Shown in pieces: positions 1 through 64,000 of a stretch of 64,000 bases of DNA (position 1 is its first letter; every line of letters starts with the position of its first letter). This DNA is from an uncultured Eubacteriales bacterium. Lineage in GTDB: Bacteria > Bacillota > Clostridia > Oscillospirales > UBA644. Under the pieces are notes generated by a model. The model ran no database searches. It had not been told where the DNA came from and worked only from the letters and a program-made list of their open reading frames with translations. A program made the translations under genes and the position numbers. The stretch is from positions 210 through 64,209 of the forward strand of contig CAUHAO010000003.1 in NCBI GenBank assembly GCA_959604355.1, in the 5' to 3' direction.

Positions 1-368
1 AAATACTCATCCACGATCTTCTGAAGTCCAGCCCAGATAGGAAGTGTTGCACACTCTGCACGGCGCGGGCAGGTGTTGACGCTGCCTTCCAGACACGAAA
101 CCGGAGCCATGCTGCCTTCGGTGGCACGCAGAATTTCACCGACAGTGTATTCATCCGGCTTTTTTATCAGACGGTAGCCGCCGCCGGAACCGCGTGATGT
201 TTGCAGAAATCCGGAACGGTTCAGCACAGGGATAATCTGCTCCAAATATTTCTTGGAAATATCCTGCCGTTCGGCAATATCTTTAAGAGCAACAAAATCC
301 TCGTTTTTATGTTCGGCAAGATCTATCATCATTCGGAGTGCATAGCGTCCTCGTGTAGAAATCATCAT
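1..368 (-). CDS. Rrf2 family transcriptional regulator (3' end runs off the window)
   Basis: Hand translation of the minus strand from ATG at 368 gives MMISTRGRYALRMMIDLAEHKNEDFVALKDIAERQDISKKYLEQIIPVLNRSGFLQTSRGSGGGYRL..., a typical Rrf2 winged-helix N-terminus. There is a purine-rich RBS upstream and no stop before position 1. Confidence 0.8.
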   Translation of the reverse strand, partial: MMISTRGRYALRMMIDLAEHKNEDFVALKDIAERQDISKKYLEQIIPVLNRSGFLQTSRGSGGGYRLIKKPDEYTVGEILRATEGSMAPVSCLEGSVNTCPRRAECATLPIWAGLQKIVDEY

Positions 369-761
369 ATATACACCATCCTTTCAATAATACTATTATA
401 CCATAGGTTTTGTAAGTTTTCAAGGGGGGACACATTAGTTTAACATTTTTTTGTTGAGGCATTTTGAATGCGGGACAATCATTGTCTTCTCTTGATAGTA
501 TGATATATGTAATAATCCGTACTGCTTTCATTATATCAATAGATTGTTAATCCGTGCCGGTTTTACAGGGCAAAAATTGTGTTTTCTTATAGTCTTTTTT
601 ATAATGACAGAACATAAAAACGCAAAAAGCAGATAGCCGCCAAAATACATTGGTTTCTACCTGCTCTTTACTTGCTTCATACCTTAAAAAGGTTTTTCAA
701 AATACCGTCTTATGCGGCTGTGTCATTGGGAAGTTGGTTATATATCTGGATATATCCGGTT

Positions 762-1589
762 TCAGTTTTCTTTTTTCTTTGAATACGATACGGCAAAAGC
801 ATATGATACTGCGAGCAAAGCAGCTGCCGATGCCGCAAGGAGAATGTTACCGTCGGAAGTTTCGGGGTTTTTAACCTCGGGTTCGCAAGAGACCCAATGC
901 CACTCACCGTCGGCTCCTTTTTCGTACGTCTGGATATATACTGTGAACGCAGACGCGTATTTTTCGCCGAGAGTCCTGTCTGTCGAGGCAGAGAAATAAT
1001 TGCGCTCGATGTAAAGCTCTCCGGCAAATCCGGCGCCCGGTTCTGTTTCGGCGGTTGTTTTGTAGTTGTATTCCGGAAGATTCAGTTCATCTGTTTTTTC
1101 AGCGATGCCTTCACGGACAGTCAGCGTGTTTCCTTTGAATTTATAATCAAACAAAAATCTGACGTCTGCTTTGCCTCCGGAAACAGGGTCGCATGAGAAC
1201 GCCACACCGTCGGCGGAGAACACGAGTTTGTATTGCGGGTCGAAATCAAGCTCTTTGCCGTTGACATCGGGCATTTCTTTGTTGAACATTTTCTTGTATT
1301 GCGCTCGGAATTCTTCTGTTTTGACGCTTACCCCGTCAAAGACGGCGGTGTCGAGAATGGGGAGAAATTTTTTGGCGGTGTAGATGAGCTTTTCGTCGAC
1401 GGAAAGCGATTCTGCGCAGACAAGTTTGTTTTCATGGACGTCCGGCGTCAAACTGTCATAAATTTTGCTTACAGAAAGCCCTTCATCGGCTGTGTCTGAT
1501 TCTGCCTGCGCGTAAACAACGGCGCAGCAGGTGAACATTAACGAAATCGCCATAACAATCGCCGCGGTGCAAATAATGAATTTTTTCAT
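762..1589 (-). CDS. Secreted/cell-surface hypothetical protein (signal peptide + C-terminal hydrophobic anchor)
   Basis: 275-aa ORF with RBS aaaggaga. Signal peptide is MKKFIICTAAIVMAISLMFTCCAVVYAQA. The C-terminus NPETSDGNILLAASAAALLAVSYAFAVSYSKKKEN reads as short motif + helix + KKK. No family recognised. Confidence 0.6.
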   Translation of the reverse strand: MKKFIICTAAIVMAISLMFTCCAVVYAQAESDTADEGLSVSKIYDSLTPDVHENKLVCAESLSVDEKLIYTAKKFLPILDTAVFDGVSVKTEEFRAQYKKMFNKEMPDVNGKELDFDPQYKLVFSADGVAFSCDPVSGGKADVRFLFDYKFKGNTLTVREGIAEKTDELNLPEYNYKTTAETEPGAGFAGELYIERNYFSASTDRTLGEKYASAFTVYIQTYEKGADGEWHWVSCEPEVKNPETSDGNILLAASAAALLAVSYAFAVSYSKKKEN

Positions 1590-2100
1590 GTGGTAAGTCT
1601 CCTTTAAAATATATAGTTTTATATGACTTCATTTACGAAAGGGTATAATAATTAAACAAAAGCTGTTCCCTCAAACATCTCTAATATATTTTTTCTCTCG
1701 AAATTAAACCTATATAGTTTGACGACTTTTTATTCTGTTATGCATGGTAAAAAGTCTTAGCCGGATTTTTGATTTTACACAGATTTTGATTCTGAATACC
1801 CGTAAAAGCTTCGCATTCTGTTCCCGTCCGTATCTCATATTCCTCTTTATTCGATAAGTACCAACGCTCTCTTTATCCCCAAATACTTGTAACATTTGTA
1901 AGTTGCCGTAAATTTGCTCTGCTATATTAACTTTATCATATAAAGCTCTGTTTGTCAAGAGATATCGAGAAAAAATGTAGAGCAGAAGATGTTTTTTAGT
2001 GTGGGTTTTCGCAAAAACACATTCTTCCACTTGAAATCTATTTCAAAATATGGTAATATATCCGCAGGAAATAAAACGAAAATCGCAAGGAGATGGCATA

Positions 2101-4272
2101 ATGCATAAAGAATTTTACGAGTCGATGAGAAAGGCGAAGGCGCTTGTCGGACAAATGACGCTTACAGAGAAGGTTGCCCAGCTTTCTATGTACGCGCCCG
2201 GAACGGCGGGAAACAACACATATAACCCGAAAGTCAAGGACGACGGCTCGGACGCGGATTATTACGGCGGCGTCGGCGCGTTTCTTTGTTACAGCGGAAA
2301 AAAGCAGATAAAAGAGATACAGGACAAAGTTTTGCGCGACAATCCGAAGTGCGTCCCCGCGTTTTTCGCAAACGACGTCGTTCACGGTGACCTCACGACG
2401 ATGCCAACTCCGTTGGCGCAGTCCTGCTCATGGGAGCCCGAAATAACACGTGAATGCTGTGAGGTTGCGGCGCGTGAGGCATATAACAACGGTACGCGCT
2501 GGACTTTCGCGCCGATGGTGGATATCGCGCGTGACCCGCGCTGGGGCAGAATAGTCGAGGGCTTCGGCGAAGATCCGTTGCTTTGTTCCGATTTCGCGGC
2601 GGCGTCGGTAAAAGGTTTTCAAGGTGACGAACTCGGAAAACCCGGTCATGTCATGGCGTGCATGAAGCACTTCGCGGGGTACGGCGCGTGCGAGGGCGGA
2701 CGCGATTACGCAGCGGCGGAATTGTCGGAACAGGTGCTGCGCGACGTATATCTGCCGTCGTTCAAGGCAGGTCTCGACGCGGGTGCGGCAACTTTCATGG
2801 CGTCCTTCAATACGATAAACGGTGTGCCGTCGAGCGGCAATAAAAAACTGCTTTCCGATATTCTTCGTGACGAATGGGGCTTTGAGGGCTTCGTCGTCAG
2901 CGATTACAACGGCATAACGGAAATGATAAACCACGGCTTCGCGGAAGATGAGAAAGACGCTGTGTGCAAGGCGTTCAACGCGGGACTTGATATGGTAATG
3001 GTAGGCAACGCGTATAACAACTACTTGCCCGAACTCGTCGAAGAGGGCAAGGTCAGCGAGGAAAAGATAACTCACAGCGCGGAAATAGTCGTCGCGTTCA
3101 AATATTTGCTCGGACTCATGGACGATCCTGAAATAAATGAGGATATGTCGATGTATCTCTGTCCCGAACACAGGGCGGTCGCACTCAAGGCAGCGGAAAA
3201 CTGTATCGTTTTGCTTGAAAATAACGGAATTCTGCCTCTTAAACCCGAAACCTGCAGCGGTAAGACTATTGCGGTTGTCGGGCCTATCGCGGACGACAGG
3301 GAAGAGGTACTCGGCTCATGGGCGGGCAGAGACGATGAACAGTACACGGTCTCCGTTCTCGACGCTATTAAAGAGGTTTACGGTGAATATGCGACGGTAA
3401 ACTACAAGCGCGGCGTTGATTTTGTGAAGGATGAACCGTTTGATCAGAGCGCTGTTGACATGGCGGCGAAAGCGGATATCATCATCGCCGTAATGGGCGA
3501 ACCCAGATGGATCACGGGCGAGGCGGCATCACAGAGCGTAATTGACGTGAAAGGACGACAGAACGATTTTATCAGGGCTCTGCGCGCTACCGGAAAACCC
3601 ATCATCACGCTTTTCTCCGGCGGTAGACCGACGATACTTAATGATATGAAAGAATCATCCGACGCGCTCATGCTTATCTGGCAGGGCGGCACGGAGGCGG
3701 GACACGCGGCGGTCAATGTTCTCACGGGCAAGCATAATCCGTCGGGACGTCTTACGACATCCTTTCCCGCACACTGCGGACAGATACCTGTCAACTACAA
3801 TCATCTGCGAACGGGAAGACCTGCACTCGGAGAGAATCATCAAGGCTATGTCAGCAGATACAGAGATATTCCTCTTTATCCGCTTTACACGTTCGGCTAC
3901 GGACTGTCTTACACGGATTTTGAGTATTCCGACATGTGCCTTTCCGCTGACAGCATGAAAGCCAACGGCAGTATCAAGGTTTCAGTAAAGGTCAGAAACG
4001 CGGGCAAATACGCGGGACACGATGTCGTCCAGCTTTATATCCGCGATATCGCGGCGAGCATCTGCCAGCCTGTCAAGGAACTCAAGGGCTATAAGAAGAT
4101 TTATCTCGAGGCGGGCGAAGTCCGCACCGTAACGTTCGATCTTTCGGCACAGAGCCTTGCGTTCACGAACGCGGAAATGAAAAAAGTCGTCGAGCCCGGT
4201 AAATTCTACGTCTGGGTTGCGCACAATTCTCTTGATGATGCGCTTCAGGCGGAATTTACCGTTGAAGAATAA
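2101..4272 (+). CDS. Glycoside hydrolase family 3 (beta-glucosidase/beta-xylosidase-like)
   Basis: ATG at 2101 is preceded by aaggaga; the track ORF starts earlier at 2050. GH3 hallmarks are present: DPRWGR, KHFAGYG, the nucleophile region GFVVSDY, and a C-terminal FnIII-like domain. Confidence 0.9.
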   Translation: MHKEFYESMRKAKALVGQMTLTEKVAQLSMYAPGTAGNNTYNPKVKDDGSDADYYGGVGAFLCYSGKKQIKEIQDKVLRDNPKCVPAFFANDVVHGDLTTMPTPLAQSCSWEPEITRECCEVAAREAYNNGTRWTFAPMVDIARDPRWGRIVEGFGEDPLLCSDFAAASVKGFQGDELGKPGHVMACMKHFAGYGACEGGRDYAAAELSEQVLRDVYLPSFKAGLDAGAATFMASFNTINGVPSSGNKKLLSDILRDEWGFEGFVVSDYNGITEMINHGFAEDEKDAVCKAFNAGLDMVMVGNAYNNYLPELVEEGKVSEEKITHSAEIVVAFKYLLGLMDDPEINEDMSMYLCPEHRAVALKAAENCIVLLENNGILPLKPETCSGKTIAVVGPIADDREEVLGSWAGRDDEQYTVSVLDAIKEVYGEYATVNYKRGVDFVKDEPFDQSAVDMAAKADIIIAVMGEPRWITGEAASQSVIDVKGRQNDFIRALRATGKPIITLFSGGRPTILNDMKESSDALMLIWQGGTEAGHAAVNVLTGKHNPSGRLTTSFPAHCGQIPVNYNHLRTGRPALGENHQGYVSRYRDIPLYPLYTFGYGLSYTDFEYSDMCLSADSMKANGSIKVSVKVRNAGKYAGHDVVQLYIRDIAASICQPVKELKGYKKIYLEAGEVRTVTFDLSAQSLAFTNAEMKKVVEPGKFYVWVAHNSLDDALQAEFTVEE

Positions 4273-4334
4273 ACCAGATATGTGAAAAACATATAAAAAT
4301 CGAGATGAATTCCGATTCATGGAGGTGAAATCAC

Positions 4335-4715
4335 ATGTGGTTTTGGTGGTTTATGTTTGTTTGCAATATGTTATATTCTGTTGCAATGATTGTTGGCGGC
4401 CGGTTTATGTGGAAGCACTGCTCGAAAAAAATCAATTATATAGCCGGCTACAGATCAAAGCGTTCTATGATAAATAAGGATACATGGAAATTTGCAAATG
4501 AGGATTGCGGGAAACGGTGGTGGAAAACAGGTTGGATCATGCTTGTTCCGACAGTTCTGATACAAATTCCGTTCTATGGAAAAAGCGACGATGCTATTGG
4601 ATGGATTGGGTTGGCAATATGCATAGTGGAGAGTACTGTTTTGCTAGTGTCAATTATTCCAACCGAAAGGGCCTTAAAAGCATCATTTACGGATGAAGGG
4701 GTCAGAAAGCAGTGA
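4335..4715 (+). CDS. SdpI/YhfL-family small membrane protein
   Basis: 126 aa with 3-4 hydrophobic helices. INYIAGYRSKRSMINKDTWKFANEDCGKRWWKTGW matches the SdpI-family N..GYR...S.....W..A core as I remember it. Confidence 0.55.
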   Translation: MWFWWFMFVCNMLYSVAMIVGGRFMWKHCSKKINYIAGYRSKRSMINKDTWKFANEDCGKRWWKTGWIMLVPTVLIQIPFYGKSDDAIGWIGLAICIVESTVLLVSIIPTERALKASFTDEGVRKQ

Positions 4716-4996
4716 ACGAGACGTCTTTCGGTTTGTAGGACTGCCATTGTAAATACCTTTAGGAGCTGAATGGCGAACTTTTATACTCTCCTGTCGGGAG
4801 TATCTTGCGTTCTTCGGAGCTTCATTTTCTGTCAGCAGAATGAACTGACAGCCTTCGAATGTTTCGTCACTCAGTTTCGTCATGGTAACCGCCACTTGCG
4901 CCGCTGATACGGCTATCTACTGCGGATATGCCGTCTGCAAACGATTCTGACAAACAGGCCACCTCCGGCAGGTTTGAAATATTAAACATAAATACA

Positions 4997-5028
4997 AGCA
5001 TCCGTATGACAATAATCATACGGATGCT
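4997..5028. terminator. Hairpin terminator between convergent sdpI-like and cwlD genes
   Basis: 13-bp perfect stem AGCATCCGTATGA / TCATACGGATGCT with a 6-nt loop. There are T-rich tracts on the minus-strand side. Confidence 0.5.
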
Positions 5029-5090
5029 CAGTTGCTTTTCGGACTCCGCCCGATAGCAGGGGGTATTCGTTTGCTCCTGTCCGCCGTTCA

Positions 5091-5786
5091 TTATTCCGCA
5101 CACGTTACACCGCAGAATACCGTCGCGGCAAACGCGGTGCGGTAGTCGGGCTGAGACAGCAGTGCGCAGTCGTCGGGGTTCGTCATGAAACCGAATTCGA
5201 CGAGGACGGAGGTGTTGGGTATGGTTTTGAAAATATATACCGTGTCGGGCGACATCTTCACGTCGCGCAGACGTGTTGTTAGTCCCGATTTGCCGACTGC
5301 GGCAGATATTGAGTCTGCAAGCGCCTTGCTTCGTTCCGATTTTCTGCCGTAGAACGCGGTGAAGCCCTGGTCGCGCGCCGCGCCGGAGGCGTTCATATGT
5401 ACGCCGAGAAATATTGCATCTGGATTTTGCTGGCCGACCGCCGCACGTGCGACGATATCGTCATGTTTGTGAAAGCCGTCCTGGCCGTCTGTATCCGTGT
5501 CTTCGGTTCGCGTCATTATCACGTCATAACCTCCGAAGAGGAAAATATCGCGCATGCAAAGTGCCATGGCGAGGTTGATGTCTTTCTCGTTTGAGCCGTT
5601 TACCCCCGTCGCGCCGCCGTCCTGCCCGCCGTGACCCGCGTCAATGATGACTGCCGGGCGCAGCGGTGTGATATTGTTGTTTATTACCTGCGCGGACTTT
5701 CCGCTTCTTATAAAAACCGCCCATATTCCCGTTAATAAGAGAGCGAACATCAGTGCATAAGCCGCGTAAAACCGTAAAATCTTCAT
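5091..5786 (-). CDS. cwlD: N-acetylmuramoyl-L-alanine amidase, CwlD-like (spore cortex)
   Basis: Amidase_3 motifs are present: VIIDAGHGGQDGGATG, EKDINL, GVHMNA, LVEFGFMTN. There is a single N-terminal TM helix. ATG at 5786 has RBS aagggg 8 nt upstream; the track ORF begins at a GTG at 5795. Confidence 0.75.
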   Translation of the reverse strand: MKILRFYAAYALMFALLLTGIWAVFIRSGKSAQVINNNITPLRPAVIIDAGHGGQDGGATGVNGSNEKDINLAMALCMRDIFLFGGYDVIMTRTEDTDTDGQDGFHKHDDIVARAAVGQQNPDAIFLGVHMNASGAARDQGFTAFYGRKSERSKALADSISAAVGKSGLTTRLRDVKMSPDTVYIFKTIPNTSVLVEFGFMTNPDDCALLSQPDYRTAFAATVFCGVTCAE

Positions 5787-5916
5787 AGGAGACACCCCTT
5801 ATATAAAAAAATCGTACATAATATCAAAAAAATACGGAACACCCCTTGAAATTTGCGCGGAAATGTAGTATAATGACAAAGTAATTAAAATGTTACTTAT
5901 TTTTGGAGGTACTACA

Positions 5917-6474
5917 ATGTATTCCGCAGGCGATTTCAGAAACGGACTTACCTTCGATCTTGACGGAACAGTTTATTCCGTAGTCGAATTTCAGCACGTT
6001 AAACCCGGCAAAGGAGCTGCTTTTGTCAGAACAAAGCTCAAGAACGTTGTTACCGGCGGCGTAGTCGAAAAGACTTTCTCTCCCACAGAGAAATTCCCCG
6101 CTGCTTTTGTTGAAAGAAAAGATATGGAATATCTTTACAACGACGGCGATCTTTATTATTTCATGGATCAGGAGACCTACGAACAGGTTCCGCTTAACTC
6201 AGACGTTCTTCCCGACAACTTCAAGTTCGTCAAGGAAAACACCATCGTCAAGATCCTTTCCATAAAAGGCAAGGTGTTCAGCGTTGAGCCTCCGTTCTTT
6301 ATGGATCTCGTTGTCACCGAGACCGAGCCTGCCGTCAGAGGCGATACTTCCACCAATGCGCTTAAGAGCGCTACTCTTGAAACCGGAGCGGAGATCAAAG
6401 TCCCCATGTTCATTCAGGAAGGCGAAAAGATCCGCATAGATACCAGAACCGGCGAATATATGGAACGTGCGTAA
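5917..6474 (+). CDS. efp: Elongation factor P
   Basis: [43 protein letters not shown]... is a textbook EF-P sequence. ATG at 5917 follows ggagg. Confidence 0.95.
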
Positions 6475-6576
6475 GCTTCGCGATTAATTGAATTAAAAAA
6501 GAAAATCCGGTTTTATGTTAAGAGTGAAAGCTTTTATGATGAAGCCGGATTTTTTGGTTGAAAAGAGGTTTTTTGT

Positions 6577-6999
6577 ATGAGATATACCGATGAGGCGAGA
6601 TTCCTTCTTGAACGTATCGAAGCAATCGACGCGGACAAGCCTGAAAAGGAACTGCTGGGTGTCCAGAAAAGTCTTGCACAGCTGGTTTGCAAACTTGCAG
6701 AGGAATTTGATCTGATTTGCGAGCGCATAGAAACATTAGACGAGGCTGCGGACACGATCAGCGAAGCGATACTCGATCTTCGCGATAAAGTTGATGTGAA
6801 ACAGACTCAAAACAATGACAACGGAGCGGAAAAAGACGCGAAATCACTACTCGGTATCGACGATGATGACGACGATTTCGAGAATTATGTCCATTGCCCG
6901 CATTGCAATACTCTGATATTTGTTACCGATACCGATACTAAGGAACTTTCTTGCCCGTTCTGCAATGAAAAATTTACTAAAGAGGACGTAGGGCTGTGA
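6577..6999 (+). CDS. Acidic hypothetical protein with C-terminal zinc ribbon
   Basis: 140 aa with RBS aagagg. It has a D/E-rich centre (IDDDDDDFE) and a CPHC...(17 aa)...CPFC motif at the C-terminus. Confidence 0.55.
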   Translation: MRYTDEARFLLERIEAIDADKPEKELLGVQKSLAQLVCKLAEEFDLICERIETLDEAADTISEAILDLRDKVDVKQTQNNDNGAEKDAKSLLGIDDDDDDFENYVHCPHCNTLIFVTDTDTKELSCPFCNEKFTKEDVGL

Positions 7000-7679
7000 A
7001 GGGCAATGCAGGCGGAAGAATTTCCGAAGTGAAATTACGGAAGCGTATGGCGGTCATGCTTTCGGGAATATTTATAATGGGTATAGCTGTCGCGCTGGCG
7101 CGCATTGCGGATTTCGGAACGGATCCGTGCACAACGATGAATCTCGGCGTTTCGGGGTTTATTTCGTCGCACGGCGTATACTGGCTGACATTCGGAACGT
7201 ACCAGTTGTTTTTCAACATCGCTCTGCTTGCCGTGATATTCTTTTTTGACAGGACGCTCATAGGTGCGGCAACGCTTGTGAACATGGTCTGTGTAGGCTA
7301 CCTCTCCGATTTCTTTGTATATCTTTATTCCATCTTTACGTCAGGTATTCCGACACCCTTATGGCTCAGGTCGATCTTCCTTATTGTATTTGTACCGTTG
7401 GGCAGCCTTGCCTGTTCAATGTATATGTCCGCGGATCTCGGAGCCGCGCCGTATGACGGTGTGGCGCCAATGCTTGTGAAACTTTTTCACGGAAGGCTTT
7501 CTTTTCGTGCCGCAAGACTTGCAACTGATATTTTTGCAGTCGCCGTCGGGTTCCTTTTCGGTGCGACCGTGGGGATAGGAACTCTGCTGATGGCGCTTAC
7601 ATCAGGACCTCTGATGCAGTTTTTTAACAAGAAGATCGAGAAGGTTTTCGTTTTAAAGTCCGATGAGAGGAGTTCGTGA
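6996..7679 (+). CDS. Integral membrane protein, YczE/YitT-like (tentative)
   Basis: Multi-helix hydrophobic ORF with a GTG start overlapping the upstream stop. The N-terminal KLRKR + GIFIMGIAVALARIADFGTDP pattern resembles YczE-type proteins. An alternative ATG lies at 7047. Confidence 0.5.
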   Translation: MKGNAGGRISEVKLRKRMAVMLSGIFIMGIAVALARIADFGTDPCTTMNLGVSGFISSHGVYWLTFGTYQLFFNIALLAVIFFFDRTLIGAATLVNMVCVGYLSDFFVYLYSIFTSGIPTPLWLRSIFLIVFVPLGSLACSMYMSADLGAAPYDGVAPMLVKLFHGRLSFRAARLATDIFAVAVGFLFGATVGIGTLLMALTSGPLMQFFNKKIEKVFVLKSDERSS

Positions 7680-9070
7680 TGACTCAGAAGATGAATGTGT
7701 GTCTGCTCAATGATTCTTTTCCGCCTATGATAGACGGAGTCGTGAATACCGTTGTCAATTACGCGACGATAATACAGGAAAAGTACGGCGATGTCCTTGT
7801 TGCCACGCCCGATTTCCCCGATGCGGTGGATAATTATTCGTTTCAAGTCTGCCGTTACAGAAGTTTTGACACAATGAAAAAGATGGGATACCGTACAGGG
7901 TATCCGTTCAGTGCGCAGGCTGTGAAGTCTGTCAATGATTTCAAGCCGGAAATATTCCACAGCCATTGCCCGGTAATGTCAAACCTTTTTGTACGCACTT
8001 TGCGCGAAAGCATCGACGCACCGCTGGTAATGACTTATCATTCTAAATTTGATGTTGACATTAAACGGGTCATTGATTCAAAACTTCTCCAGGCAGCGGC
8101 GGTAAAAGCAATCGCCAATAATATATCCGCCAGCGATGAGGTCTGGGTGGTCAGCCGCGGGGCTGGCGAAAATCTTCGTCAGTTGGGCTATCAGGGGGAT
8201 TATCGCGTGATGCACAACGGCGTCGATTTTCCGAAGGGGCGCGTGGGAGATGCTGAATGTGCCTCGCTGCGTAAAAAGCACGGAATTTCCGAGGATGAGA
8301 CCGTTTTTCTTTTTGTCGGCAGAATGTACTGGTATAAAAACCAGAAAATATCGATCGACGGGCTTGCAAAGACGAAAGCCGACGGGGGAAAATTCAAGAT
8401 GATATTTATCGGCGACGGCGGAGATTTCGAAGATATAAAGAAATACGCGCAGGATGCCGGAATAGGTGAAGACTGTATATTTACCGGGGCAATCCGTGAC
8501 CGCGATCTTTTGCGTGCGTATTTCTGCATAAGCGATTTGTTCCTTTTCCCCTCGCTTTATGATACAAACGGTATCGTCGTGCGCGAAGCCGCGGCGTGCT
8601 CCGTTCCGAGCGTGACTATCAAAGGCTCATGCGCGGCGGAAGATATCGTTGATATGGAAACGGGCCTCGTAATAGACGAAAACGCCGACGCAATGGCTGC
8701 GGCGACGCTCTGGGCGTGTCGCAACCGTGAAGAGGTCAAGGCTCTCGGGGACAGAGCACTCAAAGGGCTGTATATGTCGTGGGATGACGCTGTCGGACTT
8801 GCGTATGAAAGATACGGTGAAATCCTCGATGATTATAAGAGCGGAAAGATAAAACGCCATTCCGTGCCTTTTGACGACGTGTTTGTGATTATGTCGGACG
8901 TTTGCTCTGCGATAACCAAAACGCGCGATTTCGGAAGCGGGTTCGTCGAAAAGACGAAAAAGATTATTACTTCTTCCGAAGAGAAGCTTTCCGTTCGCAA
9001 GGAACAGAAACTTGAAAGACGCGATGTGAAAAAGAAACGCCGTAAGTCTGTGACCAAAGAAGAAAAATAA
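7676..9070 (+). CDS. Glycosyltransferase family 4 (GT-B fold) with Lys/Glu-rich C-terminal extension
   Basis: The N-terminus NDSFPPMIDGVVNTV and the C-terminal half GDG...FPSLYDTNGIVVREAAACSVP are typical GT4. The start forms an ATGA overlap with the upstream gene. The last ~60 aa are a highly charged K/E/R tail. Confidence 0.8.
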   Translation: MMTQKMNVCLLNDSFPPMIDGVVNTVVNYATIIQEKYGDVLVATPDFPDAVDNYSFQVCRYRSFDTMKKMGYRTGYPFSAQAVKSVNDFKPEIFHSHCPVMSNLFVRTLRESIDAPLVMTYHSKFDVDIKRVIDSKLLQAAAVKAIANNISASDEVWVVSRGAGENLRQLGYQGDYRVMHNGVDFPKGRVGDAECASLRKKHGISEDETVFLFVGRMYWYKNQKISIDGLAKTKADGGKFKMIFIGDGGDFEDIKKYAQDAGIGEDCIFTGAIRDRDLLRAYFCISDLFLFPSLYDTNGIVVREAAACSVPSVTIKGSCAAEDIVDMETGLVIDENADAMAAATLWACRNREEVKALGDRALKGLYMSWDDAVGLAYERYGEILDDYKSGKIKRHSVPFDDVFVIMSDVCSAITKTRDFGSGFVEKTKKIITSSEEKLSVRKEQKLERRDVKKKRRKSVTKEEK

Positions 9071-9088
9071 GTTGACGAAAAATAAGTT

Positions 9089-9115
9089 GACGGGGGCCTT
9101 GTGTCCCCGTCTTTT
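9089..9115 (+). terminator. Rho-independent terminator after GT4 gene
   Basis: GACGGGG-gccttgtgt-CCCCGTC followed by TTTT. Confidence 0.6.
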
Positions 9116-9220
9116 AATAAGATCGCAGGAATAATTTCACAGTATTTTAATAAATAATTTGTGAACTTTTATGCTATTTAACAAAAAATACAGCAAATCG
9201 AAGTGATTACGATTTTTTTA

Positions 9221-9249
9221 TTGACAAAAAACGTAAGATACTGTATAAT
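9221..9249 (+). promoter_or_regulatory. Sigma-A type promoter for first CBM9-like gene
   Basis: TTGACA (9221-9226), a 17-nt spacer, then TATAAT (9244-9249) with TG at -15/-14. Confidence 0.5.
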
Positions 9250-9299
9250 ATTATTAAAGATCAAAGCAAATAATAACTGAAAATACGGAGGAGTATTTT

Positions 9300-10502
9300 A
9301 TGAAAAAAACATTGCTTGCGATTTTATTGACCGCAGCGATGGTCGTCGCGTTTGCTGCCGGCGCTTTCGCTGAGGTGGAGATCCCAGAGGATGATTTACC
9401 GTATATGCCGACTATTACCTGCGATAAGATTAACTACGGTACCCCGAAGGTCGACGGTAAGGTCGATGATCTGTACGCTACGACGTTCCAATCCAGGACT
9501 TCCACTCTCGCCAACGTTTATAACTATCAGGAGGCCGCAGAGGAATCCAACGCTCAGGGTGTTACATATATTCTTTGGGACGAGGATTTCATTTACATCT
9601 GCACTGAAGTTTCCGACAGCACGATCCTTTCTCAGGGCGAAGACTGGATATGGGAAAATGTTACTAAGTCCGGAGGACCCTGGTCTAATGACTGCGTTGA
9701 AATGCATATAGCATGGTACGGAGAAGACGATGACTCAACCACCGCTCAGAAGTGGGGTGTCGATGCTTACGGTTATCTTCTCTACACCAACTACGGTGAC
9801 GTTTACTATGAAGGTTACGAAGATGCTTACGCAAAGACTTCCGTTGATAAGAAAAACGGCAAATATGTAGTTGAAGTTGCCATTCCTAATGCCGAAGGTC
9901 TCGGCGAAGGCGACCACCTCGGTTTCTGCCAGCAGCTCAACGATATCGTTGACTTCGGCGGTGATGAAGGTCAGGCCCGTTACGCATGCTATTTCGGTAT
10001 GCAGGCTCCCTGGATGTTCGTGTATGAATTGGTAGACACCACCGGAGGATCCCACGGCGGAGAAGAGCAGACAGACGCTCCTACGGAAGAACCCACACAG
10101 GCTCCTACCGATGCGCCCACACAGGCTCCTACCGATGCACCCACCCAGGCTCCCACGGAAGAACCTACACAGGCTCCTACCGAGGCACCCACCCAGACCC
10201 CCACGGAAGGACCTACACAGGCTCCCACCGATGAACCCACCCAGACCCCCACGGTAGAACCCACGCAGGCTCCCACAGGTGAAGAACCCACAGCAGATCC
10301 TTCCGGAGAACCTACCGAAGAGCCTACGCAAGAGCCTACCAATGCTCCCACAGACGCACCCACCAATCCACCTACTGCTGCACCCACACAGGAGGCTACG
10401 GAATCCCCTGCTAAAAAAGGTTGCGGATCCGCAGTCATCAGCGGTGCGGCGGTTGTAATGCTCGCCTGCGCGGCAGCTGTCGTTCTTAAGAAAAAAGACT
10501 GA
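9300..10502 (+). CDS. Secreted CBM9/DOMON-like carbohydrate-binding protein with Pro/Thr linker and Cys-containing C-terminal sorting-type tail (paralog 1)
   Basis: Strong RBS ggagga. Signal peptide ends AFAAGAFA|E. CBM9-like strings are present: KVDGKVDDLY, YILWDEDFIYICTEVSD, NDCVEMHI, YVVEVAIP, LGFCQQLNDI. A long (PTxAPTx)n linker follows. The tail is KKGCGSAVISGAAVVMLACAAAVVLKKKD. Confidence 0.85.
   Translation: MKKTLLAILLTAAMVVAFAAGAFAEVEIPEDDLPYMPTITCDKINYGTPKVDGKVDDLYATTFQSRTSTLANVYNYQEAAEESNAQGVTYILWDEDFIYICTEVSDSTILSQGEDWIWENVTKSGGPWSNDCVEMHIAWYGEDDDSTTAQKWGVDAYGYLLYTNYGDVYYEGYEDAYAKTSVDKKNGKYVVEVAIPNAEGLGEGDHLGFCQQLNDIVDFGGDEGQARYACYFGMQAPWMFVYELVDTTGGSHGGEEQTDAPTEEPTQAPTDAPTQAPTDAPTQAPTEEPTQAPTEAPTQTPTEGPTQAPTDEPTQTPTVEPTQAPTGEEPTADPSGEPTEEPTQEPTNAPTDAPTNPPTAAPTQEATESPAKKGCGSAVISGAAVVMLACAAAVVLKKKD
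10071..10405 (+). repeat. Coding Pro/Thr-rich tandem repeat (linker) of paralog 1
   Basis: Iterated 24-nt units encode PTQAPTDA / PTEEPTQA variants. Confidence 0.8.
10413..10499 (+). other. C-terminal tripartite sorting-signal-like tail (K-K-G-C-G-S / hydrophobic helix / KKKD)
   Basis: 29 codons with the Cys codon TGC at 10422-10424. The sequence is identical to the paralog 2 tail. Confidence 0.6.
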
Positions 10503-10647
10503 TTGAAAGTTGAATGAAATGTGAAAGAGGACTTGTAAAAGCCCTCTTTCACGTTCAAAAAGTGTCAATTTCACCTAACGACCTATATAAACACGTAGAC
10601 AAAATAAACACGCAGACAAATCAAACATTTACCGCAAGGAGGTCATC

Positions 10648-11913
10648 ATGAAAAGGATAACCGCGGTCATAATTTTTGCGGCGATTCTCATTTCTTTGCT
10701 CGCCGTAAGCTCTTTTGCTTCTTTTGAAGTGCCCGAAGAAGAGCTCCCGTATATGCCGACTATTCCAAACGACAAGATCAATTACGGTACACCGAAAATC
10801 GACGGCGTCGTCGATGATATATATGCCAACACTTTTCAATGCACATCATCCACTGTTGCTAACTGGGATAACGGAAACGGCGTTGTGAGTGATTCCGATG
10901 CTCAGGGCACGACCTATATACTCTGGGATGAATATTGGGTCTATTTCTGCACGGAAGTATATGACAGTACAATCCTTTCTCAGGGCGAGGACTGGATATT
11001 CAACGGCACGCATTGGGGCGGCCCGTGGATGAATGACGCAGTCCAGATATTCCTTGCATGGCACGGCGAAGACGACGACGCGACAACATATCAGAAATGG
11101 GGTATGGACGCCTACGGAATACTCCTATATACCGTCAACGACTCTTTGTATTACGAGGGCTATGAAGAGGCCTACGCCGTAGCGAAGATGGATAAAAAGA
11201 ACAGGAAATATGTTATTGAAATGGCTATTCCGAATGCGGAAGGGCTGACGGAGGGCGATTTCCTCGGTTTTTGTCAGCAGATCAACGATATTGTTGACTT
11301 TGCGGGAACCAACGAACAGGATGGCTGTGCCCGTTGTGCATGTTATTTCGGATATCAGCAGCCGTGGCTGTTCCCGTATGAGCTTGTAGACGACGGCTCA
11401 AATCCTCACGTGTACGAAACGGGCGACGCTCCTACGGAAGATCCTACACAGGCTCCTACCGATGCCCCCACACAGACCCCCACGGAAGAACCCACGCAGG
11501 CTCCCACGGAAGAACCCACACAGGCTCCCACAGATGCACCCACCCAGGCTCCCACGGAAGAACCTACACAGGCTCCTACCGATGCACCCACCCAGACCCC
11601 CACGGAAGGACCCACACAGGCTCCCACCGATGAACCCACCCAGACCCCCACGGTAGAACCCACGCAGGCTCCCACAGGTGAAGAACCCACAGCAGATCCT
11701 TCCGGAGAACCTACCGAAGAGCCTACGCAAGAGCCTACCAATGCTCCCACAGACGCACCCACCAATCCACCTACTGCTGCACCCACACAGCCTTCCACAC
11801 AGGAGGCTACTGAATCCCCTGCTAAAAAAGGTTGCGGATCCGCAGTCATCAGCGGTGCGGCGGTCGTAATGCTCGCCTGCGCGGCAGCTGTCGTTCTTAA
11901 GAAAAAAGACTGA
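10648..11913 (+). CDS. Secreted CBM9/DOMON-like protein with Pro/Thr linker and Cys-containing C-terminal tail (paralog 2)
   Basis: RBS aaggagg. The architecture matches 9300-10502. The N-terminal domain is clearly diverged by eye, but the last ~110 aa are near-identical. Confidence 0.85.
   Translation: MKRITAVIIFAAILISLLAVSSFASFEVPEEELPYMPTIPNDKINYGTPKIDGVVDDIYANTFQCTSSTVANWDNGNGVVSDSDAQGTTYILWDEYWVYFCTEVYDSTILSQGEDWIFNGTHWGGPWMNDAVQIFLAWHGEDDDATTYQKWGMDAYGILLYTVNDSLYYEGYEEAYAVAKMDKKNRKYVIEMAIPNAEGLTEGDFLGFCQQINDIVDFAGTNEQDGCARCACYFGYQQPWLFPYELVDDGSNPHVYETGDAPTEDPTQAPTDAPTQTPTEEPTQAPTEEPTQAPTDAPTQAPTEEPTQAPTDAPTQTPTEGPTQAPTDEPTQTPTVEPTQAPTGEEPTADPSGEPTEEPTQEPTNAPTDAPTNPPTAAPTQPSTQEATESPAKKGCGSAVISGAAVVMLACAAAVVLKKKD
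11425..11820 (+). repeat. Coding Pro/Thr-rich tandem repeat (linker) of paralog 2
   Basis: Same PTxAPTx unit family as 10071-10405. The 3' ~300 nt is almost identical to paralog 1. Confidence 0.8.
11824..11910 (+). other. C-terminal tripartite sorting-signal-like tail
   Basis: KKGCGSAVISGAAVVMLACAAAVVLKKKD, with the Cys codon at 11833-11835. Confidence 0.6.
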
Positions 11914-11959
11914 TTGATAAAACGGGATTTATCCGAAAAAATTAAGTCATAAATCGAAA

Positions 11960-11994
11960 AAAGACGCCGATGGCTTGACTGTCGGCGTCTTTTG
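11960..11994 (+). terminator. Rho-independent terminator after paralog 2
   Basis: AGACGCCGA-tggcttgactg-TCGGCGTCT followed by TTTT. Confidence 0.6.
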
Positions 11995-12003
11995 TTGTAA
12001 AAT
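11975..12003 (+). promoter_or_regulatory. Possible promoter for lgt-like/CPBP pair, embedded in the terminator
   Basis: TTGACT (11975-11980), a 17-nt spacer, then TAAAAT (11998-12003). Confidence 0.4.
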
Positions 12004-12036
12004 ATACGCAGAAGGATCATGAAAAGAGGCAGCACG

Positions 12037-12813
12037 ATGTATCCCTACAAAGTTTTCTTCGGAATGACGCTGTACGAATTGTTTATCGTCGTCGGTATCA
12101 TTTGCGCGCTCATTATATTCAGGCTGTTGTCGGACCGCGAAGGCGTGCGGGCGAAGCTTTATAATTTTGTCGTTTTTGACGGCGTCGCCGGTGTCGCCGT
12201 AGGATTTTGCTGTGCAATTTTCGCGCAGGCTGTATATAATTATATAGAAAACGGCATCTTTACAATTGATAAGGGCACGGGAATGACGTTTTACGGCGGA
12301 TTTATCGGCGGCGCGGCGATGTTTTTTGCGATATACTTTGCAGTCGGCGGAGTGATATTCCGTGATGGATATCATAAAGAAAAACTGCCGCGCATCCTCG
12401 ATATGCTCGCGGCGGGCATCGTGGCGGCGCATGGGTTCGGGCGGATAGGCTGTCTTATGGCAGGATGCTGCTACGGCAGACCGACCGAGGCATGGTACGG
12501 TGTGTGGAATGAATATCTTGCATGCAGGACCGTGCCCGTTCAGCTTTTCGAGGCGCTGTTTTTGTTTGCCCTCAGCGCATTTCTTGTCCGTCGCTTCGTA
12601 AAAGGAAGAAGATGCGGTATCGCCGTCTACATGGTTCTCTACGGCGTATGGCGTTTCTTCATAGAATTTTTCCGCAGCGATGACCGCGGCGAGACTGTTC
12701 TGTCGGTCTTTTCACCATCCCAGCTTACCGCGATAATCCTTGTCGCCGTCGGCGCGGTGATACTCATATCATTCCGTATGAAGTCGCGAAAAAGAAGGTT
12801 GACTAATGATTAG
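12037..12813 (+). CDS. Prolipoprotein diacylglyceryl transferase (Lgt) family protein, divergent paralog-type
   Basis: Polytopic membrane protein with Lgt-like blocks: GMTFYGGFIGG, HGFGRIGCLMAGCCYG, VPVQLFEALF, YGVWRFFIEFFRSDDRG. ATG 12037 (RBS aaagagg) is preferred over ATG 12019 because the putative promoter ends at 12003. Confidence 0.8.
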   Translation: MYPYKVFFGMTLYELFIVVGIICALIIFRLLSDREGVRAKLYNFVVFDGVAGVAVGFCCAIFAQAVYNYIENGIFTIDKGTGMTFYGGFIGGAAMFFAIYFAVGGVIFRDGYHKEKLPRILDMLAAGIVAAHGFGRIGCLMAGCCYGRPTEAWYGVWNEYLACRTVPVQLFEALFLFALSAFLVRRFVKGRRCGIAVYMVLYGVWRFFIEFFRSDDRGETVLSVFSPSQLTAIILVAVGAVILISFRMKSRKRRLTND

Positions 12814-13606
12814 AAATAAGAAGCGTACAATATATTATATTATAATGGCTGTATTCGCACTGCTTCTCATCGTTGTTGAGAGAATCGGCGGGCCATTTGC
12901 ATCCGACGCAGGTCTCGACGCTATGATCCGAAAGGCTGTCAGCTGCGCCTGCGGAAGTGTCGTTTTTATTATCGCTGCGGCAATGTTCGGCTACCGTATT
13001 TTCGGCCGAGGAGCAGAGCCTCTCGGCAAAGCGCTGCTGTTTTCTCTGCCGTGTTTTTGCGCAGCCATAAACAATTTTCCGATAATCTCGGTGCTCAACG
13101 GCGACTGCAGGCTCGCCAAACCGTGGTATTTCGTCGCGGCGCTCGCAGCGGAGTGCCTTATGATAGGACTTTTTGAAGAGGTTACTTTCCGCGGCGTCAT
13201 ATTTCTCATGGTTCTTGAAAAACGGCGAAAAACCGTATGGGATATTTTCATTTCCGTCGTTATCACGTCCGCGGTGTTCGGAGTGATACATCTGACGAAC
13301 ATCCTCATGGGTGCGGGCGTCGGTGGAGTAATAATGCAGATAGGATATTCGTTCCTCATCGGCGGAATGTGCTCTGTCGTGCTTATAAAAACAAGAAACA
13401 TATGGCTGTGCGCCCTTATTCACGGTATTTTCGATTTCGGAGGATATTTCCTTTCGTCTGTCGGAGAAGGAACGATGTGGGATACTGCGACAGTCGTTCT
13501 GACCGTTTTTTTGTCCGTTGCCGTAGCTGTTTATGTGGTATACGCGCTCATTCATACCGATCCTGCTGCGCTCGGCAAATTGTATGCTTCCGACGAAAAC
13601 GACTGA
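12806..13606 (+). CDS. CPBP family (CAAX-type, Abi/PF02517-like) intramembrane glutamic endopeptidase
   Basis: All three CPBP motifs are present: EExxFR (LFEEVTFRG), FxxxH (FGVIH) and HxxxD (IHGIFD). It is multi-TM. The start overlaps the lgt-like stop by 8 nt, which suggests translational coupling. Confidence 0.85.
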   Translation: MIRNKKRTIYYIIMAVFALLLIVVERIGGPFASDAGLDAMIRKAVSCACGSVVFIIAAAMFGYRIFGRGAEPLGKALLFSLPCFCAAINNFPIISVLNGDCRLAKPWYFVAALAAECLMIGLFEEVTFRGVIFLMVLEKRRKTVWDIFISVVITSAVFGVIHLTNILMGAGVGGVIMQIGYSFLIGGMCSVVLIKTRNIWLCALIHGIFDFGGYFLSSVGEGTMWDTATVVLTVFLSVAVAVYVVYALIHTDPAALGKLYASDEND

Positions 13607-13654
13607 AAATAGAAGGGAATTTTCGTTAAATCGTTGCAAATATGGAAATAGGAC

Positions 13655-13683
13655 TTGACAAAACGGTAAAAAAATATTATAAT
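13655..13683 (+). promoter_or_regulatory. Sigma-A type promoter for paralog 3
   Basis: TTGACA (13655-13660), a 17-nt spacer, then TATAAT (13678-13683). Confidence 0.5.
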
Positions 13684-13731
13684 ACAGTCAGCAAGCTATA
13701 AGCTAGAAAGTTATTATTTCAGGAGGAAATT

Positions 13732-14727
13732 ATGAAAAAGACTTTTCTTGCACTTGTCCTTGCGGTTGCTCTGATGGCGGCTCTCGCTGTCGGTTCTCTT
13801 GCAGGGTATGTGGCAGAGATTCCCGAGGAAGATCTTCCTTATGCGCCCACCGTTCTTTTCGATAAGATCAATTACGGTTCTCCGAAGGTTGACGGTGTTC
13901 TCGATGAGATCTACGCTACATCTTTCCAGGTAAGAACTTCTTCCCTTACTAATTACGGTGAAGAATCCGCTACCGCATCCGCTGTTACCTACATTCTTTG
14001 GGACGACGCTTACTTCTATTTCTGCACTGTCGTCAACGACAGCACCATCCTTTCTCAGGGTGAAGAATGGGTAGAAGAATGGCTCGGCAAAAACGGCGGT
14101 CCTTGGGCAAATGACTGCGTCGAACTTCACATTGCATGGAACGGTGAAGACGATGACTCTACCACATCTCAGAAGTGGGGTATGGACGCGTTTGGTCATG
14201 CTCTTTACACCAACTACGGTCTGACCTATTACGAAGGCTACGAAGATGCTTTCGGCGTTGCTGTTAAAGATACCGCTGCAAACACTTATACTGTCGAGAT
14301 CGCTATCCCGAACGCTGAGGGCCTTACCGAAGGCGACGCTATAGGTTTTGAGATGCAGCTCAACGACCTCATTGACTTTGGCGGAAACGGCGGCTCTGCT
14401 CGTATAGGTTGCTTCTTCCTGTGGCAGCAGCCTTGGAACTTCGTTTATGACCTCATCGATGACGGAACCAATCCTCACGATGTGGTAGTCGTTCGTCCTA
14501 CCGATGAACCCACCGAACCTGCTACGAATCCTCCCACAAGCGAACCCACGAGCGAACCCACAGATGCTCCTACAAACGAACCCACAGACGCTCCTACCAA
14601 TGCACCCACTAATGAGCCCACACAGCCCTCCGAACCCAAATCCGGATGCGGTTCTGCGGTCATCAGCGGTGTAGCAGTAGTAATGCTCGCGTGTGCAGCA
14701 GTTGTTGTTCTTAAGAAGAAAGACTAA
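13732..14727 (+). CDS. Secreted CBM9/DOMON-like protein with short Pro/Thr linker and Cys-containing C-terminal tail (paralog 3)
   Basis: RBS aggagga and signal peptide ...AVGSLAG. The same CBM9-like strings occur: KVDGVLDEIY, YILWDDAYFYFCTVVND, NDCVELHI, YTVEIAIP. The tail is KSGCGSAVISGVAVVMLACAAVVVLKKKD. Confidence 0.85.
   Translation: MKKTFLALVLAVALMAALAVGSLAGYVAEIPEEDLPYAPTVLFDKINYGSPKVDGVLDEIYATSFQVRTSSLTNYGEESATASAVTYILWDDAYFYFCTVVNDSTILSQGEEWVEEWLGKNGGPWANDCVELHIAWNGEDDDSTTSQKWGMDAFGHALYTNYGLTYYEGYEDAFGVAVKDTAANTYTVEIAIPNAEGLTEGDAIGFEMQLNDLIDFGGNGGSARIGCFFLWQQPWNFVYDLIDDGTNPHDVVVVRPTDEPTEPATNPPTSEPTSEPTDAPTNEPTDAPTNAPTNEPTQPSEPKSGCGSAVISGVAVVMLACAAVVVLKKKD
14496..14640 (+). repeat. 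Coding Pro/Thr-rich repeat (linker) of paralog 3
   Basis: PTDEPTEPATNPPTSEPTSEPTDAPTNEPTDAPTNAPTNEPTQ. Confidence 0.7.
14638..14724 (+). other. C-terminal tripartite sorting-signal-like tail
   Basis: K-S-G-C-G-S + 19-aa hydrophobic helix + KKKD, with the Cys codon at 14647-14649. Confidence 0.6.
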
Positions 14728-14739
14728 TAACCGAATAAA

Positions 14740-14779
14740 ATATCAGGCAGGCCTTTTTCGGGTCTGCCTGATATTTTTA
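14740..14779. terminator. Bidirectional terminator between convergent genes
   Basis: 11-bp stem ATATCAGGCAG / CTGCCTGATAT followed by TTTTT. Confidence 0.7.
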
Positions 14780-14793
14780 TTATGTCATGATAA

Positions 14794-16518
14794 TCATTCT
14801 GTCTGTTCGTCACGGAACTGCAATTTATAAAGTTCTGAATACAGTCCTCCGCGTTCCATAAGAGCCTCATGTGTTCCCTGTTCAAGCACTTTACCGTCGG
14901 ATATGACCGCTATTTCGTCTGCGTTCTTTATCGTAGAAAGCCGGTGTGCGACGACTAATGTTGTCCTGCCTTCACATAGCTCGTCAAGCGCCTGCTGAAT
15001 GAGTATTTCGGTTGTGTTGTCGAGCGCGCTCGTCGCTTCGTCGAGAATTAGTATCGGCGGGTTTTTGAGGAACACTCTCGCTATGCTGAGTCTTTGCTTC
15101 TGTCCTCCTGAGAGACGAATACCGCGTTCGCCGATCTGCGTGTCGTAGCCGTGTTCGAGCGTCATTATATAGTCGTGGATGTTTGCGCGTTTTGCTGCTT
15201 CAATCACTTCTTCATCCGTTGCGTCAAGCCTTCCGTAGAGAATGTTGTCCTTTATGCTTGCATTAAAGAGATAAATGTCTTGCTGTACGATGCCGATATT
15301 CCTTCTCAGCGACTCCATCGTGACGGAATGGAGTTCCTTTCCGTCTATAAGAATCTCGCCCGATGTCACGTCATAGAAATGCGGAATGAGGTGGCATATC
15401 GTCGTCTTGCCTCCGCCGGATGGGCCGACAAGGGCAAACTTTTTGCCTTTTGCAATATCGAGATTTATGTGATCGAGTACCTCTTTTTCTCCGTCATAGG
15501 CGTACGTCACGTCTCTGAATTCTATATGACCTTCGACTTTACCGATATCCTGCGCGCCTTCCGCATCTTTTTCGGGTTCTGCGTCGATTATTTCAATAAA
15601 TCTTTCAAAACCCGTGACGCCATTCTGGTATTGTTCCATAAAATTGATGAGCGTCATGACGGGGGAGATGAATATGTTGACAGAGACGATGAATGTCGAG
15701 TAGTCCGCGAAGGTTATTTTGCCGCTGTAAAGAAATAATCCTCCGGCTATAAGTATGACGACGTTGAATATGTCCGTGATGAAGGTCGTGCTGGAATGGA
15801 ATTGTCCCATCGCCTGATACGCCTCAGACCGCGCTTTGATGAAGTCTGAGTTGCCGACTTCGAATTTTTCCCGCTCTTTTTCGGAATTGTTGAATGCTTT
15901 TGTCGTACGTATGCCCGAAATACTGCTTTCGAGCGAGGCATTTATCTGCGCTATCGACTGTCGGCTCTTTGCAAAGGCGTTTCTCATGCGTTTGCGCAAA
16001 GTCGCCGATATTATAATAAGGAAAGGAACACATGCGAAGATAATGAGCGTCAGCATTATGTTTATGCTGCCGAGATAGATGAATGATGCGGCGATTGAGA
16101 TTACGGAGATTATCAGATTCTCGGGCCCATGGTGCGCAAGTTCACTTATATCCATAAGGTCATTTGTCATTCGCGACATTATTTTACCCGTCTCGTGGTC
16201 GTCATAAAAACTGTACGGCAGTTTTTCCAGATGATTGAACATATCACTGCGCATCTGTGCCTGCATTTTTACGCCCATTATGTGACCGTAATACTGTATG
16301 AAGTAATTCAGCATCATTTTCATAATGTAAAGCGCAAGTACGATGAGGCCTGCCGCGACTATCATTTTGTAATTGCGGTCGGGAATCAGCGTGTTCAGCA
16401 TTTTCCGCGTTATGATCGGATAGACTATGCCTATAAGTGACACGAGCAGTGACGCGAGCATATCAAGTATGAAAATTTTCTGATGAGGCCTGTAATAGGC
16501 GATAAACCGTTTCAGCAT
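14794..16518 (-). CDS. ABC exporter, fused permease/ATP-binding protein (MsbA/type I exporter-like)
   Basis: 574 aa with 6 N-terminal TM helices. It carries Walker A GPSGGGKTT, signature LSGGQKQR and Walker B ILILDEATSALD. Confidence 0.9.
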   Translation of the reverse strand: MLKRFIAYYRPHQKIFILDMLASLLVSLIGIVYPIITRKMLNTLIPDRNYKMIVAAGLIVLALYIMKMMLNYFIQYYGHIMGVKMQAQMRSDMFNHLEKLPYSFYDDHETGKIMSRMTNDLMDISELAHHGPENLIISVISIAASFIYLGSINIMLTLIIFACVPFLIIISATLRKRMRNAFAKSRQSIAQINASLESSISGIRTTKAFNNSEKEREKFEVGNSDFIKARSEAYQAMGQFHSSTTFITDIFNVVILIAGGLFLYSGKITFADYSTFIVSVNIFISPVMTLINFMEQYQNGVTGFERFIEIIDAEPEKDAEGAQDIGKVEGHIEFRDVTYAYDGEKEVLDHINLDIAKGKKFALVGPSGGGKTTICHLIPHFYDVTSGEILIDGKELHSVTMESLRRNIGIVQQDIYLFNASIKDNILYGRLDATDEEVIEAAKRANIHDYIMTLEHGYDTQIGERGIRLSGGQKQRLSIARVFLKNPPILILDEATSALDNTTEILIQQALDELCEGRTTLVVAHRLSTIKNADEIAVISDGKVLEQGTHEALMERGGLYSELYKLQFRDEQTE

Positions 16519-16766
16519 TTTTCAACCTCCGAGCATTCTGTATCTATAATTATATCATATAATTATGACTTAAGAATTTCCGTTTTATTACAAATATTAT
16601 TTATTATTGTTTATATAATTATGGACAAAAAAAGTATATCTGTTTCTGCCTCAGTGCACGTCGTAATTAAAGAAAAAAGCCCGGCGAGCGTAAAGCGTTT
16701 TGCCACAGTTTGGTAAATAAGTTCAAGAAAATTTACAAATTATATGATGTTTTAGTCGAATTACTC

Positions 16767-16795
16767 TTGACATGGTGACAAAATTATGCTATAAT
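16767..16795 (+). promoter_or_regulatory. Sigma-A type promoter for Opp-like operon
   Basis: TTGACA, a 17-nt spacer, then TATAAT. A ~140-nt leader precedes ATG 16939. Confidence 0.5.
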
Positions 16796-16938
16796 TTAAT
16801 ATAACTAAGGAAAGGTGCGCCCTTGTTCGCGAACCAAACTCCCGTCGCCGTATCGTCGTTTGCGGCTTCGGTTTTGCGCAACGGAGGGGAGGCCGCCTCC
16901 TTAAATATGATTTTAATTTTAATAGGGGAGAAGTAAAG

Positions 16939-19416
16939 ATGAAAAAACTTCTTACTGCTTCCGTCGCCTTTGTACTTGTCGCAGCAATGGTGTTTGCTTT
17001 CGCGGCTTGCACGAAGACTCCGACGGTCGTAACGTTTACCGGAGACTATACCTTTGAAGATTCTGTCTCCACTCTGTCCGCTAACTGGAACAGACATACT
17101 TATCAGACTGAAGATGAATCCTATCCTTTGGACTTCATTATGAGTGGTCTTTACACCTTTGTGTTCAACGACGAACTCCACCCTGTTGAAGGTAAAGACG
17201 CTTATAAGGGCTACAAAATCATTCCCGACATGGCTGAAAGTGATCCTGTTGATGTCACCGAAGCTATCAAGGCTGCACATCCCGAATTCGGTATTCCCGA
17301 ATCCGCAAAGAAGGGCTATGCTTACACCATCGATCTTAACAAAGAATGCGTATGGCAGGACGGCACTCCCATCAATGCTGAAACCTACGTTTACTCCATG
17401 CAGCAGATGCTCGACCCCGCTCTGAAGAACTACAGAGCTACCGACTATTTTGAAGGCGACTTCTGCATCGCTAATGCAAAGAACTACTACTATCAGGGCC
17501 AGACTGCTTACAATGTTATCGGCGTAACTACTTCCGATTATCTTAAATCCGGCAAACTTGAAGACCTCTATATTGATTGCTGGAACTTCTGGAATGCTGA
17601 AGGTTATGTTGATGCCCAAGGCAATACCTGCCCCCAGTGGGTTTCCGTTCTTGACGAAACCGTTTACGGCGAAAACGTTAACGACGCTTTCTCCGGTAAA
17701 GATCTCTATGATACTTATTTCGCTCCCGGCGCACCTTACGAAAGCTTTGCTGCCGAGTATGTAGCATATAAGGTATCTTATCCCGCTGACTATGCTTGGA
17801 GCAACGTCGGTATCTACGCTTCCGGCGACTATCAGATTACACTTGTTCTCGGTAAGTCTCTCGCAGGCTTCAACCTCCTTTACAACCTCTCCGGTAACTG
17901 GCTGGTTTACAAGGATCTTTATGAAGCATGCAAAAAGCAGATCGGTGATACCGATGCTTGGGCTAGCACCTACTGCACCAGCGTTGAGACCACAATGTCC
18001 TACGGTCCTTACAAGCTGGTTGAGTATCAGGCAGACAAATCCATGCGTTTCGAAAGAAATGAGAATTGGTTTGGTTATAAAGACGGCAAACATGTCTATG
18101 TAGACCCCGAAGACGGCAAGACCTATCCTATGTATCAGACCACTGCCATCAACTGCCAGGTTGTTGCAGATGCTGCTACAAGAAAGCTCATGTTCCTCAA
18201 AGGTCAGCTCATGTCTTACGGACTCCAGGCTGAAGACTTTGCTACATACAGAGATTCCGAATACTGCTATGTAACTCCCGATGAAACCATCTATTTCTTC
18301 ATCTTCAACGGTTACATGGATGCTATCAAGAATCGTGAAGCAAATGAAGCTTTTGACCAGACAAAATACGATCTCGAGACCCTGACCCTCAAGACATTCA
18401 GAAAAGCAGTTGCTGTTACCTATGATAAGGAACTCCTCTGCGCTACGATTTCTCCCTCCAGATCCGGCGGCTACGGTCTTATCGGCTCCAGCTACATTTA
18501 CGATCCCGAGACCGGCGCTAAATACCGTGATACCAAACAGGCTAAACAGGCTCTCTGTGACTTCTACAGCGTTGATGTAAGCAAGTTCGACAGCCTTGAT
18601 GAAGCGGTTGCTTCCATCACCGGTTACGATCCGGAAGCTGCTAAGGCTCTCTATACTCAGGCATTCAACGAAGCTTTGGAACTCGGTTATATAACCGATG
18701 CCGATAACGACGGCAAGTCCGACCAGACCATCAGAATCGAATATGCATCCTCCGCTACAAGCGACTTCATCCAGAAGACTCTCGCTTACCTCAACGAGAA
18801 GATGCTCGAAGTTCTTGTCGGCACACCTTTCGAAGGCAAAGTCGAATTCTATGAATCCGCTCCTCTCGGAAACAACTGGTCCAACAACATCCGTAACGGT
18901 TTGTCCGATACCGTTCTCGGCGGTTGGGGCGGCTCTGCTCTTAACCCCTTCAGCGTCACCGACTGCTACACCAATCCCAACAGACAGTATGACGCTAAGT
19001 GGTTCGATGCTTCCAAGGTTTCCTTCACTCTCAACGTTGATGTTGCAGGTGTCGAAGCGGCTGCTCCTGTTAGAGAAGATGTCACCATGACTCTCGAACA
19101 GTGGTCTCTTGCCCTTAACGGCGAAACTGTTACTGTCGGCGATAAGAGCTATTGCTTCGGCGACGGCATCGCTGATGTCGAGACCAGACTTGATATCCTT
19201 GCAAAGATTGAAACAACCGTTCTCCAGACATACGACTACATCCCGATGCTCCAGAACGCCGGTATGTCTCTGCTTTCTCAGCAGGTATACTATATCGTCG
19301 AAGAGTACAATCCGATTATGGGTCGCGGCGGCATTCAGTACATGAAGTACAACTACAATGACGCTGATTGGGCAGCATATGTTGCAACCCAGCCCGACGG
19401 TCAGCTCAGCTACTAA
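16939..19416 (+). CDS. ABC transporter substrate-binding lipoprotein, peptide/nickel (family 5) type, unusually large (825 aa)
   Basis: Lipobox VFAFAAC at the N-terminus. Its position ahead of OppB/C/D/F-like genes and its general family-5 SBP character support the call; the family was judged by eye only. Confidence 0.8.
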   Translation: MKKLLTASVAFVLVAAMVFAFAACTKTPTVVTFTGDYTFEDSVSTLSANWNRHTYQTEDESYPLDFIMSGLYTFVFNDELHPVEGKDAYKGYKIIPDMAESDPVDVTEAIKAAHPEFGIPESAKKGYAYTIDLNKECVWQDGTPINAETYVYSMQQMLDPALKNYRATDYFEGDFCIANAKNYYYQGQTAYNVIGVTTSDYLKSGKLEDLYIDCWNFWNAEGYVDAQGNTCPQWVSVLDETVYGENVNDAFSGKDLYDTYFAPGAPYESFAAEYVAYKVSYPADYAWSNVGIYASGDYQITLVLGKSLAGFNLLYNLSGNWLVYKDLYEACKKQIGDTDAWASTYCTSVETTMSYGPYKLVEYQADKSMRFERNENWFGYKDGKHVYVDPEDGKTYPMYQTTAINCQVVADAATRKLMFLKGQLMSYGLQAEDFATYRDSEYCYVTPDETIYFFIFNGYMDAIKNREANEAFDQTKYDLETLTLKTFRKAVAVTYDKELLCATISPSRSGGYGLIGSSYIYDPETGAKYRDTKQAKQALCDFYSVDVSKFDSLDEAVASITGYDPEAAKALYTQAFNEALELGYITDADNDGKSDQTIRIEYASSATSDFIQKTLAYLNEKMLEVLVGTPFEGKVEFYESAPLGNNWSNNIRNGLSDTVLGGWGGSALNPFSVTDCYTNPNRQYDAKWFDASKVSFTLNVDVAGVEAAAPVREDVTMTLEQWSLALNGETVTVGDKSYCFGDGIADVETRLDILAKIETTVLQTYDYIPMLQNAGMSLLSQQVYYIVEEYNPIMGRGGIQYMKYNYNDADWAAYVATQPDGQLSY

Positions 19417-19625
19417 TATTTAGCTCGGCTAAATTGAAATTGTTTTTCCTGCGGGGCTATAAACCCCGCAGGAAAGCGCACATATACAGTATTTCTATTA
19501 CTGTACAACGTTATAGAGCAACAGTAGAAAAGGAAATTTGACACCGGCGTATAATTTAGACTTTCAAGCACTGTAAGGTTATAAGCATTGCTGTGTTTCG
19601 GAGAGTTTGGAATCGGAGGATACAT

Positions 19626-20579
19626 ATGGCTAAATACATAACACAAAGAATTCTGCTTATGTTGATGACGCTGCTCATCATCACTTGCATGTGCTTTATT
19701 CTTATAAGGATGCTCCCCCCTGTGGAATTGCCGATAGGCGACCCGCACACAGAAGTCCTTCTTGCGCGCAGAGAACAGATGGGTTACAATAAACCTTATC
19801 TTGTCCAGTTCGGTATCTTTTTGAGGGATATCTTTACCAAATGGGACTGGGGTCTGAGCGACAAGCTCTATTTCGGTCAGCCTGTTATGGATATTTTCGT
19901 GTCCAAACTTCCCGCTACGATGCTCGTTAACCTTTATTCGATTCTCTTGAGTATACCGATAGGCATCATTCTCGGTATATGGGCGGCGCTCAAGAAAAAC
20001 ACATGGATCGACCACACGATATCAACCTTGACGATGGTGGTCATTTCTGTCCCGAGTTTCGTTTACGCGTTTTTGATACAATATTTCTTATCATACCGAC
20101 TGGGTATTTTCCCGTTCCTCATGAAGGGCGGCACCGACTACTTCTCATGGAGTATGTTTGTCAGTATGCTGCCCGCAGTGCTGTCGCTTTCCTTCGGCGT
20201 TATAGCAGGTTTTACACGTGTTACCCGTGCGGAACTTACGGAAGTGCTTACGAGCGAATTCATGCTCCTTGCCCGTACAAAGGGACTTACCAGACGTCAG
20301 GCGACCGTCCGCCATGCCATGAAGAACTGCATGGTTGTCGTTCTCCCGTCTATTTTTGGTGAATTCATCGGTATAATGTCAGGTTCTCTTATAATCGAGC
20401 AGATATTCTCAGTTCCCGGCGTCGGCAGCCTTTATCTGAATTCGATAAACGGCCGGGATTACCCGATGTTTATGCTGCTTACTGTCTTCTATACGGTCGT
20501 CGGTCTTCTTGCGAGTATTGTTGTCGATATAAGCTATGGATTTATCGATCCCCGTATCAGAATGGGTTCAAGAAAATAA
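19626..20579 (+). CDS. ABC transporter permease (OppB/DppB-like)
   Basis: MAKYITQRILLMLMTLLIIT... is a typical OppB N-terminus. ATG 19626 follows ggagga. Confidence 0.85.
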   Translation: MAKYITQRILLMLMTLLIITCMCFILIRMLPPVELPIGDPHTEVLLARREQMGYNKPYLVQFGIFLRDIFTKWDWGLSDKLYFGQPVMDIFVSKLPATMLVNLYSILLSIPIGIILGIWAALKKNTWIDHTISTLTMVVISVPSFVYAFLIQYFLSYRLGIFPFLMKGGTDYFSWSMFVSMLPAVLSLSFGVIAGFTRVTRAELTEVLTSEFMLLARTKGLTRRQATVRHAMKNCMVVVLPSIFGEFIGIMSGSLIIEQIFSVPGVGSLYLNSINGRDYPMFMLLTVFYTVVGLLASIVVDISYGFIDPRIRMGSRK

Positions 20580-20600
20580 TGCGGAAAGGATGCAATAAAG

Positions 20601-22190
20601 ATGGATAATAATTATGAGCATATTCCGCAGGAAAAATTTGCTTTTGCGCAGCTTGATGCGGTAATTCACGATAAAAAATTCGACACAAAATCCCGCGGCT
20701 ATTTTGCAGATGCGTTTATTCGCTTCAAGAAAAACAAATCCTCCGTTGTCGCCGCGTGCATCATCGCGTTTCTCATTCTTTTTGCTATCGTTTCGCCTAT
20801 AATTTCTCCGTATACTATCAACGATAAGGACGATCGGTACGCAAACTTTGCACCTTACGTTGAGTCCGTTGCCAATAAAAAGCTCGGTATACTTGACGGT
20901 GGTCAGATTTTTGAAAGTCAGAGTGAACTTCAGCTTTCAAATCTCCATGCAATCGGAACCGAAACAGGTCTTGATCCTGTTATCGGAATAGTCGGTACTG
21001 TTGTAAAAACAATTATCCAGCGCGGTCAGGAAAAGACCACTACCTATTACAGAGTAAAAGTAAACAGATATTTTGAAACGGGCGTTATCTACCGTACATT
21101 CTCCATTGCAGATTTCAACAAAATCCAGGATTGGCAGAATGAAACAGGCATCCAGGTAATATTCCCGTATGTAGAAAAAGCCGATATTTATTCCCAAGTC
21201 GAAAACCTTTCCGCGGATGATATCAAAAATCTTCCGGACAACTCCAAAATCTGGTATAAATGCTCCGACTCGAAAAGCGCTCCCCTTCTTGATGCGGGCG
21301 GAAACAGAATTCCCGCTTATTCCACAAATTCAGCCAAAGAAGGCGCTCCGTATTACAGCCAGCGTATAGCAGGCGATAACGGCGACTATATATACAGCAT
21401 CGGTAAGGCAAAGAACGCGGAGGGTGCTTTCACTTCCGTTACATGCCGTATCTGCTACTATAACTATTATAAATATGTAAACGGTCATGCTCCGATGTTC
21501 CTCTTCGGAACCAACAATATGGGACAGGACCTGTTTATGGCCATTGGTGTAGGCGCGAGATTTTCCATGATATTTGCTATCCTCGTCTCTGCCATCAACC
21601 TCACCATAGGCGCTATATACGGCGCTATCCAGGGTTATTACGGCGGCGTTGCGGATCTTGTTATGGACCGTGTTTCCGATATTCTTTCCGGTATCCCGAC
21701 CATAGTTGTCGTCACGCTTTTCCAGTTGCATCTGGCGTCTAAGCTCGGTACAGTCCCGTCGTTTTTGTTTGCATTCGTACTGACGGGGTGGATCGGTATG
21801 GCGGCGCTTACCAGAAAACAGTTTTATCGTTTCAAGAGCCAGGAATATGTCTTCGCCGCAAGAACTCTCGGTGCTTCCGACTGGAGACTCATGTTCAAGC
21901 ATATTTTCCCGAACTCTCTCGGCACTATAATCACGAGCTGCGCGCTGACTATTCCCAGCGTTATCAGCTCCGAGACGAGTCTTACATACCTCGGTATCAT
22001 CAATCTTGCCGATTTCGCCGGTACGAGCATCGGTGTCCTTATGGCTCAGGGCCAGACCGCTATGACGACGTCGCCTCATGCGATGCTGTTCCCATCGCTG
22101 TTCGTTTCGCTTCTGCTTATTTCGTTCAACCTGTTCGGTAACGGTCTGAGAGACGCGTTCAACCCGTCAATGAGAGGAGTGGAGGACTGA
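20601..22190 (+). CDS. ABC transporter permease (OppC/DppC-like) with ~250-aa extracytoplasmic insertion
   Basis: The C-terminal 230 aa is a canonical OppC core. After the first TM helix there is a long soluble segment, about aa 70-300. Confidence 0.8.
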   Translation: MDNNYEHIPQEKFAFAQLDAVIHDKKFDTKSRGYFADAFIRFKKNKSSVVAACIIAFLILFAIVSPIISPYTINDKDDRYANFAPYVESVANKKLGILDGGQIFESQSELQLSNLHAIGTETGLDPVIGIVGTVVKTIIQRGQEKTTTYYRVKVNRYFETGVIYRTFSIADFNKIQDWQNETGIQVIFPYVEKADIYSQVENLSADDIKNLPDNSKIWYKCSDSKSAPLLDAGGNRIPAYSTNSAKEGAPYYSQRIAGDNGDYIYSIGKAKNAEGAFTSVTCRICYYNYYKYVNGHAPMFLFGTNNMGQDLFMAIGVGARFSMIFAILVSAINLTIGAIYGAIQGYYGGVADLVMDRVSDILSGIPTIVVVTLFQLHLASKLGTVPSFLFAFVLTGWIGMAALTRKQFYRFKSQEYVFAARTLGASDWRLMFKHIFPNSLGTIITSCALTIPSVISSETSLTYLGIINLADFAGTSIGVLMAQGQTAMTTSPHAMLFPSLFVSLLLISFNLFGNGLRDAFNPSMRGVED

Positions 22191-22192
22191 TC

Positions 22193-24361
22193 ATGGAAAA
22201 GAAATTACAGGTAAAAGGTCTGACCATATCCTTCCGCACTTCCAACGGTAAGGTCCAGGCGGTCCGTGGAATAGATTTCGACCTTGCCAAGGGCGAAACT
22301 CTCGCGATTGTCGGTGAATCCGGCTCAGGCAAATCCGTTACTTCAAAAGCGATCCTCGGTATTCTTGCCGGCAACTCCATAATTGAAGGCGGCGAGATTA
22401 TATACGACGGCAAAGACCTTCTTAAGATAACAGAGGATGATTTCCATAAGATCCGCGGTGATAAGATCGCGATGATTTTCCAGGATCCAATGTCCAGCCT
22501 TAACCCGATCGTTAAGATAGGACGTCAGCTGACGGAAGCAATGCTGCTCAAAGGCAAGGCGCGCCAGAGAGAATGCCGTGAGACGTTTAACACATACCTC
22601 AAGATCCTTAATGAGAGCATGGTCGAGGCGAGCGCAAAGGATGCTCCGTCAAAGGCTGCCGAATTGACTGCGAAATGCAAGAATTTTGATAAATTCGAAT
22701 ATAAGCATCTTGAACTTGAATCGGCGTACAATGTAGCGCACGAATCAGCCGTTGAGGCGTCCGACGATATCAAAAACCTTGTTTTCGAGATAGAAAAGAA
22801 CGCGGCAAAAGATGTCCCGTATCGTGTCAAGCGCATAACGTCTCTTGCAAAGGCATCCTGTCATGCATATGTTGTTAAAGACAAGGCTGACAGGCTTATC
22901 GAACTTTCAAAAAAGGTCTCCAAAGAGGCTTCTAAAATCGCAAAAGGCGCGGATACTTCCGCGTTTATATCCGATATGAACGAAATGAGCACCATTCTCG
23001 ATGAAGCGGCGGCTTTTACAGTGCCGAACTTCTTTGCTATGGGCTATTATATGACGTTCAGCAAGGATCCTCTGCCGGAATATACGGATGTCAACGAACT
23101 CAACGCGTTCCTGCGCAAGTACCTCGACGATAATTTTATGCTCGACTTTATCGACGATGCGAAAAAGGGCATTGCTTTCTCTGCCGAAAGATCGTACAAG
23201 GAGAAAACCGAAGTTCTCGAAGTACTTAAGAAATACAGACCCGTTTTTGAAAAAGAAGCTCTTGACAGAAAAGAGTGTGAAGAGGCTGTAAAGGTATTCG
23301 ACAAAGAGGTCCTGGAGTCTGTCGATAAGCTTGAACTTGTCAAAGACAGCCTTGCATATACCTTTGCATCAGGTATAAAGACAGACGTTGATAAATACTT
23401 TGCCGCAATAGTCAAAAACGCAAAAGAAAAGAAACGTTACGGAAAGCAGCAGGCTAAGTATGAAAAGCTTGTTGCACGAAACAAGACTCCCGATTGGAAA
23501 GTCGTTCCCGCGTCTTATACAGACCTCGAAATGGTCAAAAAGGGCATTCTTAACCAGATTGATCGTCTTACGGAGCATTATACGGATCTTATTGCCCGTA
23601 AGGACACTCGTGATTATGGCGAAGAGACTGTCGCGGTCATTGACTTTCTGAAAACAAATGCTTCCGGTGTCGTAAACAAAGTCACAAAGCGTATCGCAAA
23701 AGACAAAGCCATAAAACTTATGGAAGAAGTCGGTATTCCCGAGCCCAGAAAGAGATACAATCAGTATCCTTTTGAATTTTCCGGCGGTATGCGTCAGCGT
23801 ATAGTTATAGCTATCGCACTCGCGGCAAATCCCGATATCCTCATCTGCGACGAGCCTACCACAGCGCTCGACGTTACCATTCAGGCGCAGATACTGGAGC
23901 TTATCAACAAACTCAAAAAAGAAAGGCAGCTCTCGATCATTTTTATTACCCACGACCTCGGCGTTGTTGCAAACATGGCAGACCGTATCGCCGTTATGTA
24001 CGCAGGTAAGATCGTTGAATACGGCACTGCGGACGACGTGTTCTATCATTCTGCACATCCGTACACCTGGGCACTGCTTTCGTCTATGCCCGACCTCGAT
24101 ACGAACGAGAAGCTCGAAGCCATCCCCGGTACTCCTCCGAATATGATCTATCCGCCTATCGGCGATGCTTTCGCAGCGAGAAACAAATACGCAATGCAGA
24201 TAGATTTCGAGCGTCAGCCGCCGATGTTCAAGATAACCGATACTCACTATGCGGCTACATGGCTGCTCCATCCCGATGCGCCGAAGGTCGATCCTCCGAA
24301 GACCGTAACGGACCGCATCGCAAGAATGCAGAGCAAGAGAGGTGCAGAAGATGCAGAATAA
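22193..24361 (+). CDS. ABC transporter ATP-binding protein (OppD-like) with ~370-aa insertion
   Basis: Walker A GESGSGKS and Q-loop [11 protein letters not shown] are followed by ~370 aa of K/E-rich helical sequence. Only then come [12 protein letters not shown] and [12 protein letters not shown]. Confidence 0.85.
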
Positions 24362-25568
24362 AAACGAAGAAGTTTTGCTCCGCGTAGAGCACCTTTGTCA
24401 GTATTTTAAAGAAAACAAGGCTGTTGACGATGTAAGCTTTGAGGTCAAAAAAGGGGAAGTTTTCGGCCTTGTCGGCGAGTCCGGCTGCGGCAAGACCACG
24501 ACCGGCAGATCCATAATTAAGCTTTATGATATTACTTCCGGTAATATATACTTTAAAGGTATAAGAATCGGCGCGGGTACACGTTCTTATTATAAAGCCA
24601 TAGAAAAAGCGAAAGATGACTTTAAGAAGAAAGCTTCAGAAACCACAGACACAGCGGTTCTCAAAGCTCTTAAAGACGAACTTAAAGCCTTTGTCAGCGA
24701 TCAGAAGAAGCAGATCAAGGCGGCAAAATACGACCAGAAGAACTGTGATAAGGAATATTCCGATGAGCAGGTTGCAAAAGTCAATGAAAAGTATAAGCCG
24801 CTTATAGCCGCCGCGACAGGCAGCGAGAAGAGTAAGCTTTCCGCTGAGTACAGAAATGAGCTCAGAAAAGCGAAAAAGACTAAGCTTGTCACACAGATCC
24901 AGATGATATTCCAGGATCCGATCGCCTCTCTCGACCCGCGTATGACTGTTCGTGAGATCATTTCCGAAGGCCTTATAATCCAGGGCGAGAAGGATAAGAA
25001 GGTTATTGACGAAAAAGTCTATGAAATGCTCGAAACCGTAGGACTTGTCCGCGAGCATGCGGGGAGATATCCCCATGAATTTTCCGGCGGTCAGCGTCAG
25101 CGTATAGGCGTCGCGCGTTCCATAATCATGCATCCCGACCTTATAATCGCCGATGAACCCGTTTCCGCGCTCGATGTCTCCATTCAGGCGCAGGTCATAA
25201 ATCTTCTTAACGAACTTCGTGAGAGCCTCGGCCTGACGATAATATTTATCGCGCATGACCTTTCTGTTGTCAAGTATTTCTCTGACCGTATCGGCGTTAT
25301 GTATTTCGGAAAAATGGTTGAGCTTGCTACTTCGGACGAACTGTTCGCGCATCCGCTTCATCCGTATACGCGTTCGCTCCTGTCCGCTATACCGCTGCCC
25401 GATCCCCATTCCGAAAAGACCCGTAAAAGAATCGTTTACAATCCTCTTTCGGACCATAACTATACCCCTGAGGATCAGCCGACGATGAGAGAAGTATCGC
25501 CCGGTCACTTCGTTTACTGCAACAACGAAGAAGAGGTTCGCTACAAGAAGGAATTGGGCTGTGAATAA
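24351..25568 (+). CDS. ABC transporter ATP-binding protein (OppF-like) with ~90-aa insertion
   Basis: Contains [17 protein letters not shown] and [15 protein letters not shown] 24351 lies 8 nt after aagagagg; the track ORF begins at GTG 24342. The extra charged segment sits between Walker A and the Q-loop. Confidence 0.85.
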
Positions 25569-25977
25569 AAGAGTTCGCTCCATATTACTCAAATACGGTA
25601 TATCGCTTGCAGCAGGGGCGTTGCTGGTATTCTGGATGCTTTCGGATCACGGCTATGCTGCTGCGGAGACACCGGCGGATAAATACCGCTTGCTCTGCGA
25701 TGCGTTTACAGTTCCAGGTCTTGCATTCCTGTTTGCGGCACTCCTTATATTTCTTTCCAACTGCGGCGCTTTTGTCGGAATACTTTCTTATTCGATAGAA
25801 AGAATCGTAAACTGGTTCAATCCAATGTCGGAACGTAAAAAAGAAACGTATTATCAATACCATGAGCGGAAAATGAGTAAAGAAAAGGTTAAAGGATATT
25901 ATTTTCTTTATGTCATGGCGGGGATTTTTCTCGTGGTGGCGGCCGTTTTCCTCATTTTATTCTATCAAGTGTATTAA
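25561..25977 (+). CDS. Small membrane protein (DUF3899-like, tentative)
   Basis: 138 aa with 3 hydrophobic helices. GTG start with RBS aaggaa, overlapping oppF-like by 8 nt. Confidence 0.5.
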
Positions 25978-25978
25978 A

Positions 25979-26012
25979 GAAGTTCCGGCACGGAGGTGTG
26001 CCGGAACTTCTT
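25979..26012 (+). terminator. Hairpin terminator after Opp-like operon
   Basis: 13-bp perfect stem GAAGTTCCGGCAC / GTGCCGGAACTTC with a 6-nt loop and a short T tail. Confidence 0.5.
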
Positions 26013-26021
26013 CGCTGGTTA

Positions 26022-26050
26022 TTGACAAATTTTGTGATATGATGTATAAT
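26022..26050 (+). promoter_or_regulatory. Consensus sigma-A promoter driving candidate sRNA copy 1
   Basis: TTGACA (26022-26027), a 17-nt spacer, then TATAAT (26045-26050). Confidence 0.55.
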
Positions 26051-26056
26051 ATTCGC

Positions 26057-26163
26057 AGAGATTCTTGTTTCACAAGAATTGCGGGCGCTGCCCGCCGCGC
26101 GCTGCGCGTCTCTGCTCTATTGACGGCGTCGTAAAAATGCCCTTGCGAGCAAGCATTTTTACT
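26057..26163 (+). ncRNA. Candidate small RNA, copy 1 of a tandem pair
   Basis: Begins ~7 nt after the -10. It contains hairpins ATTCTTGTttcACAAGAAT and GCGGGCgctGCCCGC, plus a terminal hairpin AAAAATGC...GCATTTTT with a T-run. There is no RBS or ORF. Confidence 0.4.
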
Positions 26164-26180
26164 CCTGGTATAATCTTCGA

Positions 26181-26288
26181 GAGATTCTTGTTTCACAAGA
26201 ATTGCGGGCCTTGCCCGCCGCGCTGTGCGCGTCTCTGCTCTATTGACGGCGTCGTAAAAATGCCCTTGCGGGCAAGCACTTTTTTCGC
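26181..26288 (+). ncRNA. Candidate small RNA, copy 2 of a tandem pair
   Basis: Near-identical to copy 1 with a period of 123 bp. It is preceded by an extended -10, TGgTATAAT (26166-26174), and ends in a hairpin + TTTTTT. Confidence 0.4.
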
Positions 26289-26641
26289 ATATTTTATAAT
26301 AATATTGAGACAATGATCCCGAATTTCTTCCGTGACCGTGTTCAAAATAAAAAATGAGTCGGTTTTTTACGATTTATTTTGAACTTTTTGTGAAGCGAGG
26401 GTAGATTTGCCTTTCTGCTTTTATATTATATTCAGAAAGACAAAACGTAAGAAAAACGGTCAAAATGGACGAAGGCAGCGGGATCACGGTTTCTGTGTCC
26501 CGCTGTCTGTGGCAGCAATTTCGAAATCCGGATCGGATGACGGATATTCAGATCATAATTCAGTTGCTGTGACTGTCGGAACGGTACGGGTAAAACCGAA
26601 CGATCAGACAATTGTAAATTACGTTTTGCCGGAGATATGTA

Positions 26642-27142
26642 ATGCTTGATAAACAAGAAGAGGAATACATACGCATGATATATGCGGAGTATTCCGATTA
26701 CATAAAAAAACTTTGTTACGTCTGTTGCCGCGGTGAAGATTTTTATCTTGACTGCTTTCAGAATGTTTTTTGCGTATGTATGACCAACGTCGGCAAACTC
26801 ATGCCGATGGAGGATATTCGTCCATGGCTGTGCCGCGTGGTCAAATGGGTATGTTGCGCCTCATACCAAAAGAAGAGAGCGTGCAAAGAGAAAGAGTTTT
26901 TATACGGAGATATTGATTTGACAGTGGGATATGAACCTGAAATGTGTTCAGGACTTGATATTGAAAAAGATATAACTCCGTATCTTACAAAAAAGCAAAA
27001 GAAACTGTTCGACCTTTATTTTTTGGAAGACAAGAGTCCTGCGGAAATAGCCGAAAGACTCGGCCTGAGACCTGATACAGTACATTCGGGCATCGGGAAA
27101 TTGAAAAAGAAATTGCGAACGATGCTTTCAAAGTACCGTTAA
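26642..27142 (+). CDS. RNA polymerase sigma-70 family factor (ECF-like), Cys-rich
   Basis: Region 2-like EDFYLDCFQNVF...IRPWLCRVVKWV and region 4 HTH LTKKQKKLFDLYFLEDKSPAEIAERLGLRPDTVHSGIGKLKKKL. It has 11 Cys in 166 aa. Confidence 0.75.
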   Translation: MLDKQEEEYIRMIYAEYSDYIKKLCYVCCRGEDFYLDCFQNVFCVCMTNVGKLMPMEDIRPWLCRVVKWVCCASYQKKRACKEKEFLYGDIDLTVGYEPEMCSGLDIEKDITPYLTKKQKKLFDLYFLEDKSPAEIAERLGLRPDTVHSGIGKLKKKLRTMLSKYR

Positions 27143-27158
27143 GAAAAGAGGCGCCGTA

Positions 27159-27926
27159 ATGAAATACAATGAAGAATTCGAATCGCTTTTCAAAGAAATT
27201 GACAAAGAGCTTGAAAAAGCACCCGGAGATATGGATTGCGATAAGGTAGACAGTCTTCTGGAGACTGTTAATATCGACAATGAGGCTGTTGCTTCCGGAA
27301 TGGAAGAGATAATACGCTTTTTCGGACAAAAACAACTCCAAAAAGCAAAGCGAAAAAGAAAAGCCGTGGGTTGGAGAAAGTTTATCGCCGTCACCGCGTG
27401 TGTTATCGCGATAGTTTTCGTTGGCACGATAGTTTCTTCTTATGCACTGGGAGTGAATATATTGGACGCTCCTCTCTTCGAATGGCCGAAAAGAACGATT
27501 TTGTTCTTGAAGGAGAAGGTGTTTTATAAAGAGGGAAACAGAGAAGTCTACAACGACGGAAAAAAGACACGGGAATACTCTTCTTATGATGAACTTTGTG
27601 AAAAAGAAAACATAAATATTCTTCGCCTTGAATGTTTACCAGACGGATATAAGCTGGATTCTATAAAAGTCTTTGGCTCGGAGTTTACATATGATATTTT
27701 TATAGAAATATCTAATGAAAACGGAGAATCTATATCTTATTCGATATGGAAAAAAAGCAATGCCGAAGCGCTGCCCGACATTGAAGTTTTTCAAGGTAGG
27801 GAGATTTTTAAAGCAGAGATGGAAGGCTTGTGTCAAGTGTCATGGATTTACAATGACTGGTACTCAACCATTTCCGGAAAAGTTCCTATGGATGTTTTGT
27901 TGCAAATACTTGCAGATGCCGATTAA
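27159..27926 (+). CDS. Putative anti-sigma factor / single-pass membrane protein (DUF4367-like ectodomain, tentative)
   Basis: Lies immediately downstream of the sigma gene. It has a cytoplasmic acidic N-terminus, one TM helix (FIAVTACVIAIVFVGTIVSSYAL) and a ~150-aa extracytoplasmic domain. Confidence 0.5.
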   Translation: MKYNEEFESLFKEIDKELEKAPGDMDCDKVDSLLETVNIDNEAVASGMEEIIRFFGQKQLQKAKRKRKAVGWRKFIAVTACVIAIVFVGTIVSSYALGVNILDAPLFEWPKRTILFLKEKVFYKEGNREVYNDGKKTREYSSYDELCEKENINILRLECLPDGYKLDSIKVFGSEFTYDIFIEISNENGESISYSIWKKSNAEALPDIEVFQGREIFKAEMEGLCQVSWIYNDWYSTISGKVPMDVLLQILADAD

Positions 27927-27953
27927 TATAACTGCAGTTTTACTTAAATAAAT

Positions 27954-27985
27954 AAAGCCTGCGTTTCCGCAGGCTTTATTTATTT
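27954..27985. terminator. Bidirectional terminator
   Basis: AAAGCCTGCG-tttc-CGCAGGCTTT flanked by A/T runs on both sides. Confidence 0.7.
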
Positions 27986-28075
27986 GTGAAAGACTGCTCA
28001 GAGTACAGATGTTTTTATGTGAAAGCCCTAAAAGTGTACCATGGTCAGCCTGACAAACCGGGATTTATTGAGTTT

Positions 28076-28867
28076 TTATTGAATCGGTAACTGAATCTCC
28101 GTAAGCCATTCATCGACGGAATCTTTATTCCAAATGCCATCGATATATCTTTCCCTTGCAATCCCGGCTATCTCATATCCGTTTTCCTCTGCGTACTCCA
28201 TAATATAAGCATACGCCTCGCCAATTTCTTCATATGCACCTTTATGGTATATGCTCAGGACTTTTACAGCAGGGATTTTTCTGAATTTGATTCTGTCGCT
28301 TTCTTTTCCAATCCGATCTACAGCTTCATTATGGCGAATCAGAATATCGTTCTCCTTGTGTTCTTCATCAAGATACTCGCAAAATTCATATCCCGGTTCA
28401 ACGCACTTAATCCCCGGATTGAGCTGCATACATTCTGCTCCAAGCTCCGGAATTATCTGCATCATATCAGAGAAAGAATGCACACGCATCTCCGTGTAAT
28501 ACACAATAGCCTCCGGAACTTCCTTAACGGTTACCTGATACTTCATTTCCTTGTCCTCCAAAATATGATTTATGATGGAAAGACGAACATCAATCTCCTG
28601 TTTCTTCGATTGCAAAGTCATGGCTTTTTCGGCAATTATGCTTTTGGCATCTGCGCCGCCGATTATGGCTTTAATCTCATCGATAGAAAAATCCAGTTGC
28701 CTGTAAGCCTTAATAGTTGCCGCAGTTATTAGTTGGCCGGTTTCATAAAAGCGATACCCCGTCCACTTGTCTGTGGAAGCAGGTATAAGAAGCCCTTCTT
28801 TTTCATAAAAACGAAGAGCCTTGACTGTTATATGTGATAACTTTGAAAAATCGCCGATTTTGAGCAT
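28076..28867 (-). CDS. MerR family transcriptional regulator with GyrI-like effector-binding domain (BmrR-type)
   Basis: MLKIGDFSKLSHITVKALRFYEKEGLL... is a MerR HTH. A coiled coil and a C-terminal GyrI-like half follow. ATG 28867 follows aggagg; the track ORF extends to 28927. Confidence 0.85.
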   Translation of the reverse strand: MLKIGDFSKLSHITVKALRFYEKEGLLIPASTDKWTGYRFYETGQLITAATIKAYRQLDFSIDEIKAIIGGADAKSIIAEKAMTLQSKKQEIDVRLSIINHILEDKEMKYQVTVKEVPEAIVYYTEMRVHSFSDMMQIIPELGAECMQLNPGIKCVEPGYEFCEYLDEEHKENDILIRHNEAVDRIGKESDRIKFRKIPAVKVLSIYHKGAYEEIGEAYAYIMEYAEENGYEIAGIARERYIDGIWNKDSVDEWLTEIQLPIQ

Positions 28868-29494
28868 TTGAAGTTCCTCCTGCCGTTCACAGTCACATTT
28901 TAAGTCATCCCTTAAGGGGAGAGTCAAGAGGGAAAATGAAAAACTTCTGTAAATTTTGATTTATTAATCTTTATTATAGCATATTTTCATGTTTTTTCAA
29001 GTATCTGTCACCGGTTCAATCTCAAAAGCCATCAATATTCGGTCTGATTAATATGCCGAAAAGAAGCTGCAAGAGTGGCTCAAATCCTGCCGCCATTAGA
29101 ACTTACGACATTTTGCAGAGCAAAGAAACCTGAAGAGTACATCACCAGCCGTTTTGACTGTTTTTTGCTTTGCAAAGAAAAAACCGGACTTCGCAAATGC
29201 ACCTGTCCGAATATCCGCGTTTCTGTTCGAAATCAATGTATTTTCGTCTAAAATGAAAGAAAAACCCGCTCTTGCCTCGGTAGACAGAAGGGTTCTATTT
29301 TATGTCGGAGGGTGTGGGGCTTTTGCCACGTGGGATTGCTCTCAAACGGTTCTTAAGATTTTTTGCCGCTTCGGATTTCGCCGCAGAATAACGGAGAATA
29401 AATGACGCTGAAATCTCGGGCGTGACAAGGCTTTTCGGCATTCTTTTGTTCGAGCCGCGAAAAAACCATTTCCGCATAATTCCGCAATAGGCAC

Positions 29495-29523
29495 TTGAAA
29501 CTTGTAAGATTTTATGATATACT
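29495..29523 (+). promoter_or_regulatory. Promoter of amidohydrolase gene (followed by ~250-nt leader)
   Basis: TTGAAA, a 17-nt spacer, then TATACT with TG at -15/-14. Confidence 0.55.
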
Positions 29524-29773
29524 GTATTTTGCAGAGTTATGACTATCGGAGAATCAAAAAATATAGGACAATATGGAAATTTCGGAGCGGTGATTCTCCG
29601 ACAAGGAAATGTGCGTCTATACAAAACTGTCTGATAAGAATCCGAGGAGATGGAAAGAAATGAGCTTTTCTCCGTTCGAGGAAGAACTGAAAACAGAGCA
29701 TCTAATGAGGATTTGATATATTGAATATTTAACAAACATTAAAAAGAAAGCCACAGTAGGGGAGGATTTTGAA

Positions 29774-30985
29774 ATGGAAATCGATGCTAACACGATGTTG
29801 AATGCGGCAGTGGCAATCCGGTCGGAACTCATCGCGGACCGAAGAGAACTGCACCAAAACCCGGAAGTGGGCGCCTGTCTGCCGCAAACCAAAGAATATG
29901 TGAAAAAGCGTCTCACCGAAATGGGATACGAGCCGGTTGAAATCTGTGAAAGCGGCATTGTTGCAACCGTTACCGGCGAAGACACCGGCAGATGCATTCT
30001 GCTCCGTGCAGACATGGACGGACTTTCCTCAGAGGAGAAAACAGGGCTTTCCTTCAGGGCAAATAACGGGAAAATGCATGCCTGCGGTCATGATATGCAT
30101 ACGGCAATGCTGCTCGGTGCCGCCAGGCTTCTGAAAGAATACCAACACGAGTTGAAAGGTACCGTCAAGCTGATATTTCAGCCCGACGAGGAGGGGTTTA
30201 CCGGTGCAAAGGCAATGCTCCGGGCGGGAGCTCTTAAAAATCCGGAGCCCCAAGCGGGACTTGCGCTCCATGTGCATTCCGGCACACCGTCGGGGCTGAT
30301 TATGTGCGGAAGAGGAACCTTCATGGCAGGATGTACACTCTTCCGTGTCACGGTGAATGGTGTGGGATGCCACGGTGCGATGCCCGAAACCGGTATTGAT
30401 CCCATTATGATTGCTGCGCATATTGCGCTTGCAATTGAGGAAATCAAAACAAGAGAAATACCGGCAAAAAGTCCCGCAGTTGTGACGATCGGCAAATTTG
30501 ACGGCGGAACTGCACCGAATATTATTCCGCAGCAGGCCGTGATAGAAGGAACCATTCGCACGTTTGACCGCGCACTCTCGGAAACCATCTTTCAAAGAAT
30601 TGCGGCAATCTCAAGGAGTATTGCTGAAGCATTCCGCGGCTCGGCATCGGTGGAGGAAATGTCATCTGCGCCTCCGCTCCTGAACGATCCCGACCTCGTC
30701 AACCGCATGGCAGGGTATGCGAAAAAACTATTTGGAGAAAATGCTGTTTATCTGACCGATGAAGGAGGTATGGGCTCGGAAGATTTTGCGTCCTATACCT
30801 ATGAATTGCCCTCTGCATACCTTTTAATCGGCGCCGGGACAAAAGCTGAAAATCCGCTCTTCGGTGAACCGATGCACAATGAGCAGGTGGTGTTCAACGA
30901 AGAAATCCTGCATAAAGGTGCCGCACTTCACGCCTACTGCGCACTCCGCTGGCTGAACGACGGGGAGAATCCCGACGGCAGGTGA
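29774..30985 (+). CDS. M20 family metallopeptidase / amidohydrolase (M20D, N-acyl-amino acid amidohydrolase-like)
   Basis: LHQNPE, MHACGHDMH, FQPDEEG and the overall M20D layout. RBS ggagga. Confidence 0.85.
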   Translation: MEIDANTMLNAAVAIRSELIADRRELHQNPEVGACLPQTKEYVKKRLTEMGYEPVEICESGIVATVTGEDTGRCILLRADMDGLSSEEKTGLSFRANNGKMHACGHDMHTAMLLGAARLLKEYQHELKGTVKLIFQPDEEGFTGAKAMLRAGALKNPEPQAGLALHVHSGTPSGLIMCGRGTFMAGCTLFRVTVNGVGCHGAMPETGIDPIMIAAHIALAIEEIKTREIPAKSPAVVTIGKFDGGTAPNIIPQQAVIEGTIRTFDRALSETIFQRIAAISRSIAEAFRGSASVEEMSSAPPLLNDPDLVNRMAGYAKKLFGENAVYLTDEGGMGSEDFASYTYELPSAYLLIGAGTKAENPLFGEPMHNEQVVFNEEILHKGAALHAYCALRWLNDGENPDGR

Positions 30986-31017
30986 GTCTCGTACTCTTGC
31001 TTTTCCGGCAGTCGCGT

Positions 31018-31046
31018 TTGAAATTTTACAATCTTACGGGTATAAT
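31018..31046 (+). promoter_or_regulatory. Orphan consensus promoter (no ORF downstream)
   Basis: TTGAAA, a 17-nt spacer, then TATAAT. Confidence 0.45.
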
Positions 31047-31161
31047 GCAAGACGCCTTATTAAATTATACCCAAAAGGAAGATTGAATTATTAACCTTTT
31101 CTGTTATACCCGGTAGGCTCTTATTTCTTTTTGCTTTTCCGCAAAGTTCCGCCGTAAACGT

Positions 31162-31190
31162 TTGAAATTTGTCAGATTTTATGATATGCT
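31162..31190 (+). promoter_or_regulatory. Orphan promoter, near-duplicate of the 29495 promoter
   Basis: TTGAAAtttgtcagattttatgaTATGCT compares with TTGAAActtgtaagattttatgaTATACT at 29495. A TATAAT also lies at 31192. Confidence 0.45.
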
Positions 31191-31674
31191 TTATAATGAA
31201 AAAGGTTTACCCGACCACAAGGTCGGCAGGGCCGGAGGAATATACCGATTGAAGCTTGCGAGTGGATTAAAAGCGGAAGGATAAATCTACACACCGTTCA
31301 AATTAGAATATAAAAACTAAAAATGTTAACATTGCTGTTGAGACAAACAAATTGCTGCTTTTAGGAGTGTATGCGCGTTATCCTCCAAAAGTATAATAGC
31401 TGCAAGGTTTTTTCTTGCGGCTGATAATGCGGTTATCAGATGCGATTTGGAGGAGCGTGTGGGGGGGCTTGCGGCGCTCGACTCGCCTTGGTCGCTTGCG
31501 GTCACAACTCTCGTTTGCGGTGCAAAAAAATCCCGGTCACGGTGTGCCCTTATTTTTTGACCGCGGCATACTTACCGTCTCGCTTCATCCGCCCCGGCGG
31601 CGCTTTGCTGTTTCTGTCCAGATTGTTGCTCTGTACCGCGCGCCTTCTAATCCCATGCTAAACCTGTTTGTATG

Positions 31675-31706
31675 AAAAAATAAAGTCCACACAAAATGTG
31701 GACTTT
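31675..31706 (-). terminator. Terminator belonging to the displaced tRNA-Ser 3' fragment
   Basis: AAAGTCCACA-caaaa-TGTGGACTTT with a T-run on the minus strand, 8 nt downstream of the tRNA fragment end. Confidence 0.6.
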
Positions 31707-31713
31707 ATCCTTT

Positions 31714-31769
31714 TGGCGGAGAGGAAGGGATTCGAACCCTTGTGGGGTTGCCCCCAAACGGTTTTCAAG
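31714..31769 (-). repeat. attL: 56-nt orphan copy of the tRNA-Ser 3' part (anticodon loop to CCA)
   Basis: Perfect match to 51946-52001. The sequences diverge immediately beyond (G at 31770 versus A at 52002). Confidence 0.9.
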
Positions 31770-31828
31770 GCACAATAACCATGCGGAAATTAAGGGATTT
31801 TAGAAGACGATAACAGAAGATAAAAGAA

Positions 31829-31869
31829 GCTGAAAACCCAGTATTTACAAGGGTTTTCGGCTCTTTTTT
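31829..31869. terminator. Hairpin + T-run just inside the island left end
   Basis: GCTGAAAACCC-agtatttacaa-GGGTTTTCGGC followed by TCTTTTTT. It is flanked by the inverted 10-mers AAGGGATTTT (31792) and AAAATCCCTT (31882). Confidence 0.5.
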
Positions 31870-31909
31870 GGTTCGAACCTAAAAATCCCTTACGCCATAA
31901 GGCATATCG

Positions 31910-31956
31910 ATTTCTAAAAGAATTTCTAAAAAATTTTTAGAAATATTTTTAGAAAT
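31910..31956. repeat. 47-bp palindrome built from four 10-bp ATTTCTAAAA motifs (2 direct + 2 inverted, 12-bp phasing)
   Basis: ATTTCTAAAA occurs at 31910 and 31922, and TTTTAGAAAT at 31935 and 31947. This is a candidate protein-binding array near attL. Confidence 0.7.
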
Positions 31957-32333
31957 GCACCCCCGTTTGTGTGGTTCCTGTAGCCGTGTTTGTCGCGGTC
32001 GTTCCCTGTCACAGCACTTCACGGCGCAAATATTTCACCGCTGTAATCAAAGAGTGCCGCTCCGCCAAAGCCGGATTGATAACTTGGATTTATTATAACT
32101 CAAAACAACGGAGATTGCAAATGAAGAATATTTTATCATTCGTCCAATGTGTTTTTAATTATGTCTGACACGCGTCTTCTCGTGTTCACAAAACTCCCAG
32201 TGCAAAATCTTTTCAAAATCCTATTGACAAAATCAGGAAAATATGTTATCATATGATAAAAGGAGTCGAGACTCCATTTATTTTGGGCAAATATAATCAC
32301 AAATTTACCAGGACAAATATTTTAGGAGAGCAT

Positions 32334-32954
32334 ATGACAATTGGTGAAGTTGCGGTTGTCCGAACAGGCCTTGTTACCGCAAGAAAAAAGAAAGATGCAT
32401 CTTCCTTGCGATCATTTGATTATCGGCTTTTGAATCTAAAATGTATCGCAAATGAAGGTTATATTGAAAAAGCTTATATTGAACCATACGAATTATCGGA
32501 AGAGTTGAAAGAGGGCTACCTGACTCGGATGGGAGATATTCTTATCAGACTAAGCGCCCCCTATACAGTAGTCATGATTGATCAACCGGATTTGTGCGGA
32601 ATTGTCATCCCCTCCCACTTCGCAATCATTCGTGTTGATAAACGTTACGCAGTGCCAGAATATGTGTTTTGGTCGTTGCGACGTGACAAGAACAGAATAA
32701 CGATGATGCAAAACAGTAGCGGAAGTACTGCTTTTGGGACAATCAGTTCGGGGCTGATCGCCTCGCTGTCGATCACACTTTTACCCATACAAGAGCAGAA
32801 GATAGTTGGTGATCTGATGATTCTTTCGGAGCGCGAGCAAGAGTTAATGCAAATGCTTGCCACAGAAAAGAAAAAATATAACACCCTGCTTTTGAACCAA
32901 ATCTACGATAATATGAAAAGAGGTAATATAAATGACAACCAAACAAAACATTGA
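32334..32954 (+). CDS. hsdS: Type I restriction-modification specificity subunit, half-size (single TRD)
   Basis: 206 aa with one target-recognition domain plus the conserved helical region LLPIQEQKIVGDLMILSEREQELMQML. ATG 32334 follows aggaga. It overlaps hsdM by 23 nt. Confidence 0.75.
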   Translation: MTIGEVAVVRTGLVTARKKKDASSLRSFDYRLLNLKCIANEGYIEKAYIEPYELSEELKEGYLTRMGDILIRLSAPYTVVMIDQPDLCGIVIPSHFAIIRVDKRYAVPEYVFWSLRRDKNRITMMQNSSGSTAFGTISSGLIASLSITLLPIQEQKIVGDLMILSEREQELMQMLATEKKKYNTLLLNQIYDNMKRGNINDNQTKH

Positions 32955-34488
32955 AAAAGTACTTTGGAACGCATGCGACAGCTTCCGCGGAAAAATTGAC
33001 AGCTCACGATATAAGGATTATATCCTTTCAATGCTTTTTGTGAAATATCTGAGCGATGTATACGCATACACTCGCAAGAAATACAGTGAACAGTATGACG
33101 GAAACGAGGAACGTATTGCCCGTGCGATGAGCCGTGAGCGTTTTGTCATGGACGAAACCTCAACCTTTGATTACCTCTACAAAAACAGAAACGATACGGC
33201 TATCGGTGAAAAAATCAATATCGCTCTTGCGAATATTGAAAAAAACAACAGCGCTAAGTTACATAACGTGTTCCGGGCCATTGATTTCAACTCTACCGTT
33301 GATTTCGGTGAGGTTAAAGAGAAGAATGCAATTCTCAAAAATCTTCTCGAGGATTTCAAGGACCTTGACCTCTCCCCGGATCAGCTCGACAATGCAGACA
33401 TCATCGGAGATGCCTACGAATACATGATTGCTAACTTTGCATCCGATGCGGGAAAGAAGGGCGGCGAGTTCTACACCCCAAGTATGGTTTCTGAGCTGGT
33501 TGCAAGATTGATTGCACCTAAAGAAAATGATCGTATCTACGATGCAACCTGCGGAAGCGGCGGTCTTCTTCTCAAAGCGTACAAGCAGGTAAAGAGCCGG
33601 AAAGTGGCGCTTTACGGGCAGGAGCAGAATATGCAGACATGGGCGCTCTGCCGCATGAATATGTTTTTGCACAATGTAGACGACGCAACTATTTGGCAAG
33701 GCGATACGCTTTCCAACCCCGGAAACATCAAGGACGATAAGTTGATGAAATTCCAGTGTATTTGTGCGAACCCACCATTCTCGCTTGACAAATGGGACAG
33801 CGGATTTCTCTCGGGTGCGGTGGACGAAAAAGGCAAGCCCAAGGAAAAGATGTCTGCGGAACTTGATCCGTTCAGGCGCTTCGATTGGGGCATCCCGCCC
33901 ACATCCAAAGGCGATTACGCATTCGTCATGCATATGCTGCACAGCCTGGACGATGCCACGGGACGCATGGGCATCATTCTCCCTCACGGTGTACTCTTCC
34001 GCGGTGCAGGCGAAGGAAAAATTCGCCGCACCATTATCGAGAGCTTTAACTTTCTTGATGCTGTCATCGGGCTTCCCGCAAACCTGTTCTACGGTGCAGG
34101 TATTCCCGCCTGTATTCTGATTTTCCGCAAGGATCGCGGAACGAATAACAAGGTTCTCTTTGTGGATGCAAGTGGCGAAGGACACTATGAAAAAGGCAAG
34201 AATCAGAACATTCTGCGTGAGTGCGATGTTAAGAAGATCGTTGACACCTATGTTCAGTATAAAACCGATATTCATTATGCGGACGAGCCCAAGTTCAGCC
34301 ATGTGGCTACCCTTGAGGAGATCGCCGAAAACGATTACAATCTTAATATCCCACGCTATGTCGATACTTTTGAGGAAGAAGAATTGATCGACATCGACGA
34401 GGTGAAACAGAATATCGCCAACATCGAGGCAGAGCTTGCCGAGGTGCAGGCGCAGATGAAGAAGTATATGGAGGAGCTTGGGTTATGA
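32932..34488 (+). CDS. hsdM: Type I restriction-modification DNA methyltransferase subunit M (N6-adenine)
   Basis: HsdM N-terminal domain (LWNACDSFRG), AdoMet motif YDATCGSGGLL and catalytic NPPF (CANPPFSLDKW). Confidence 0.95.
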   Translation: MTTKQNIEKVLWNACDSFRGKIDSSRYKDYILSMLFVKYLSDVYAYTRKKYSEQYDGNEERIARAMSRERFVMDETSTFDYLYKNRNDTAIGEKINIALANIEKNNSAKLHNVFRAIDFNSTVDFGEVKEKNAILKNLLEDFKDLDLSPDQLDNADIIGDAYEYMIANFASDAGKKGGEFYTPSMVSELVARLIAPKENDRIYDATCGSGGLLLKAYKQVKSRKVALYGQEQNMQTWALCRMNMFLHNVDDATIWQGDTLSNPGNIKDDKLMKFQCICANPPFSLDKWDSGFLSGAVDEKGKPKEKMSAELDPFRRFDWGIPPTSKGDYAFVMHMLHSLDDATGRMGIILPHGVLFRGAGEGKIRRTIIESFNFLDAVIGLPANLFYGAGIPACILIFRKDRGTNNKVLFVDASGEGHYEKGKNQNILRECDVKKIVDTYVQYKTDIHYADEPKFSHVATLEEIAENDYNLNIPRYVDTFEEEELIDIDEVKQNIANIEAELAEVQAQMKKYMEELGL

Positions 34489-35513
34489 GCGAAGGAAAAG
34501 ATTTGACTATCCGAAACAGTACAGCTGAATTTTTGATTTTTGAAAAGCAGGCTCACGCCGATTCCATAGAAGTTCGTTACGAAGACGAAACATTGTGGCT
34601 TACACAAAAAATGATGTCGGATCTTTTTGATGTTGAATCCAACACGATAACTTATCATTTACAAGAGATTTTTAAGTCTGGGGAATTGGATAAAGAATCA
34701 ACTGCTCGAAAATTTCGAGTAGTTCAAACCGAAGGCACTCGTCAAGTCAGTCGAGAAGTTGACCACTACAATCTTGATGCCGTAATTTCTGTTGGATATC
34801 GTGTAAATTCTATTCGCGCAACCCAGTTCAGACGCTGGGCGACACAGGTTTTGAAGCAGTATGCGATCACCGGTTACATAATTGACCGCAAACGTATGGA
34901 AAACGGCGCGTTCCTCGGTGAAGACTATTTTGAGCGTTTGCTGGAAGAAATCCGCGAGATTCGTTTGAGTGAGCGTAGATTTTATCAGAAGGTTACCGAC
35001 ATATATGCAACCAGTGTGGATTACGATAAAAATGCACCGACAACCAAGCTCTTCTTTGCTACCGTTCAGAACAAGATGCATTATGCCATCACGGGCAATA
35101 CAGCTCCGGAATTGATTATGGGGCGTGCTGACAGCAGCAAAGAACATATGGGTCTTACTTCGTGGGAGCGTTCCCCCGACGGCAAGATTCTCAAATCCGA
35201 CGTTTCGGTCGCCAAAAACTATCTTACCAAGGATGAACTTGATTCGCTTGGCAGAATCGTCAACTCCTTCCTCGATGCCGCAGAAGATTTCGCAAAGCGT
35301 AAGATCCCGATGACGATGGAAGACTGGGCAAAACGGCTTGATATGTTCTTGGCGTTTACCGGACGCGATATATTGACCGATGCGGGTACAGTTTCAAAAA
35401 TCGCAGCTAAAGCTTACGCCGAAAGCGAATTTGAAAAATACCGTGTGACACAAGACAAGCTCTATCAGAGTGATTTTGACAAGCTGGTGGAGAAGACGAA
35501 AAAGGAGAAGTAA
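34485..35513 (+). CDS. rhuM: RhuM family virulence/Fic-DOC-associated protein (common insert in type I R-M operons)
   Basis: The sequence IEVRYEDETLWLTQKMMSDLFDVESNTITYHLQEIF...VISVGYRVNSIRATQFRRWATQVLKQY is characteristic of RhuM. ATGA overlap with hsdM. Confidence 0.8.
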   Translation: MSEGKDLTIRNSTAEFLIFEKQAHADSIEVRYEDETLWLTQKMMSDLFDVESNTITYHLQEIFKSGELDKESTARKFRVVQTEGTRQVSREVDHYNLDAVISVGYRVNSIRATQFRRWATQVLKQYAITGYIIDRKRMENGAFLGEDYFERLLEEIREIRLSERRFYQKVTDIYATSVDYDKNAPTTKLFFATVQNKMHYAITGNTAPELIMGRADSSKEHMGLTSWERSPDGKILKSDVSVAKNYLTKDELDSLGRIVNSFLDAAEDFAKRKIPMTMEDWAKRLDMFLAFTGRDILTDAGTVSKIAAKAYAESEFEKYRVTQDKLYQSDFDKLVEKTKKEK

Positions 35514-35514
35514 A

Positions 35515-36105
35515 ATGAACGAAGTTATTTTAGTTATTGTTACAGCATTGATTTCTGGCTTACTTGCTACATTAGTAACAATTTGGTGGCAAAAACGCTC
35601 TGCCATACATAAAAGCAAAATGAAAATATTTGAAACACTAATGGCTTATAGATATCGAATTATTGCAGAGCCAAGTGTACATGCGTTGAACTCTATAGAT
35701 GTTGTTTTCTATAAAGATGATAATGTTAGGCGTGCTTATACTGATTTTTTGAACGAAGCTGCGAAAAGGCCAGAAATGAATCCCAATACCGGTGACAAGC
35801 ATTTGAAACTTCTTGAAGAAATGGCAAAAGCTTTGAACTTAAAGAACATCCATTGGGACGATATTAAGCAAGCTTATTGTCCTAACGGACTTCTGGAAAA
35901 AATCCAAGAAGAAGAGATGTTGAGAAAAATGCAACTGCAAACTACCGCAAACGCTATCGAAGCACAAAAGAATCAGCAGAATACTCCTACTCAAGATCAA
36001 ATTAACCAACAACTAATGTTACAGCTTCTTCCTGAACTAATTAGAAATCCTGACGGATTTAAGAATCTTATGGAGTTAGGAGAGAGGTTTGGTACTAAAA
36101 AATGA
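35515..36105 (+). CDS. Hypothetical N-terminally membrane-anchored protein
   Basis: 196 aa. ATG 35515 follows aaggaga. It has one TM helix (VILVIVTALISGLLATLVTIWW) and then a helical soluble domain. ATGA overlap with the downstream hsdS. Confidence 0.5.
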   Translation: MNEVILVIVTALISGLLATLVTIWWQKRSAIHKSKMKIFETLMAYRYRIIAEPSVHALNSIDVVFYKDDNVRRAYTDFLNEAAKRPEMNPNTGDKHLKLLEEMAKALNLKNIHWDDIKQAYCPNGLLEKIQEEEMLRKMQLQTTANAIEAQKNQQNTPTQDQINQQLMLQLLPELIRNPDGFKNLMELGERFGTKK

Positions 36106-37406
36106 CCCTTCAAGTTAAACAACGAATTGAACAAATCCGGCGGGGCGAGGTGCCGGAGGGATATATCATAATAAAAGATGGAGTGTATCCTTCCGATTGG
36201 ACAATCAAGACAATGAAGCAGTGGATTACACTTGAAGAACGTCCGGTCACATTACAAGATGATGAAGAATATGAATTGGTGACAGTTCGCCGTGCATATG
36301 GAGGAGTAGATTCAAGAGGCATCTACAAGGGAAAAGAAGTGTTAGTCAAAACATACTTCTCAGTAAAAAAGAACGACTTTATTATTTCCAAAAGACAGAT
36401 CGCACATGGAGCATGTGGTCTTGTTCCTGATAGATTGAATGGAGCGGTTGTTTCTAATGAGTATAATGTATTCAAGGCAAAAGAAGGGACAAACATCCAA
36501 TTTTTTAACCTTATGATGCAACTCCCTCATTATAAAAGGCTTTTTTATCTTATGAGTGATGGGGTACATATTGAAAAACTCTTATTCAAAACAAGCGATT
36601 GGATGAAACGAAGTTTGGCCATACCCCCTCTCGCCGAGCAAGAGAAGATTGCCGAGATTTTGCAGACGCAGGACAAGCTGATTGAGCTTCAACAGAAGAA
36701 AATTGAAGAGCTGAAACGGCTCAAAAAAGTGTATCTGTCGAAAATGTTCCCGAAAAAAGGCTGCAATGTCCCCGAAATCCGTTTCCCGGGTTTCACTGAC
36801 CCTTGGGAACAGCGCAAGTTGGGGGAAGTTGTTAGTCAGATAACAACAGGACTTAATCCTCGTGATAATTTCAAACTTAACTCAGGTGGTAATAACTATT
36901 ATGTTACTATTAAAAACTTTGAACACGGAGTCCTGCATTTAGATGACAAATGCGACTTTGTTGATGATGAGGCACTGACTCTAATTCAAGCTCGTAGCGA
37001 CCTAAAAAAAGATGATATTTTATTTACAAGCATAGGGCGTGTGGGAGATTGCTATTTGATTGAAAATACGCCGAAAAATTGGAATATCAATGAGTCAGTA
37101 TTCTCATTACGACCAAATAAAAATATTGTAGAACCTGTATACCTTTTCCATACCATTCACAGTGATATCGTGCTAAATCAAATCCTAAATAATATTACGG
37201 GAAGCACATTTAAAAGTATAAAAATTGGTGACTTAAAAAATGTGATTATTCCTATCCCACCAAAGCAAGAACAAGAGCAAATTGCTAAGCTAATTACTGC
37301 TTTGGAGAGCCTTATCACCCTTCATCAGCGTAAGTTGGATGAAGAACAAAAAAAGAAGAAAGCCCTGATGCAGATTCTGCTGACGGGAATTGTGAGAGTA
37401 AAATAA
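36102..37406 (+). CDS. hsdS: Type I restriction-modification specificity subunit, full length (two TRDs)
   Basis: Two TRDs are separated by the conserved helices PPLAEQEKIAEILQTQDKLIELQQKKIEELKRLKKVYLSKMF and PPKQEQEQIAKLITALESLITLHQRKLDEEQKKKKALMQILLTG. Confidence 0.9.
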   Translation: MTLQVKQRIEQIRRGEVPEGYIIIKDGVYPSDWTIKTMKQWITLEERPVTLQDDEEYELVTVRRAYGGVDSRGIYKGKEVLVKTYFSVKKNDFIISKRQIAHGACGLVPDRLNGAVVSNEYNVFKAKEGTNIQFFNLMMQLPHYKRLFYLMSDGVHIEKLLFKTSDWMKRSLAIPPLAEQEKIAEILQTQDKLIELQQKKIEELKRLKKVYLSKMFPKKGCNVPEIRFPGFTDPWEQRKLGEVVSQITTGLNPRDNFKLNSGGNNYYVTIKNFEHGVLHLDDKCDFVDDEALTLIQARSDLKKDDILFTSIGRVGDCYLIENTPKNWNINESVFSLRPNKNIVEPVYLFHTIHSDIVLNQILNNITGSTFKSIKIGDLKNVIIPIPPKQEQEQIAKLITALESLITLHQRKLDEEQKKKKALMQILLTGIVRVK

Positions 37407-37415
37407 GGAGAAAAA

Positions 37416-38822
37416 ATGAAACTAAGCCACGAATACAAAGCCATCGATTCCAAAGACTGTTTTGACCCCATACTCGTTGCAGATACGGAACTTTTTGTAG
37501 ATCCGTTTTCCGTTTTTGATGAAAGCGACGGCGTATTTGCTAATTCTTTTGACAAAATAATTTCTTTCTTCAATGCTGCATTCAAATTAGCAGCTCAAAC
37601 TCCGGAGCGACATGGTGTGTTATATCGAAAACTCGAATCTATGATGACCTTTCCGGAGGTTAACGAAATTGGTTTGGGATATTCTGGGTCAAACGATGGT
37701 GCAGGCGCATCCACGTGGTTTAGAGATCAAATTATTGAATCTCTATATAAATCCATCGAACGAGGAATGGATTGCTATCGTCATTTCGAGGAAATTGCCA
37801 TTTTTGAAAAAGGAATTGGTTGCGACAGAATAAGCGATATAACCTGTAACATCCTCAAAGAAGAAATTATCTCCTACACTCAGTCAATCTGTGCTCAACT
37901 GGATATTCCCATGATCCCCGTACGAATGAGGCATATTCGTTTTGATTTCAAACATTTGCGTTGGGTAGATGGTGTAGTAGAACTTCCCTATAATAAACAC
38001 AAAAAGAGAGGCATTTTGCTTATACCTGAACGTTTTCTTAATGACCTTCCAACAATTAACCCCGATGATTTCAAAGATTATATTTGGGATTGCAAAAACG
38101 AAACATTAAGAAACGATTTGAATTATAGCATAAAATCAGACATTGACAAAGACGCAATTATGGATATTGCTCGGAGATGTCCGGATTGGGTTAAAGAATA
38201 TGAAGAATACAAGGAATCCCAAGGATTTCAACCCTATGATTTGAAGAAGGATAAGAAAGGGGTATATGCTTGGGCAGGAAAAGAACTAATTGAACATGTG
38301 CAGTCGCACCCTTTTTCCTTCTCGGACGCGGAGACGTTCTCTGAATGTGTGTTTAATATTTGCAAATCGTTTCAGAATTATATAGAAACGGAAAAAGGAT
38401 ATACCCTTCTTTGGAATGATGATAATGACAAACCCAAAGCGGAAGCTGCACTCCAAACACTTTTCTTTGGCTTCATAAAAGCGTATGGGGTGTTTCTTAA
38501 CATTGATATCACTCGTGAAAGCAATGCTGGAAGCGGACCTGTAGATTTCAAGTGTTCCCAAGGTTATCATAAGCGCGTTCTAATAGAAACCAAGCTTGTT
38601 AGCAATTCACGATATTGGAATGGTTTGGAACGGCAATTGCCAAAATATATGCTGGCAGAAGAAATCGACAAAGGCATTTTCATGCTTGTTGCTTTTTCAG
38701 TAGATGAATATAACAAGGGCAACAAATACATATCACAAGTTGGCAACCTAAATTTGCCTTATGCTATTGATACGATGCTAATAGATGCATCTAAAGACAA
38801 GCCAAGTGCATCAAAGTTATAA
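37416..38822 (+). CDS. Hypothetical 468-aa protein with C-terminal PD-(D/E)xK nuclease-like motif
   Basis: Strong RBS aaggaga. The C-terminal segment KAEAALQTLFF...ESNAGSGPVDFKCSQGYHKRVLIETKLVSN fits helix-E / P-x-D / E-x-K. The N-terminal ~330 aa is unrecognised. Confidence 0.6.
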   Translation: MKLSHEYKAIDSKDCFDPILVADTELFVDPFSVFDESDGVFANSFDKIISFFNAAFKLAAQTPERHGVLYRKLESMMTFPEVNEIGLGYSGSNDGAGASTWFRDQIIESLYKSIERGMDCYRHFEEIAIFEKGIGCDRISDITCNILKEEIISYTQSICAQLDIPMIPVRMRHIRFDFKHLRWVDGVVELPYNKHKKRGILLIPERFLNDLPTINPDDFKDYIWDCKNETLRNDLNYSIKSDIDKDAIMDIARRCPDWVKEYEEYKESQGFQPYDLKKDKKGVYAWAGKELIEHVQSHPFSFSDAETFSECVFNICKSFQNYIETEKGYTLLWNDDNDKPKAEAALQTLFFGFIKAYGVFLNIDITRESNAGSGPVDFKCSQGYHKRVLIETKLVSNSRYWNGLERQLPKYMLAEEIDKGIFMLVAFSVDEYNKGNKYISQVGNLNLPYAIDTMLIDASKDKPSASKL

Positions 38823-38838
38823 ATGGAGGTGAAATATT

Positions 38839-39012
38839 ATGGCAACCAATCCCCCGAAGGGAGACGGTCACAGAAACGGCGCTGTAAAAGAGCGTTCACA
38901 GACCTACAATCCCAAGACGCAGACATGGACAAAGCGTGACACAAATACCGGCAGGTTCATGGATGGCAAGAAAGACGGGACACCGTTCAAAGGTGTCCGC
39001 AAGGAAAAATAA
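38839..39012 (+). CDS. Small basic hypothetical protein (57 aa; below the ORF-track cutoff)
   Basis: Hand-translated as MATNPPKGDGHRNGAVKERSQTYNPKTQTWTKRDTNTGRFMDGKKDGTPFKGVRKEK. Excellent RBS ggaggtg 7 nt upstream. A hairpin follows at 39017-39053. Confidence 0.5.
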   Translation: MATNPPKGDGHRNGAVKERSQTYNPKTQTWTKRDTNTGRFMDGKKDGTPFKGVRKEK

Positions 39013-39073
39013 ATCCGCAGACAGCGAGGCGTTTTTCGTCTCGCTATGTCTGCTTTAGATAGGAGGTGTCAAT

Positions 39074-40213
39074 ATGTCAAAAATGACAGTAAAAGAGCAA
39101 GAAGCATATTTGAAAAAGCTAATAGAATATGGCGATAAAATCAAATCTGATAAAAGCCTTGTAGACAGTATTTTAAAAGAACATTTATGTAATGTTCCTC
39201 ACAAGAAGCTGTATAAATTCCGCACTTGCTCAAATCAGAACTTCAAAACATTAGAAGAAAATTGCATATGGATGCCTCCGGCTAATACTTTCAAGGACAC
39301 ATTCGATTGTATAATCAATATCGACTTCAAAAAGAATATGCCGCAAATCGGAACATGGTTGTACGATAATCTTTTGGACTTTTATTTTGTATTTGTCAAA
39401 GACTTTTTTGAAAGTCGTGGGATTCCTTTCCCGTATAATCCTGACGATCTACGGAACTATACTAAAGAATGTGTTAGTCCTTCAGGCAAAATCAAATCGA
39501 CGTCAGAATATGAATTTTTAAAAAAATATGCGCCTGATATAGATTCGGAAGAATATGACAAACAGATTTCCGATATGAGAAAAAAACGCTCACAAGTTGA
39601 ACCACTATTAACTGACCGGGTTAAATCCTTGGTGCCGAAGCTTGTAGATGAAATTCAAAAAGCGCAATCGCATTTGCGTGACACAATGTTGGTGTATTGT
39701 ATGACAGAGCGCTTTGACAATCACAATCTTTGGGAAACATATGCAAACAACTATAGCGGTTTTTGCATTGAATACTGCTTTGATAATTTTGAAGAAAAAG
39801 ATTTTGATATTTATAAAAATCTGATATATCTTCTTCCGATGATCTACAAGAAAAACATCCCTCATTTTGATGTGGTTCCTTTTATCGACATTGCTATGAG
39901 AAAGAGCATACTTCACGAAGACGGGTTAGAGCAAAATCCGGATTTGCTTGTGGCTCTCAATATGCAAGTGTTTTATAAAGACAAAGATTACGAGTCAGAA
40001 CACGAGTGGAGATTTTCGATTGCAAACAAGAATAATTGCAAACAACCATTTCCGTTCGTAAGCGGAATATATGCAGGGAAAGATATCAAAACAAGAAATC
40101 TGCAACGATTAAAAAACATCGCTGGAAAACTTGGCGTTCCGATATACTGTCAAGTACAAAACAAGTCCAACAACGGATATAATTATATTCCGGTCCAGGA
40201 GGTAACTAAATGA
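39074..40213 (+). CDS. DUF2971-like protein
   Basis: LYKFRTCSNQNFKTLEENCIWMPPANTFKDTFD, LWETYANNYSGFCIEY and EHEWRF match the DUF2971 pattern as I remember it. RBS aggagg. ATGA overlap with hsdR. Confidence 0.6.
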   Translation: MSKMTVKEQEAYLKKLIEYGDKIKSDKSLVDSILKEHLCNVPHKKLYKFRTCSNQNFKTLEENCIWMPPANTFKDTFDCIINIDFKKNMPQIGTWLYDNLLDFYFVFVKDFFESRGIPFPYNPDDLRNYTKECVSPSGKIKSTSEYEFLKKYAPDIDSEEYDKQISDMRKKRSQVEPLLTDRVKSLVPKLVDEIQKAQSHLRDTMLVYCMTERFDNHNLWETYANNYSGFCIEYCFDNFEEKDFDIYKNLIYLLPMIYKKNIPHFDVVPFIDIAMRKSILHEDGLEQNPDLLVALNMQVFYKDKDYESEHEWRFSIANKNNCKQPFPFVSGIYAGKDIKTRNLQRLKNIAGKLGVPIYCQVQNKSNNGYNYIPVQEVTK

Positions 40214-43200
40214 GCTACAAATATCAATCAGATTTATATCTTGAAGATAACATCAGCAAATACCCTGCCATAGAGCTTTTATGCAAACTGGGCTATCAAT
40301 ATATTTCTCCCGAGGAGTGTATCAATCAGCGCGGCGGGTTTTATGATGTTATACTGAAAGACATTCTGCGAGCACAGCTTCATAAGTTGAACCAATTTTA
40401 TTACAGCGGCATTACATATAAATTTACAGCAGAAAACGTAGAACGCGCCATTTCTGAGTTGGACGAGCCGCTTACCGACGGTCTTGTGCGTACCAGTGAA
40501 AAGATCTATGATGCTCTGATGCTTGGCAAGAGCTATCCTGAAAAGCTTGTGGACGGAACGACCAAGAGTTTTAACCTGAAATATATTGATTGGGAGCATC
40601 CCGAAAATAATGTATTTCATGTCACCGAGGAATTCTCATGTGACAGTTGGGACAAACAGAAAAATGCTCGTCCGGACATTGTTTTGTTTGTCAACGGTAT
40701 TCCGTTTGCGGTAATCGAGTGCAAAGCACCTACTGTTGACGTGGATCAAGCTGTCGAGCAGATGATTCGTAATCAAGGTAAGCCGTATATTCCTCAGCTC
40801 TTCAAATTTGCCCAAGTTGTGGTTGCGACCAACAAAAATGCCGTCAAGTACGCAACCTGCGGCACAGGAAAGAACTTTTGGTGCATATGGCATGAGCAAT
40901 CTACAGAGTGGCAGAACAAACTGCTTGATCAGTATGTTGTGGGGCGTGAAATAACCGAGCAGGACAGAAATATTGTTTCTCTGCTCGATCCGGATCGTTT
41001 ATTGACTCTCACGAAATACTTTATCCTTTACGATGCCAATATCAAAAAGATCTGCCGTTATCAGCAGTTCTTTGCCGTTGAAGAAATCATCAAGACCATT
41101 CAACAGAACGATCCTGCGGGCAACCGTCAAGGCGGTGTTATCTGGCATACACAAGGGAGCGGCAAGTCCCTGACGATGGTTATGGTGGCAAAGTATATTC
41201 TTATGGAAATGAGCCGCTTTAATCCTCGTGTTGTCATTGTGACAGACCGAAAAGAGCTTGATAAACAGATCGCCAAGACCTTTGCTCATACAAGACTGTC
41301 TCCCGCAAGAGCCACCTCTGGAAAGCATTTGATTGAGCTTGTCAACAGCGGGTCGGTGGATGTGATTACATCGATCATCAACAAGTTCAATACGGTGGAG
41401 AGCAGCGGACTCAAAAACAATTCCAGGGATATCTTCGTTCTGGTTGACGAAAGCCACCGCTCCAATTACGGTTCCTTGTCAACCAAAATGCGCACTGTAT
41501 TTCCAAATGCGTGCTACATCGGATTTACAGGAACACCTTTAATGAAGAGCGAAAAGAACACCATGGAGAAGTTCGGCAGGTTAATCCACAAGTACACAAT
41601 CAAAGACGGTGTGGAAGATCATGCCATTGTCCCTTTGATCTACGAAGGAAAATTTGTGGAACAGAGTGTGGATGAAGCCAATATAGACCTTTGGTTCGAT
41701 CAGGTTACAAAAAGGCTGAATGATGCACAGAAGGTCGACCTTAAAAACAAGTGGAGTACCATCAAACGTCTGACTTCCACAGATGCACGGATCAAGCGCA
41801 TTGCGCTGGATGTGAATCTGCACTTTATTGAAGGCTACAAGAACACCGGATTCAAAGCAATGCTGGCGTGCAATTTCAAAAAGGATGCGGTTCGCTATCA
41901 AAAATGCTTTGAAGAGTTCGGAGATCTTACCACTGCGGTAGTTATTTCTGCTCCCGATATGCGTGAAGGTAGTGAAGAAGTAGACGAAAGCACTGACGAT
42001 ATGGTTGTCGCTTTCTGGAACAAAATGATGGCGCAATACGGCAATGCGGATGATTACGAGGATGCGATCAAAAATAAATTTATTGACGGTGAAATTGACA
42101 TTTTGATTGTGTGTAGTAAACTCCTTACCGGATTTGATGCACCTCGCACACAAGTACTTTATATCGATAAAGAGCTCAAAGAGCACGGATTACTTCAGGC
42201 AATTGCGCGCACAAACCGCCTTTATGAGGGTAAAGATTACGGTTTGATTGTAGACTATCGAGGACTGATTCAAAAGCTTGATTCTGCTATGGAAATCTAT
42301 AGTGGGGCGGGACTTGAAGAATTTGACAGCACCGATATTCAAGGTGTGATTGTCGATGTAATGGTATGCGTGAGCCGTTTGCGGGAAGCATATTCTCATC
42401 TGTGTGATATTTTTACCTCAATCAGGAACAAAGAGGATACGGAGGAAATCGAAGTTTTTCTTGCAGATACCGAAATCCGTGCGAAGTTCTATGATGCACT
42501 TTGTTCTTTCGGACGTGCTCTCAACATGGTGCTGAATTCCGAAAAGGCATATTCTGCATTTACAAAGCAGGAAATCGGCATGTATCAATCAGCATTTATC
42601 TTCTATTCAAAAGTGAGAAGAAGTGTAAAAAAACGTTATGCAGATGTGATCGATAATAAAGAGTATGAGAAGCAGATGCAAAATCTTCTTGATACGCATA
42701 TGTCAGTCGCAGGTATTAAACAAATCACAAATCCGGTTGATATTCTTGACCGTGATGAACTTGAAAAAGAACTGCATGACCTGGGAACCATGCGTTCAAA
42801 AGCAGATGCGATTGTATCTCACATGACTAAGAGCATTAAAGCAAACAGAGATGAAAATCCGGCGTATTACGATAGCTTTTCCAAAAGAATAAAGGATGCT
42901 TTGGAGGAATATAAGAATCGGGTCATCACGGAAGCTGAATATCTTTCCAAGTTAAGATCCATTATGGAAGACTACCGTAAGGGTACTACCAACATTTCCT
43001 ATCCGGAAAAAATCAAGGGAAATGTTCATGCACAGGCATTCTACGGTGTGATTACTGCGATTTTAGATGATGTAATGGATATAAGCGCCAATATTGATGT
43101 TATTTCGGATATCTCAATTCGCGTCACAGATATTATTGATGAACACAATATGGTTGATTGGCAGACAAACAAAGATATTCACAACAAGATTGCTCAAGAC

Positions 43201-43314
43201 ATTGACGATATGTTCTATGACATCGAAAAAGAAAAAGGTATTCATGTTGACTTCGATTCTGTTGATAAGATCATTGAGAATGTGATCACAGTTGCCCTTA
43301 GGAGATTCAAATGA
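40210..43314 (+). CDS. hsdR: Type I restriction endonuclease subunit R
   Basis: N-terminal PD-(D/E)xK (RPDIVLFVNGIPFAVIECK). SF2 motifs are present: HTQGSGKSLTMV, VLVDESHRS, FTGTP and QAIARTNR. Length is 1034 aa. Confidence 0.95.
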   Translation: MSYKYQSDLYLEDNISKYPAIELLCKLGYQYISPEECINQRGGFYDVILKDILRAQLHKLNQFYYSGITYKFTAENVERAISELDEPLTDGLVRTSEKIYDALMLGKSYPEKLVDGTTKSFNLKYIDWEHPENNVFHVTEEFSCDSWDKQKNARPDIVLFVNGIPFAVIECKAPTVDVDQAVEQMIRNQGKPYIPQLFKFAQVVVATNKNAVKYATCGTGKNFWCIWHEQSTEWQNKLLDQYVVGREITEQDRNIVSLLDPDRLLTLTKYFILYDANIKKICRYQQFFAVEEIIKTIQQNDPAGNRQGGVIWHTQGSGKSLTMVMVAKYILMEMSRFNPRVVIVTDRKELDKQIAKTFAHTRLSPARATSGKHLIELVNSGSVDVITSIINKFNTVESSGLKNNSRDIFVLVDESHRSNYGSLSTKMRTVFPNACYIGFTGTPLMKSEKNTMEKFGRLIHKYTIKDGVEDHAIVPLIYEGKFVEQSVDEANIDLWFDQVTKRLNDAQKVDLKNKWSTIKRLTSTDARIKRIALDVNLHFIEGYKNTGFKAMLACNFKKDAVRYQKCFEEFGDLTTAVVISAPDMREGSEEVDESTDDMVVAFWNKMMAQYGNADDYEDAIKNKFIDGEIDILIVCSKLLTGFDAPRTQVLYIDKELKEHGLLQAIARTNRLYEGKDYGLIVDYRGLIQKLDSAMEIYSGAGLEEFDSTDIQGVIVDVMVCVSRLREAYSHLCDIFTSIRNKEDTEEIEVFLADTEIRAKFYDALCSFGRALNMVLNSEKAYSAFTKQEIGMYQSAFIFYSKVRRSVKKRYADVIDNKEYEKQMQNLLDTHMSVAGIKQITNPVDILDRDELEKELHDLGTMRSKADAIVSHMTKSIKANRDENPAYYDSFSKRIKDALEEYKNRVITEAEYLSKLRSIMEDYRKGTTNISYPEKIKGNVHAQAFYGVITAILDDVMDISANIDVISDISIRVTDIIDEHNMVDWQTNKDIHNKIAQDIDDMFYDIEKEKGIHVDFDSVDKIIENVITVALRRFK

Positions 43315-44030
43315 TCAAAGAAATAGTTTTGAACGGGAAACGAATTGAGTATGAGTTGCAAAGAAAAAACGTTAAGAATATCAATTTAAGAATTAAATCA
43401 GATAGAACGGTTTTTGTTTCTGCCAATCCTCGTGTTTCCGAAAAGGTAATCGAAGAGTTTATTGAATCCAAGTCGGAGTACATTCTCAAGGCTCTTGCAC
43501 ATTATGAAGAACTTGCCAAATATGCTCCTAAACCGAAACAATTTGTGGATGGAGAAACATTCAGAATACTTGGTCATGATAGAAGATTGAAGGTTGTTGA
43601 GGCAAAGAAAAACAAAGTGGAATGTGATGAATCGTACATTACATTGACCGTTAAAAACCCGGACGATTACGAACTGAAAAAGAAATTGATTGATAAATGG
43701 TTAATGTCGATCTGCAAGGATACAATTCAATCTTTGTGCGATGCTATTTACCCCAAATTTCAGAAATACGGAGTTGAATATCCGATTATTCGGTATAGGA
43801 ATATGGTTTCTCGTTGGGGAAGTTGCCAGCCAAAACGTTGTGTTTTGACTTTCAATTTTGCTTTGGTTGAAGCACCGATATCGTGCATCGAATATGTTGT
43901 AGTGCATGAGTTTACCCACTTCTTGCAACCGAATCATTCAAAGAAGTTCTATCAGCAGCTTGCTATGTTTATGCCCGACTGGGAGGAGAGAAAGAAGATC
44001 CTTGAAAAAGGAAATGCTTTTGTTGAATGA
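43311..44030 (+). CDS. M48/DUF45 (YgjP-like) zinc metallopeptidase
   Basis: HEFTH zinc motif (VVHEFTHFLQPNHSKKFY). ATGA overlap with hsdR, which is the usual R-M-associated position. Confidence 0.8.
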   Translation: MIKEIVLNGKRIEYELQRKNVKNINLRIKSDRTVFVSANPRVSEKVIEEFIESKSEYILKALAHYEELAKYAPKPKQFVDGETFRILGHDRRLKVVEAKKNKVECDESYITLTVKNPDDYELKKKLIDKWLMSICKDTIQSLCDAIYPKFQKYGVEYPIIRYRNMVSRWGSCQPKRCVLTFNFALVEAPISCIEYVVVHEFTHFLQPNHSKKFYQQLAMFMPDWEERKKILEKGNAFVE

Positions 44031-44194
44031 GGTGCATCAATGATTGGTTGAAATACAAAAGAGTGGAGGTATTCCGCAAAACAGCACGGTGCTAACACCA
44101 AAGCTCATCTCAGTTATTTTGATACAGTGAGCATGCAGTGTATCGCACCGAGCGAGAGGAAACACACTACGAAGCCTTCTGTAAGGAGATATGT

Positions 44195-44401
44195 ATGATG
44201 AAAATCATCAAAAACGCCATACAATGTAAACTCTGCGGCGAAATCATTGAATCTACCGACAGGCATCAATATGTCACCTGCAAATGCGGTGCATGTGCCG
44301 TGGATGGCGGTCATGATTATTTGCGCCGATGCTTCAAGGATAAGGGCTGCTATGTTGATCTATCAGAAACCATAGAGATATCGGCAGAAGAAGAGAAATA
44401 A
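44195..44401 (+). CDS. Small Cys-rich (zinc-binding-like) hypothetical protein
   Basis: 68 aa from ATG 44195 (RBS aaggaga): MMKIIKNAIQCKLCGEIIES...VTCKCGACAVDGG. Confidence 0.45.
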   Translation: MMKIIKNAIQCKLCGEIIESTDRHQYVTCKCGACAVDGGHDYLRRCFKDKGCYVDLSETIEISAEEEK

Positions 44402-44419
44402 GAATTAGGAGAGTAGCCG

Positions 44420-44800
44420 ATGACAAAACAATCTTTCCTTTCCTACTGCCTCGATACATACGGCACAGCGCCGGACTATCCGTTTGAAGAAGATTTTGAA
44501 ACGGCGGTGCTCCGGCACGCGGATAATCGCAAGTGGTATGCTCTCGTGATGCGGGTATCCCGTCGCAAGTTCGGATTTGACAGCGACGAGGTCATTGACG
44601 TTGTCAACCTCAAGCTCCCGACCGAGATGTTTGGTTCCTTCGGTGCAGCTGACGGTGTCTACCCGGCGTACCACATGAACAAGCTCCATTGGATTTCGGT
44701 GCTTCTTCCCGACGCGCCCGAGGATGTGGTGCAGTTCCTTGTGAACGTGAGCTTTGAGGCGACGAAGGACAAGCGGAAACGCAGAAAGATTGCAGAATAA
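44420..44800 (+). CDS. MmcQ/YjbR family DNA-binding protein
   Basis: YPFEEDFETAVLRHADNRKWYALVM...VVNLK...YHMNKLHWISVLL is typical of the YjbR/MmcQ family. Confidence 0.75.
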   Translation: MTKQSFLSYCLDTYGTAPDYPFEEDFETAVLRHADNRKWYALVMRVSRRKFGFDSDEVIDVVNLKLPTEMFGSFGAADGVYPAYHMNKLHWISVLLPDAPEDVVQFLVNVSFEATKDKRKRRKIAE

Positions 44801-44991
44801 TGCAAAAGGGTGGTTCTCACGAGCCATCCTTTTTCTTCTGCCGATAAGTCCATCCGCTTTATTGCCGCAACGGTTAGAATAGATCAACTGAAGTAACGAG
44901 ATAAACAACGATTATAGGGTGGGGTTTTTTCCCCCACCCTACTCCGACAAAAAGTAGGATGGGACAGTTCAAAACGCCCGGACCTCTTTTT

Positions 44992-45016
44992 ATGCGCCGA
45001 AAGGCGCATTTTTTGT
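44992..45016 (+). terminator. Rho-independent terminator ending the R-M/cargo transcription unit
   Basis: ATGCGCC-gaaa-GGCGCAT followed by TTTTTTG. Confidence 0.65.
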
Positions 45017-45030
45017 TTTACGGCCGATTT

Positions 45031-45620
45031 TGTAAATAAAAAGTAAACAATGCGGGGAGAGGGGTACATTTTGCCCATTTTTTGTCCTATTAGGTGAGGG
45101 GCAATTTTAAGTCAAGGGGCAAGACCTCATTTTGAGGTCTTGATAGTTATCCACTGAATTCCGGACAGACCCATGGCGCAAATTCCGTTAGAAGGTCAAT
45201 TTCTGTAAATAAATTGTAAATATCGCGCCAAAGACCATCAAAATGGGTGCCTAAACCCCTGTATTTTTTCATATAGGTGAGGAATGTTTTTCAAAAGGGG
45301 GTGCGGTTTTCTTTTTCCTGTGACTATTAAGAGAGAGGACAATTGATGAGATAGGGCTTTTGTAAACAAACGGTAAACATTGTTTGCATCAGGGGGTACA
45401 GAACGTCATTTTTATGGGTATAGGTAGAGGATGTTTTTTCAACGGCACTGATTTGTAAATATGCTGTGAATCTTTTTCAAAACCGCCCCCACAAAACGCC
45501 GTTATTATGGATATAGGTGAGGAATGATTTTCAAAAAGGGGGGGATGCGGTTTTCAAATTCCTGTGGCTATTAGGTGAGAGAACTATTTGCAAAACCGTT
45601 CTTCTGTAAACAAGCAGAGC
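45031..45620 (+). repeat. Iteron field upstream of the AAA-ATPase gene
   Basis: There are five copies of TGTAAAyAnnnnGTrAAyA, at 45031, 45204, 45361, 45454 and 45605. There are four copies of TA(T)TAGGTGAGG-type boxes, at 45087, 45271, 45416 and 45511. Two of these extend to ~75-bp near-identical repeats at 45271-45345 and 45511-45590. Confidence 0.7.
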
Positions 45621-45691
45621 TACATATCGGGAAACGAGGTCACGGGCTCCTTTCCCCAATCAAATATTTTTTCAACGAAAGGAGATTACGA

Positions 45692-46783
45692 ATGCAAAGT
45701 AATCCACACAAGCTCACCGTAATAGACGGTGAAACACTCATGGACAAAAGACTTCCGCCCACGAAGTTTTGCGTCGACACTCTACTGCCCCAAGGGCTCT
45801 GCATCCTTGGCGGTTCACCCAAGGTAGGCAAATCGTGGCTGGTGCTTGACCTATGCGTCCACGTCGCCCAAGGAACGCCTTTGTGGGGGCTTGACGTGAC
45901 GAGGGGAGATGTGCTCTACCTCTGCCTTGAAGACAGCGAGAGGCGGATTCAGGAGCGCCTGAACACCATCACGGATAACGTTCCCGAAGGAATGTATTTC
46001 GCAACCGGATGCACCTCAATTGAGAGCGGAGTCTGCGATTGGCTCCGTCGGTTCAAAGGGCAACACCCGGCACTCTCTCTGGTCGCCATCGACACCTTCC
46101 AGCTCATCCGCACGCCCACTCCCGAGGTTTCCTACGGCGGTGACTACGCCGAACTTCGCGTCCTCAAAGAGCTGGCAGATGAGCTTGGCATCTGCCTTCT
46201 GCTCGTCCACCATCTGCGGAAGATGAACGATAAGGATCCCGTCAACAAGCTCTCGGGTAGCACAGGTATCTCGGGCGCGGTCGATGCCATTTTCGTTCTG
46301 GACAAGAACGAGAGGATAGAACGCCTCGCTACGTTCTACGCCTCGGGGCGTGATATCCGTGACCGAAAGATCCAGCTGGAGCATGACACGGACACCTGCG
46401 TCTGGACACTCATTGCAGACAGCCTGACCATGCCTGAAACATTGCTTCCCGATGAAATGGCATATATGCTCGGTTTCCTTGTGAGATCAACAACTCATGA
46501 ATTCGTCGGTACGAACACCGAACTGGCTCAGCACGTTTCCATCGCGTTAGGGAAAGAGGTCAACCCCAAGGGACTCAAGCAAATGATGAACCGCTACCGT
46601 TATCGGCTGGAAGACCTCGGTGTCTTCTTTGAGAGCAAGCGGAGCAACGGACAGAAGTACGTTGTGGTCAAATACCGTCCTCCCTCTGACGGTGACTCAA
46701 GTGCCTCAAGTGACTCTGTTTCTTCTGCTCTCACAGATTCCGTCCCTTTCGTCCCTTGCGTTCCTGCGGAGGATTTGGGATGA
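45692..46783 (+). CDS. AAA family ATPase (RepA/AAA_25-like, replication or transfer helper)
   Basis: ATG 45692 follows aaggaga; the track ORF starts at GTG 45575 inside the repeats. Walker A is GGSPKVGKSW, with Walker B-like LVAIDTFQ and LLLVHHLRK. Confidence 0.75.
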   Translation: MQSNPHKLTVIDGETLMDKRLPPTKFCVDTLLPQGLCILGGSPKVGKSWLVLDLCVHVAQGTPLWGLDVTRGDVLYLCLEDSERRIQERLNTITDNVPEGMYFATGCTSIESGVCDWLRRFKGQHPALSLVAIDTFQLIRTPTPEVSYGGDYAELRVLKELADELGICLLLVHHLRKMNDKDPVNKLSGSTGISGAVDAIFVLDKNERIERLATFYASGRDIRDRKIQLEHDTDTCVWTLIADSLTMPETLLPDEMAYMLGFLVRSTTHEFVGTNTELAQHVSIALGKEVNPKGLKQMMNRYRYRLEDLGVFFESKRSNGQKYVVVKYRPPSDGDSSASSDSVSSALTDSVPFVPCVPAEDLG

Positions 46784-46803
46784 AGACGCTTTATGACGAG
46801 TTT

Positions 46804-46981
46804 CGCCTTTGTATTACGACCGCCCATTTGGGCGGCCGCAAAGGCGTCGGGCTAAGCCCATACCCCTACGCCGTAGGCGTAACTTCTTTCGCTTTCGAAA
46901 GAAATATCACGACGGTGTTCTCACCGTCATATCACGTTGCCGCAGGGCAACATATCACATCTCGCTCGCGAGATATATCAC
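46804..46981 (+). promoter_or_regulatory. Candidate oriT: array of hairpins punctuated by four ATATCAC heptamers
   Basis: A nested hairpin CGCCTTTG..CCGCCC-attt-GGGCGG..CAAAGGCG comes first. It is followed by palindromes GGGCTaAGCCC, CCTACGcCGTAGG and CTTTCGAAAG. After these, ATATCAC (46904) is followed by the hairpin GACGGTG/CACCGTC, ATATCAC (46929) by GTTGCC/GGCAAC, ATATCAC (46952) by ATCTCGC/GCGAGAT, and a final ATATCAC lies at 46975. The array sits immediately upstream of mobC-relaxase. Confidence 0.5.
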
Positions 46982-47003
46982 TCTTATCAGAAAGGACTTT
47001 AGA

Positions 47004-47321
47004 ATGAATAAACAAAACAAAGATTATTTCATTTCTTTTCGCGTGACTGCTGAAGAAAAGAAGTGGATCGAAGAACATTCCTACGGCAATTACCGCCTCA
47101 TCAGCGACTTCGTTCGGGACTGTGTTTTCAAAAAAGAAATGATCATCATCACAGGTGCGGGCGATGTGGCAACCGAACTTCGCCGTATCGGAAATAACGT
47201 AAACCAGCTCACGCGAGCCGTCAACGCGGGATTTGTTTCGCAGATCAATCTGACAGAGACGAGAAAGGAGCTTGAAAATATATGGCAATCGTTAAATTCG
47301 TTGCTTCGAGTTGCCCGATGA
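47004..47321 (+). CDS. mobC: Plasmid mobilization relaxosome protein MobC
   Basis: DYFISFRVTAEEKKWIEEH...ELRRIGNNVNQLTRAVN is the MobC ribbon-helix-helix + conserved GNNLNQ-type motif. ATG 47004; the track ORF is over-extended to 46809. Confidence 0.7.
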   Translation: MNKQNKDYFISFRVTAEEKKWIEEHSYGNYRLISDFVRDCVFKKEMIIITGAGDVATELRRIGNNVNQLTRAVNAGFVSQINLTETRKELENIWQSLNSLLRVAR

Positions 47322-48259
47322 ACAATATTTTTCCCTACGTGATGAACCGGGAAAAGACCGATGAAAATCTGATTTCGGGCATCAACTGCTCCCCCGATAC
47401 GGTGCTTCAGGAATTCACGTTTGTGAAAAAGCAATTCAAAAAAGAGGACGGAAGGACATACGTTCACATCGTACAAGCCTTCAGTCCCGACGATGATCTA
47501 ACCCCCGAGGTTGCTCACGAGATCGGTCTGCGCTTTGCTGAATACTTCCCCGGCTATCAGATCCTGATCGCCACACACAGAGATCACGCCCACCTCCACA
47601 ACCATCTCATACTCAACTCGGTGAACATGGAAACGGGAAAGAAATTTCATCAGAGTGCCGCCGAGATGCGGCAGGTCAAGGAGTATTCCAACAGGCTCTG
47701 CCGGGAGTACGGACTGTCCGAAACCGAAATGAAATCTGCCTTTGGGGCAATGCCGAAGTGGAAGGATCTGCTTCGCCGAAAGGCATATTCCGTCGCCAAC
47801 AACACCTGCTGCAAGGAAGATTTTATCTACGAAATGGAGATGCACGGCTACAAGGTTGACTGGAAAGATAACCATAAGTATATCACCTTCACCACGCCCG
47901 ACGGTCATAAATGCCGTGACAATAAGCTCTTTGCCGAGCAGCTTCTGCGAAAAAATCTGGAGATTTATTTCGCTCTCGGCGGTTGTGAATCGGGACTTGC
48001 GGATCAATACAAGTCGTATGTGAATGATCTCCGACCCGAACACGCCTACACAGTTGGCGACGGACTTTTCAATCTTTTGAAAAATCTGCTCGAAACCATG
48101 CCCTACGATGGACTCTTCACACCGCCTGTTGAAGAACATCAGCTCGACAAAATGACCGTGATGATGCTGGAAATGATGGGCATCAAGGTCGAACCCAAGG
48201 CGCTTTTACAGTACAGCGCAAACAACGAACGTGAAAACGAATACGGACTTTATATGTAA
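47282..48259 (+). CDS. Relaxase/mobilization nuclease (MobA/VirD2 family)
   Basis: The N-terminus MAIVKFVASS...YV, then YVHIVQAFSP and the histidine triad HRDHAHLHNHLILNSV. Confidence 0.85.
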   Translation: MAIVKFVASSCPMNNIFPYVMNREKTDENLISGINCSPDTVLQEFTFVKKQFKKEDGRTYVHIVQAFSPDDDLTPEVAHEIGLRFAEYFPGYQILIATHRDHAHLHNHLILNSVNMETGKKFHQSAAEMRQVKEYSNRLCREYGLSETEMKSAFGAMPKWKDLLRRKAYSVANNTCCKEDFIYEMEMHGYKVDWKDNHKYITFTTPDGHKCRDNKLFAEQLLRKNLEIYFALGGCESGLADQYKSYVNDLRPEHAYTVGDGLFNLLKNLLETMPYDGLFTPPVEEHQLDKMTVMMLEMMGIKVEPKALLQYSANNERENEYGLYM

Positions 48260-48273
48260 CGAAAGGAAAAGGA

Positions 48274-48576
48274 ATGCTCAATCACAATATCTTTTGTAAT
48301 TACCCCGACGCCATGACACTCGCCCAGTTTGCAGAGTGCTTAAATATCAGCACCAAGCTCGCCTCACGACTCGTGCATGAGAAAAAGGTCTTCGCCAAAA
48401 AAGTAGGACGGGAATACCGTATCTCGAAAAGCTCTGTGGTGGAATTTGTCCGCGGAGAGAAAAAACACAAGAAAAAAAGTTGTGTTGTAAATGTAACTTC
48501 GAACCCACAGGACTGGATAATTGAAGATAAATGTGGTATCTTGTGTGCTGCCGCAAAGCGAAAGGAGGTATGCTGA
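48274..48576 (+). CDS. Excisionase-family helix-turn-helix DNA-binding protein
   Basis: MTLAQFAECLNISTKLASRLVHEKKVFAKKVGREYRISKSSVVEFV is a MerR-like/excisionase wHTH. It lies directly upstream of the integrase. Confidence 0.65.
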   Translation: MLNHNIFCNYPDAMTLAQFAECLNISTKLASRLVHEKKVFAKKVGREYRISKSSVVEFVRGEKKHKKKSCVVNVTSNPQDWIIEDKCGILCAAAKRKEVC

Positions 48577-48577
48577 T

Positions 48578-49789
48578 ATGGCAAATAAACTGAGTAAAGA
48601 CATCTCGGGAAGCGTTCAGGAAAAGAGAGGTATGCTATATCTGGTGGTCAGCTACAAGGATACCGTAACGCAGAAAAACAAAACCAAATGGTTGGGGCTT
48701 GGACTGCCTGCAGGATCCACGAAATCGCTCATCAACAAGGCTGTAAGAGAGGCAAAGAACAAGTTTGAAAGCGAGTACAAGCGCTTCCTTGACGGCTACG
48801 ACGATCCGACCAAATATCCTCTTCTGCAATTCATCAATGACTGGCTCGACAAGGTTCATAAGCATAAGATCCAAGAATCCACATACTACGGCTACAAGAG
48901 AAGAGTGAGCGGTAAGATGGCGAAATACTTTGACGAAAAGATCACGCTCGCCGACTGCAAGCCGAGGCTCATTCATGGCTTCTACGATTACCTGCGCGAG
49001 GACGGCGACAGCGAGCAGACGATCCTGCATTATCACAATCTGCTGCACACCGCCTTCGAATACGCCATCCGCCAGGAGATCCTCGAATACAATCCCATGG
49101 ACAGAGTGGAGCGTCCGCAACCGAAGAAGTTCGTCGGCGACTTCTACTCGGTGGACGAAGTCAAGACACTGCTCGAACACGCGAGAGAGGACGTCATCTA
49201 TATCCCCATCGTCCTTGCCGTCTACTGTGGACTGCGCCGGAGCGAGGCACTTGGGCTGTCGTGGAGCAACATCGACTTTGAGAATGACAAAATCTTTATC
49301 GGGCAGAAGGTGCTGGAGGTCGTCCGCAACGGCAAAATGGAACAGGTGGTCAGCGACGAAATGAAGACCGAAAGCTCACGCCGCAGCTTCCGCATGGTTC
49401 CCGAGGTGAGGGATATCCTGCTCGCCCACAAGGAACGCCAAGAATTATACCGCAAACAATTCCGCCGAGCCTACAGCAAAAAATACCTTGACATGGTCTG
49501 TGTCAACCCCTTGGGGGAGCTGATCAAGCCAAGTTATATCACCTCCCACTTCCCGAAGCTGTTGAAGCAATACGGGATGCGGGATATCCGCTTCCACGAC
49601 CTTCGCCACACCTGCGCCTCGCTCCTCGTGTCGCTCGACGTGAATATGAAGGTCATTCAAAGGTATCTTGGGCACAGTAATATGAGCACCACCGCGGACA
49701 TTTACTCGCACCTTGATGCCAATGCTACAGGCGAGGCGGGGATGAAACTGGGTAAGCTCCTTGCCGATGACGAAAGCGAGGTGAGCTGA
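48578..49789 (+). CDS. int: Tyrosine-type site-specific integrase
   Basis: ATG 48578 follows aaggagg. Catalytic signature: GLRRSEALGL (R), RFHDLRHTCASLL (HxxR), LGHSNMSTTADIYSHL (Y). Confidence 0.9.
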   Translation: MANKLSKDISGSVQEKRGMLYLVVSYKDTVTQKNKTKWLGLGLPAGSTKSLINKAVREAKNKFESEYKRFLDGYDDPTKYPLLQFINDWLDKVHKHKIQESTYYGYKRRVSGKMAKYFDEKITLADCKPRLIHGFYDYLREDGDSEQTILHYHNLLHTAFEYAIRQEILEYNPMDRVERPQPKKFVGDFYSVDEVKTLLEHAREDVIYIPIVLAVYCGLRRSEALGLSWSNIDFENDKIFIGQKVLEVVRNGKMEQVVSDEMKTESSRRSFRMVPEVRDILLAHKERQELYRKQFRRAYSKKYLDMVCVNPLGELIKPSYITSHFPKLLKQYGMRDIRFHDLRHTCASLLVSLDVNMKVIQRYLGHSNMSTTADIYSHLDANATGEAGMKLGKLLADDESEVS

Positions 49790-49790
49790 T

Positions 49791-50372
49791 ATGCTGGGGG
49801 AGGGCGAAATATCCTTGGAACAGCTCTACAAGATGCTTCACGTCAGCAAGAGAAAGGCGGCGTGGATGCTGAACAATGGCATCATTCCGTGCCGCATCCG
49901 TCCGACCGCAACCCACCGATATATCATCCGCCTGGAGGACGTAGAAATTTACCTGCAGAAACAAAGAAAGGCAAGGCGAGAGGAGATCCCCGTGGGAATC
50001 TTCAACGCCAAGCCCCGGAAGCGGGAGGTGTTGCTGAACCGTCAGCCCGTGGACACTGTCACCATCGCAGAATGCTATATCACCCTTGCGGATGAATACA
50101 AGGAAGCGTTCCGAGCGCATGTGGAGAAGCGGCTCCAATACACAGCAGACGCCTTCGTCATTGATACCGCGGCAGAGATCATCGGTTACAGTCGTGGCAT
50201 GGTGCTGTCCCACATTCAGCAAAAGCACATTGACGCCGTCCGCATCAGCGGCAAGTATATCATCTCCAAAGCCGCCATCGTTGACTTCCTCGTCAGTGAC
50301 ATTGCCTTCGGAATTGTCAATAAATCCGCGTGGCATATGAATACGATCCTGATGTTCTCAAATAAGGGATAA
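49791..50372 (+). CDS. Tandem excisionase-like HTH domain protein
   Basis: Two wHTH-like repeats: LEQLYKMLHVSKRKAAWMLNNGIIPC...YIIRLEDVEIYL and IDTAAEIIGYSRGMVLSHIQQKHIDAVRISGKYIISKAAIVDFL. Confidence 0.55.
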   Translation: MLGEGEISLEQLYKMLHVSKRKAAWMLNNGIIPCRIRPTATHRYIIRLEDVEIYLQKQRKARREEIPVGIFNAKPRKREVLLNRQPVDTVTIAECYITLADEYKEAFRAHVEKRLQYTADAFVIDTAAEIIGYSRGMVLSHIQQKHIDAVRISGKYIISKAAIVDFLVSDIAFGIVNKSAWHMNTILMFSNKG

Positions 50373-50378
50373 GAAAAG

Positions 50379-50414
50379 GCACAGCCTCACTATTGCGGTG
50401 GGGCTGTGCTTTTT
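50379..50414 (+). terminator. Rho-independent terminator after the integration module
   Basis: GCACAGCC-15 nt-GGCTGTGC followed by TTTTT. Confidence 0.6.
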
Positions 50415-50511
50415 GGCTGTAAATCACTCAAATTGAGTTGAATTATAAGAAAAAAACACAAACAAAGATATAAAGTTCTTATAACGTAATATTTAAGTAG
50501 AGTAATTGAGT

Positions 50512-51267
50512 TTATTGCTTACGCAAGTCGTTCAAAATGTCGTTGTATTTATTATCTATCCGCATTTCTGTCCCCAAAAGTTGGAAATCCCAAGAATAGT
50601 ACATTAAAACATCTTTAGAAGGGCTGTTTATCAAATGTAGGCTACCAAAAATGACAAAATAGTTATCGTATGCTTTTATCACTCCAAAGTCACCTTGTTG
50701 AGGCTTTTCTTCAAAAATTGAGTCAAGTTCTTCTTTTACACTGTCCTTTAAATTCCCGTTTTCTAAATATGGAACGATTATGCCTTTGTGAACATAGTCT
50801 TCCAAGTATTTGTTGGATTGTGCCGTTTGTTCCGAAAACAACCTTCCGTCAGACCAATTATCTTTGATAAGAACATCAGTATCTACATAGTAAATCCAAT
50901 ATATTGTTCTTTGGGAATTATCTAATCCGTGAGAAACCAAATAAATATCTTTGCTATTTGGCGAAAGCATCATAAGCCATAAAACTTCGTTGTCTGTGTC
51001 CGTTGAGTTCAACCATTTTTTAACTGCCCTATATTTGTTTTCCGGCAAAATAGGGTCAGAACCACCAAAACCCGAAATTGAATCATTATCAACTTTAGTA
51101 CTGAATACAGATGAAGGTTGTGTATTGATAATTGTATTACTTGTATCGCTTGCGTCAGGAGCAAGCGATGGATATTGGTTTTCATTTGTTGCTTGATTGG
51201 TTGAACAACTGGGCAAAAGAAAACACAATAAAACTACACATATTAGACCATTAATATGCTTTCTCAT
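50512..51267 (-). CDS. Hypothetical lipoprotein (island cargo)
   Basis: Lipobox LLPSC after MRKHINGLICVVLLCF. 4-nt overlap with the upstream gene. No family recognised. Confidence 0.6.
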   Translation of the reverse strand: MRKHINGLICVVLLCFLLPSCSTNQATNENQYPSLAPDASDTSNTIINTQPSSVFSTKVDNDSISGFGGSDPILPENKYRAVKKWLNSTDTDNEVLWLMMLSPNSKDIYLVSHGLDNSQRTIYWIYYVDTDVLIKDNWSDGRLFSEQTAQSNKYLEDYVHKGIIVPYLENGNLKDSVKEELDSIFEEKPQQGDFGVIKAYDNYFVIFGSLHLINSPSKDVLMYYSWDFQLLGTEMRIDNKYNDILNDLRKQ

Positions 51268-51872
51268 CTTTCGGTCCTCATTTCGATAAATCTTTTTTCT
51301 TCCTTTGAAAGCAAATAAGCGCGATAATCAAATTTGTCGTAAGTATTCTTTTTATTTTTGTGAGGCGCTCCATTACCTAATACAATAAGAAACTCTTCGT
51401 TGGCGTACAAATCAAATGCATTAATTTGTTTCAAACAATCGTATGCATATCTTAATTTTTCAGCTTCTATTTCATTTCTTTCATCACAATGAACATAACC
51501 GATCACAACTTTGAGAGGGCATCTTATGTGAGCGAGTTTTATAAGTTCATCCGTCCAATCGGATTTATCATTTTCATGCTCTACCGCAATTTTTAAGTCC
51601 CATAAATGCCTTATCATTCCGATACTCTTAGCACGATCTTCAGGAATCTTTTGGTACTTTGCTTTCCATCCAATAGTATCAATTCTGAAGTATTCATTTT
51701 GACACTCTAATCCGTCATTTTTTATAATTTTCGGAACAACGGTCTTGTTAATGATTTTTGTGAAAGTTGGCTCATCGTTTTTGTAGATTTCAAAATAACT
51801 TCTGCCATCATCGTGAATAACAGTTTCCTTTACTGCATCAACAAATTGAGCAAAAAAAGTGCTTGCGTTCAT
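51264..51872 (-). CDS. Hypothetical cytoplasmic protein (island cargo)
   Basis: 202 aa with RBS gagggg. FRIDTIGW...LKIAVEHEN is vaguely nuclease-fold-like but does not support a confident call. Confidence 0.55.
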   Translation of the reverse strand: MNASTFFAQFVDAVKETVIHDDGRSYFEIYKNDEPTFTKIINKTVVPKIIKNDGLECQNEYFRIDTIGWKAKYQKIPEDRAKSIGMIRHLWDLKIAVEHENDKSDWTDELIKLAHIRCPLKVVIGYVHCDERNEIEAEKLRYAYDCLKQINAFDLYANEEFLIVLGNGAPHKNKKNTYDKFDYRAYLLSKEEKRFIEMRTER

Positions 51873-51945
51873 ATAATATACCCCTCAAAAAATTGAAAAG
51901 CCGCAAGAAAACTCCTTGCGGCTTTTGCGGTTATTAGCCGCAGAT

Positions 51946-52001
51946 TGGCGGAGAGGAAGGGATTCGAACCCTTGTGGGGTTGCCCCCAAACGGTTTTCAA
52001 G
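51946..52001 (-). repeat. attR: 56-nt repeat forming the 3' part of the intact tRNA-Ser
   Basis: Perfect match to 31714-31769. Confidence 0.9.
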
Positions 52002-52034
52002 ACCGCCTCGTTATGACCGCTTCGATACCTCTCC
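51946..52034 (-). tRNA. tRNA-Ser (anticodon UGA), CCA-encoded, long variable arm
   Basis: Hand-folded from GGAGAGG-TA-...-GCGGT-CTTGAAA-ACCGT-TTGGGGGCAACCCCAC-AAGGG-TTCGAAT-CCCTT-CCTCTCC-G-CCA. The acceptor stem has 7 bp, the T-stem 5 bp, and there is a GGGG/CCCC variable arm. Confidence 0.9.
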
Positions 52035-52172
52035 ATATATGAAACTGTCTTTCGACAGGAATCATCGGATATTCAATTTTTTAGAAATGCGCTTTTGTAC
52101 TGCTTGCGGAGTGCTGAAAAAGTCAGGTGTCGCAAGGCTTTTCACGATTTTTGCGTCCGCATGGATCGCAAA

Positions 52173-52213
52173 TTTTCAAGCCCACCTCGCTATGATCGCG
52201 TTGATAATTCTGC
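52173..52213 (-). pseudogene. Orphan 5' half of a second tRNA-Ser-like gene (ends in the anticodon loop)
   Basis: GCAGAATTATCAACGCGATCATAGCGAGGTGGGCTTGAAAA aligns with the first 41 nt of the intact tRNA at about 32/41 positions by hand. There is no 3' half downstream. Confidence 0.35.
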
Positions 52214-52405
52214 ATACACTTTGCTTTTGCTGTATTATTTGTTGCTTTTAGTTGGGTCTATTAAGCAACTTAATGTTGCTTGATGCTACTGAAATATTAT
52301 ATATCAAAAAAAATCATTTGTCAAGCCCGGCACGGGATATGTGGCGGGCTTTCACAAAAAATTCGGTTATTATGTCCATCTTAAAAAATAACAGGGGATC
52401 GGCGG

Positions 52406-52639
52406 TCATGTATTAGGAGGTGGGGTCTCTTTTTGCGGGGGTATTATCGCAAGATATTCTTCCCAGCGCTCCTGGCGGATCGGCATGACGGGGTGATGGT
52501 CGTCATCGAAAACGAGTACAAGCGCAGGACTGATGCCGTTATGATTTTCGACATAATAGTAGCTTTTCAGCTTTCCTTCCGCAATAAGCCTGTGTGCGAG
52601 AGCATGATAGCTGAAATAATTTTTCGGTAAGGAACTCAT
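52406..52639 (-). CDS. Small hypothetical protein, fourth gene of the spoIIA operon
   Basis: 77 aa with strong RBS aggagga, starting 9 nt after the sigF stop. No family recognised. Confidence 0.55.
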   Translation of the reverse strand: MSSLPKNYFSYHALAHRLIAEGKLKSYYYVENHNGISPALVLVFDDDHHPVMPIRQERWEEYLAIIPPQKETPPPNT

Positions 52640-52648
52640 ATTCTCCTC

Positions 52649-53380
52649 CTATTGCCCGATACGTTCGCGCAGCTGCTGCATTATCTTTTTCTCTTTGCGA
52701 GAGACCTGCACCTGTGTCATTCCCATTATATTTGCTGTTTCCTGCTGGGTTTTCGCGAGAAAATATCTCAAAGAAAGCAGTTTTCGGTCTTCCGTTCCGA
52801 GGTTTGATATGCCTTCTTTAAGCGCCAGAATGTCGATATACGCTATGGGATCATCTGCCGTGAGTCTGTCGGAAATGGAAATGTCTCCATCTTCCGTAAG
52901 TGTATCGTCGATCGACGCAGGTCTTCCTCCCGCGTCGGACGCAAAAACTATCTCTTCGCGGGTAAATCCTGTTGCTTCGGATATTTCGGAAAGCGTCGGT
53001 TCGCGCAGAAGCGTGTTCTGAAGGCGTTCTTTTTCACGTCGTATCACTGCATATTGTTCTTTTATGCTGCGGCTGACTTTAACCGGTCCGTCGTCACGTA
53101 GAAACCGCCGGATCTCTCCGATTATGACGGGGACGGCGTATGTTGAAAACATCAGCCCGCGTTCCACATCGAAATTCCTCAAAGCTTTGAGAAGTCCGAT
53201 TGAACCTATTTGAACAAGATCCTCGTAATCCGCGCCGCAATACGAGGCGGCACCCGAGCGTGCGAAGCGGTGAGCTGTACTCCTTACAAGGCCCATATTA
53301 AGCTCTACGATCTGCTGTTCGAGTTCCTTTTCGCCTTGCGAATAGCGTTTTATAAGCAATTCATTGTCGGTATGTGTCAT
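52649..53380 (-). CDS. sigF: Sporulation sigma factor SigF
   Basis: FSTYAVPVIIGEIRRFLRDDGPVKVSRSIKE and TQVQVSRKEKKIMQQL closely parallel B. subtilis SigF. It follows spoIIAA-spoIIAB with a 4-nt overlap. Confidence 0.9.
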   Translation of the reverse strand: MTHTDNELLIKRYSQGEKELEQQIVELNMGLVRSTAHRFARSGAASYCGADYEDLVQIGSIGLLKALRNFDVERGLMFSTYAVPVIIGEIRRFLRDDGPVKVSRSIKEQYAVIRREKERLQNTLLREPTLSEISEATGFTREEIVFASDAGGRPASIDDTLTEDGDISISDRLTADDPIAYIDILALKEGISNLGTEDRKLLSLRYFLAKTQQETANIMGMTQVQVSRKEKKIMQQLRERIGQ

Positions 53381-53805
53381 ACTCTTCTGATGATAGTCTT
53401 CTCCATAATAACAGTCGTGCCTTTGCCGGGCTTGGAACGGACAGTGAGCTTGTCCGAGAAAGACTGCATTATCGTAAAGCCCATGCCGGCGCGATCTTCA
53501 GTTCCTGTTGTGAAGCAAGGTTCCATTGCTTTTTCGACGTCCTCCATGCCGACACCGCTGTCCTTTACGGTCAATCGGATCTTATTGCCGAAAAGCTGAA
53601 CTTTAATATGTACCGTGCCTATCCTGTCGCCGTAACCGTGTACGATACAGTTCGTTACGGCTTCCGATACGGCGGTCTTTATTTCGGAGAGTTCTTCAAG
53701 CGTCGGGTCAAGCTGGGACACAAACGACGCAACGCTGACTCTTGCAAATCCCTCATTGATGCTTTTTCCGGGAAATTTAAGTTCTATTTCATTTGTTGGC
53801 TTCAT
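53377..53805 (-). CDS. spoIIAB: Anti-sigma F factor (serine kinase) SpoIIAB
   Basis: NEGFARVSVASFVSQLDPTLEELSEIKTAVSEAVTNCIVHGY...RAGMGFTIM closely parallels B. subtilis SpoIIAB. Confidence 0.9.
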   Translation of the reverse strand: MKPTNEIELKFPGKSINEGFARVSVASFVSQLDPTLEELSEIKTAVSEAVTNCIVHGYGDRIGTVHIKVQLFGNKIRLTVKDSGVGMEDVEKAMEPCFTTGTEDRAGMGFTIMQSFSDKLTVRSKPGKGTTVIMEKTIIRRV

Positions 53806-54124
53806 TTTTATATTTCTCCTGTTTTTCGATTTTTACCATACTGTCAAGCTTTGCGAGTGTGAAAATTTTTTCGGTGGCCTTGTTCAGACCTGTGAGGGTC
53901 ACGCTTCCGCCGAGTCTGTTCATCAGTTTGTACCGCCCGAGGACGATGGCGATACCGCTGCTGTCGCAGAATGTTATTTCTTGGAAATTCATTATGAGAG
54001 ATGTCGGGCGGTATTTGTTTATCAGTTCGTCTATCTCGGTGCGGATGCCCGCCGTAGAGTGATGGTCGATCTCACCTTTGAGCATGACCGTCATTGTGTC
54101 TTCGTTTACAGTATATCCTATCAT
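53789..54124 (-). CDS. spoIIAA: Anti-sigma F factor antagonist SpoIIAA (STAS domain)
   Basis: STAS domain with the phosphorylatable Ser in FCDSSGIAIVLG. It is the first gene of the operon, with RBS ggaggt. Confidence 0.9.
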   Translation of the reverse strand: MIGYTVNEDTMTVMLKGEIDHHSTAGIRTEIDELINKYRPTSLIMNFQEITFCDSSGIAIVLGRYKLMNRLGGSVTLTGLNKATEKIFTLAKLDSMVKIEKQEKYKNEANK

Positions 54125-54235
54125 TTTTGTACCTCCGTTTGCATATATAATACACTAAAAGGCGGAAAAATCGGGTCGAAAGGTGTCGGCGGTGCAGGGG
54201 TTTGAAAAAAGTTCATAATTGTTTTGCGATGATGC

Positions 54236-54290
54236 TTGACATGTCATTTTATTTATGGTATACTGAATTCATACTGAACCAGTATGAATT
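54236..54290 (+). promoter_or_regulatory. Promoter plus 10-5-10 inverted-repeat operator upstream of the Rrf2 gene
   Basis: TTGACA (54236), a 17-nt spacer, then TATACT (54259). This is followed by AATTCATACT-gaacc-AGTATGAATT (54266-54290). Confidence 0.5.
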
Positions 54291-54302
54291 GGCGGTGATG
54301 GG

Positions 54303-54722
54303 ATGCAGCTTACAAAGGAGCAGGATTACGCGATCCGTATAATTTATGAACTCTGCCGGGCAGATGATGTAAGGCTCGATGTCGGCACATTGTCTGAATT
54401 GACGGGTGTTACGCCGCTTTTTACGCAAAAAATCATGCGTAAGCTTTCCGCGGCAAACATCGTTTCCTCTAAAAAAGGTGCCAACGGCGGATATATGCTT
54501 TCTGAGGGGCGTAATGCCGAAAACATATCACTTTATGAAGTGTTCAAGGCTATGAATGGAGACGAATTGTTTATCAATGCGTGTCTTTCCGGCGTATACG
54601 AGTGCAATCATCCCAACGTCATGCGCAAAAACGGCGAATGTTATATAAAGAAAGCCATGAGTATACTCAATGAGAATATCGTCAATTCGCTCAGGAGCGT
54701 AACATTCGATAAATTGATATAA
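54303..54722 (+). CDS. Rrf2 family transcriptional regulator
   Basis: MQLTKEQDYAIRIIYELC...LSELTGVTPLFTQKIMRKLSAANIVSSKKGANGGYML is an Rrf2 wHTH. A C-terminal Cys cluster is present (CLSGVYECNHP...C). Confidence 0.8.
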   Translation: MQLTKEQDYAIRIIYELCRADDVRLDVGTLSELTGVTPLFTQKIMRKLSAANIVSSKKGANGGYMLSEGRNAENISLYEVFKAMNGDELFINACLSGVYECNHPNVMRKNGECYIKKAMSILNENIVNSLRSVTFDKLI

Positions 54723-54926
54723 TGCTTAATAATGATTTTCAGCGCGGGTGATTTTTCATCCGCGTTATTTTACTGAAACGGCGCAGCCTTATTTTGGGCA
54801 ATATTAACTTTTTTCTGACAAAGACATCAAATCCTTGACACTTCAGTATAAATCTGCTATAATGAAATGAATATACAGAGGCGCCCGAAAGGAGATTGGC
54901 CCGTTTTCAGACGGGGAGGAAAATAT

Positions 54927-55976
54927 ATGAAACATAATTTGGTTGTTATCGGTTACGGCGGAATGGGAGGTTGGCATACTCGCGCGGCACTTGCCAGTGA
55001 TGTTGTCAATCTTGCCGGAATTTATGATATAAAACCCGAGCGTGCCGAGGCTGCACGTCATGCGGGCATCAAGGCGTATGACAGCTTTGAGGCTGTTCTT
55101 GCGGACAAGAGCGTAGATCTCGTTACAGTCGCTATTCCCAACGATGAACATGAAAGCGTTTGCGTCGCAGCTATGAACGCCGGCAAAAACGTAATTTGTG
55201 AGAAACCCGTTACTCTTTCTACCGAATCCTTGCAGAGAATGTTCGACGCAGCAGAAAAAAATCACGTCATATTCAGCGTTCATCAGAACAGACGCTGGGA
55301 CGTTGACTTCCTGGCGATGAAACAGATATATCAGAGCGGCGAATTGGGCAAAGTGTTCAACGTCGAGTCCCGTATCCACGGCTCACGTGGTATTCCGAGC
55401 GACTGGCGCGGTATAAAACAGTACGGCGGCGGTATGCTCTATGACTGGGGCATCCACCTCATCGACCAGCTGATGAAGATATATGACGGTATAGCAGTCC
55501 GCTCCGTTTACTGCCGCTTTGACCACATAACGAACAAAGAAGTTGACGACGGTTTCAAGCTTGACATGATCTTTGAAAACGGCTCGAGAGGTTATGCTGA
55601 AGTCGGAACATATAATTTCATTGCGCTCCCGCGTTTTTATCTGCAGGCAGAACACGGCACGGCGCTCATTACCGACTGGCGCGAAAAAACGAAGGTCGTC
55701 AAATGCACGCATTGGCATGAAAGCGAAGTGCTTCCCGTGCAGACCGCGGCGGGTCTGACAAAGACCATGGCACCGCGTGATTCCGTAACGACCGACACTT
55801 ACGAGCTTGATATTCCCGTGTCGGACGTTCACGATTATTACCGCAACTTCTGTGCGGCGATAGAGGGCAGGGAGACTCAGATCGTCACGCACCGGGAAAT
55901 GATGCGTGTGCTCAAAGTCATTGAGGCTTGCTTTGCTTCAGTTGAAAAAGACCAGCGTATAGAAGTTAATATATAA
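54927..55976 (+). CDS. Gfo/Idh/MocA family oxidoreductase
   Basis: Rossmann N-terminus VVIGYGGMGGWH and the EKP motif VICEKPV. ATG 54927 follows ggagga. Confidence 0.85.
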   Translation: MKHNLVVIGYGGMGGWHTRAALASDVVNLAGIYDIKPERAEAARHAGIKAYDSFEAVLADKSVDLVTVAIPNDEHESVCVAAMNAGKNVICEKPVTLSTESLQRMFDAAEKNHVIFSVHQNRRWDVDFLAMKQIYQSGELGKVFNVESRIHGSRGIPSDWRGIKQYGGGMLYDWGIHLIDQLMKIYDGIAVRSVYCRFDHITNKEVDDGFKLDMIFENGSRGYAEVGTYNFIALPRFYLQAEHGTALITDWREKTKVVKCTHWHESEVLPVQTAAGLTKTMAPRDSVTTDTYELDIPVSDVHDYYRNFCAAIEGRETQIVTHREMMRVLKVIEACFASVEKDQRIEVNI

Positions 55977-56035
55977 AAAAACAGGCTGTAAAAATCGTGA
56001 TAACGATGTTTCACAGCCTTTTTAGGAGAAATTCT

Positions 56036-56470
56036 ATGAATTTCAGGCAAATGTTTTCGGCGGATATAGAAAAAGTCGTTCCGATCTATGTTGAATATTA
56101 CAACGTCCACGAGGGACGCGAATGGACGCCGGAGAAAGCGTACAAGCGTATTCATCAGACTTTGTCGCGAGAGGATTCTTTCGCGCTTATGGTTGAAGAC
56201 AAAGGGCAGACTTTAGGTTTCGCCATGGGCTTCAAGCGAATGTACGATGACATAGAGTCGTTCTATCTCGAAGAGATCGTCATAGCGTCTGAGTATCAGA
56301 ATAAGGGTTACGGCTCGGCGTTGCTTCGCGAAATTGAACGCCGGGTGAAAGAAATGGGTGTGGCGATGGTCGAGTTAGACTCCGTAAATGACGAGATGCA
56401 CCATCATTTTTACGGAAAAGCAGGCTACAAAAACACGACGACGCTGCAGGGTAAGTCAAAATGGTTCTAA
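56036..56470 (+). CDS. GNAT family N-acetyltransferase
   Basis: Acetyl-CoA motif QNKGYGSALLREIE. ATG 56036 follows aggaga. Confidence 0.75.
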   Translation: MNFRQMFSADIEKVVPIYVEYYNVHEGREWTPEKAYKRIHQTLSREDSFALMVEDKGQTLGFAMGFKRMYDDIESFYLEEIVIASEYQNKGYGSALLREIERRVKEMGVAMVELDSVNDEMHHHFYGKAGYKNTTTLQGKSKWF

Positions 56471-56582
56471 TAAGACCCCGTGTATGAAAAATACACGGGG
56501 TTTTTGTTACGCCTTGACAAATGATAATAAATGTGATATAATTTATACAACAAATCATACTTTTCATACCTTGGAGGCTTGT

Positions 56583-56801
56583 ATGGAACTTCAGGACAAG
56601 TACGCGTGGACTGTGACGGTGGGCGAAAAAGGGCAATTTGTCATTCCGAAGCAGGCGCGCGAACTTTTCGACATTAAACCGGGCGATACGCTGCTTTTGC
56701 TTGCGGATAAGAAGAAAGGCATTGCGATACCGCCGAAAAGCATGTTTACGGATTTAGCTCAGCGTATATTTGAGGAGAATAAAGATGGAAAAAATTCTTG
56801 A
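56583..56801 (+). CDS. AbrB/MazE/SpoVT-family DNA-binding domain protein
   Basis: 72 aa from ATG 56583 (RBS ggagg). VTVGEKGQFVIPKQARELFDIKPGDTLLLL is a SpoVT-AbrB swapped-hairpin motif. Confidence 0.65.
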   Translation: MELQDKYAWTVTVGEKGQFVIPKQARELFDIKPGDTLLLLADKKKGIAIPPKSMFTDLAQRIFEENKDGKNS

Positions 56802-57528
56802 GGTCAAGGGGCTTTCGAAGCATTACCCGAAATTCGATCTTTCCGACCTTACTTTCAGCGTTCCGAGCGGCTGTATAATGGGCTTTATCGGGCGAAACGG
56901 AGCGGGGAAAACAACGACGTTAAAGTCAATACTCAATCTCGTTCACATTGACGGCGGAGAAATAAAATATTTTGGGTTGTCGCTTGCGGAGCATGAGCAA
57001 CAAATAAAGCAACGCATTGGCTTTGCGGGCGGCGCGGTGGATTATTATAAGAAAAAGAGGATCTCGCAGATCGTCGAGGTCACAAAATCGTTTTATGAAA
57101 AATGGGATAATGCGGCGTATGTGAAATACATGGATATGTTCGGCATAGACGACGAAAAAACACCGTCGGAGCTGTCGGAAGGTATGAAGGTCAAATTCAA
57201 TCTTGCGCTTTCGCTGTCTCATCACGCAGAGTTACTTATACTTGACGAGCCTACGAGCGGACTTGACCCCGTGTCGCGCGAAGAACTGCTGGAAATATTC
57301 CGTTATCTGCGTGACGGCGGCGTGTCAATTCTTTTTTCCACGCATATCACGTCCGACCTCGACAAATGCGCCGACGGGATAACATATATTCGTGACGGGC
57401 ACATTGTTGCGTCGAGAAAAATGAGCGATTACGTTGCCGAATGCTGTGAAAAGGGCTACGGCAATAACCTCGAAGAAATAATGATATATTTTGAGAAGGA
57501 GGCTCTCCGTGAAAAACTTGCTCAATAA
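56785..57528 (+). CDS. ABC transporter ATP-binding protein (ABC-2 type)
   Basis: GRNGAGKTT, LSEGMKVK and LLILDEPTSGLD. ATG 56785 follows gaggaga. Confidence 0.85.
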   Translation: MEKILEVKGLSKHYPKFDLSDLTFSVPSGCIMGFIGRNGAGKTTTLKSILNLVHIDGGEIKYFGLSLAEHEQQIKQRIGFAGGAVDYYKKKRISQIVEVTKSFYEKWDNAAYVKYMDMFGIDDEKTPSELSEGMKVKFNLALSLSHHAELLILDEPTSGLDPVSREELLEIFRYLRDGGVSILFSTHITSDLDKCADGITYIRDGHIVASRKMSDYVAECCEKGYGNNLEEIMIYFEKEALREKLAQ

Positions 57529-58162
57529 GGAGCTTCGTCTTGCGACGTCTCCTTTGACTTTCATTTTTATCGCCTTTGCGGTGATGACGCTTATTCCGGG
57601 CTATCCTATACTCGTGGGCGCGTTTTTTGTGTGCATGGGAATATTTCAGTCATTTCAGCGTGCCCGCGAGGACAATGATATGCTTTATACGGTGCTTTTG
57701 CCGGTGAAAAAGAGCGATGCTGTAAAAGCGAAATATGTTTTGACATGCTTTATTCAGCTTGTCGCGTTTTTAATCATGGCGGCGCTTACCGTGCTTCGAA
57801 TGGCGGCTCTTGCGGACGCCGAGCCCTATGTAAATAATGCGCTCATGAGTGCAAATCCCGTGTTTCTCGCGTTCGTATTGCTGATATTCGCGGCGTTCAA
57901 TGTGATTTTTCTCGGGGGATTTTTCAGAACGGCGTATAAATACGGTAAACCTTTCGTTTGCTTCATAATTGCGGCGTTTGCCGTTATCGCAACAGGTGAG
58001 GCTCTGCATCATATTCCAGGGCTCGCGTTTCTCAATGTGTCATCGGGAGACGGCATGACAGTGCAATATATTATCTTGATCTGCGCGTCTGCCGTCTATT
58101 TCGGTCTTACGCTTTTGTCGTTCGAAATTTCAAAAAAGAATTTTGAAAAAATCGACATTTGA
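57509..58162 (+). CDS. ABC-2 type transporter permease
   Basis: Six hydrophobic helices. GTG 57509 lies 6 nt after gaaggagg and overlaps the ATPase gene. Confidence 0.6.
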   Translation: MKNLLNKELRLATSPLTFIFIAFAVMTLIPGYPILVGAFFVCMGIFQSFQRAREDNDMLYTVLLPVKKSDAVKAKYVLTCFIQLVAFLIMAALTVLRMAALADAEPYVNNALMSANPVFLAFVLLIFAAFNVIFLGGFFRTAYKYGKPFVCFIIAAFAVIATGEALHHIPGLAFLNVSSGDGMTVQYIILICASAVYFGLTLLSFEISKKNFEKIDI

Positions 58163-58199
58163 TTATAAAAACCGCGGAGAGCATCGCTCTCCGCATATT

Positions 58200-59003
58200 T
58201 TATTGCACAAGATCGTAAAGCGAGCCGAACGTGTATCCCTGCGCGCGCCACTCGTCGATGAGGTCGCCGAGGATTTCGGCGTTTGTCGCAGACGTGCTGT
58301 GGAGAAGAATCACCGCGCCGTCATGGATGCGGCTGTTGAGTTTCGCTTTCGCGGACTCTGCCGATGGCTGGGAATTTACGTTCCAGTCGACATAGGCAAG
58401 GCTCCAGAATACCGTTTTATAGCCTAACTGCTTTGCCTGTTCCAGGTTCGAGGTACTGAACTGGCCGCGCGGTGGGCGATAGAATTTCGGCATTTCTTTG
58501 CCCGTACATTCAAAATAGAGCGATTCAACGGGCTCTATCTCCGCACGGAGAGCGTCGAGCGTCTTTAGTGAACTCATATCGGGGTGCGTATTCGTGTGAT
58601 TTGCGACAATGTGGCCCTCATCCGCCATTCTGCGCACAAGATCGGGTTCTGTTTTGATATAATGTGACACAAGAAAGAATGCCGCGGGAACATTTTTTTC
58701 TTTGAGCGTATCGAGGATTTTCGGGGTGTATCCGTTTTCATAGCCTGCGTCAAATGTAAGATATATCATTTTTGTAGCGGGGCCTATGAAATACGCGTCG
58801 TTTTTCGCAAGTTCCTCCGCCGACACATTGCCTCTCGGTCGTGTGTTCGCCGTCCCGAAACCGAGCCCCCAATTGGATATTTTCGCGTTCGCCGTAACGG
58901 GAGCTCCGTATATTGCCGCGAGAACAAAAATTTGAATAACTATTATGGCGATGAGCGTCAGTGCGACGACCAATCTGCCGTATTTTGAGAAAAACTGTTT
59001 CAT
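58200..59003 (-). CDS. pdaA: Delta-lactam-biosynthetic de-N-acetylase PdaA-like polysaccharide deacetylase
   Basis: WGLGF...IYLTFDAGYENGYTPKILDTLKEKNVPAAFF...GHIVANHTNTHPD...LGYKTVFWSLAYVDW closely parallels B. subtilis PdaA. Confidence 0.8.
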   Translation of the reverse strand: MKQFFSKYGRLVVALTLIAIIVIQIFVLAAIYGAPVTANAKISNWGLGFGTANTRPRGNVSAEELAKNDAYFIGPATKMIYLTFDAGYENGYTPKILDTLKEKNVPAAFFLVSHYIKTEPDLVRRMADEGHIVANHTNTHPDMSSLKTLDALRAEIEPVESLYFECTGKEMPKFYRPPRGQFSTSNLEQAKQLGYKTVFWSLAYVDWNVNSQPSAESAKAKLNSRIHDGAVILLHSTSATNAEILGDLIDEWRAQGYTFGSLYDLVQ

Positions 59004-59902
59004 TCCGAACCTCCGAAATATTTGCTGAGTTTGATGCGCTGCCCGAAATATGTTTTACTGTCGACCCCCGCACCTCTCAGCCAACGGTTGAGCGAGTACA
59101 GACTGTCGGGGTCTGACGATACGACGCTTATTCTTCCTTCGCATGAGAATGACGCGATAAAGCCCATATCTTTGACGAGCTGTTCCGCTTCCTTGCACAT
59201 GGCGCCGAAAGGATATGTGAATGCGGTGGGCGTGTAACCTGTTTCAGCAATGACACGCTGTTGCATTTTCATCACGTCGTCTGTGAAAAAATGCGCGTAC
59301 GTTTCAACGCTTTCGCCCTGGTTTATCTGGCTGCCGTGCCTGTCGCTGCCGAATCTGTGCATATCATAGGAATGATTTTGTATTTCGACAAGACCGGAGT
59401 CTATCATCTCGTTTATTTCATCCCATGTACAATGCGAATAATACGCGTTTTCGTCGGGCGTTTTCGTGAATTTATCCGAATATGCCCCGACAACGGAAAG
59501 GACCATCTTGCAGTTGTATTTTTTCATAAGGGGAAATGCATAAAGATAGTTATTGTAGTAGCCGTCGTCGAACGTCAGCATAACGGGCTTTTCCGGCAGC
59601 GGTGTTCCGTTGTTGACATACGCCTGCAGATCCGCGACCGTTACAGTCGTATAGCCGTTTTCCGTGAGATATTTCAGATCTTCTTCGAGAAGGTCGGGAG
59701 AAATGACATATTTGCCCTGTTTGGAAGAATCTTTGAGGATGCTGTGATACATTATTATTGCGACATACCGCTCCCCTTCTTCAAGAGATACCGGCCTGAT
59801 CTTTACGGCGCCTGTGCTTGCCGCAAAAAATACCGCTATCGCCGCAATCACCGGAAAAACGAAGAATCGGATTATTTTTTTGATTTCAAGCGTTACATAC
59901 AT
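59000..59902 (-). CDS. Polysaccharide deacetylase family protein (NodB homology)
   Basis: N-terminal TM helix, IMYHSI and VMLTFDDGYYNNY. 4-nt overlap with pdaA. Confidence 0.8.
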   Translation of the reverse strand: MYVTLEIKKIIRFFVFPVIAAIAVFFAASTGAVKIRPVSLEEGERYVAIIMYHSILKDSSKQGKYVISPDLLEEDLKYLTENGYTTVTVADLQAYVNNGTPLPEKPVMLTFDDGYYNNYLYAFPLMKKYNCKMVLSVVGAYSDKFTKTPDENAYYSHCTWDEINEMIDSGLVEIQNHSYDMHRFGSDRHGSQINQGESVETYAHFFTDDVMKMQQRVIAETGYTPTAFTYPFGAMCKEAEQLVKDMGFIASFSCEGRISVVSSDPDSLYSLNRWLRGAGVDSKTYFGQRIKLSKYFGGSE

Positions 59903-60083
59903 ATTCCTGCCCCCTTATATGAGAATTATATTTGCCGTAAAAAATAATATTCCATCCCGGAACATTTTTCGCGGGACGGAATATCATAATAGTGAGGCTG
60001 AGGCTTCGGAAGTTAAAAAAATGCCGTAAAAGTTTCCCTCTTTTAATATAGATGGGAGCCGTCATTATGACGGCTCCCGGTTT

Positions 60084-61631
60084 TTATTTTTCAAATGCTT
60101 TTTGAGTTATTTCCTCGGGAAGCTTTTTAGTGAACAAGCTTACGATCGGAACGACGGCAAACGAGACTGCCATTGCAACGGTTCCGAACAGCGGAGAATT
60201 TGCGCTCGCGGCAGAGAATGCCGGCATAAATCCGTCTGCAAGGGCGGGGGACGTGAAAATCGAGTATACAGTCATCGCCGCAACAACTACGATACCGCTG
60301 AGCAACCCTGCCCATGCGCCCGCTTTGGTCGTTTTTTTGGAATATAGACCCCAGAAGTAAGGCCCTATGAAGCAGCCCGAGACGACGCCCCATGAGAACG
60401 ACATTATCGAAACAATTATTGAGAATTTGAAAGTCGCAAAGATAAACGATGCTGCAATGAATAGGAAACAAACGATACGTGTGTAGATCATCTGGCGGCG
60501 CTGGTTCCATTTAGCCTTGAATACAGACGCGAGGTCTACGGTTATGGATGAGCTGGATGTGAGAACTACCGAGGTAAGGGTCGATATTGACGCCGAAAGC
60601 ACGCACAGAAGAATGAGGCTGAGCAGTATGTTGCCCCAGAAGGACGAGCCGAAGACTTTTATCAGCATCGTCGGCACGACGTTGTCGTATCCCACAACAG
60701 GAGCGCCTGATGCATCCGCGTCGATGAAGAATCTTCCGAGAGAGCCTGCGAAATATGCGCCGGAGCCGATGACAGCGGCGAAAACGGTTGCGATGATCGC
60801 ACCTATTTTAATGGATTTTTCATCCTTGATCGCGTAGAATTTATGTATCATCTGCGGCAATCCCCATGTACCGAAGCTTGTCAGAGCGATATTCATCAGC
60901 AGGAACGAAATATTTGAGCCTCCGAATACGTTTACAAGAGAGGGATCTGTCTGTTTTAGACCTTCAAACGCTGCGGATATACCGCCGACCTGCGGATTAT
61001 TGACAAGCGCAACACACATTATTGTTACACCGCCGAGCATTATGATGCCCTGGATGAGATTGTTTATTGCTGTTGCGAAGTATCCTCCGAGAATGAGGTA
61101 TATCGCCGCAAGAAGCGCGACGATGAACATGCATACCGTTTCGGGGGAGAAGCCGAGAATGTTGTTGGGGAATATCGAGCCGAAGAGTGAGCCGAGGCCC
61201 TTGTAGACCGATGCGGCATAAGGCACGAGGAATATGAAAATCACGAGAGCGGAGTACGCCTTCATCTTCTTGTCGCCGTAACGTTCGGAGAAGAACTCGG
61301 GCATCGTGCGTGCGTTTATGCGGCGTGTCATGGTGCGTGTGCGGCGTGCGAGCAAAGCCCAAGCAAGAGCACTTCCGAGCAGTGCGTTGCCGATACCTAT
61401 CCATAGTGACGCAAGACCTATATCCCAGCCGTTCTTACCGGCGTATCCGATAAATATAACAGCTGAAAAATACGTTGTGCCGTAAGACAGAGCTGACAGC
61501 CAGGGGCCGATATTACGTCCGCCTAATAAAAAACCGTCCAAGGTTTTGGCTTTCTTGGACGTGAGTACGCCGATCGCAATGAGAATGAATGCGAATATTG
61601 CCAATGCGATGAGGGCGATTGTTTGAGTCAT
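60084..61631 (-). CDS. Sodium:solute symporter (SSS) family transporter
   Basis: 515 aa with ~13 TM helices. The N-terminus ...DGFLLGGRNIGPWLSALSYGTTYFSA is typical of the SSS family. Confidence 0.85.
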   Translation of the reverse strand: MTQTIALIALAIFAFILIAIGVLTSKKAKTLDGFLLGGRNIGPWLSALSYGTTYFSAVIFIGYAGKNGWDIGLASLWIGIGNALLGSALAWALLARRTRTMTRRINARTMPEFFSERYGDKKMKAYSALVIFIFLVPYAASVYKGLGSLFGSIFPNNILGFSPETVCMFIVALLAAIYLILGGYFATAINNLIQGIIMLGGVTIMCVALVNNPQVGGISAAFEGLKQTDPSLVNVFGGSNISFLLMNIALTSFGTWGLPQMIHKFYAIKDEKSIKIGAIIATVFAAVIGSGAYFAGSLGRFFIDADASGAPVVGYDNVVPTMLIKVFGSSFWGNILLSLILLCVLSASISTLTSVVLTSSSSITVDLASVFKAKWNQRRQMIYTRIVCFLFIAASFIFATFKFSIIVSIMSFSWGVVSGCFIGPYFWGLYSKKTTKAGAWAGLLSGIVVVAAMTVYSIFTSPALADGFMPAFSAASANSPLFGTVAMAVSFAVVPIVSLFTKKLPEEITQKAFEK

Positions 61632-61802
61632 GTTGATCCCTACTTTCCTACAAATACTACAAAAAGCTTTTGCTTTTCCGGCAAACCGCCGCCCACTTCC
61701 TTGAAGCAGCAGTCACGGTTCATGCCTTTGAAAAGTCTCTACTATTGTATCATAAAATATAATGTTTGTAAAGAGGTCTATTTGTACTTTTTGTGAAATC
61801 AC

Positions 61803-61835
61803 AAAGAAAAACGCCCCGTGCTTCAGCACGGGGCG
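61803..61835 (-). terminator. Rho-independent terminator after the Ig-like protein gene
   Basis: CGCCCCGTGC-ttca-GCACGGGGCG with a T-run on the minus strand. Confidence 0.7.
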
Positions 61836-61848
61836 AGTGTTTGATCAA

Positions 61849-64000
61849 TTATTGAGCAGCGGGAGTATAAGTCAGAGTTATCTGTTTGGATACACCGTTT
61901 ATGGTTATCGTTGCTCTGACGGATGTTGCCGTTGCGTCGGGCTTCGCGGATACCGTTATAACAAATGAATCAGTACCTGCGCTTACACCGTAGTTTGTGA
62001 TGTCTGCGGTGAAGTCGGAGTTGGACAGAGTTATTGTTGCACTGCCCGCGTTACCCGAGGTCTTATTAACGGTGATCTCGCAGCTGCCGTTTGTTGGAAT
62101 AACACCGTTGTTTGCCGCCGAAACGGTAAATGCCGTTGCTACCACAGAGGATTTCGTTACCGTGACATTGATTTTCTGGGTCGCCGTGCCTGATTTAACG
62201 GTTATAACCGCTGTACCTTCGGAAACGGGGGTTATCTGGCAATCCATACCTGTTGCGGTGACTTTGACGACGTTTGCGTTGCTGGTCTGGAACTCTCTGT
62301 TTTCGATGGGCAGATCGAGAACTACCTTGCTGGACAGATATATAGCCCCTTCGGAGATATCCATCGTCATGGATTTTGTGGGGTATGTTGTATTCTTTTC
62401 TTTAATGGTTACCGAAAGTCTGAGGTATTCCGAGCCGTCATAAGATACCGTGACGGAAACTGCGCCTTTTGTGATAGCCTCAAAACGTCCGTCAGGTGTG
62501 ACACTGAGCACTTCGGGTCTGCTGGACTTGTAGTCAACGATGCTGTCGAATTGATATCCGAACGCACCTTCTATCGTGCCCTTGTCGCCAACATAGAGGA
62601 CGAGATTCTGGACTCTTGTGGGAGGCACCTGAGAGGAGGTCGCTCTTGTGACGACTATGGTGTTCGTGTATGACTGAGGCAGGTTGTTCTTGTCGAGATA
62701 TGTGATGGTGAGGTATGCCATAGAAGATCCTGCGACAGCTTCGGAAGATACGGTTATTCTGCCTGTGGATTTGTTGAGGCTGATATAGCCGTCAGTAGAT
62801 GCAAGATTCCAATCCTTGAATGTACCGAGGTTCTTATCGAAGACGATATTGTATGAGCCGCCGACGGGAATTGAAATTCTGCCGTCTTCAACTTTTACGG
62901 GGTCGTTGACTCTGATCGTGCAGGATGCTTCCACCGTTCTCGCAGAGGAGTTGCCGACTGCTATAACTTTTATCGTCGCGGTACCTGCACCTACGGCTTC
63001 AATCTTACCGGTGGGGGAGACTGTGACAATATTCGCGTTCGAGGTGGAGAATATGAATTCATCGTTGTTGTTTTCGGGGAGCGCTTTGAAGCCGAGATAT
63101 TTTACTTCGCCTACATTGATCGTCATCGAGGACGGAACTATCGTTATAGAGGTCGCGGGTCTTGTTATGGATGAGTCCGCAGTAAGAACATTGATGGCCT
63201 TGCTCTCGTATATGAAGTTGATGTTGTCAAGGCCTGTGATCTTCGGAGTGATTGTCGCGGAGCCTATTTCGGATACGATGTAAAGATCAAATGTGTAGTC
63301 GCCTTTTCTGGGATAAGAAGCGTAGATTACGTCTTCGTTGGACGAAACAATTTCGAAAGTAAGTTTATTGATTTCTTCCTCGGTAAGAGTGGGGTAGAAT
63401 TTCAGCGTAGCTGTCAGATTGGCGTCTTTGTAATAGTCGAGTCTGGAGGATGTGTTGCTCAGGGAGATTGTGACCTTTACGTCTTTCTGCTTTGCGGTCT
63501 TGAGAACCGTGACGGTGCAGGTCGCGGAGCAAACGACCTCGTTTGTTTCGGTGTTCGCGCCTACGAGAGTTATTGTCGCGGTGCCTTCGCTGAGAGCTGT
63601 GACTGCGCCGGAGGAAGCAGCGACAACCGCTACGTTGGGATTGCTGGAGGAGTATTTCCACACAAGTCCGCTTTCCGCGTCGGCGGGATCTACCGTTTTG
63701 TTAAGTGTTACGGTATCGCCGATAACGAGTTCAAGCGCTGTCTTGTCGAGTTTTACCGTAGCTTTTTTCTCTTCGGTGACTTCGACTACGCACATAGCGA
63801 TTTTTCCGGATTCGGTCTCTGCTGTGATAATAGCAGTACCTTTTGCCTTACCTGTGACAATGCCGGTCGCGGAAACTGCCGCAACATCGGGGTTGTTGGT
63901 CGACCAGGTAATGGTGTCTGTGGAATCAGCGGGAGTAAGAGTTGCTTTGATCGTCGCGGTGGAGTTTACGGTTATTACAACCTTGCTTTTGTCGAGGGTT
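61849..64000 (-). CDS. Large surface protein with repeated bacterial Ig-like (BIG2-type) domains, 5' end outside the window
   Basis: The reading frame stays open upstream of the track's Met (63795) to position 64000. Repeated ...TWSTNNPDVAAVSATGIVTGKAKGTAIITA... / ...SSNPNVAVVAASSGAVTALSEGTATITL... modules are BIG2-like. Confidence 0.8.
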   Translation of the reverse strand, partial: TLDKSKVVITVNSTATIKATLTPADSTDTITWSTNNPDVAAVSATGIVTGKAKGTAIITAETESGKIAMCVVEVTEEKKATVKLDKTALELVIGDTVTLNKTVDPADAESGLVWKYSSSNPNVAVVAASSGAVTALSEGTATITLVGANTETNEVVCSATCTVTVLKTAKQKDVKVTISLSNTSSRLDYYKDANLTATLKFYPTLTEEEINKLTFEIVSSNEDVIYASYPRKGDYTFDLYIVSEIGSATITPKITGLDNINFIYESKAINVLTADSSITRPATSITIVPSSMTINVGEVKYLGFKALPENNNDEFIFSTSNANIVTVSPTGKIEAVGAGTATIKVIAVGNSSARTVEASCTIRVNDPVKVEDGRISIPVGGSYNIVFDKNLGTFKDWNLASTDGYISLNKSTGRITVSSEAVAGSSMAYLTITYLDKNNLPQSYTNTIVVTRATSSQVPPTRVQNLVLYVGDKGTIEGAFGYQFDSIVDYKSSRPEVLSVTPDGRFEAITKGAVSVTVSYDGSEYLRLSVTIKEKNTTYPTKSMTMDISEGAIYLSSKVVLDLPIENREFQTSNANVVKVTATGMDCQITPVSEGTAVITVKSGTATQKINVTVTKSSVVATAFTVSAANNGVIPTNGSCEITVNKTSGNAGSATITLSNSDFTADITNYGVSAGTDSFVITVSAKPDATATSVRATITINGVSKQITLTYTPAAQ

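Follow-up and report, generated by a model that had tools for sequence, protein, structure and literature searches.

A DUF8370-DUF8371 protein embedded in a type I restriction-modification operon as a candidate single-protein defence factor

The operon and the 468-aa gene

The window analysed here, a stretch of 64,000 nucleotides from an uncultured Eubacteriales bacterium, carries on its + strand a type I restriction-modification (R-M) operon (32253..44030) consisting of a half-size hsdS-like gene, hsdM, RhuM (PDC-S05), DUF6680, hsdS, a gene for a 468-aa protein, a 57-aa ORF, a DUF2971 gene (PDC-S31), hsdR and a YgjP-like peptidase gene. A promoter-like site (32224-32252) lies ahead of the operon, and no strong + strand terminator was found in the operon region before 44992-45009. 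The ORF translated into the 468-aa protein (P0001; 37416..38822, + strand) begins with an ATG at 37416, leaving a gap of 9 nt to hsdS, and is preceded by a Shine-Dalgarno sequence, AAGGAGA (37405..37411, + strand), which was read from the sequence and overlaps the hsdS stop codon TAA (37404-37406). An earlier note on this DNA had described the same ORF with its own ribosome-binding site 9 nt after hsdS, and these observations hold. The note had also placed the gene between hsdS and hsdR; it does lie there, but not alone: the interval contains three ORFs, the 468-aa gene, the 57-aa ORF (38839-39012) and the gene for the DUF2971 protein (39074-40213).

We considered both of these neighbours as dedicated partners of the 468-aa protein and rejected them. 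No conserved partner is found in 80 loci of the family, the 57-aa ORF is missing from two of them (L004 and L007), and co-occurrence with the DUF2971 gene is limited to the closest relatives. The GC content of the 468-aa gene is 0.37-0.40, versus 0.42-0.48 for hsdM and hsdR, and a mobilisation module (AAA_25, NikA/MobC and the MobA relaxase) adjoins the locus. The type I R-M operon is thus a compact multi-defence cassette that includes RhuM/PDC-S05, DUF2971/PDC-S31 and the 468-aa gene, with mobilisation genes alongside, an arrangement that agrees with the published 'guilt-by-embedding' picture.

Two conserved domains

The protein consists of an N-terminal domain of ~330 aa, Pfam DUF8370 (PF28123; aa 1-~330, 37416..38405, + strand), supported by conservation, the AlphaFold model and a PADLOC match, and a C-terminal domain of ~140 aa, Pfam DUF8371 (PF28130; aa ~335-468, 38418..38819, + strand), supported by conservation, the AlphaFold model and weak Foldseek matches. 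The Pfam assignment was made through precomputed hits on homologues at 95% identity to the query and below, in which both domains occur in N-to-C order. Scanning the protein directly with Pfam and NCBIfam returned nothing significant, the Pfam copy that was scanned being one without the DUF8370 and DUF8371 models. All 464 full-length homologues retrieved through a word index, ~468-480 aa in length, carry precomputed PF28123 and PF28130 hits, and the two domains occur together, short fragments being the exception; the domain order is fixed by a nuclease-less variant that bears DUF8370 alone. Relative to its relatives the coding sequence has a dN of 0.10-0.32, with dS saturated. The family comprises 1,447 clusters at 50% identity and spans many bacterial phyla, including CPR bacteria, as well as archaea. 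It is already catalogued, and the 468-aa protein is an ordinary member of a candidate defence family. The literature search returned no paper naming PDC-M36, DUF8370, DUF8371, PF28123 or PF28130. One homologue bears the annotation 'Restriction endonuclease'. Searches of PDB sequences with the single protein, a C-domain profile and a full-length profile gave nothing below E = 0.1, and matches to SLFN12 and phiKZ087 were dismissed as noise-level.

In the C-terminal domain, the earlier note had recognised a PD-(D/E)xK-like pattern, quoting a stretch that begins KPKAEAALQ and ends SNSRYW and that corresponds to residues 339-401. In 36 homologues with 39-82% identity, the residues E343, Q347, D364, E368, G372, G374, V376, D377, F378, E391, K393, Q407 and Y411 are invariant, and the motifs follow the order E / D / ExK / QxxxY, with key codons on the + strand at 38442-38444 (E343), 38544-38546 (D377), 38586-38588 (E391), 38592-38594 (K393), 38634-38636 (Q407) and 38646-38648 (Y411). 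Since these residues are invariant across the 36 homologues, the D / ExK pattern is not due to chance. The strict D-E-K triad, whose conservation the note had made a touchstone of its reading, survives in 71 of the 83 representatives of normal length (50% identity); the other 12 lack it.

The AlphaFold2 model of the full-length protein (pLDDT 85, pTM 0.83) predicts a helix (343-361) followed by strands at 364-368, 377-382 and 386-394, a helix (400-414), a strand (419-426), a helix (429-443) and a final strand (450-457). This α-β-β-β-α-β-α-β topology, reproduced in the same order when the domain is modelled alone, contains the α-β-β-β-α-β core, with D377 on β2 and E391 and K393 on β3, the placement expected of PD-(D/E)xK residues. 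The nuclease fold that the note had anticipated is thus supported by structure prediction, and so is its order of helix-E, D and ExK; its proposal that the P-V-D closes a strand is not, as in the model P-V-D begins β2 (377-382). Five of the six top PDB matches to the C-domain alone are restriction-endonuclease (REase)-fold proteins. The matches, which include EndoMS, XisH (2inb/2okf), the Cap4 nuclease, MUS81 and the RPB5 jaw, are weak (E 0.02-0.05, TM 0.35-0.46), and Foldseek gave none at E ≤ 0.001, whether PDB and BFVD were searched with the full model or PDB with the C-domain model. Subthreshold Pfam matches include four REase-fold families, SduA_C (0.0039), PDDEXK_9 (0.03), NucS_C (0.12) and DUF2887, the values being those of single members; no curated PD-(D/E)xK family was matched significantly, at the level of sequence or profile, with Pfam, by hhalign to HsdR_N or by PDB profile search. 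Furthermore, the homologue alignment reveals a conserved C-terminal tail, S-A-S-K-L-COOH (38805..38819, + strand). Among triad-intact representatives 52/73 have an [ST]A[ST] tail, among triad-lost ones only 1/26 (p = 7e-10), so that the tail co-varies with an intact triad. We infer that the C-terminal domain is a restriction-enzyme-like, DNA-cutting domain.

The N-terminal domain, in which the earlier note had recognised nothing familiar, corresponds to DUF8370 and matches both the PADLOC model PDC-M36A (PDLC04597; aa 18-269, E = 2.7e-32) and PHROG 30194. It is predicted to be mostly helical with one β-hairpin, and no structural relative of it was found when PDB and BFVD were searched by Foldseek with the full model. 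Near-invariant residues are D23, D29, E81, E84, E125, D137, S140, D141, T155, Y274 and D279, together with a glycine-rich loop (91-97). All 103 representatives have D137 and D141, and at least 100/103 have each of D23, D29, E81, T155, Y274 and D279, whereas D377 of the C-domain is found in just 74/103. The most strongly conserved residues of the whole protein therefore sit in the N-domain, which surpasses the nuclease triad in conservation. In two genomes, DUF8370-only proteins of 318-351 aa are encoded downstream of homologous AAA_21/AAA_15 (ABC-type) ATPases.

Distribution, neighbourhoods and effector swapping

The distribution of the gene is accessory and mobile. It is present in one of 41 related genomes and missing from the other 40, and it occurs in 159 of 185,579 species from many phyla, CPR bacteria and archaea included, as well as in 32 plasmid records, conjugative plasmids among them. 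A tblastn search of 50,697 phage genomes gave no match, despite the match to PHROG 30194. In 80 loci, the 586 neighbours fall into 529 clusters, with no conserved neighbour, no fixed partner and no conserved link to a particular mobile-element gene. The genes beside family members include those for HTH and M78 peptidase proteins (CapH/CapP-like), OLD/PtuA/AriA ATPases, R-M subunits, MmeI-type enzymes, TIR proteins and integrases; toxin-antitoxin genes and integrases also adjoin some loci, and CapH/CapP-like regulators lie upstream in 6-7 actinobacterial loci. These neighbourhoods are rich in defence genes: across 76 loci, 138 adjacent proteins matched 527 PADLOC models while 140 proteins more than 7 kb away matched 111, a crude comparison that counts models, not proteins. 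The defence-island enrichment on which the earlier note had also staked its reading is thus found.

The link to R-M is recurrent but facultative. The co-directional embedding between hsdS and hsdR is seen here and in relatives with 72-73% identity, and R-M genes adjoin the family independently in distant lineages (loci L024, L037, L071 and L082, and a Paenarthrobacter plasmid operon encoding a methyltransferase, a helicase and a GIY-YIG protein). However, HsdM or other type I genes lie within four genes in only about 7/80 loci (~9%), the placement of the gene relative to the hsd genes varies between loci, and a relative with 82% identity sits in an Abi/UvrD island with R-M absent nearby, which makes the link facultative. 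The note's view of the gene as a novel defence component linked to R-M accordingly survives as a defence candidate but not as a novelty, since the family and its embedding are catalogued, nor as an obligatory R-M associate.

Some relatives carry additional domains, among the matches listed TIR (at least four cases), EAD1+CHAT and PNP_UDP. These TIR-, CHAT- or PNP-bearing relatives have lost D377 and/or E391/K393 while retaining every N-domain invariant, and the invariants also persist in triad-lost members. The strict triad is present in 2/16 extended proteins compared with 71/83 proteins without an extension (Fisher p = 2.3e-8). That loss of the triad coincides so closely with the gain of TIR, CHAT or PNP is most simply explained by effector replacement, which in turn implies that proteins of the 468-aa form use the nuclease as their effector.

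Interpretation and comparison with known systems

The gene is most likely an anti-phage defence gene, and the earlier reading is supported in its essentials. We consider it reasonably probable that it encodes a horizontally mobile, single-protein defence factor with DUF8371 as nuclease effector and DUF8370 as controlling core, embedded in R-M for co-transfer and co-expression. DUF8371 would be an active REase-fold nuclease of the PD-(D/E)xK type with a RecB-like motif order, serving as a killing or cutting effector. DUF8370 would be the constant and indispensable core of the family, formed by a putative invariant acidic/polar cluster and the glycine-rich loop; most likely its ligand is a metal, a nucleotide or nucleic acid that serves as a cue, and it either controls the effector or takes part in catalysis with it. 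Presumably, entry of a phage or plasmid would activate the protein and lead to DNA cleavage. Placement in the type I operon would then amount to embedding, that is, co-transfer and co-expression with another defence system rather than an obligatory partnership.

DUF8370 could itself be catalytic, as an enzyme of new fold that depends on metal and has nucleic acid or nucleotides as its substrate, with the PD-(D/E)xK domain as an accessory DNA-binding or second catalytic module of what would still be a defence protein. N-domain residues more conserved than D377 and kept in every fusion and triad-lost member are consistent with this, as are the DUF8370-only proteins downstream of ATPases. Where an ATPase has a partner protein, as in PARIS and Septu, the effector usually holds the position downstream of the ATPase. 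Indeed, the higher conservation of the N-domain, the DUF8370-ATPase pairs and the 12/83 triad-less members are explained no less well by an N-domain that is an enzyme or effector than by one that is a sensor. Nevertheless, DUF8370 has no fold or sequence likeness to a known enzyme in Pfam, NCBIfam, PDB or BFVD, and the selective loss of the triad where TIR, CHAT or PNP is added points to replacement of the nuclease as effector; we regard a catalytic DUF8370 as rather unlikely. The same fusions, as cell-directed effectors, suggest an abortive logic and argue against a type IV-like, modification-dependent endonuclease, in which the N-domain would recognise base or backbone modifications and the nuclease would cut only invading DNA that carries them, without abortive infection. 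Mrr- and GmrSD-like enzymes, which this combination of a recognition domain and a C-terminal PD-(D/E)xK domain parallels, are frequently found inside type I R-M loci (Payne et al., 2024, bioRxiv 10.1101/2024.01.29.577857), such an enzyme would complement R-M aimed at unmodified DNA, and the homologue annotated as a restriction endonuclease fits as well; Pfam and fold searches, though, gave no likeness to modified-base readers (SRA, YTH, winged-helix or DUF262), and we find this explanation improbable.

A PrrC-like guard, held latent by HsdMSR and unleashed once a phage anti-restriction protein of the Ocr, ArdA or Stp type disables restriction, has a precedent in PrrC (Payne et al., 2024, bioRxiv 10.1101/2024.01.29.577857) and would account for the co-directional embedding here and in the 72-73% identical relatives, as well as for the independent R-M adjacencies. 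The scarcity of type I genes near the family, the lack of R-M around the 82%-identical protein, the nearest relative not located in the operon, the variable position relative to hsd genes, and the ABC-ATPase and anticodon-nuclease domains not found in the protein make it very doubtful. The protein might instead be a mobile-element maintenance or DNA-processing nuclease, acting in recombination, repair or as an addiction toxin, that hitch-hikes in variable regions without a role in defence. The mobilisation module next door, the occurrence on plasmids, conjugative ones included, and the integrases and toxin-antitoxin genes alongside could be read in this way. But no mobile-element gene is consistently linked in the 80 loci, the family was not found in the phage genomes searched, and immune-type effector fusions, CapH/CapP-like regulators and R-M embedding are hallmarks of defence, so we judge this very unlikely indeed.

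The reading as an embedded defence factor can be extended, tentatively, to DUF8370 as a new-fold, autonomous catalytic or ligand-binding switch that defines a large, modular immune family. One module, with its putative invariant acidic pocket, would drive interchangeable outputs: proteins of ~470 aa would use an active PD-(D/E)xK nuclease with a co-evolving S-A-S-K-L tail, those with a decayed nuclease would rely on TIR, CHAT or PNP, and split two-gene systems would have an ABC-type ATPase as a separately encoded partner. In type I R-M operons it could be a second layer when restriction is bypassed. Should the family prove protective against phages, its 1,447 clusters would represent a widespread defence system of a single protein, built on a domain without a known structural relative; the exchange of effectors (nuclease, TIR, CHAT, PNP) round a constant module would then amount to a clean natural experiment. 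The 468-aa gene is a good target for cloning, even if the concept itself is not new.

The PDC entries of PADLOC, PDC-M36 included, are putative systems picked out because their genes lie within BREX, DISARM or type I R-M loci (Payne et al., 2024, bioRxiv 10.1101/2024.01.29.577857); the 'embedded in R-M' pattern is thus a published concept, and the situation of the 468-aa gene is the one that defines the PDC candidate set. As the C-terminal half of the PDC-M36A profile matches a PDDEXK_9-like region, the overall architectures of PDC-M36A and the 468-aa protein are, judging from sequence, probably equivalent. Only profile positions 26-264 of 457 align to the 468-aa protein, as for ten diverse relatives, so that the match is partial; and PDC-M36 is a three-gene cassette (FAM_01399>>FAM_00303>>FAM_00303), whereas the family here has no conserved partner in the 80 loci. 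PrrC/RloC (EcoprrI) shares the position between hsd genes of a type I operon and sets a precedent for second-line defences embedded in this way, but it differs in its domains and is found almost exclusively in type I R-M, whereas the DUF8370/DUF8371 family lies mostly outside R-M. The RecB-family nuclease of HsdR in these loci has the same motif order, with spacing that is almost identical (D-14-ExK-17-QxxxY, versus D-14-ExK-14-QxxxY in the C-domain). Because the C-domain, compared by hhalign with six aligned HsdR nuclease domains (HsdR_N), gave a negative result (probability 0.3%), we make no claim of RecB-family membership and take the likeness as resemblance, not demonstrated homology. Shedu (SduA), also a single-gene defence whose one protein has a C-terminal REase-fold nuclease, believed to be under the control of the N-terminal domain, may serve as a working model, although PADLOC gave no Shedu match to the 468-aa protein and only 1/14 members matches DUF4263/SduA_C, at E = 0.0039, below threshold. 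In Shedu the N-domain is variable; here the situation is reversed, with a constant N-domain and a variable effector.

A candidate defence gene within a type I R-M operon

The gene under study (37416..38822, + strand) has an ATG start, read from the sequence, and encodes a 468-aa DUF8370+DUF8371 protein, which confirms the ORF proposed in the earlier note, whose quoted C-terminal stretch corresponds to residues 339-401. It follows hsdS (36102..37406, +; Methylase_S), with 9 nt between the TAA stop of hsdS (37404-37406) and its own ATG, and the AAGGAGA ribosome-binding site ascribed to it is indeed present and overlaps that stop. Its placement between hsdS and hsdR (40210..43314, +) also holds, but two further ORFs share the interval. 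One encodes 57 aa (38839..39012, +), separates the 468-aa gene from the DUF2971 gene, carries its own strong GGAGGTG ribosome-binding site, has no Pfam match and is missing from the 72-73% identical operons L004 and L007, where the flanking genes are 13-16 nt apart. The product of this ORF is rich in lysine and glycine (MATNPPKGDGHRNGAVKERSQ...). The other, directly before hsdR, encodes a 379-aa DUF2971 protein (39074..40213, +) that matches the PADLOC phage-defence candidate model PDC-S31 (E = 2e-29).

The operon (32253..44030, +) comprises, in order, a half-size hsdS-like gene, hsdM, RhuM, DUF6680, hsdS, the 468-aa gene, the 57-aa ORF, DUF2971, hsdR and a YgjP-like peptidase gene, all in the same direction and with short or overlapping junctions. 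It is preceded by a promoter-like site at 32224-32252, and no convincing + strand terminator was found for it before 44992-45009. The first gene (32253-32954, +; 233 aa) has no Pfam match and aligns with the C-terminal conserved region of full-length HsdS (30% over 89 aa, E = 7e-6), as would be expected of a half-size specificity subunit; since the best of the promoter-like sites runs up to 32252 and abuts the ATG, its true start may lie further downstream. The RhuM-family gene between hsdM and hsdS (34485-35513, +) matches PDC-S05 (E = 6e-156), a member of which gave Escherichia coli protection against T4, T5 and T7 in one preprint (10.1101/2024.09.26.614923). The DUF6680 protein (35470-36105, +), whose gene overlaps the RhuM end by 44 nt, has a hydrophobic N-terminal segment. 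Counting the embedded RhuM, DUF2971 and 468-aa genes, the operon therefore holds, in addition to R-M, three or more distinct candidates for defence. Directly downstream is a mobilisation module (45575-48259, +) of an AAA_25/DnaB-like ATPase, a NikA/MobC accessory protein and a MobA/VirD2 relaxase, and in the related operon L004 the equivalent place is taken by a Mob_Pre relaxase; the R-M cassette is probably carried on, or beside, a mobilisable element.

A constant N-domain and a nuclease-like C-domain

The 468-aa protein had no match in the Pfam and NCBIfam libraries scanned. A search of 5.8 billion proteins returned 464 full-length relatives (~468-480 aa), all with precomputed PF28123 (DUF8370) and PF28130 (DUF8371) assignments; because the 457-aa variant P0250, which is without the nuclease-like part, has DUF8370 alone, DUF8370 is the N-domain and DUF8371 the C-domain. 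The two co-occur in essentially all complete family proteins, and residues 1-330 as query yielded 1,447 clusters at 50% identity (exhaustive phmmer). PHROG 30194 matches the protein over its full length (E = 7e-55), and the match to the PADLOC model PDC-M36A is restricted to residues 18-269 (E = 2.7e-32). The earlier view that the N-terminal ~330 aa match nothing recognisable thus gives way to DUF8370 and PDC-M36A, which cover the region, but stands for the PDB and BFVD, where the N-domain has no relative by sequence or fold. Within this widespread and already catalogued candidate defence family the gene is an ordinary member, and the type of context in which it sits has been published.

The proposed PD-(D/E)xK-like C-terminus is supported. 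Thirteen residues are invariant in 36 homologues of 39-82% identity (E343, Q347, D364, E368, G372, G374, V376, D377, F378, E391, K393, Q407 and Y411). In the full-length AlphaFold2 model (pLDDT 85.3, pTM 0.83), the C-domain is predicted to form a helix (343-361), three strands (364-368, 377-382 and 386-394), a second helix (400-414) and then a strand, a helix and a strand, and this predicted arrangement is that of a restriction-endonuclease core, with D377 at the start of β2, E391-x-K393 within β3 and QxxxY on the next helix. Foldseek gave no match at E <= 0.001 for the full-length or the domain-only model. The best-probability local matches of the full model are weak ones to REase-fold proteins (EndoMS, ASFV RPB5, EcoT38I, MUS81 and PspGI), as are those of the domain-only model (RPB5, two entries of the XisH family, the Cap4 nuclease, EndoMS and MUS81; TM 0.35-0.46). 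BFVD gave further weak matches, to DUF2726 and 'restriction endonuclease' entries. Among the subthreshold Pfam matches of single members are four families of the REase fold (SduA_C, PDDEXK_9, NucS_C and DUF2887). The HsdR nuclease domains of the homologue loci have the same motif order at almost equal spacing, but hhalign leaves the two profiles unlinked (probability 0.3%), so the likeness is one of resemblance only. Based on motifs, conservation and predicted topology, with no significant database match, we consider a nuclease fold highly likely.

The N-domain is predicted to be mainly helical, with a single β-hairpin (167-190) and a glycine-rich loop of low confidence (91-97). Across 103 representatives, D137 and D141 are invariant, T155, Y274 and D279 are kept in 102, D23 in 101, D29 and E81 in 100, and S140 in 98; in the same set D377, E391 and K393 are present in 74, 81 and 92, respectively. 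The invariant core of the family is therefore the N-domain, not the nuclease, which is new in the present analysis. Invariance of such an acidic and polar cluster between phyla points to catalysis, or to binding of a universal ligand (metal, nucleotide or nucleic acid), more than to a protein sensor that evolves fast.

Replaced effectors and split systems

A minority of members bear an additional C-terminal extension. A Pfam scan of ten proteins, nine of these together with P0250, identified TIR_2 (four), EAD1+CHAT (one) and PNP_UDP_1 (one), which are typical cell-directed immune effectors. In an independent MAFFT alignment, the fusion proteins no longer have D377 and/or E391/K393 (e.g., INF...IKLQ and IIF...IEVR) but retain all N-domain invariants. 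Indeed, the strict D-E-K triad is found in 2/16 representatives extended by >60 aa versus 71/83 not so extended (Fisher p = 2.3e-8). Furthermore, the (P)S-A-S-(K/R)-L-COOH tail, invariant in canonical members, tracks the triad (52/73 triad-intact versus 1/26 triad-lost; p = 7e-10). The statistical association of triad loss with added effectors, and the co-varying tail, are additions of this work. Since the triad is lost where an effector is added, the simplest reading is effector replacement, in which the nuclease is the output of the ~470-aa form and DUF8370 the constant module; what goes beyond a conserved module plus nuclease output we infer.

Alternatively, DUF8370 may itself be an enzyme or effector, a rival view that is compatible with loci where DUF8370 occurs without a fused nuclease. 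The PDC-M36A model had five matches in 401 genomes of the phylum, three of them DUF8370-only proteins (318-351 aa) from near-complete genomes. In two of these three, from unrelated genomes (L098 5395-8237, −; L099 3260-6321, +), an AAA_21/AAA_15 ATPase (454-507 aa) is followed by a ~100-aa ORF and the DUF8370-only gene. The ATPases are homologous (38% identity, E = 1e-93), as are the DUF8370 proteins (34%, E = 1e-59), and the small ORFs share no similarity with each other. These split systems, also an addition of this work, indicate that DUF8370 is able to work without a fused nuclease. At a further locus (L100 1668-5966, +), a 505-aa protein combines TIR_2, Mrr_cat and a weak PDDEXK_9-like C-terminal region; immediately upstream is an 890-aa SMC_N/AAA_23 ATPase, and the pair resembles a further two-gene defence candidate. 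The PDDEXK_9-like region of the 505-aa protein matches the C-half of the PDC-M36A profile, so the architecture of PDC-M36A, from a diverged branch, is probably equivalent, with an N-domain and a nuclease.

Neighbourhoods, distribution and known systems

No universal partner gene emerged, as the 586 neighbours (four genes each side) from 80 non-redundant loci fall into 529 clusters. HsdM recurs in seven loci and HsdR in six; other recurrent neighbours are OLD/PtuA/AriA-type ATPases, MmeI/Eco57I-type enzymes, TIR proteins, integrases and UvrD helicases. Directly upstream in seven actinobacterial loci is a fused HTH_3 + Peptidase_M78 protein (CapH/CapP- or IrrE/CapP-like, ~406 aa; e.g., L050 8717-9943, +), which matches the PADLOC RmrA and capP models and hints that, in that lineage, transcription is controlled in response to damage or infection. 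By a crude measure, 138 adjacent proteins matched 527 PADLOC models versus 111 for 140 proteins >7 kb away in the same loci, a clear direction of defence enrichment. The family gene is placed between hsdS and hsdR both here and in the 72-73% identical relatives, upstream of hsdR-M-S in L024, immediately after hsdR in L071 and beside an MmeI-like enzyme in L082. In an Ignavibacteriales locus (L037 4662-15282, +), it follows an HsdR-like gene and a fused 836-aa methylase and precedes a Gabija-like pair of OLD-type AAA_15+TOPRIM ATPase and UvrD helicase, all co-directional; on a Paenarthrobacter plasmid, it comes last, with an overlap, in a methyltransferase-helicase-GIY-YIG operon. The position relative to R-M genes thus varies. 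An 82%-identical relative sits within an AbiH/Abi_2/UvrD island with no R-M, so the linkage is recurrent (about 9% of loci) yet facultative.

In a set of 41 related genomes, which covers 15 other species of the genus, the gene is confined to this one. Across 185,579 species genomes scanned there were 159 relatives, distributed over Bacillota, Bacteroidota, Actinomycetota, Acidobacteriota, Chloroflexota, Cyanobacteria, Pseudomonadota, CPR bacteria and archaea. Family genes occur in 32 plasmid records, each annotated 'hypothetical protein', and in none of the sequenced phage genomes searched. GC is 0.37-0.40 for the family gene versus 0.42-0.48 for hsdM/hsdR; dN to relatives is 0.10-0.32 with saturated dS, consistent with purifying selection.

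The earlier observation is confirmed and its interpretation supported: the reading as a putative nuclease and candidate defence component fits the defence-rich neighbourhoods, but the family is already catalogued and its tie to R-M facultative. Defence systems often lie within Hma, BREX, DISARM and type I R-M, and 145 'PDC' candidates were drawn from embedded genes; testing was confined to the Hma-embedded (HEC) systems (Payne et al., bioRxiv 10.1101/2024.01.29.577857). PDC-M36 consists of three genes in a cassette (10.1101/2024.01.29.577857), whereas the DUF8370/DUF8371 family is without partner genes and matches just the N-terminal half of the A model; these differences rule out membership and make the family a sister of PDC-M36. 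The 468-aa protein likewise belongs to neither Shedu nor PrrC. Functionally, these two are the closest analogies: Shedu is a nuclease of one protein whose N-domain controls it, and PrrC is an effector embedded in type I R-M.
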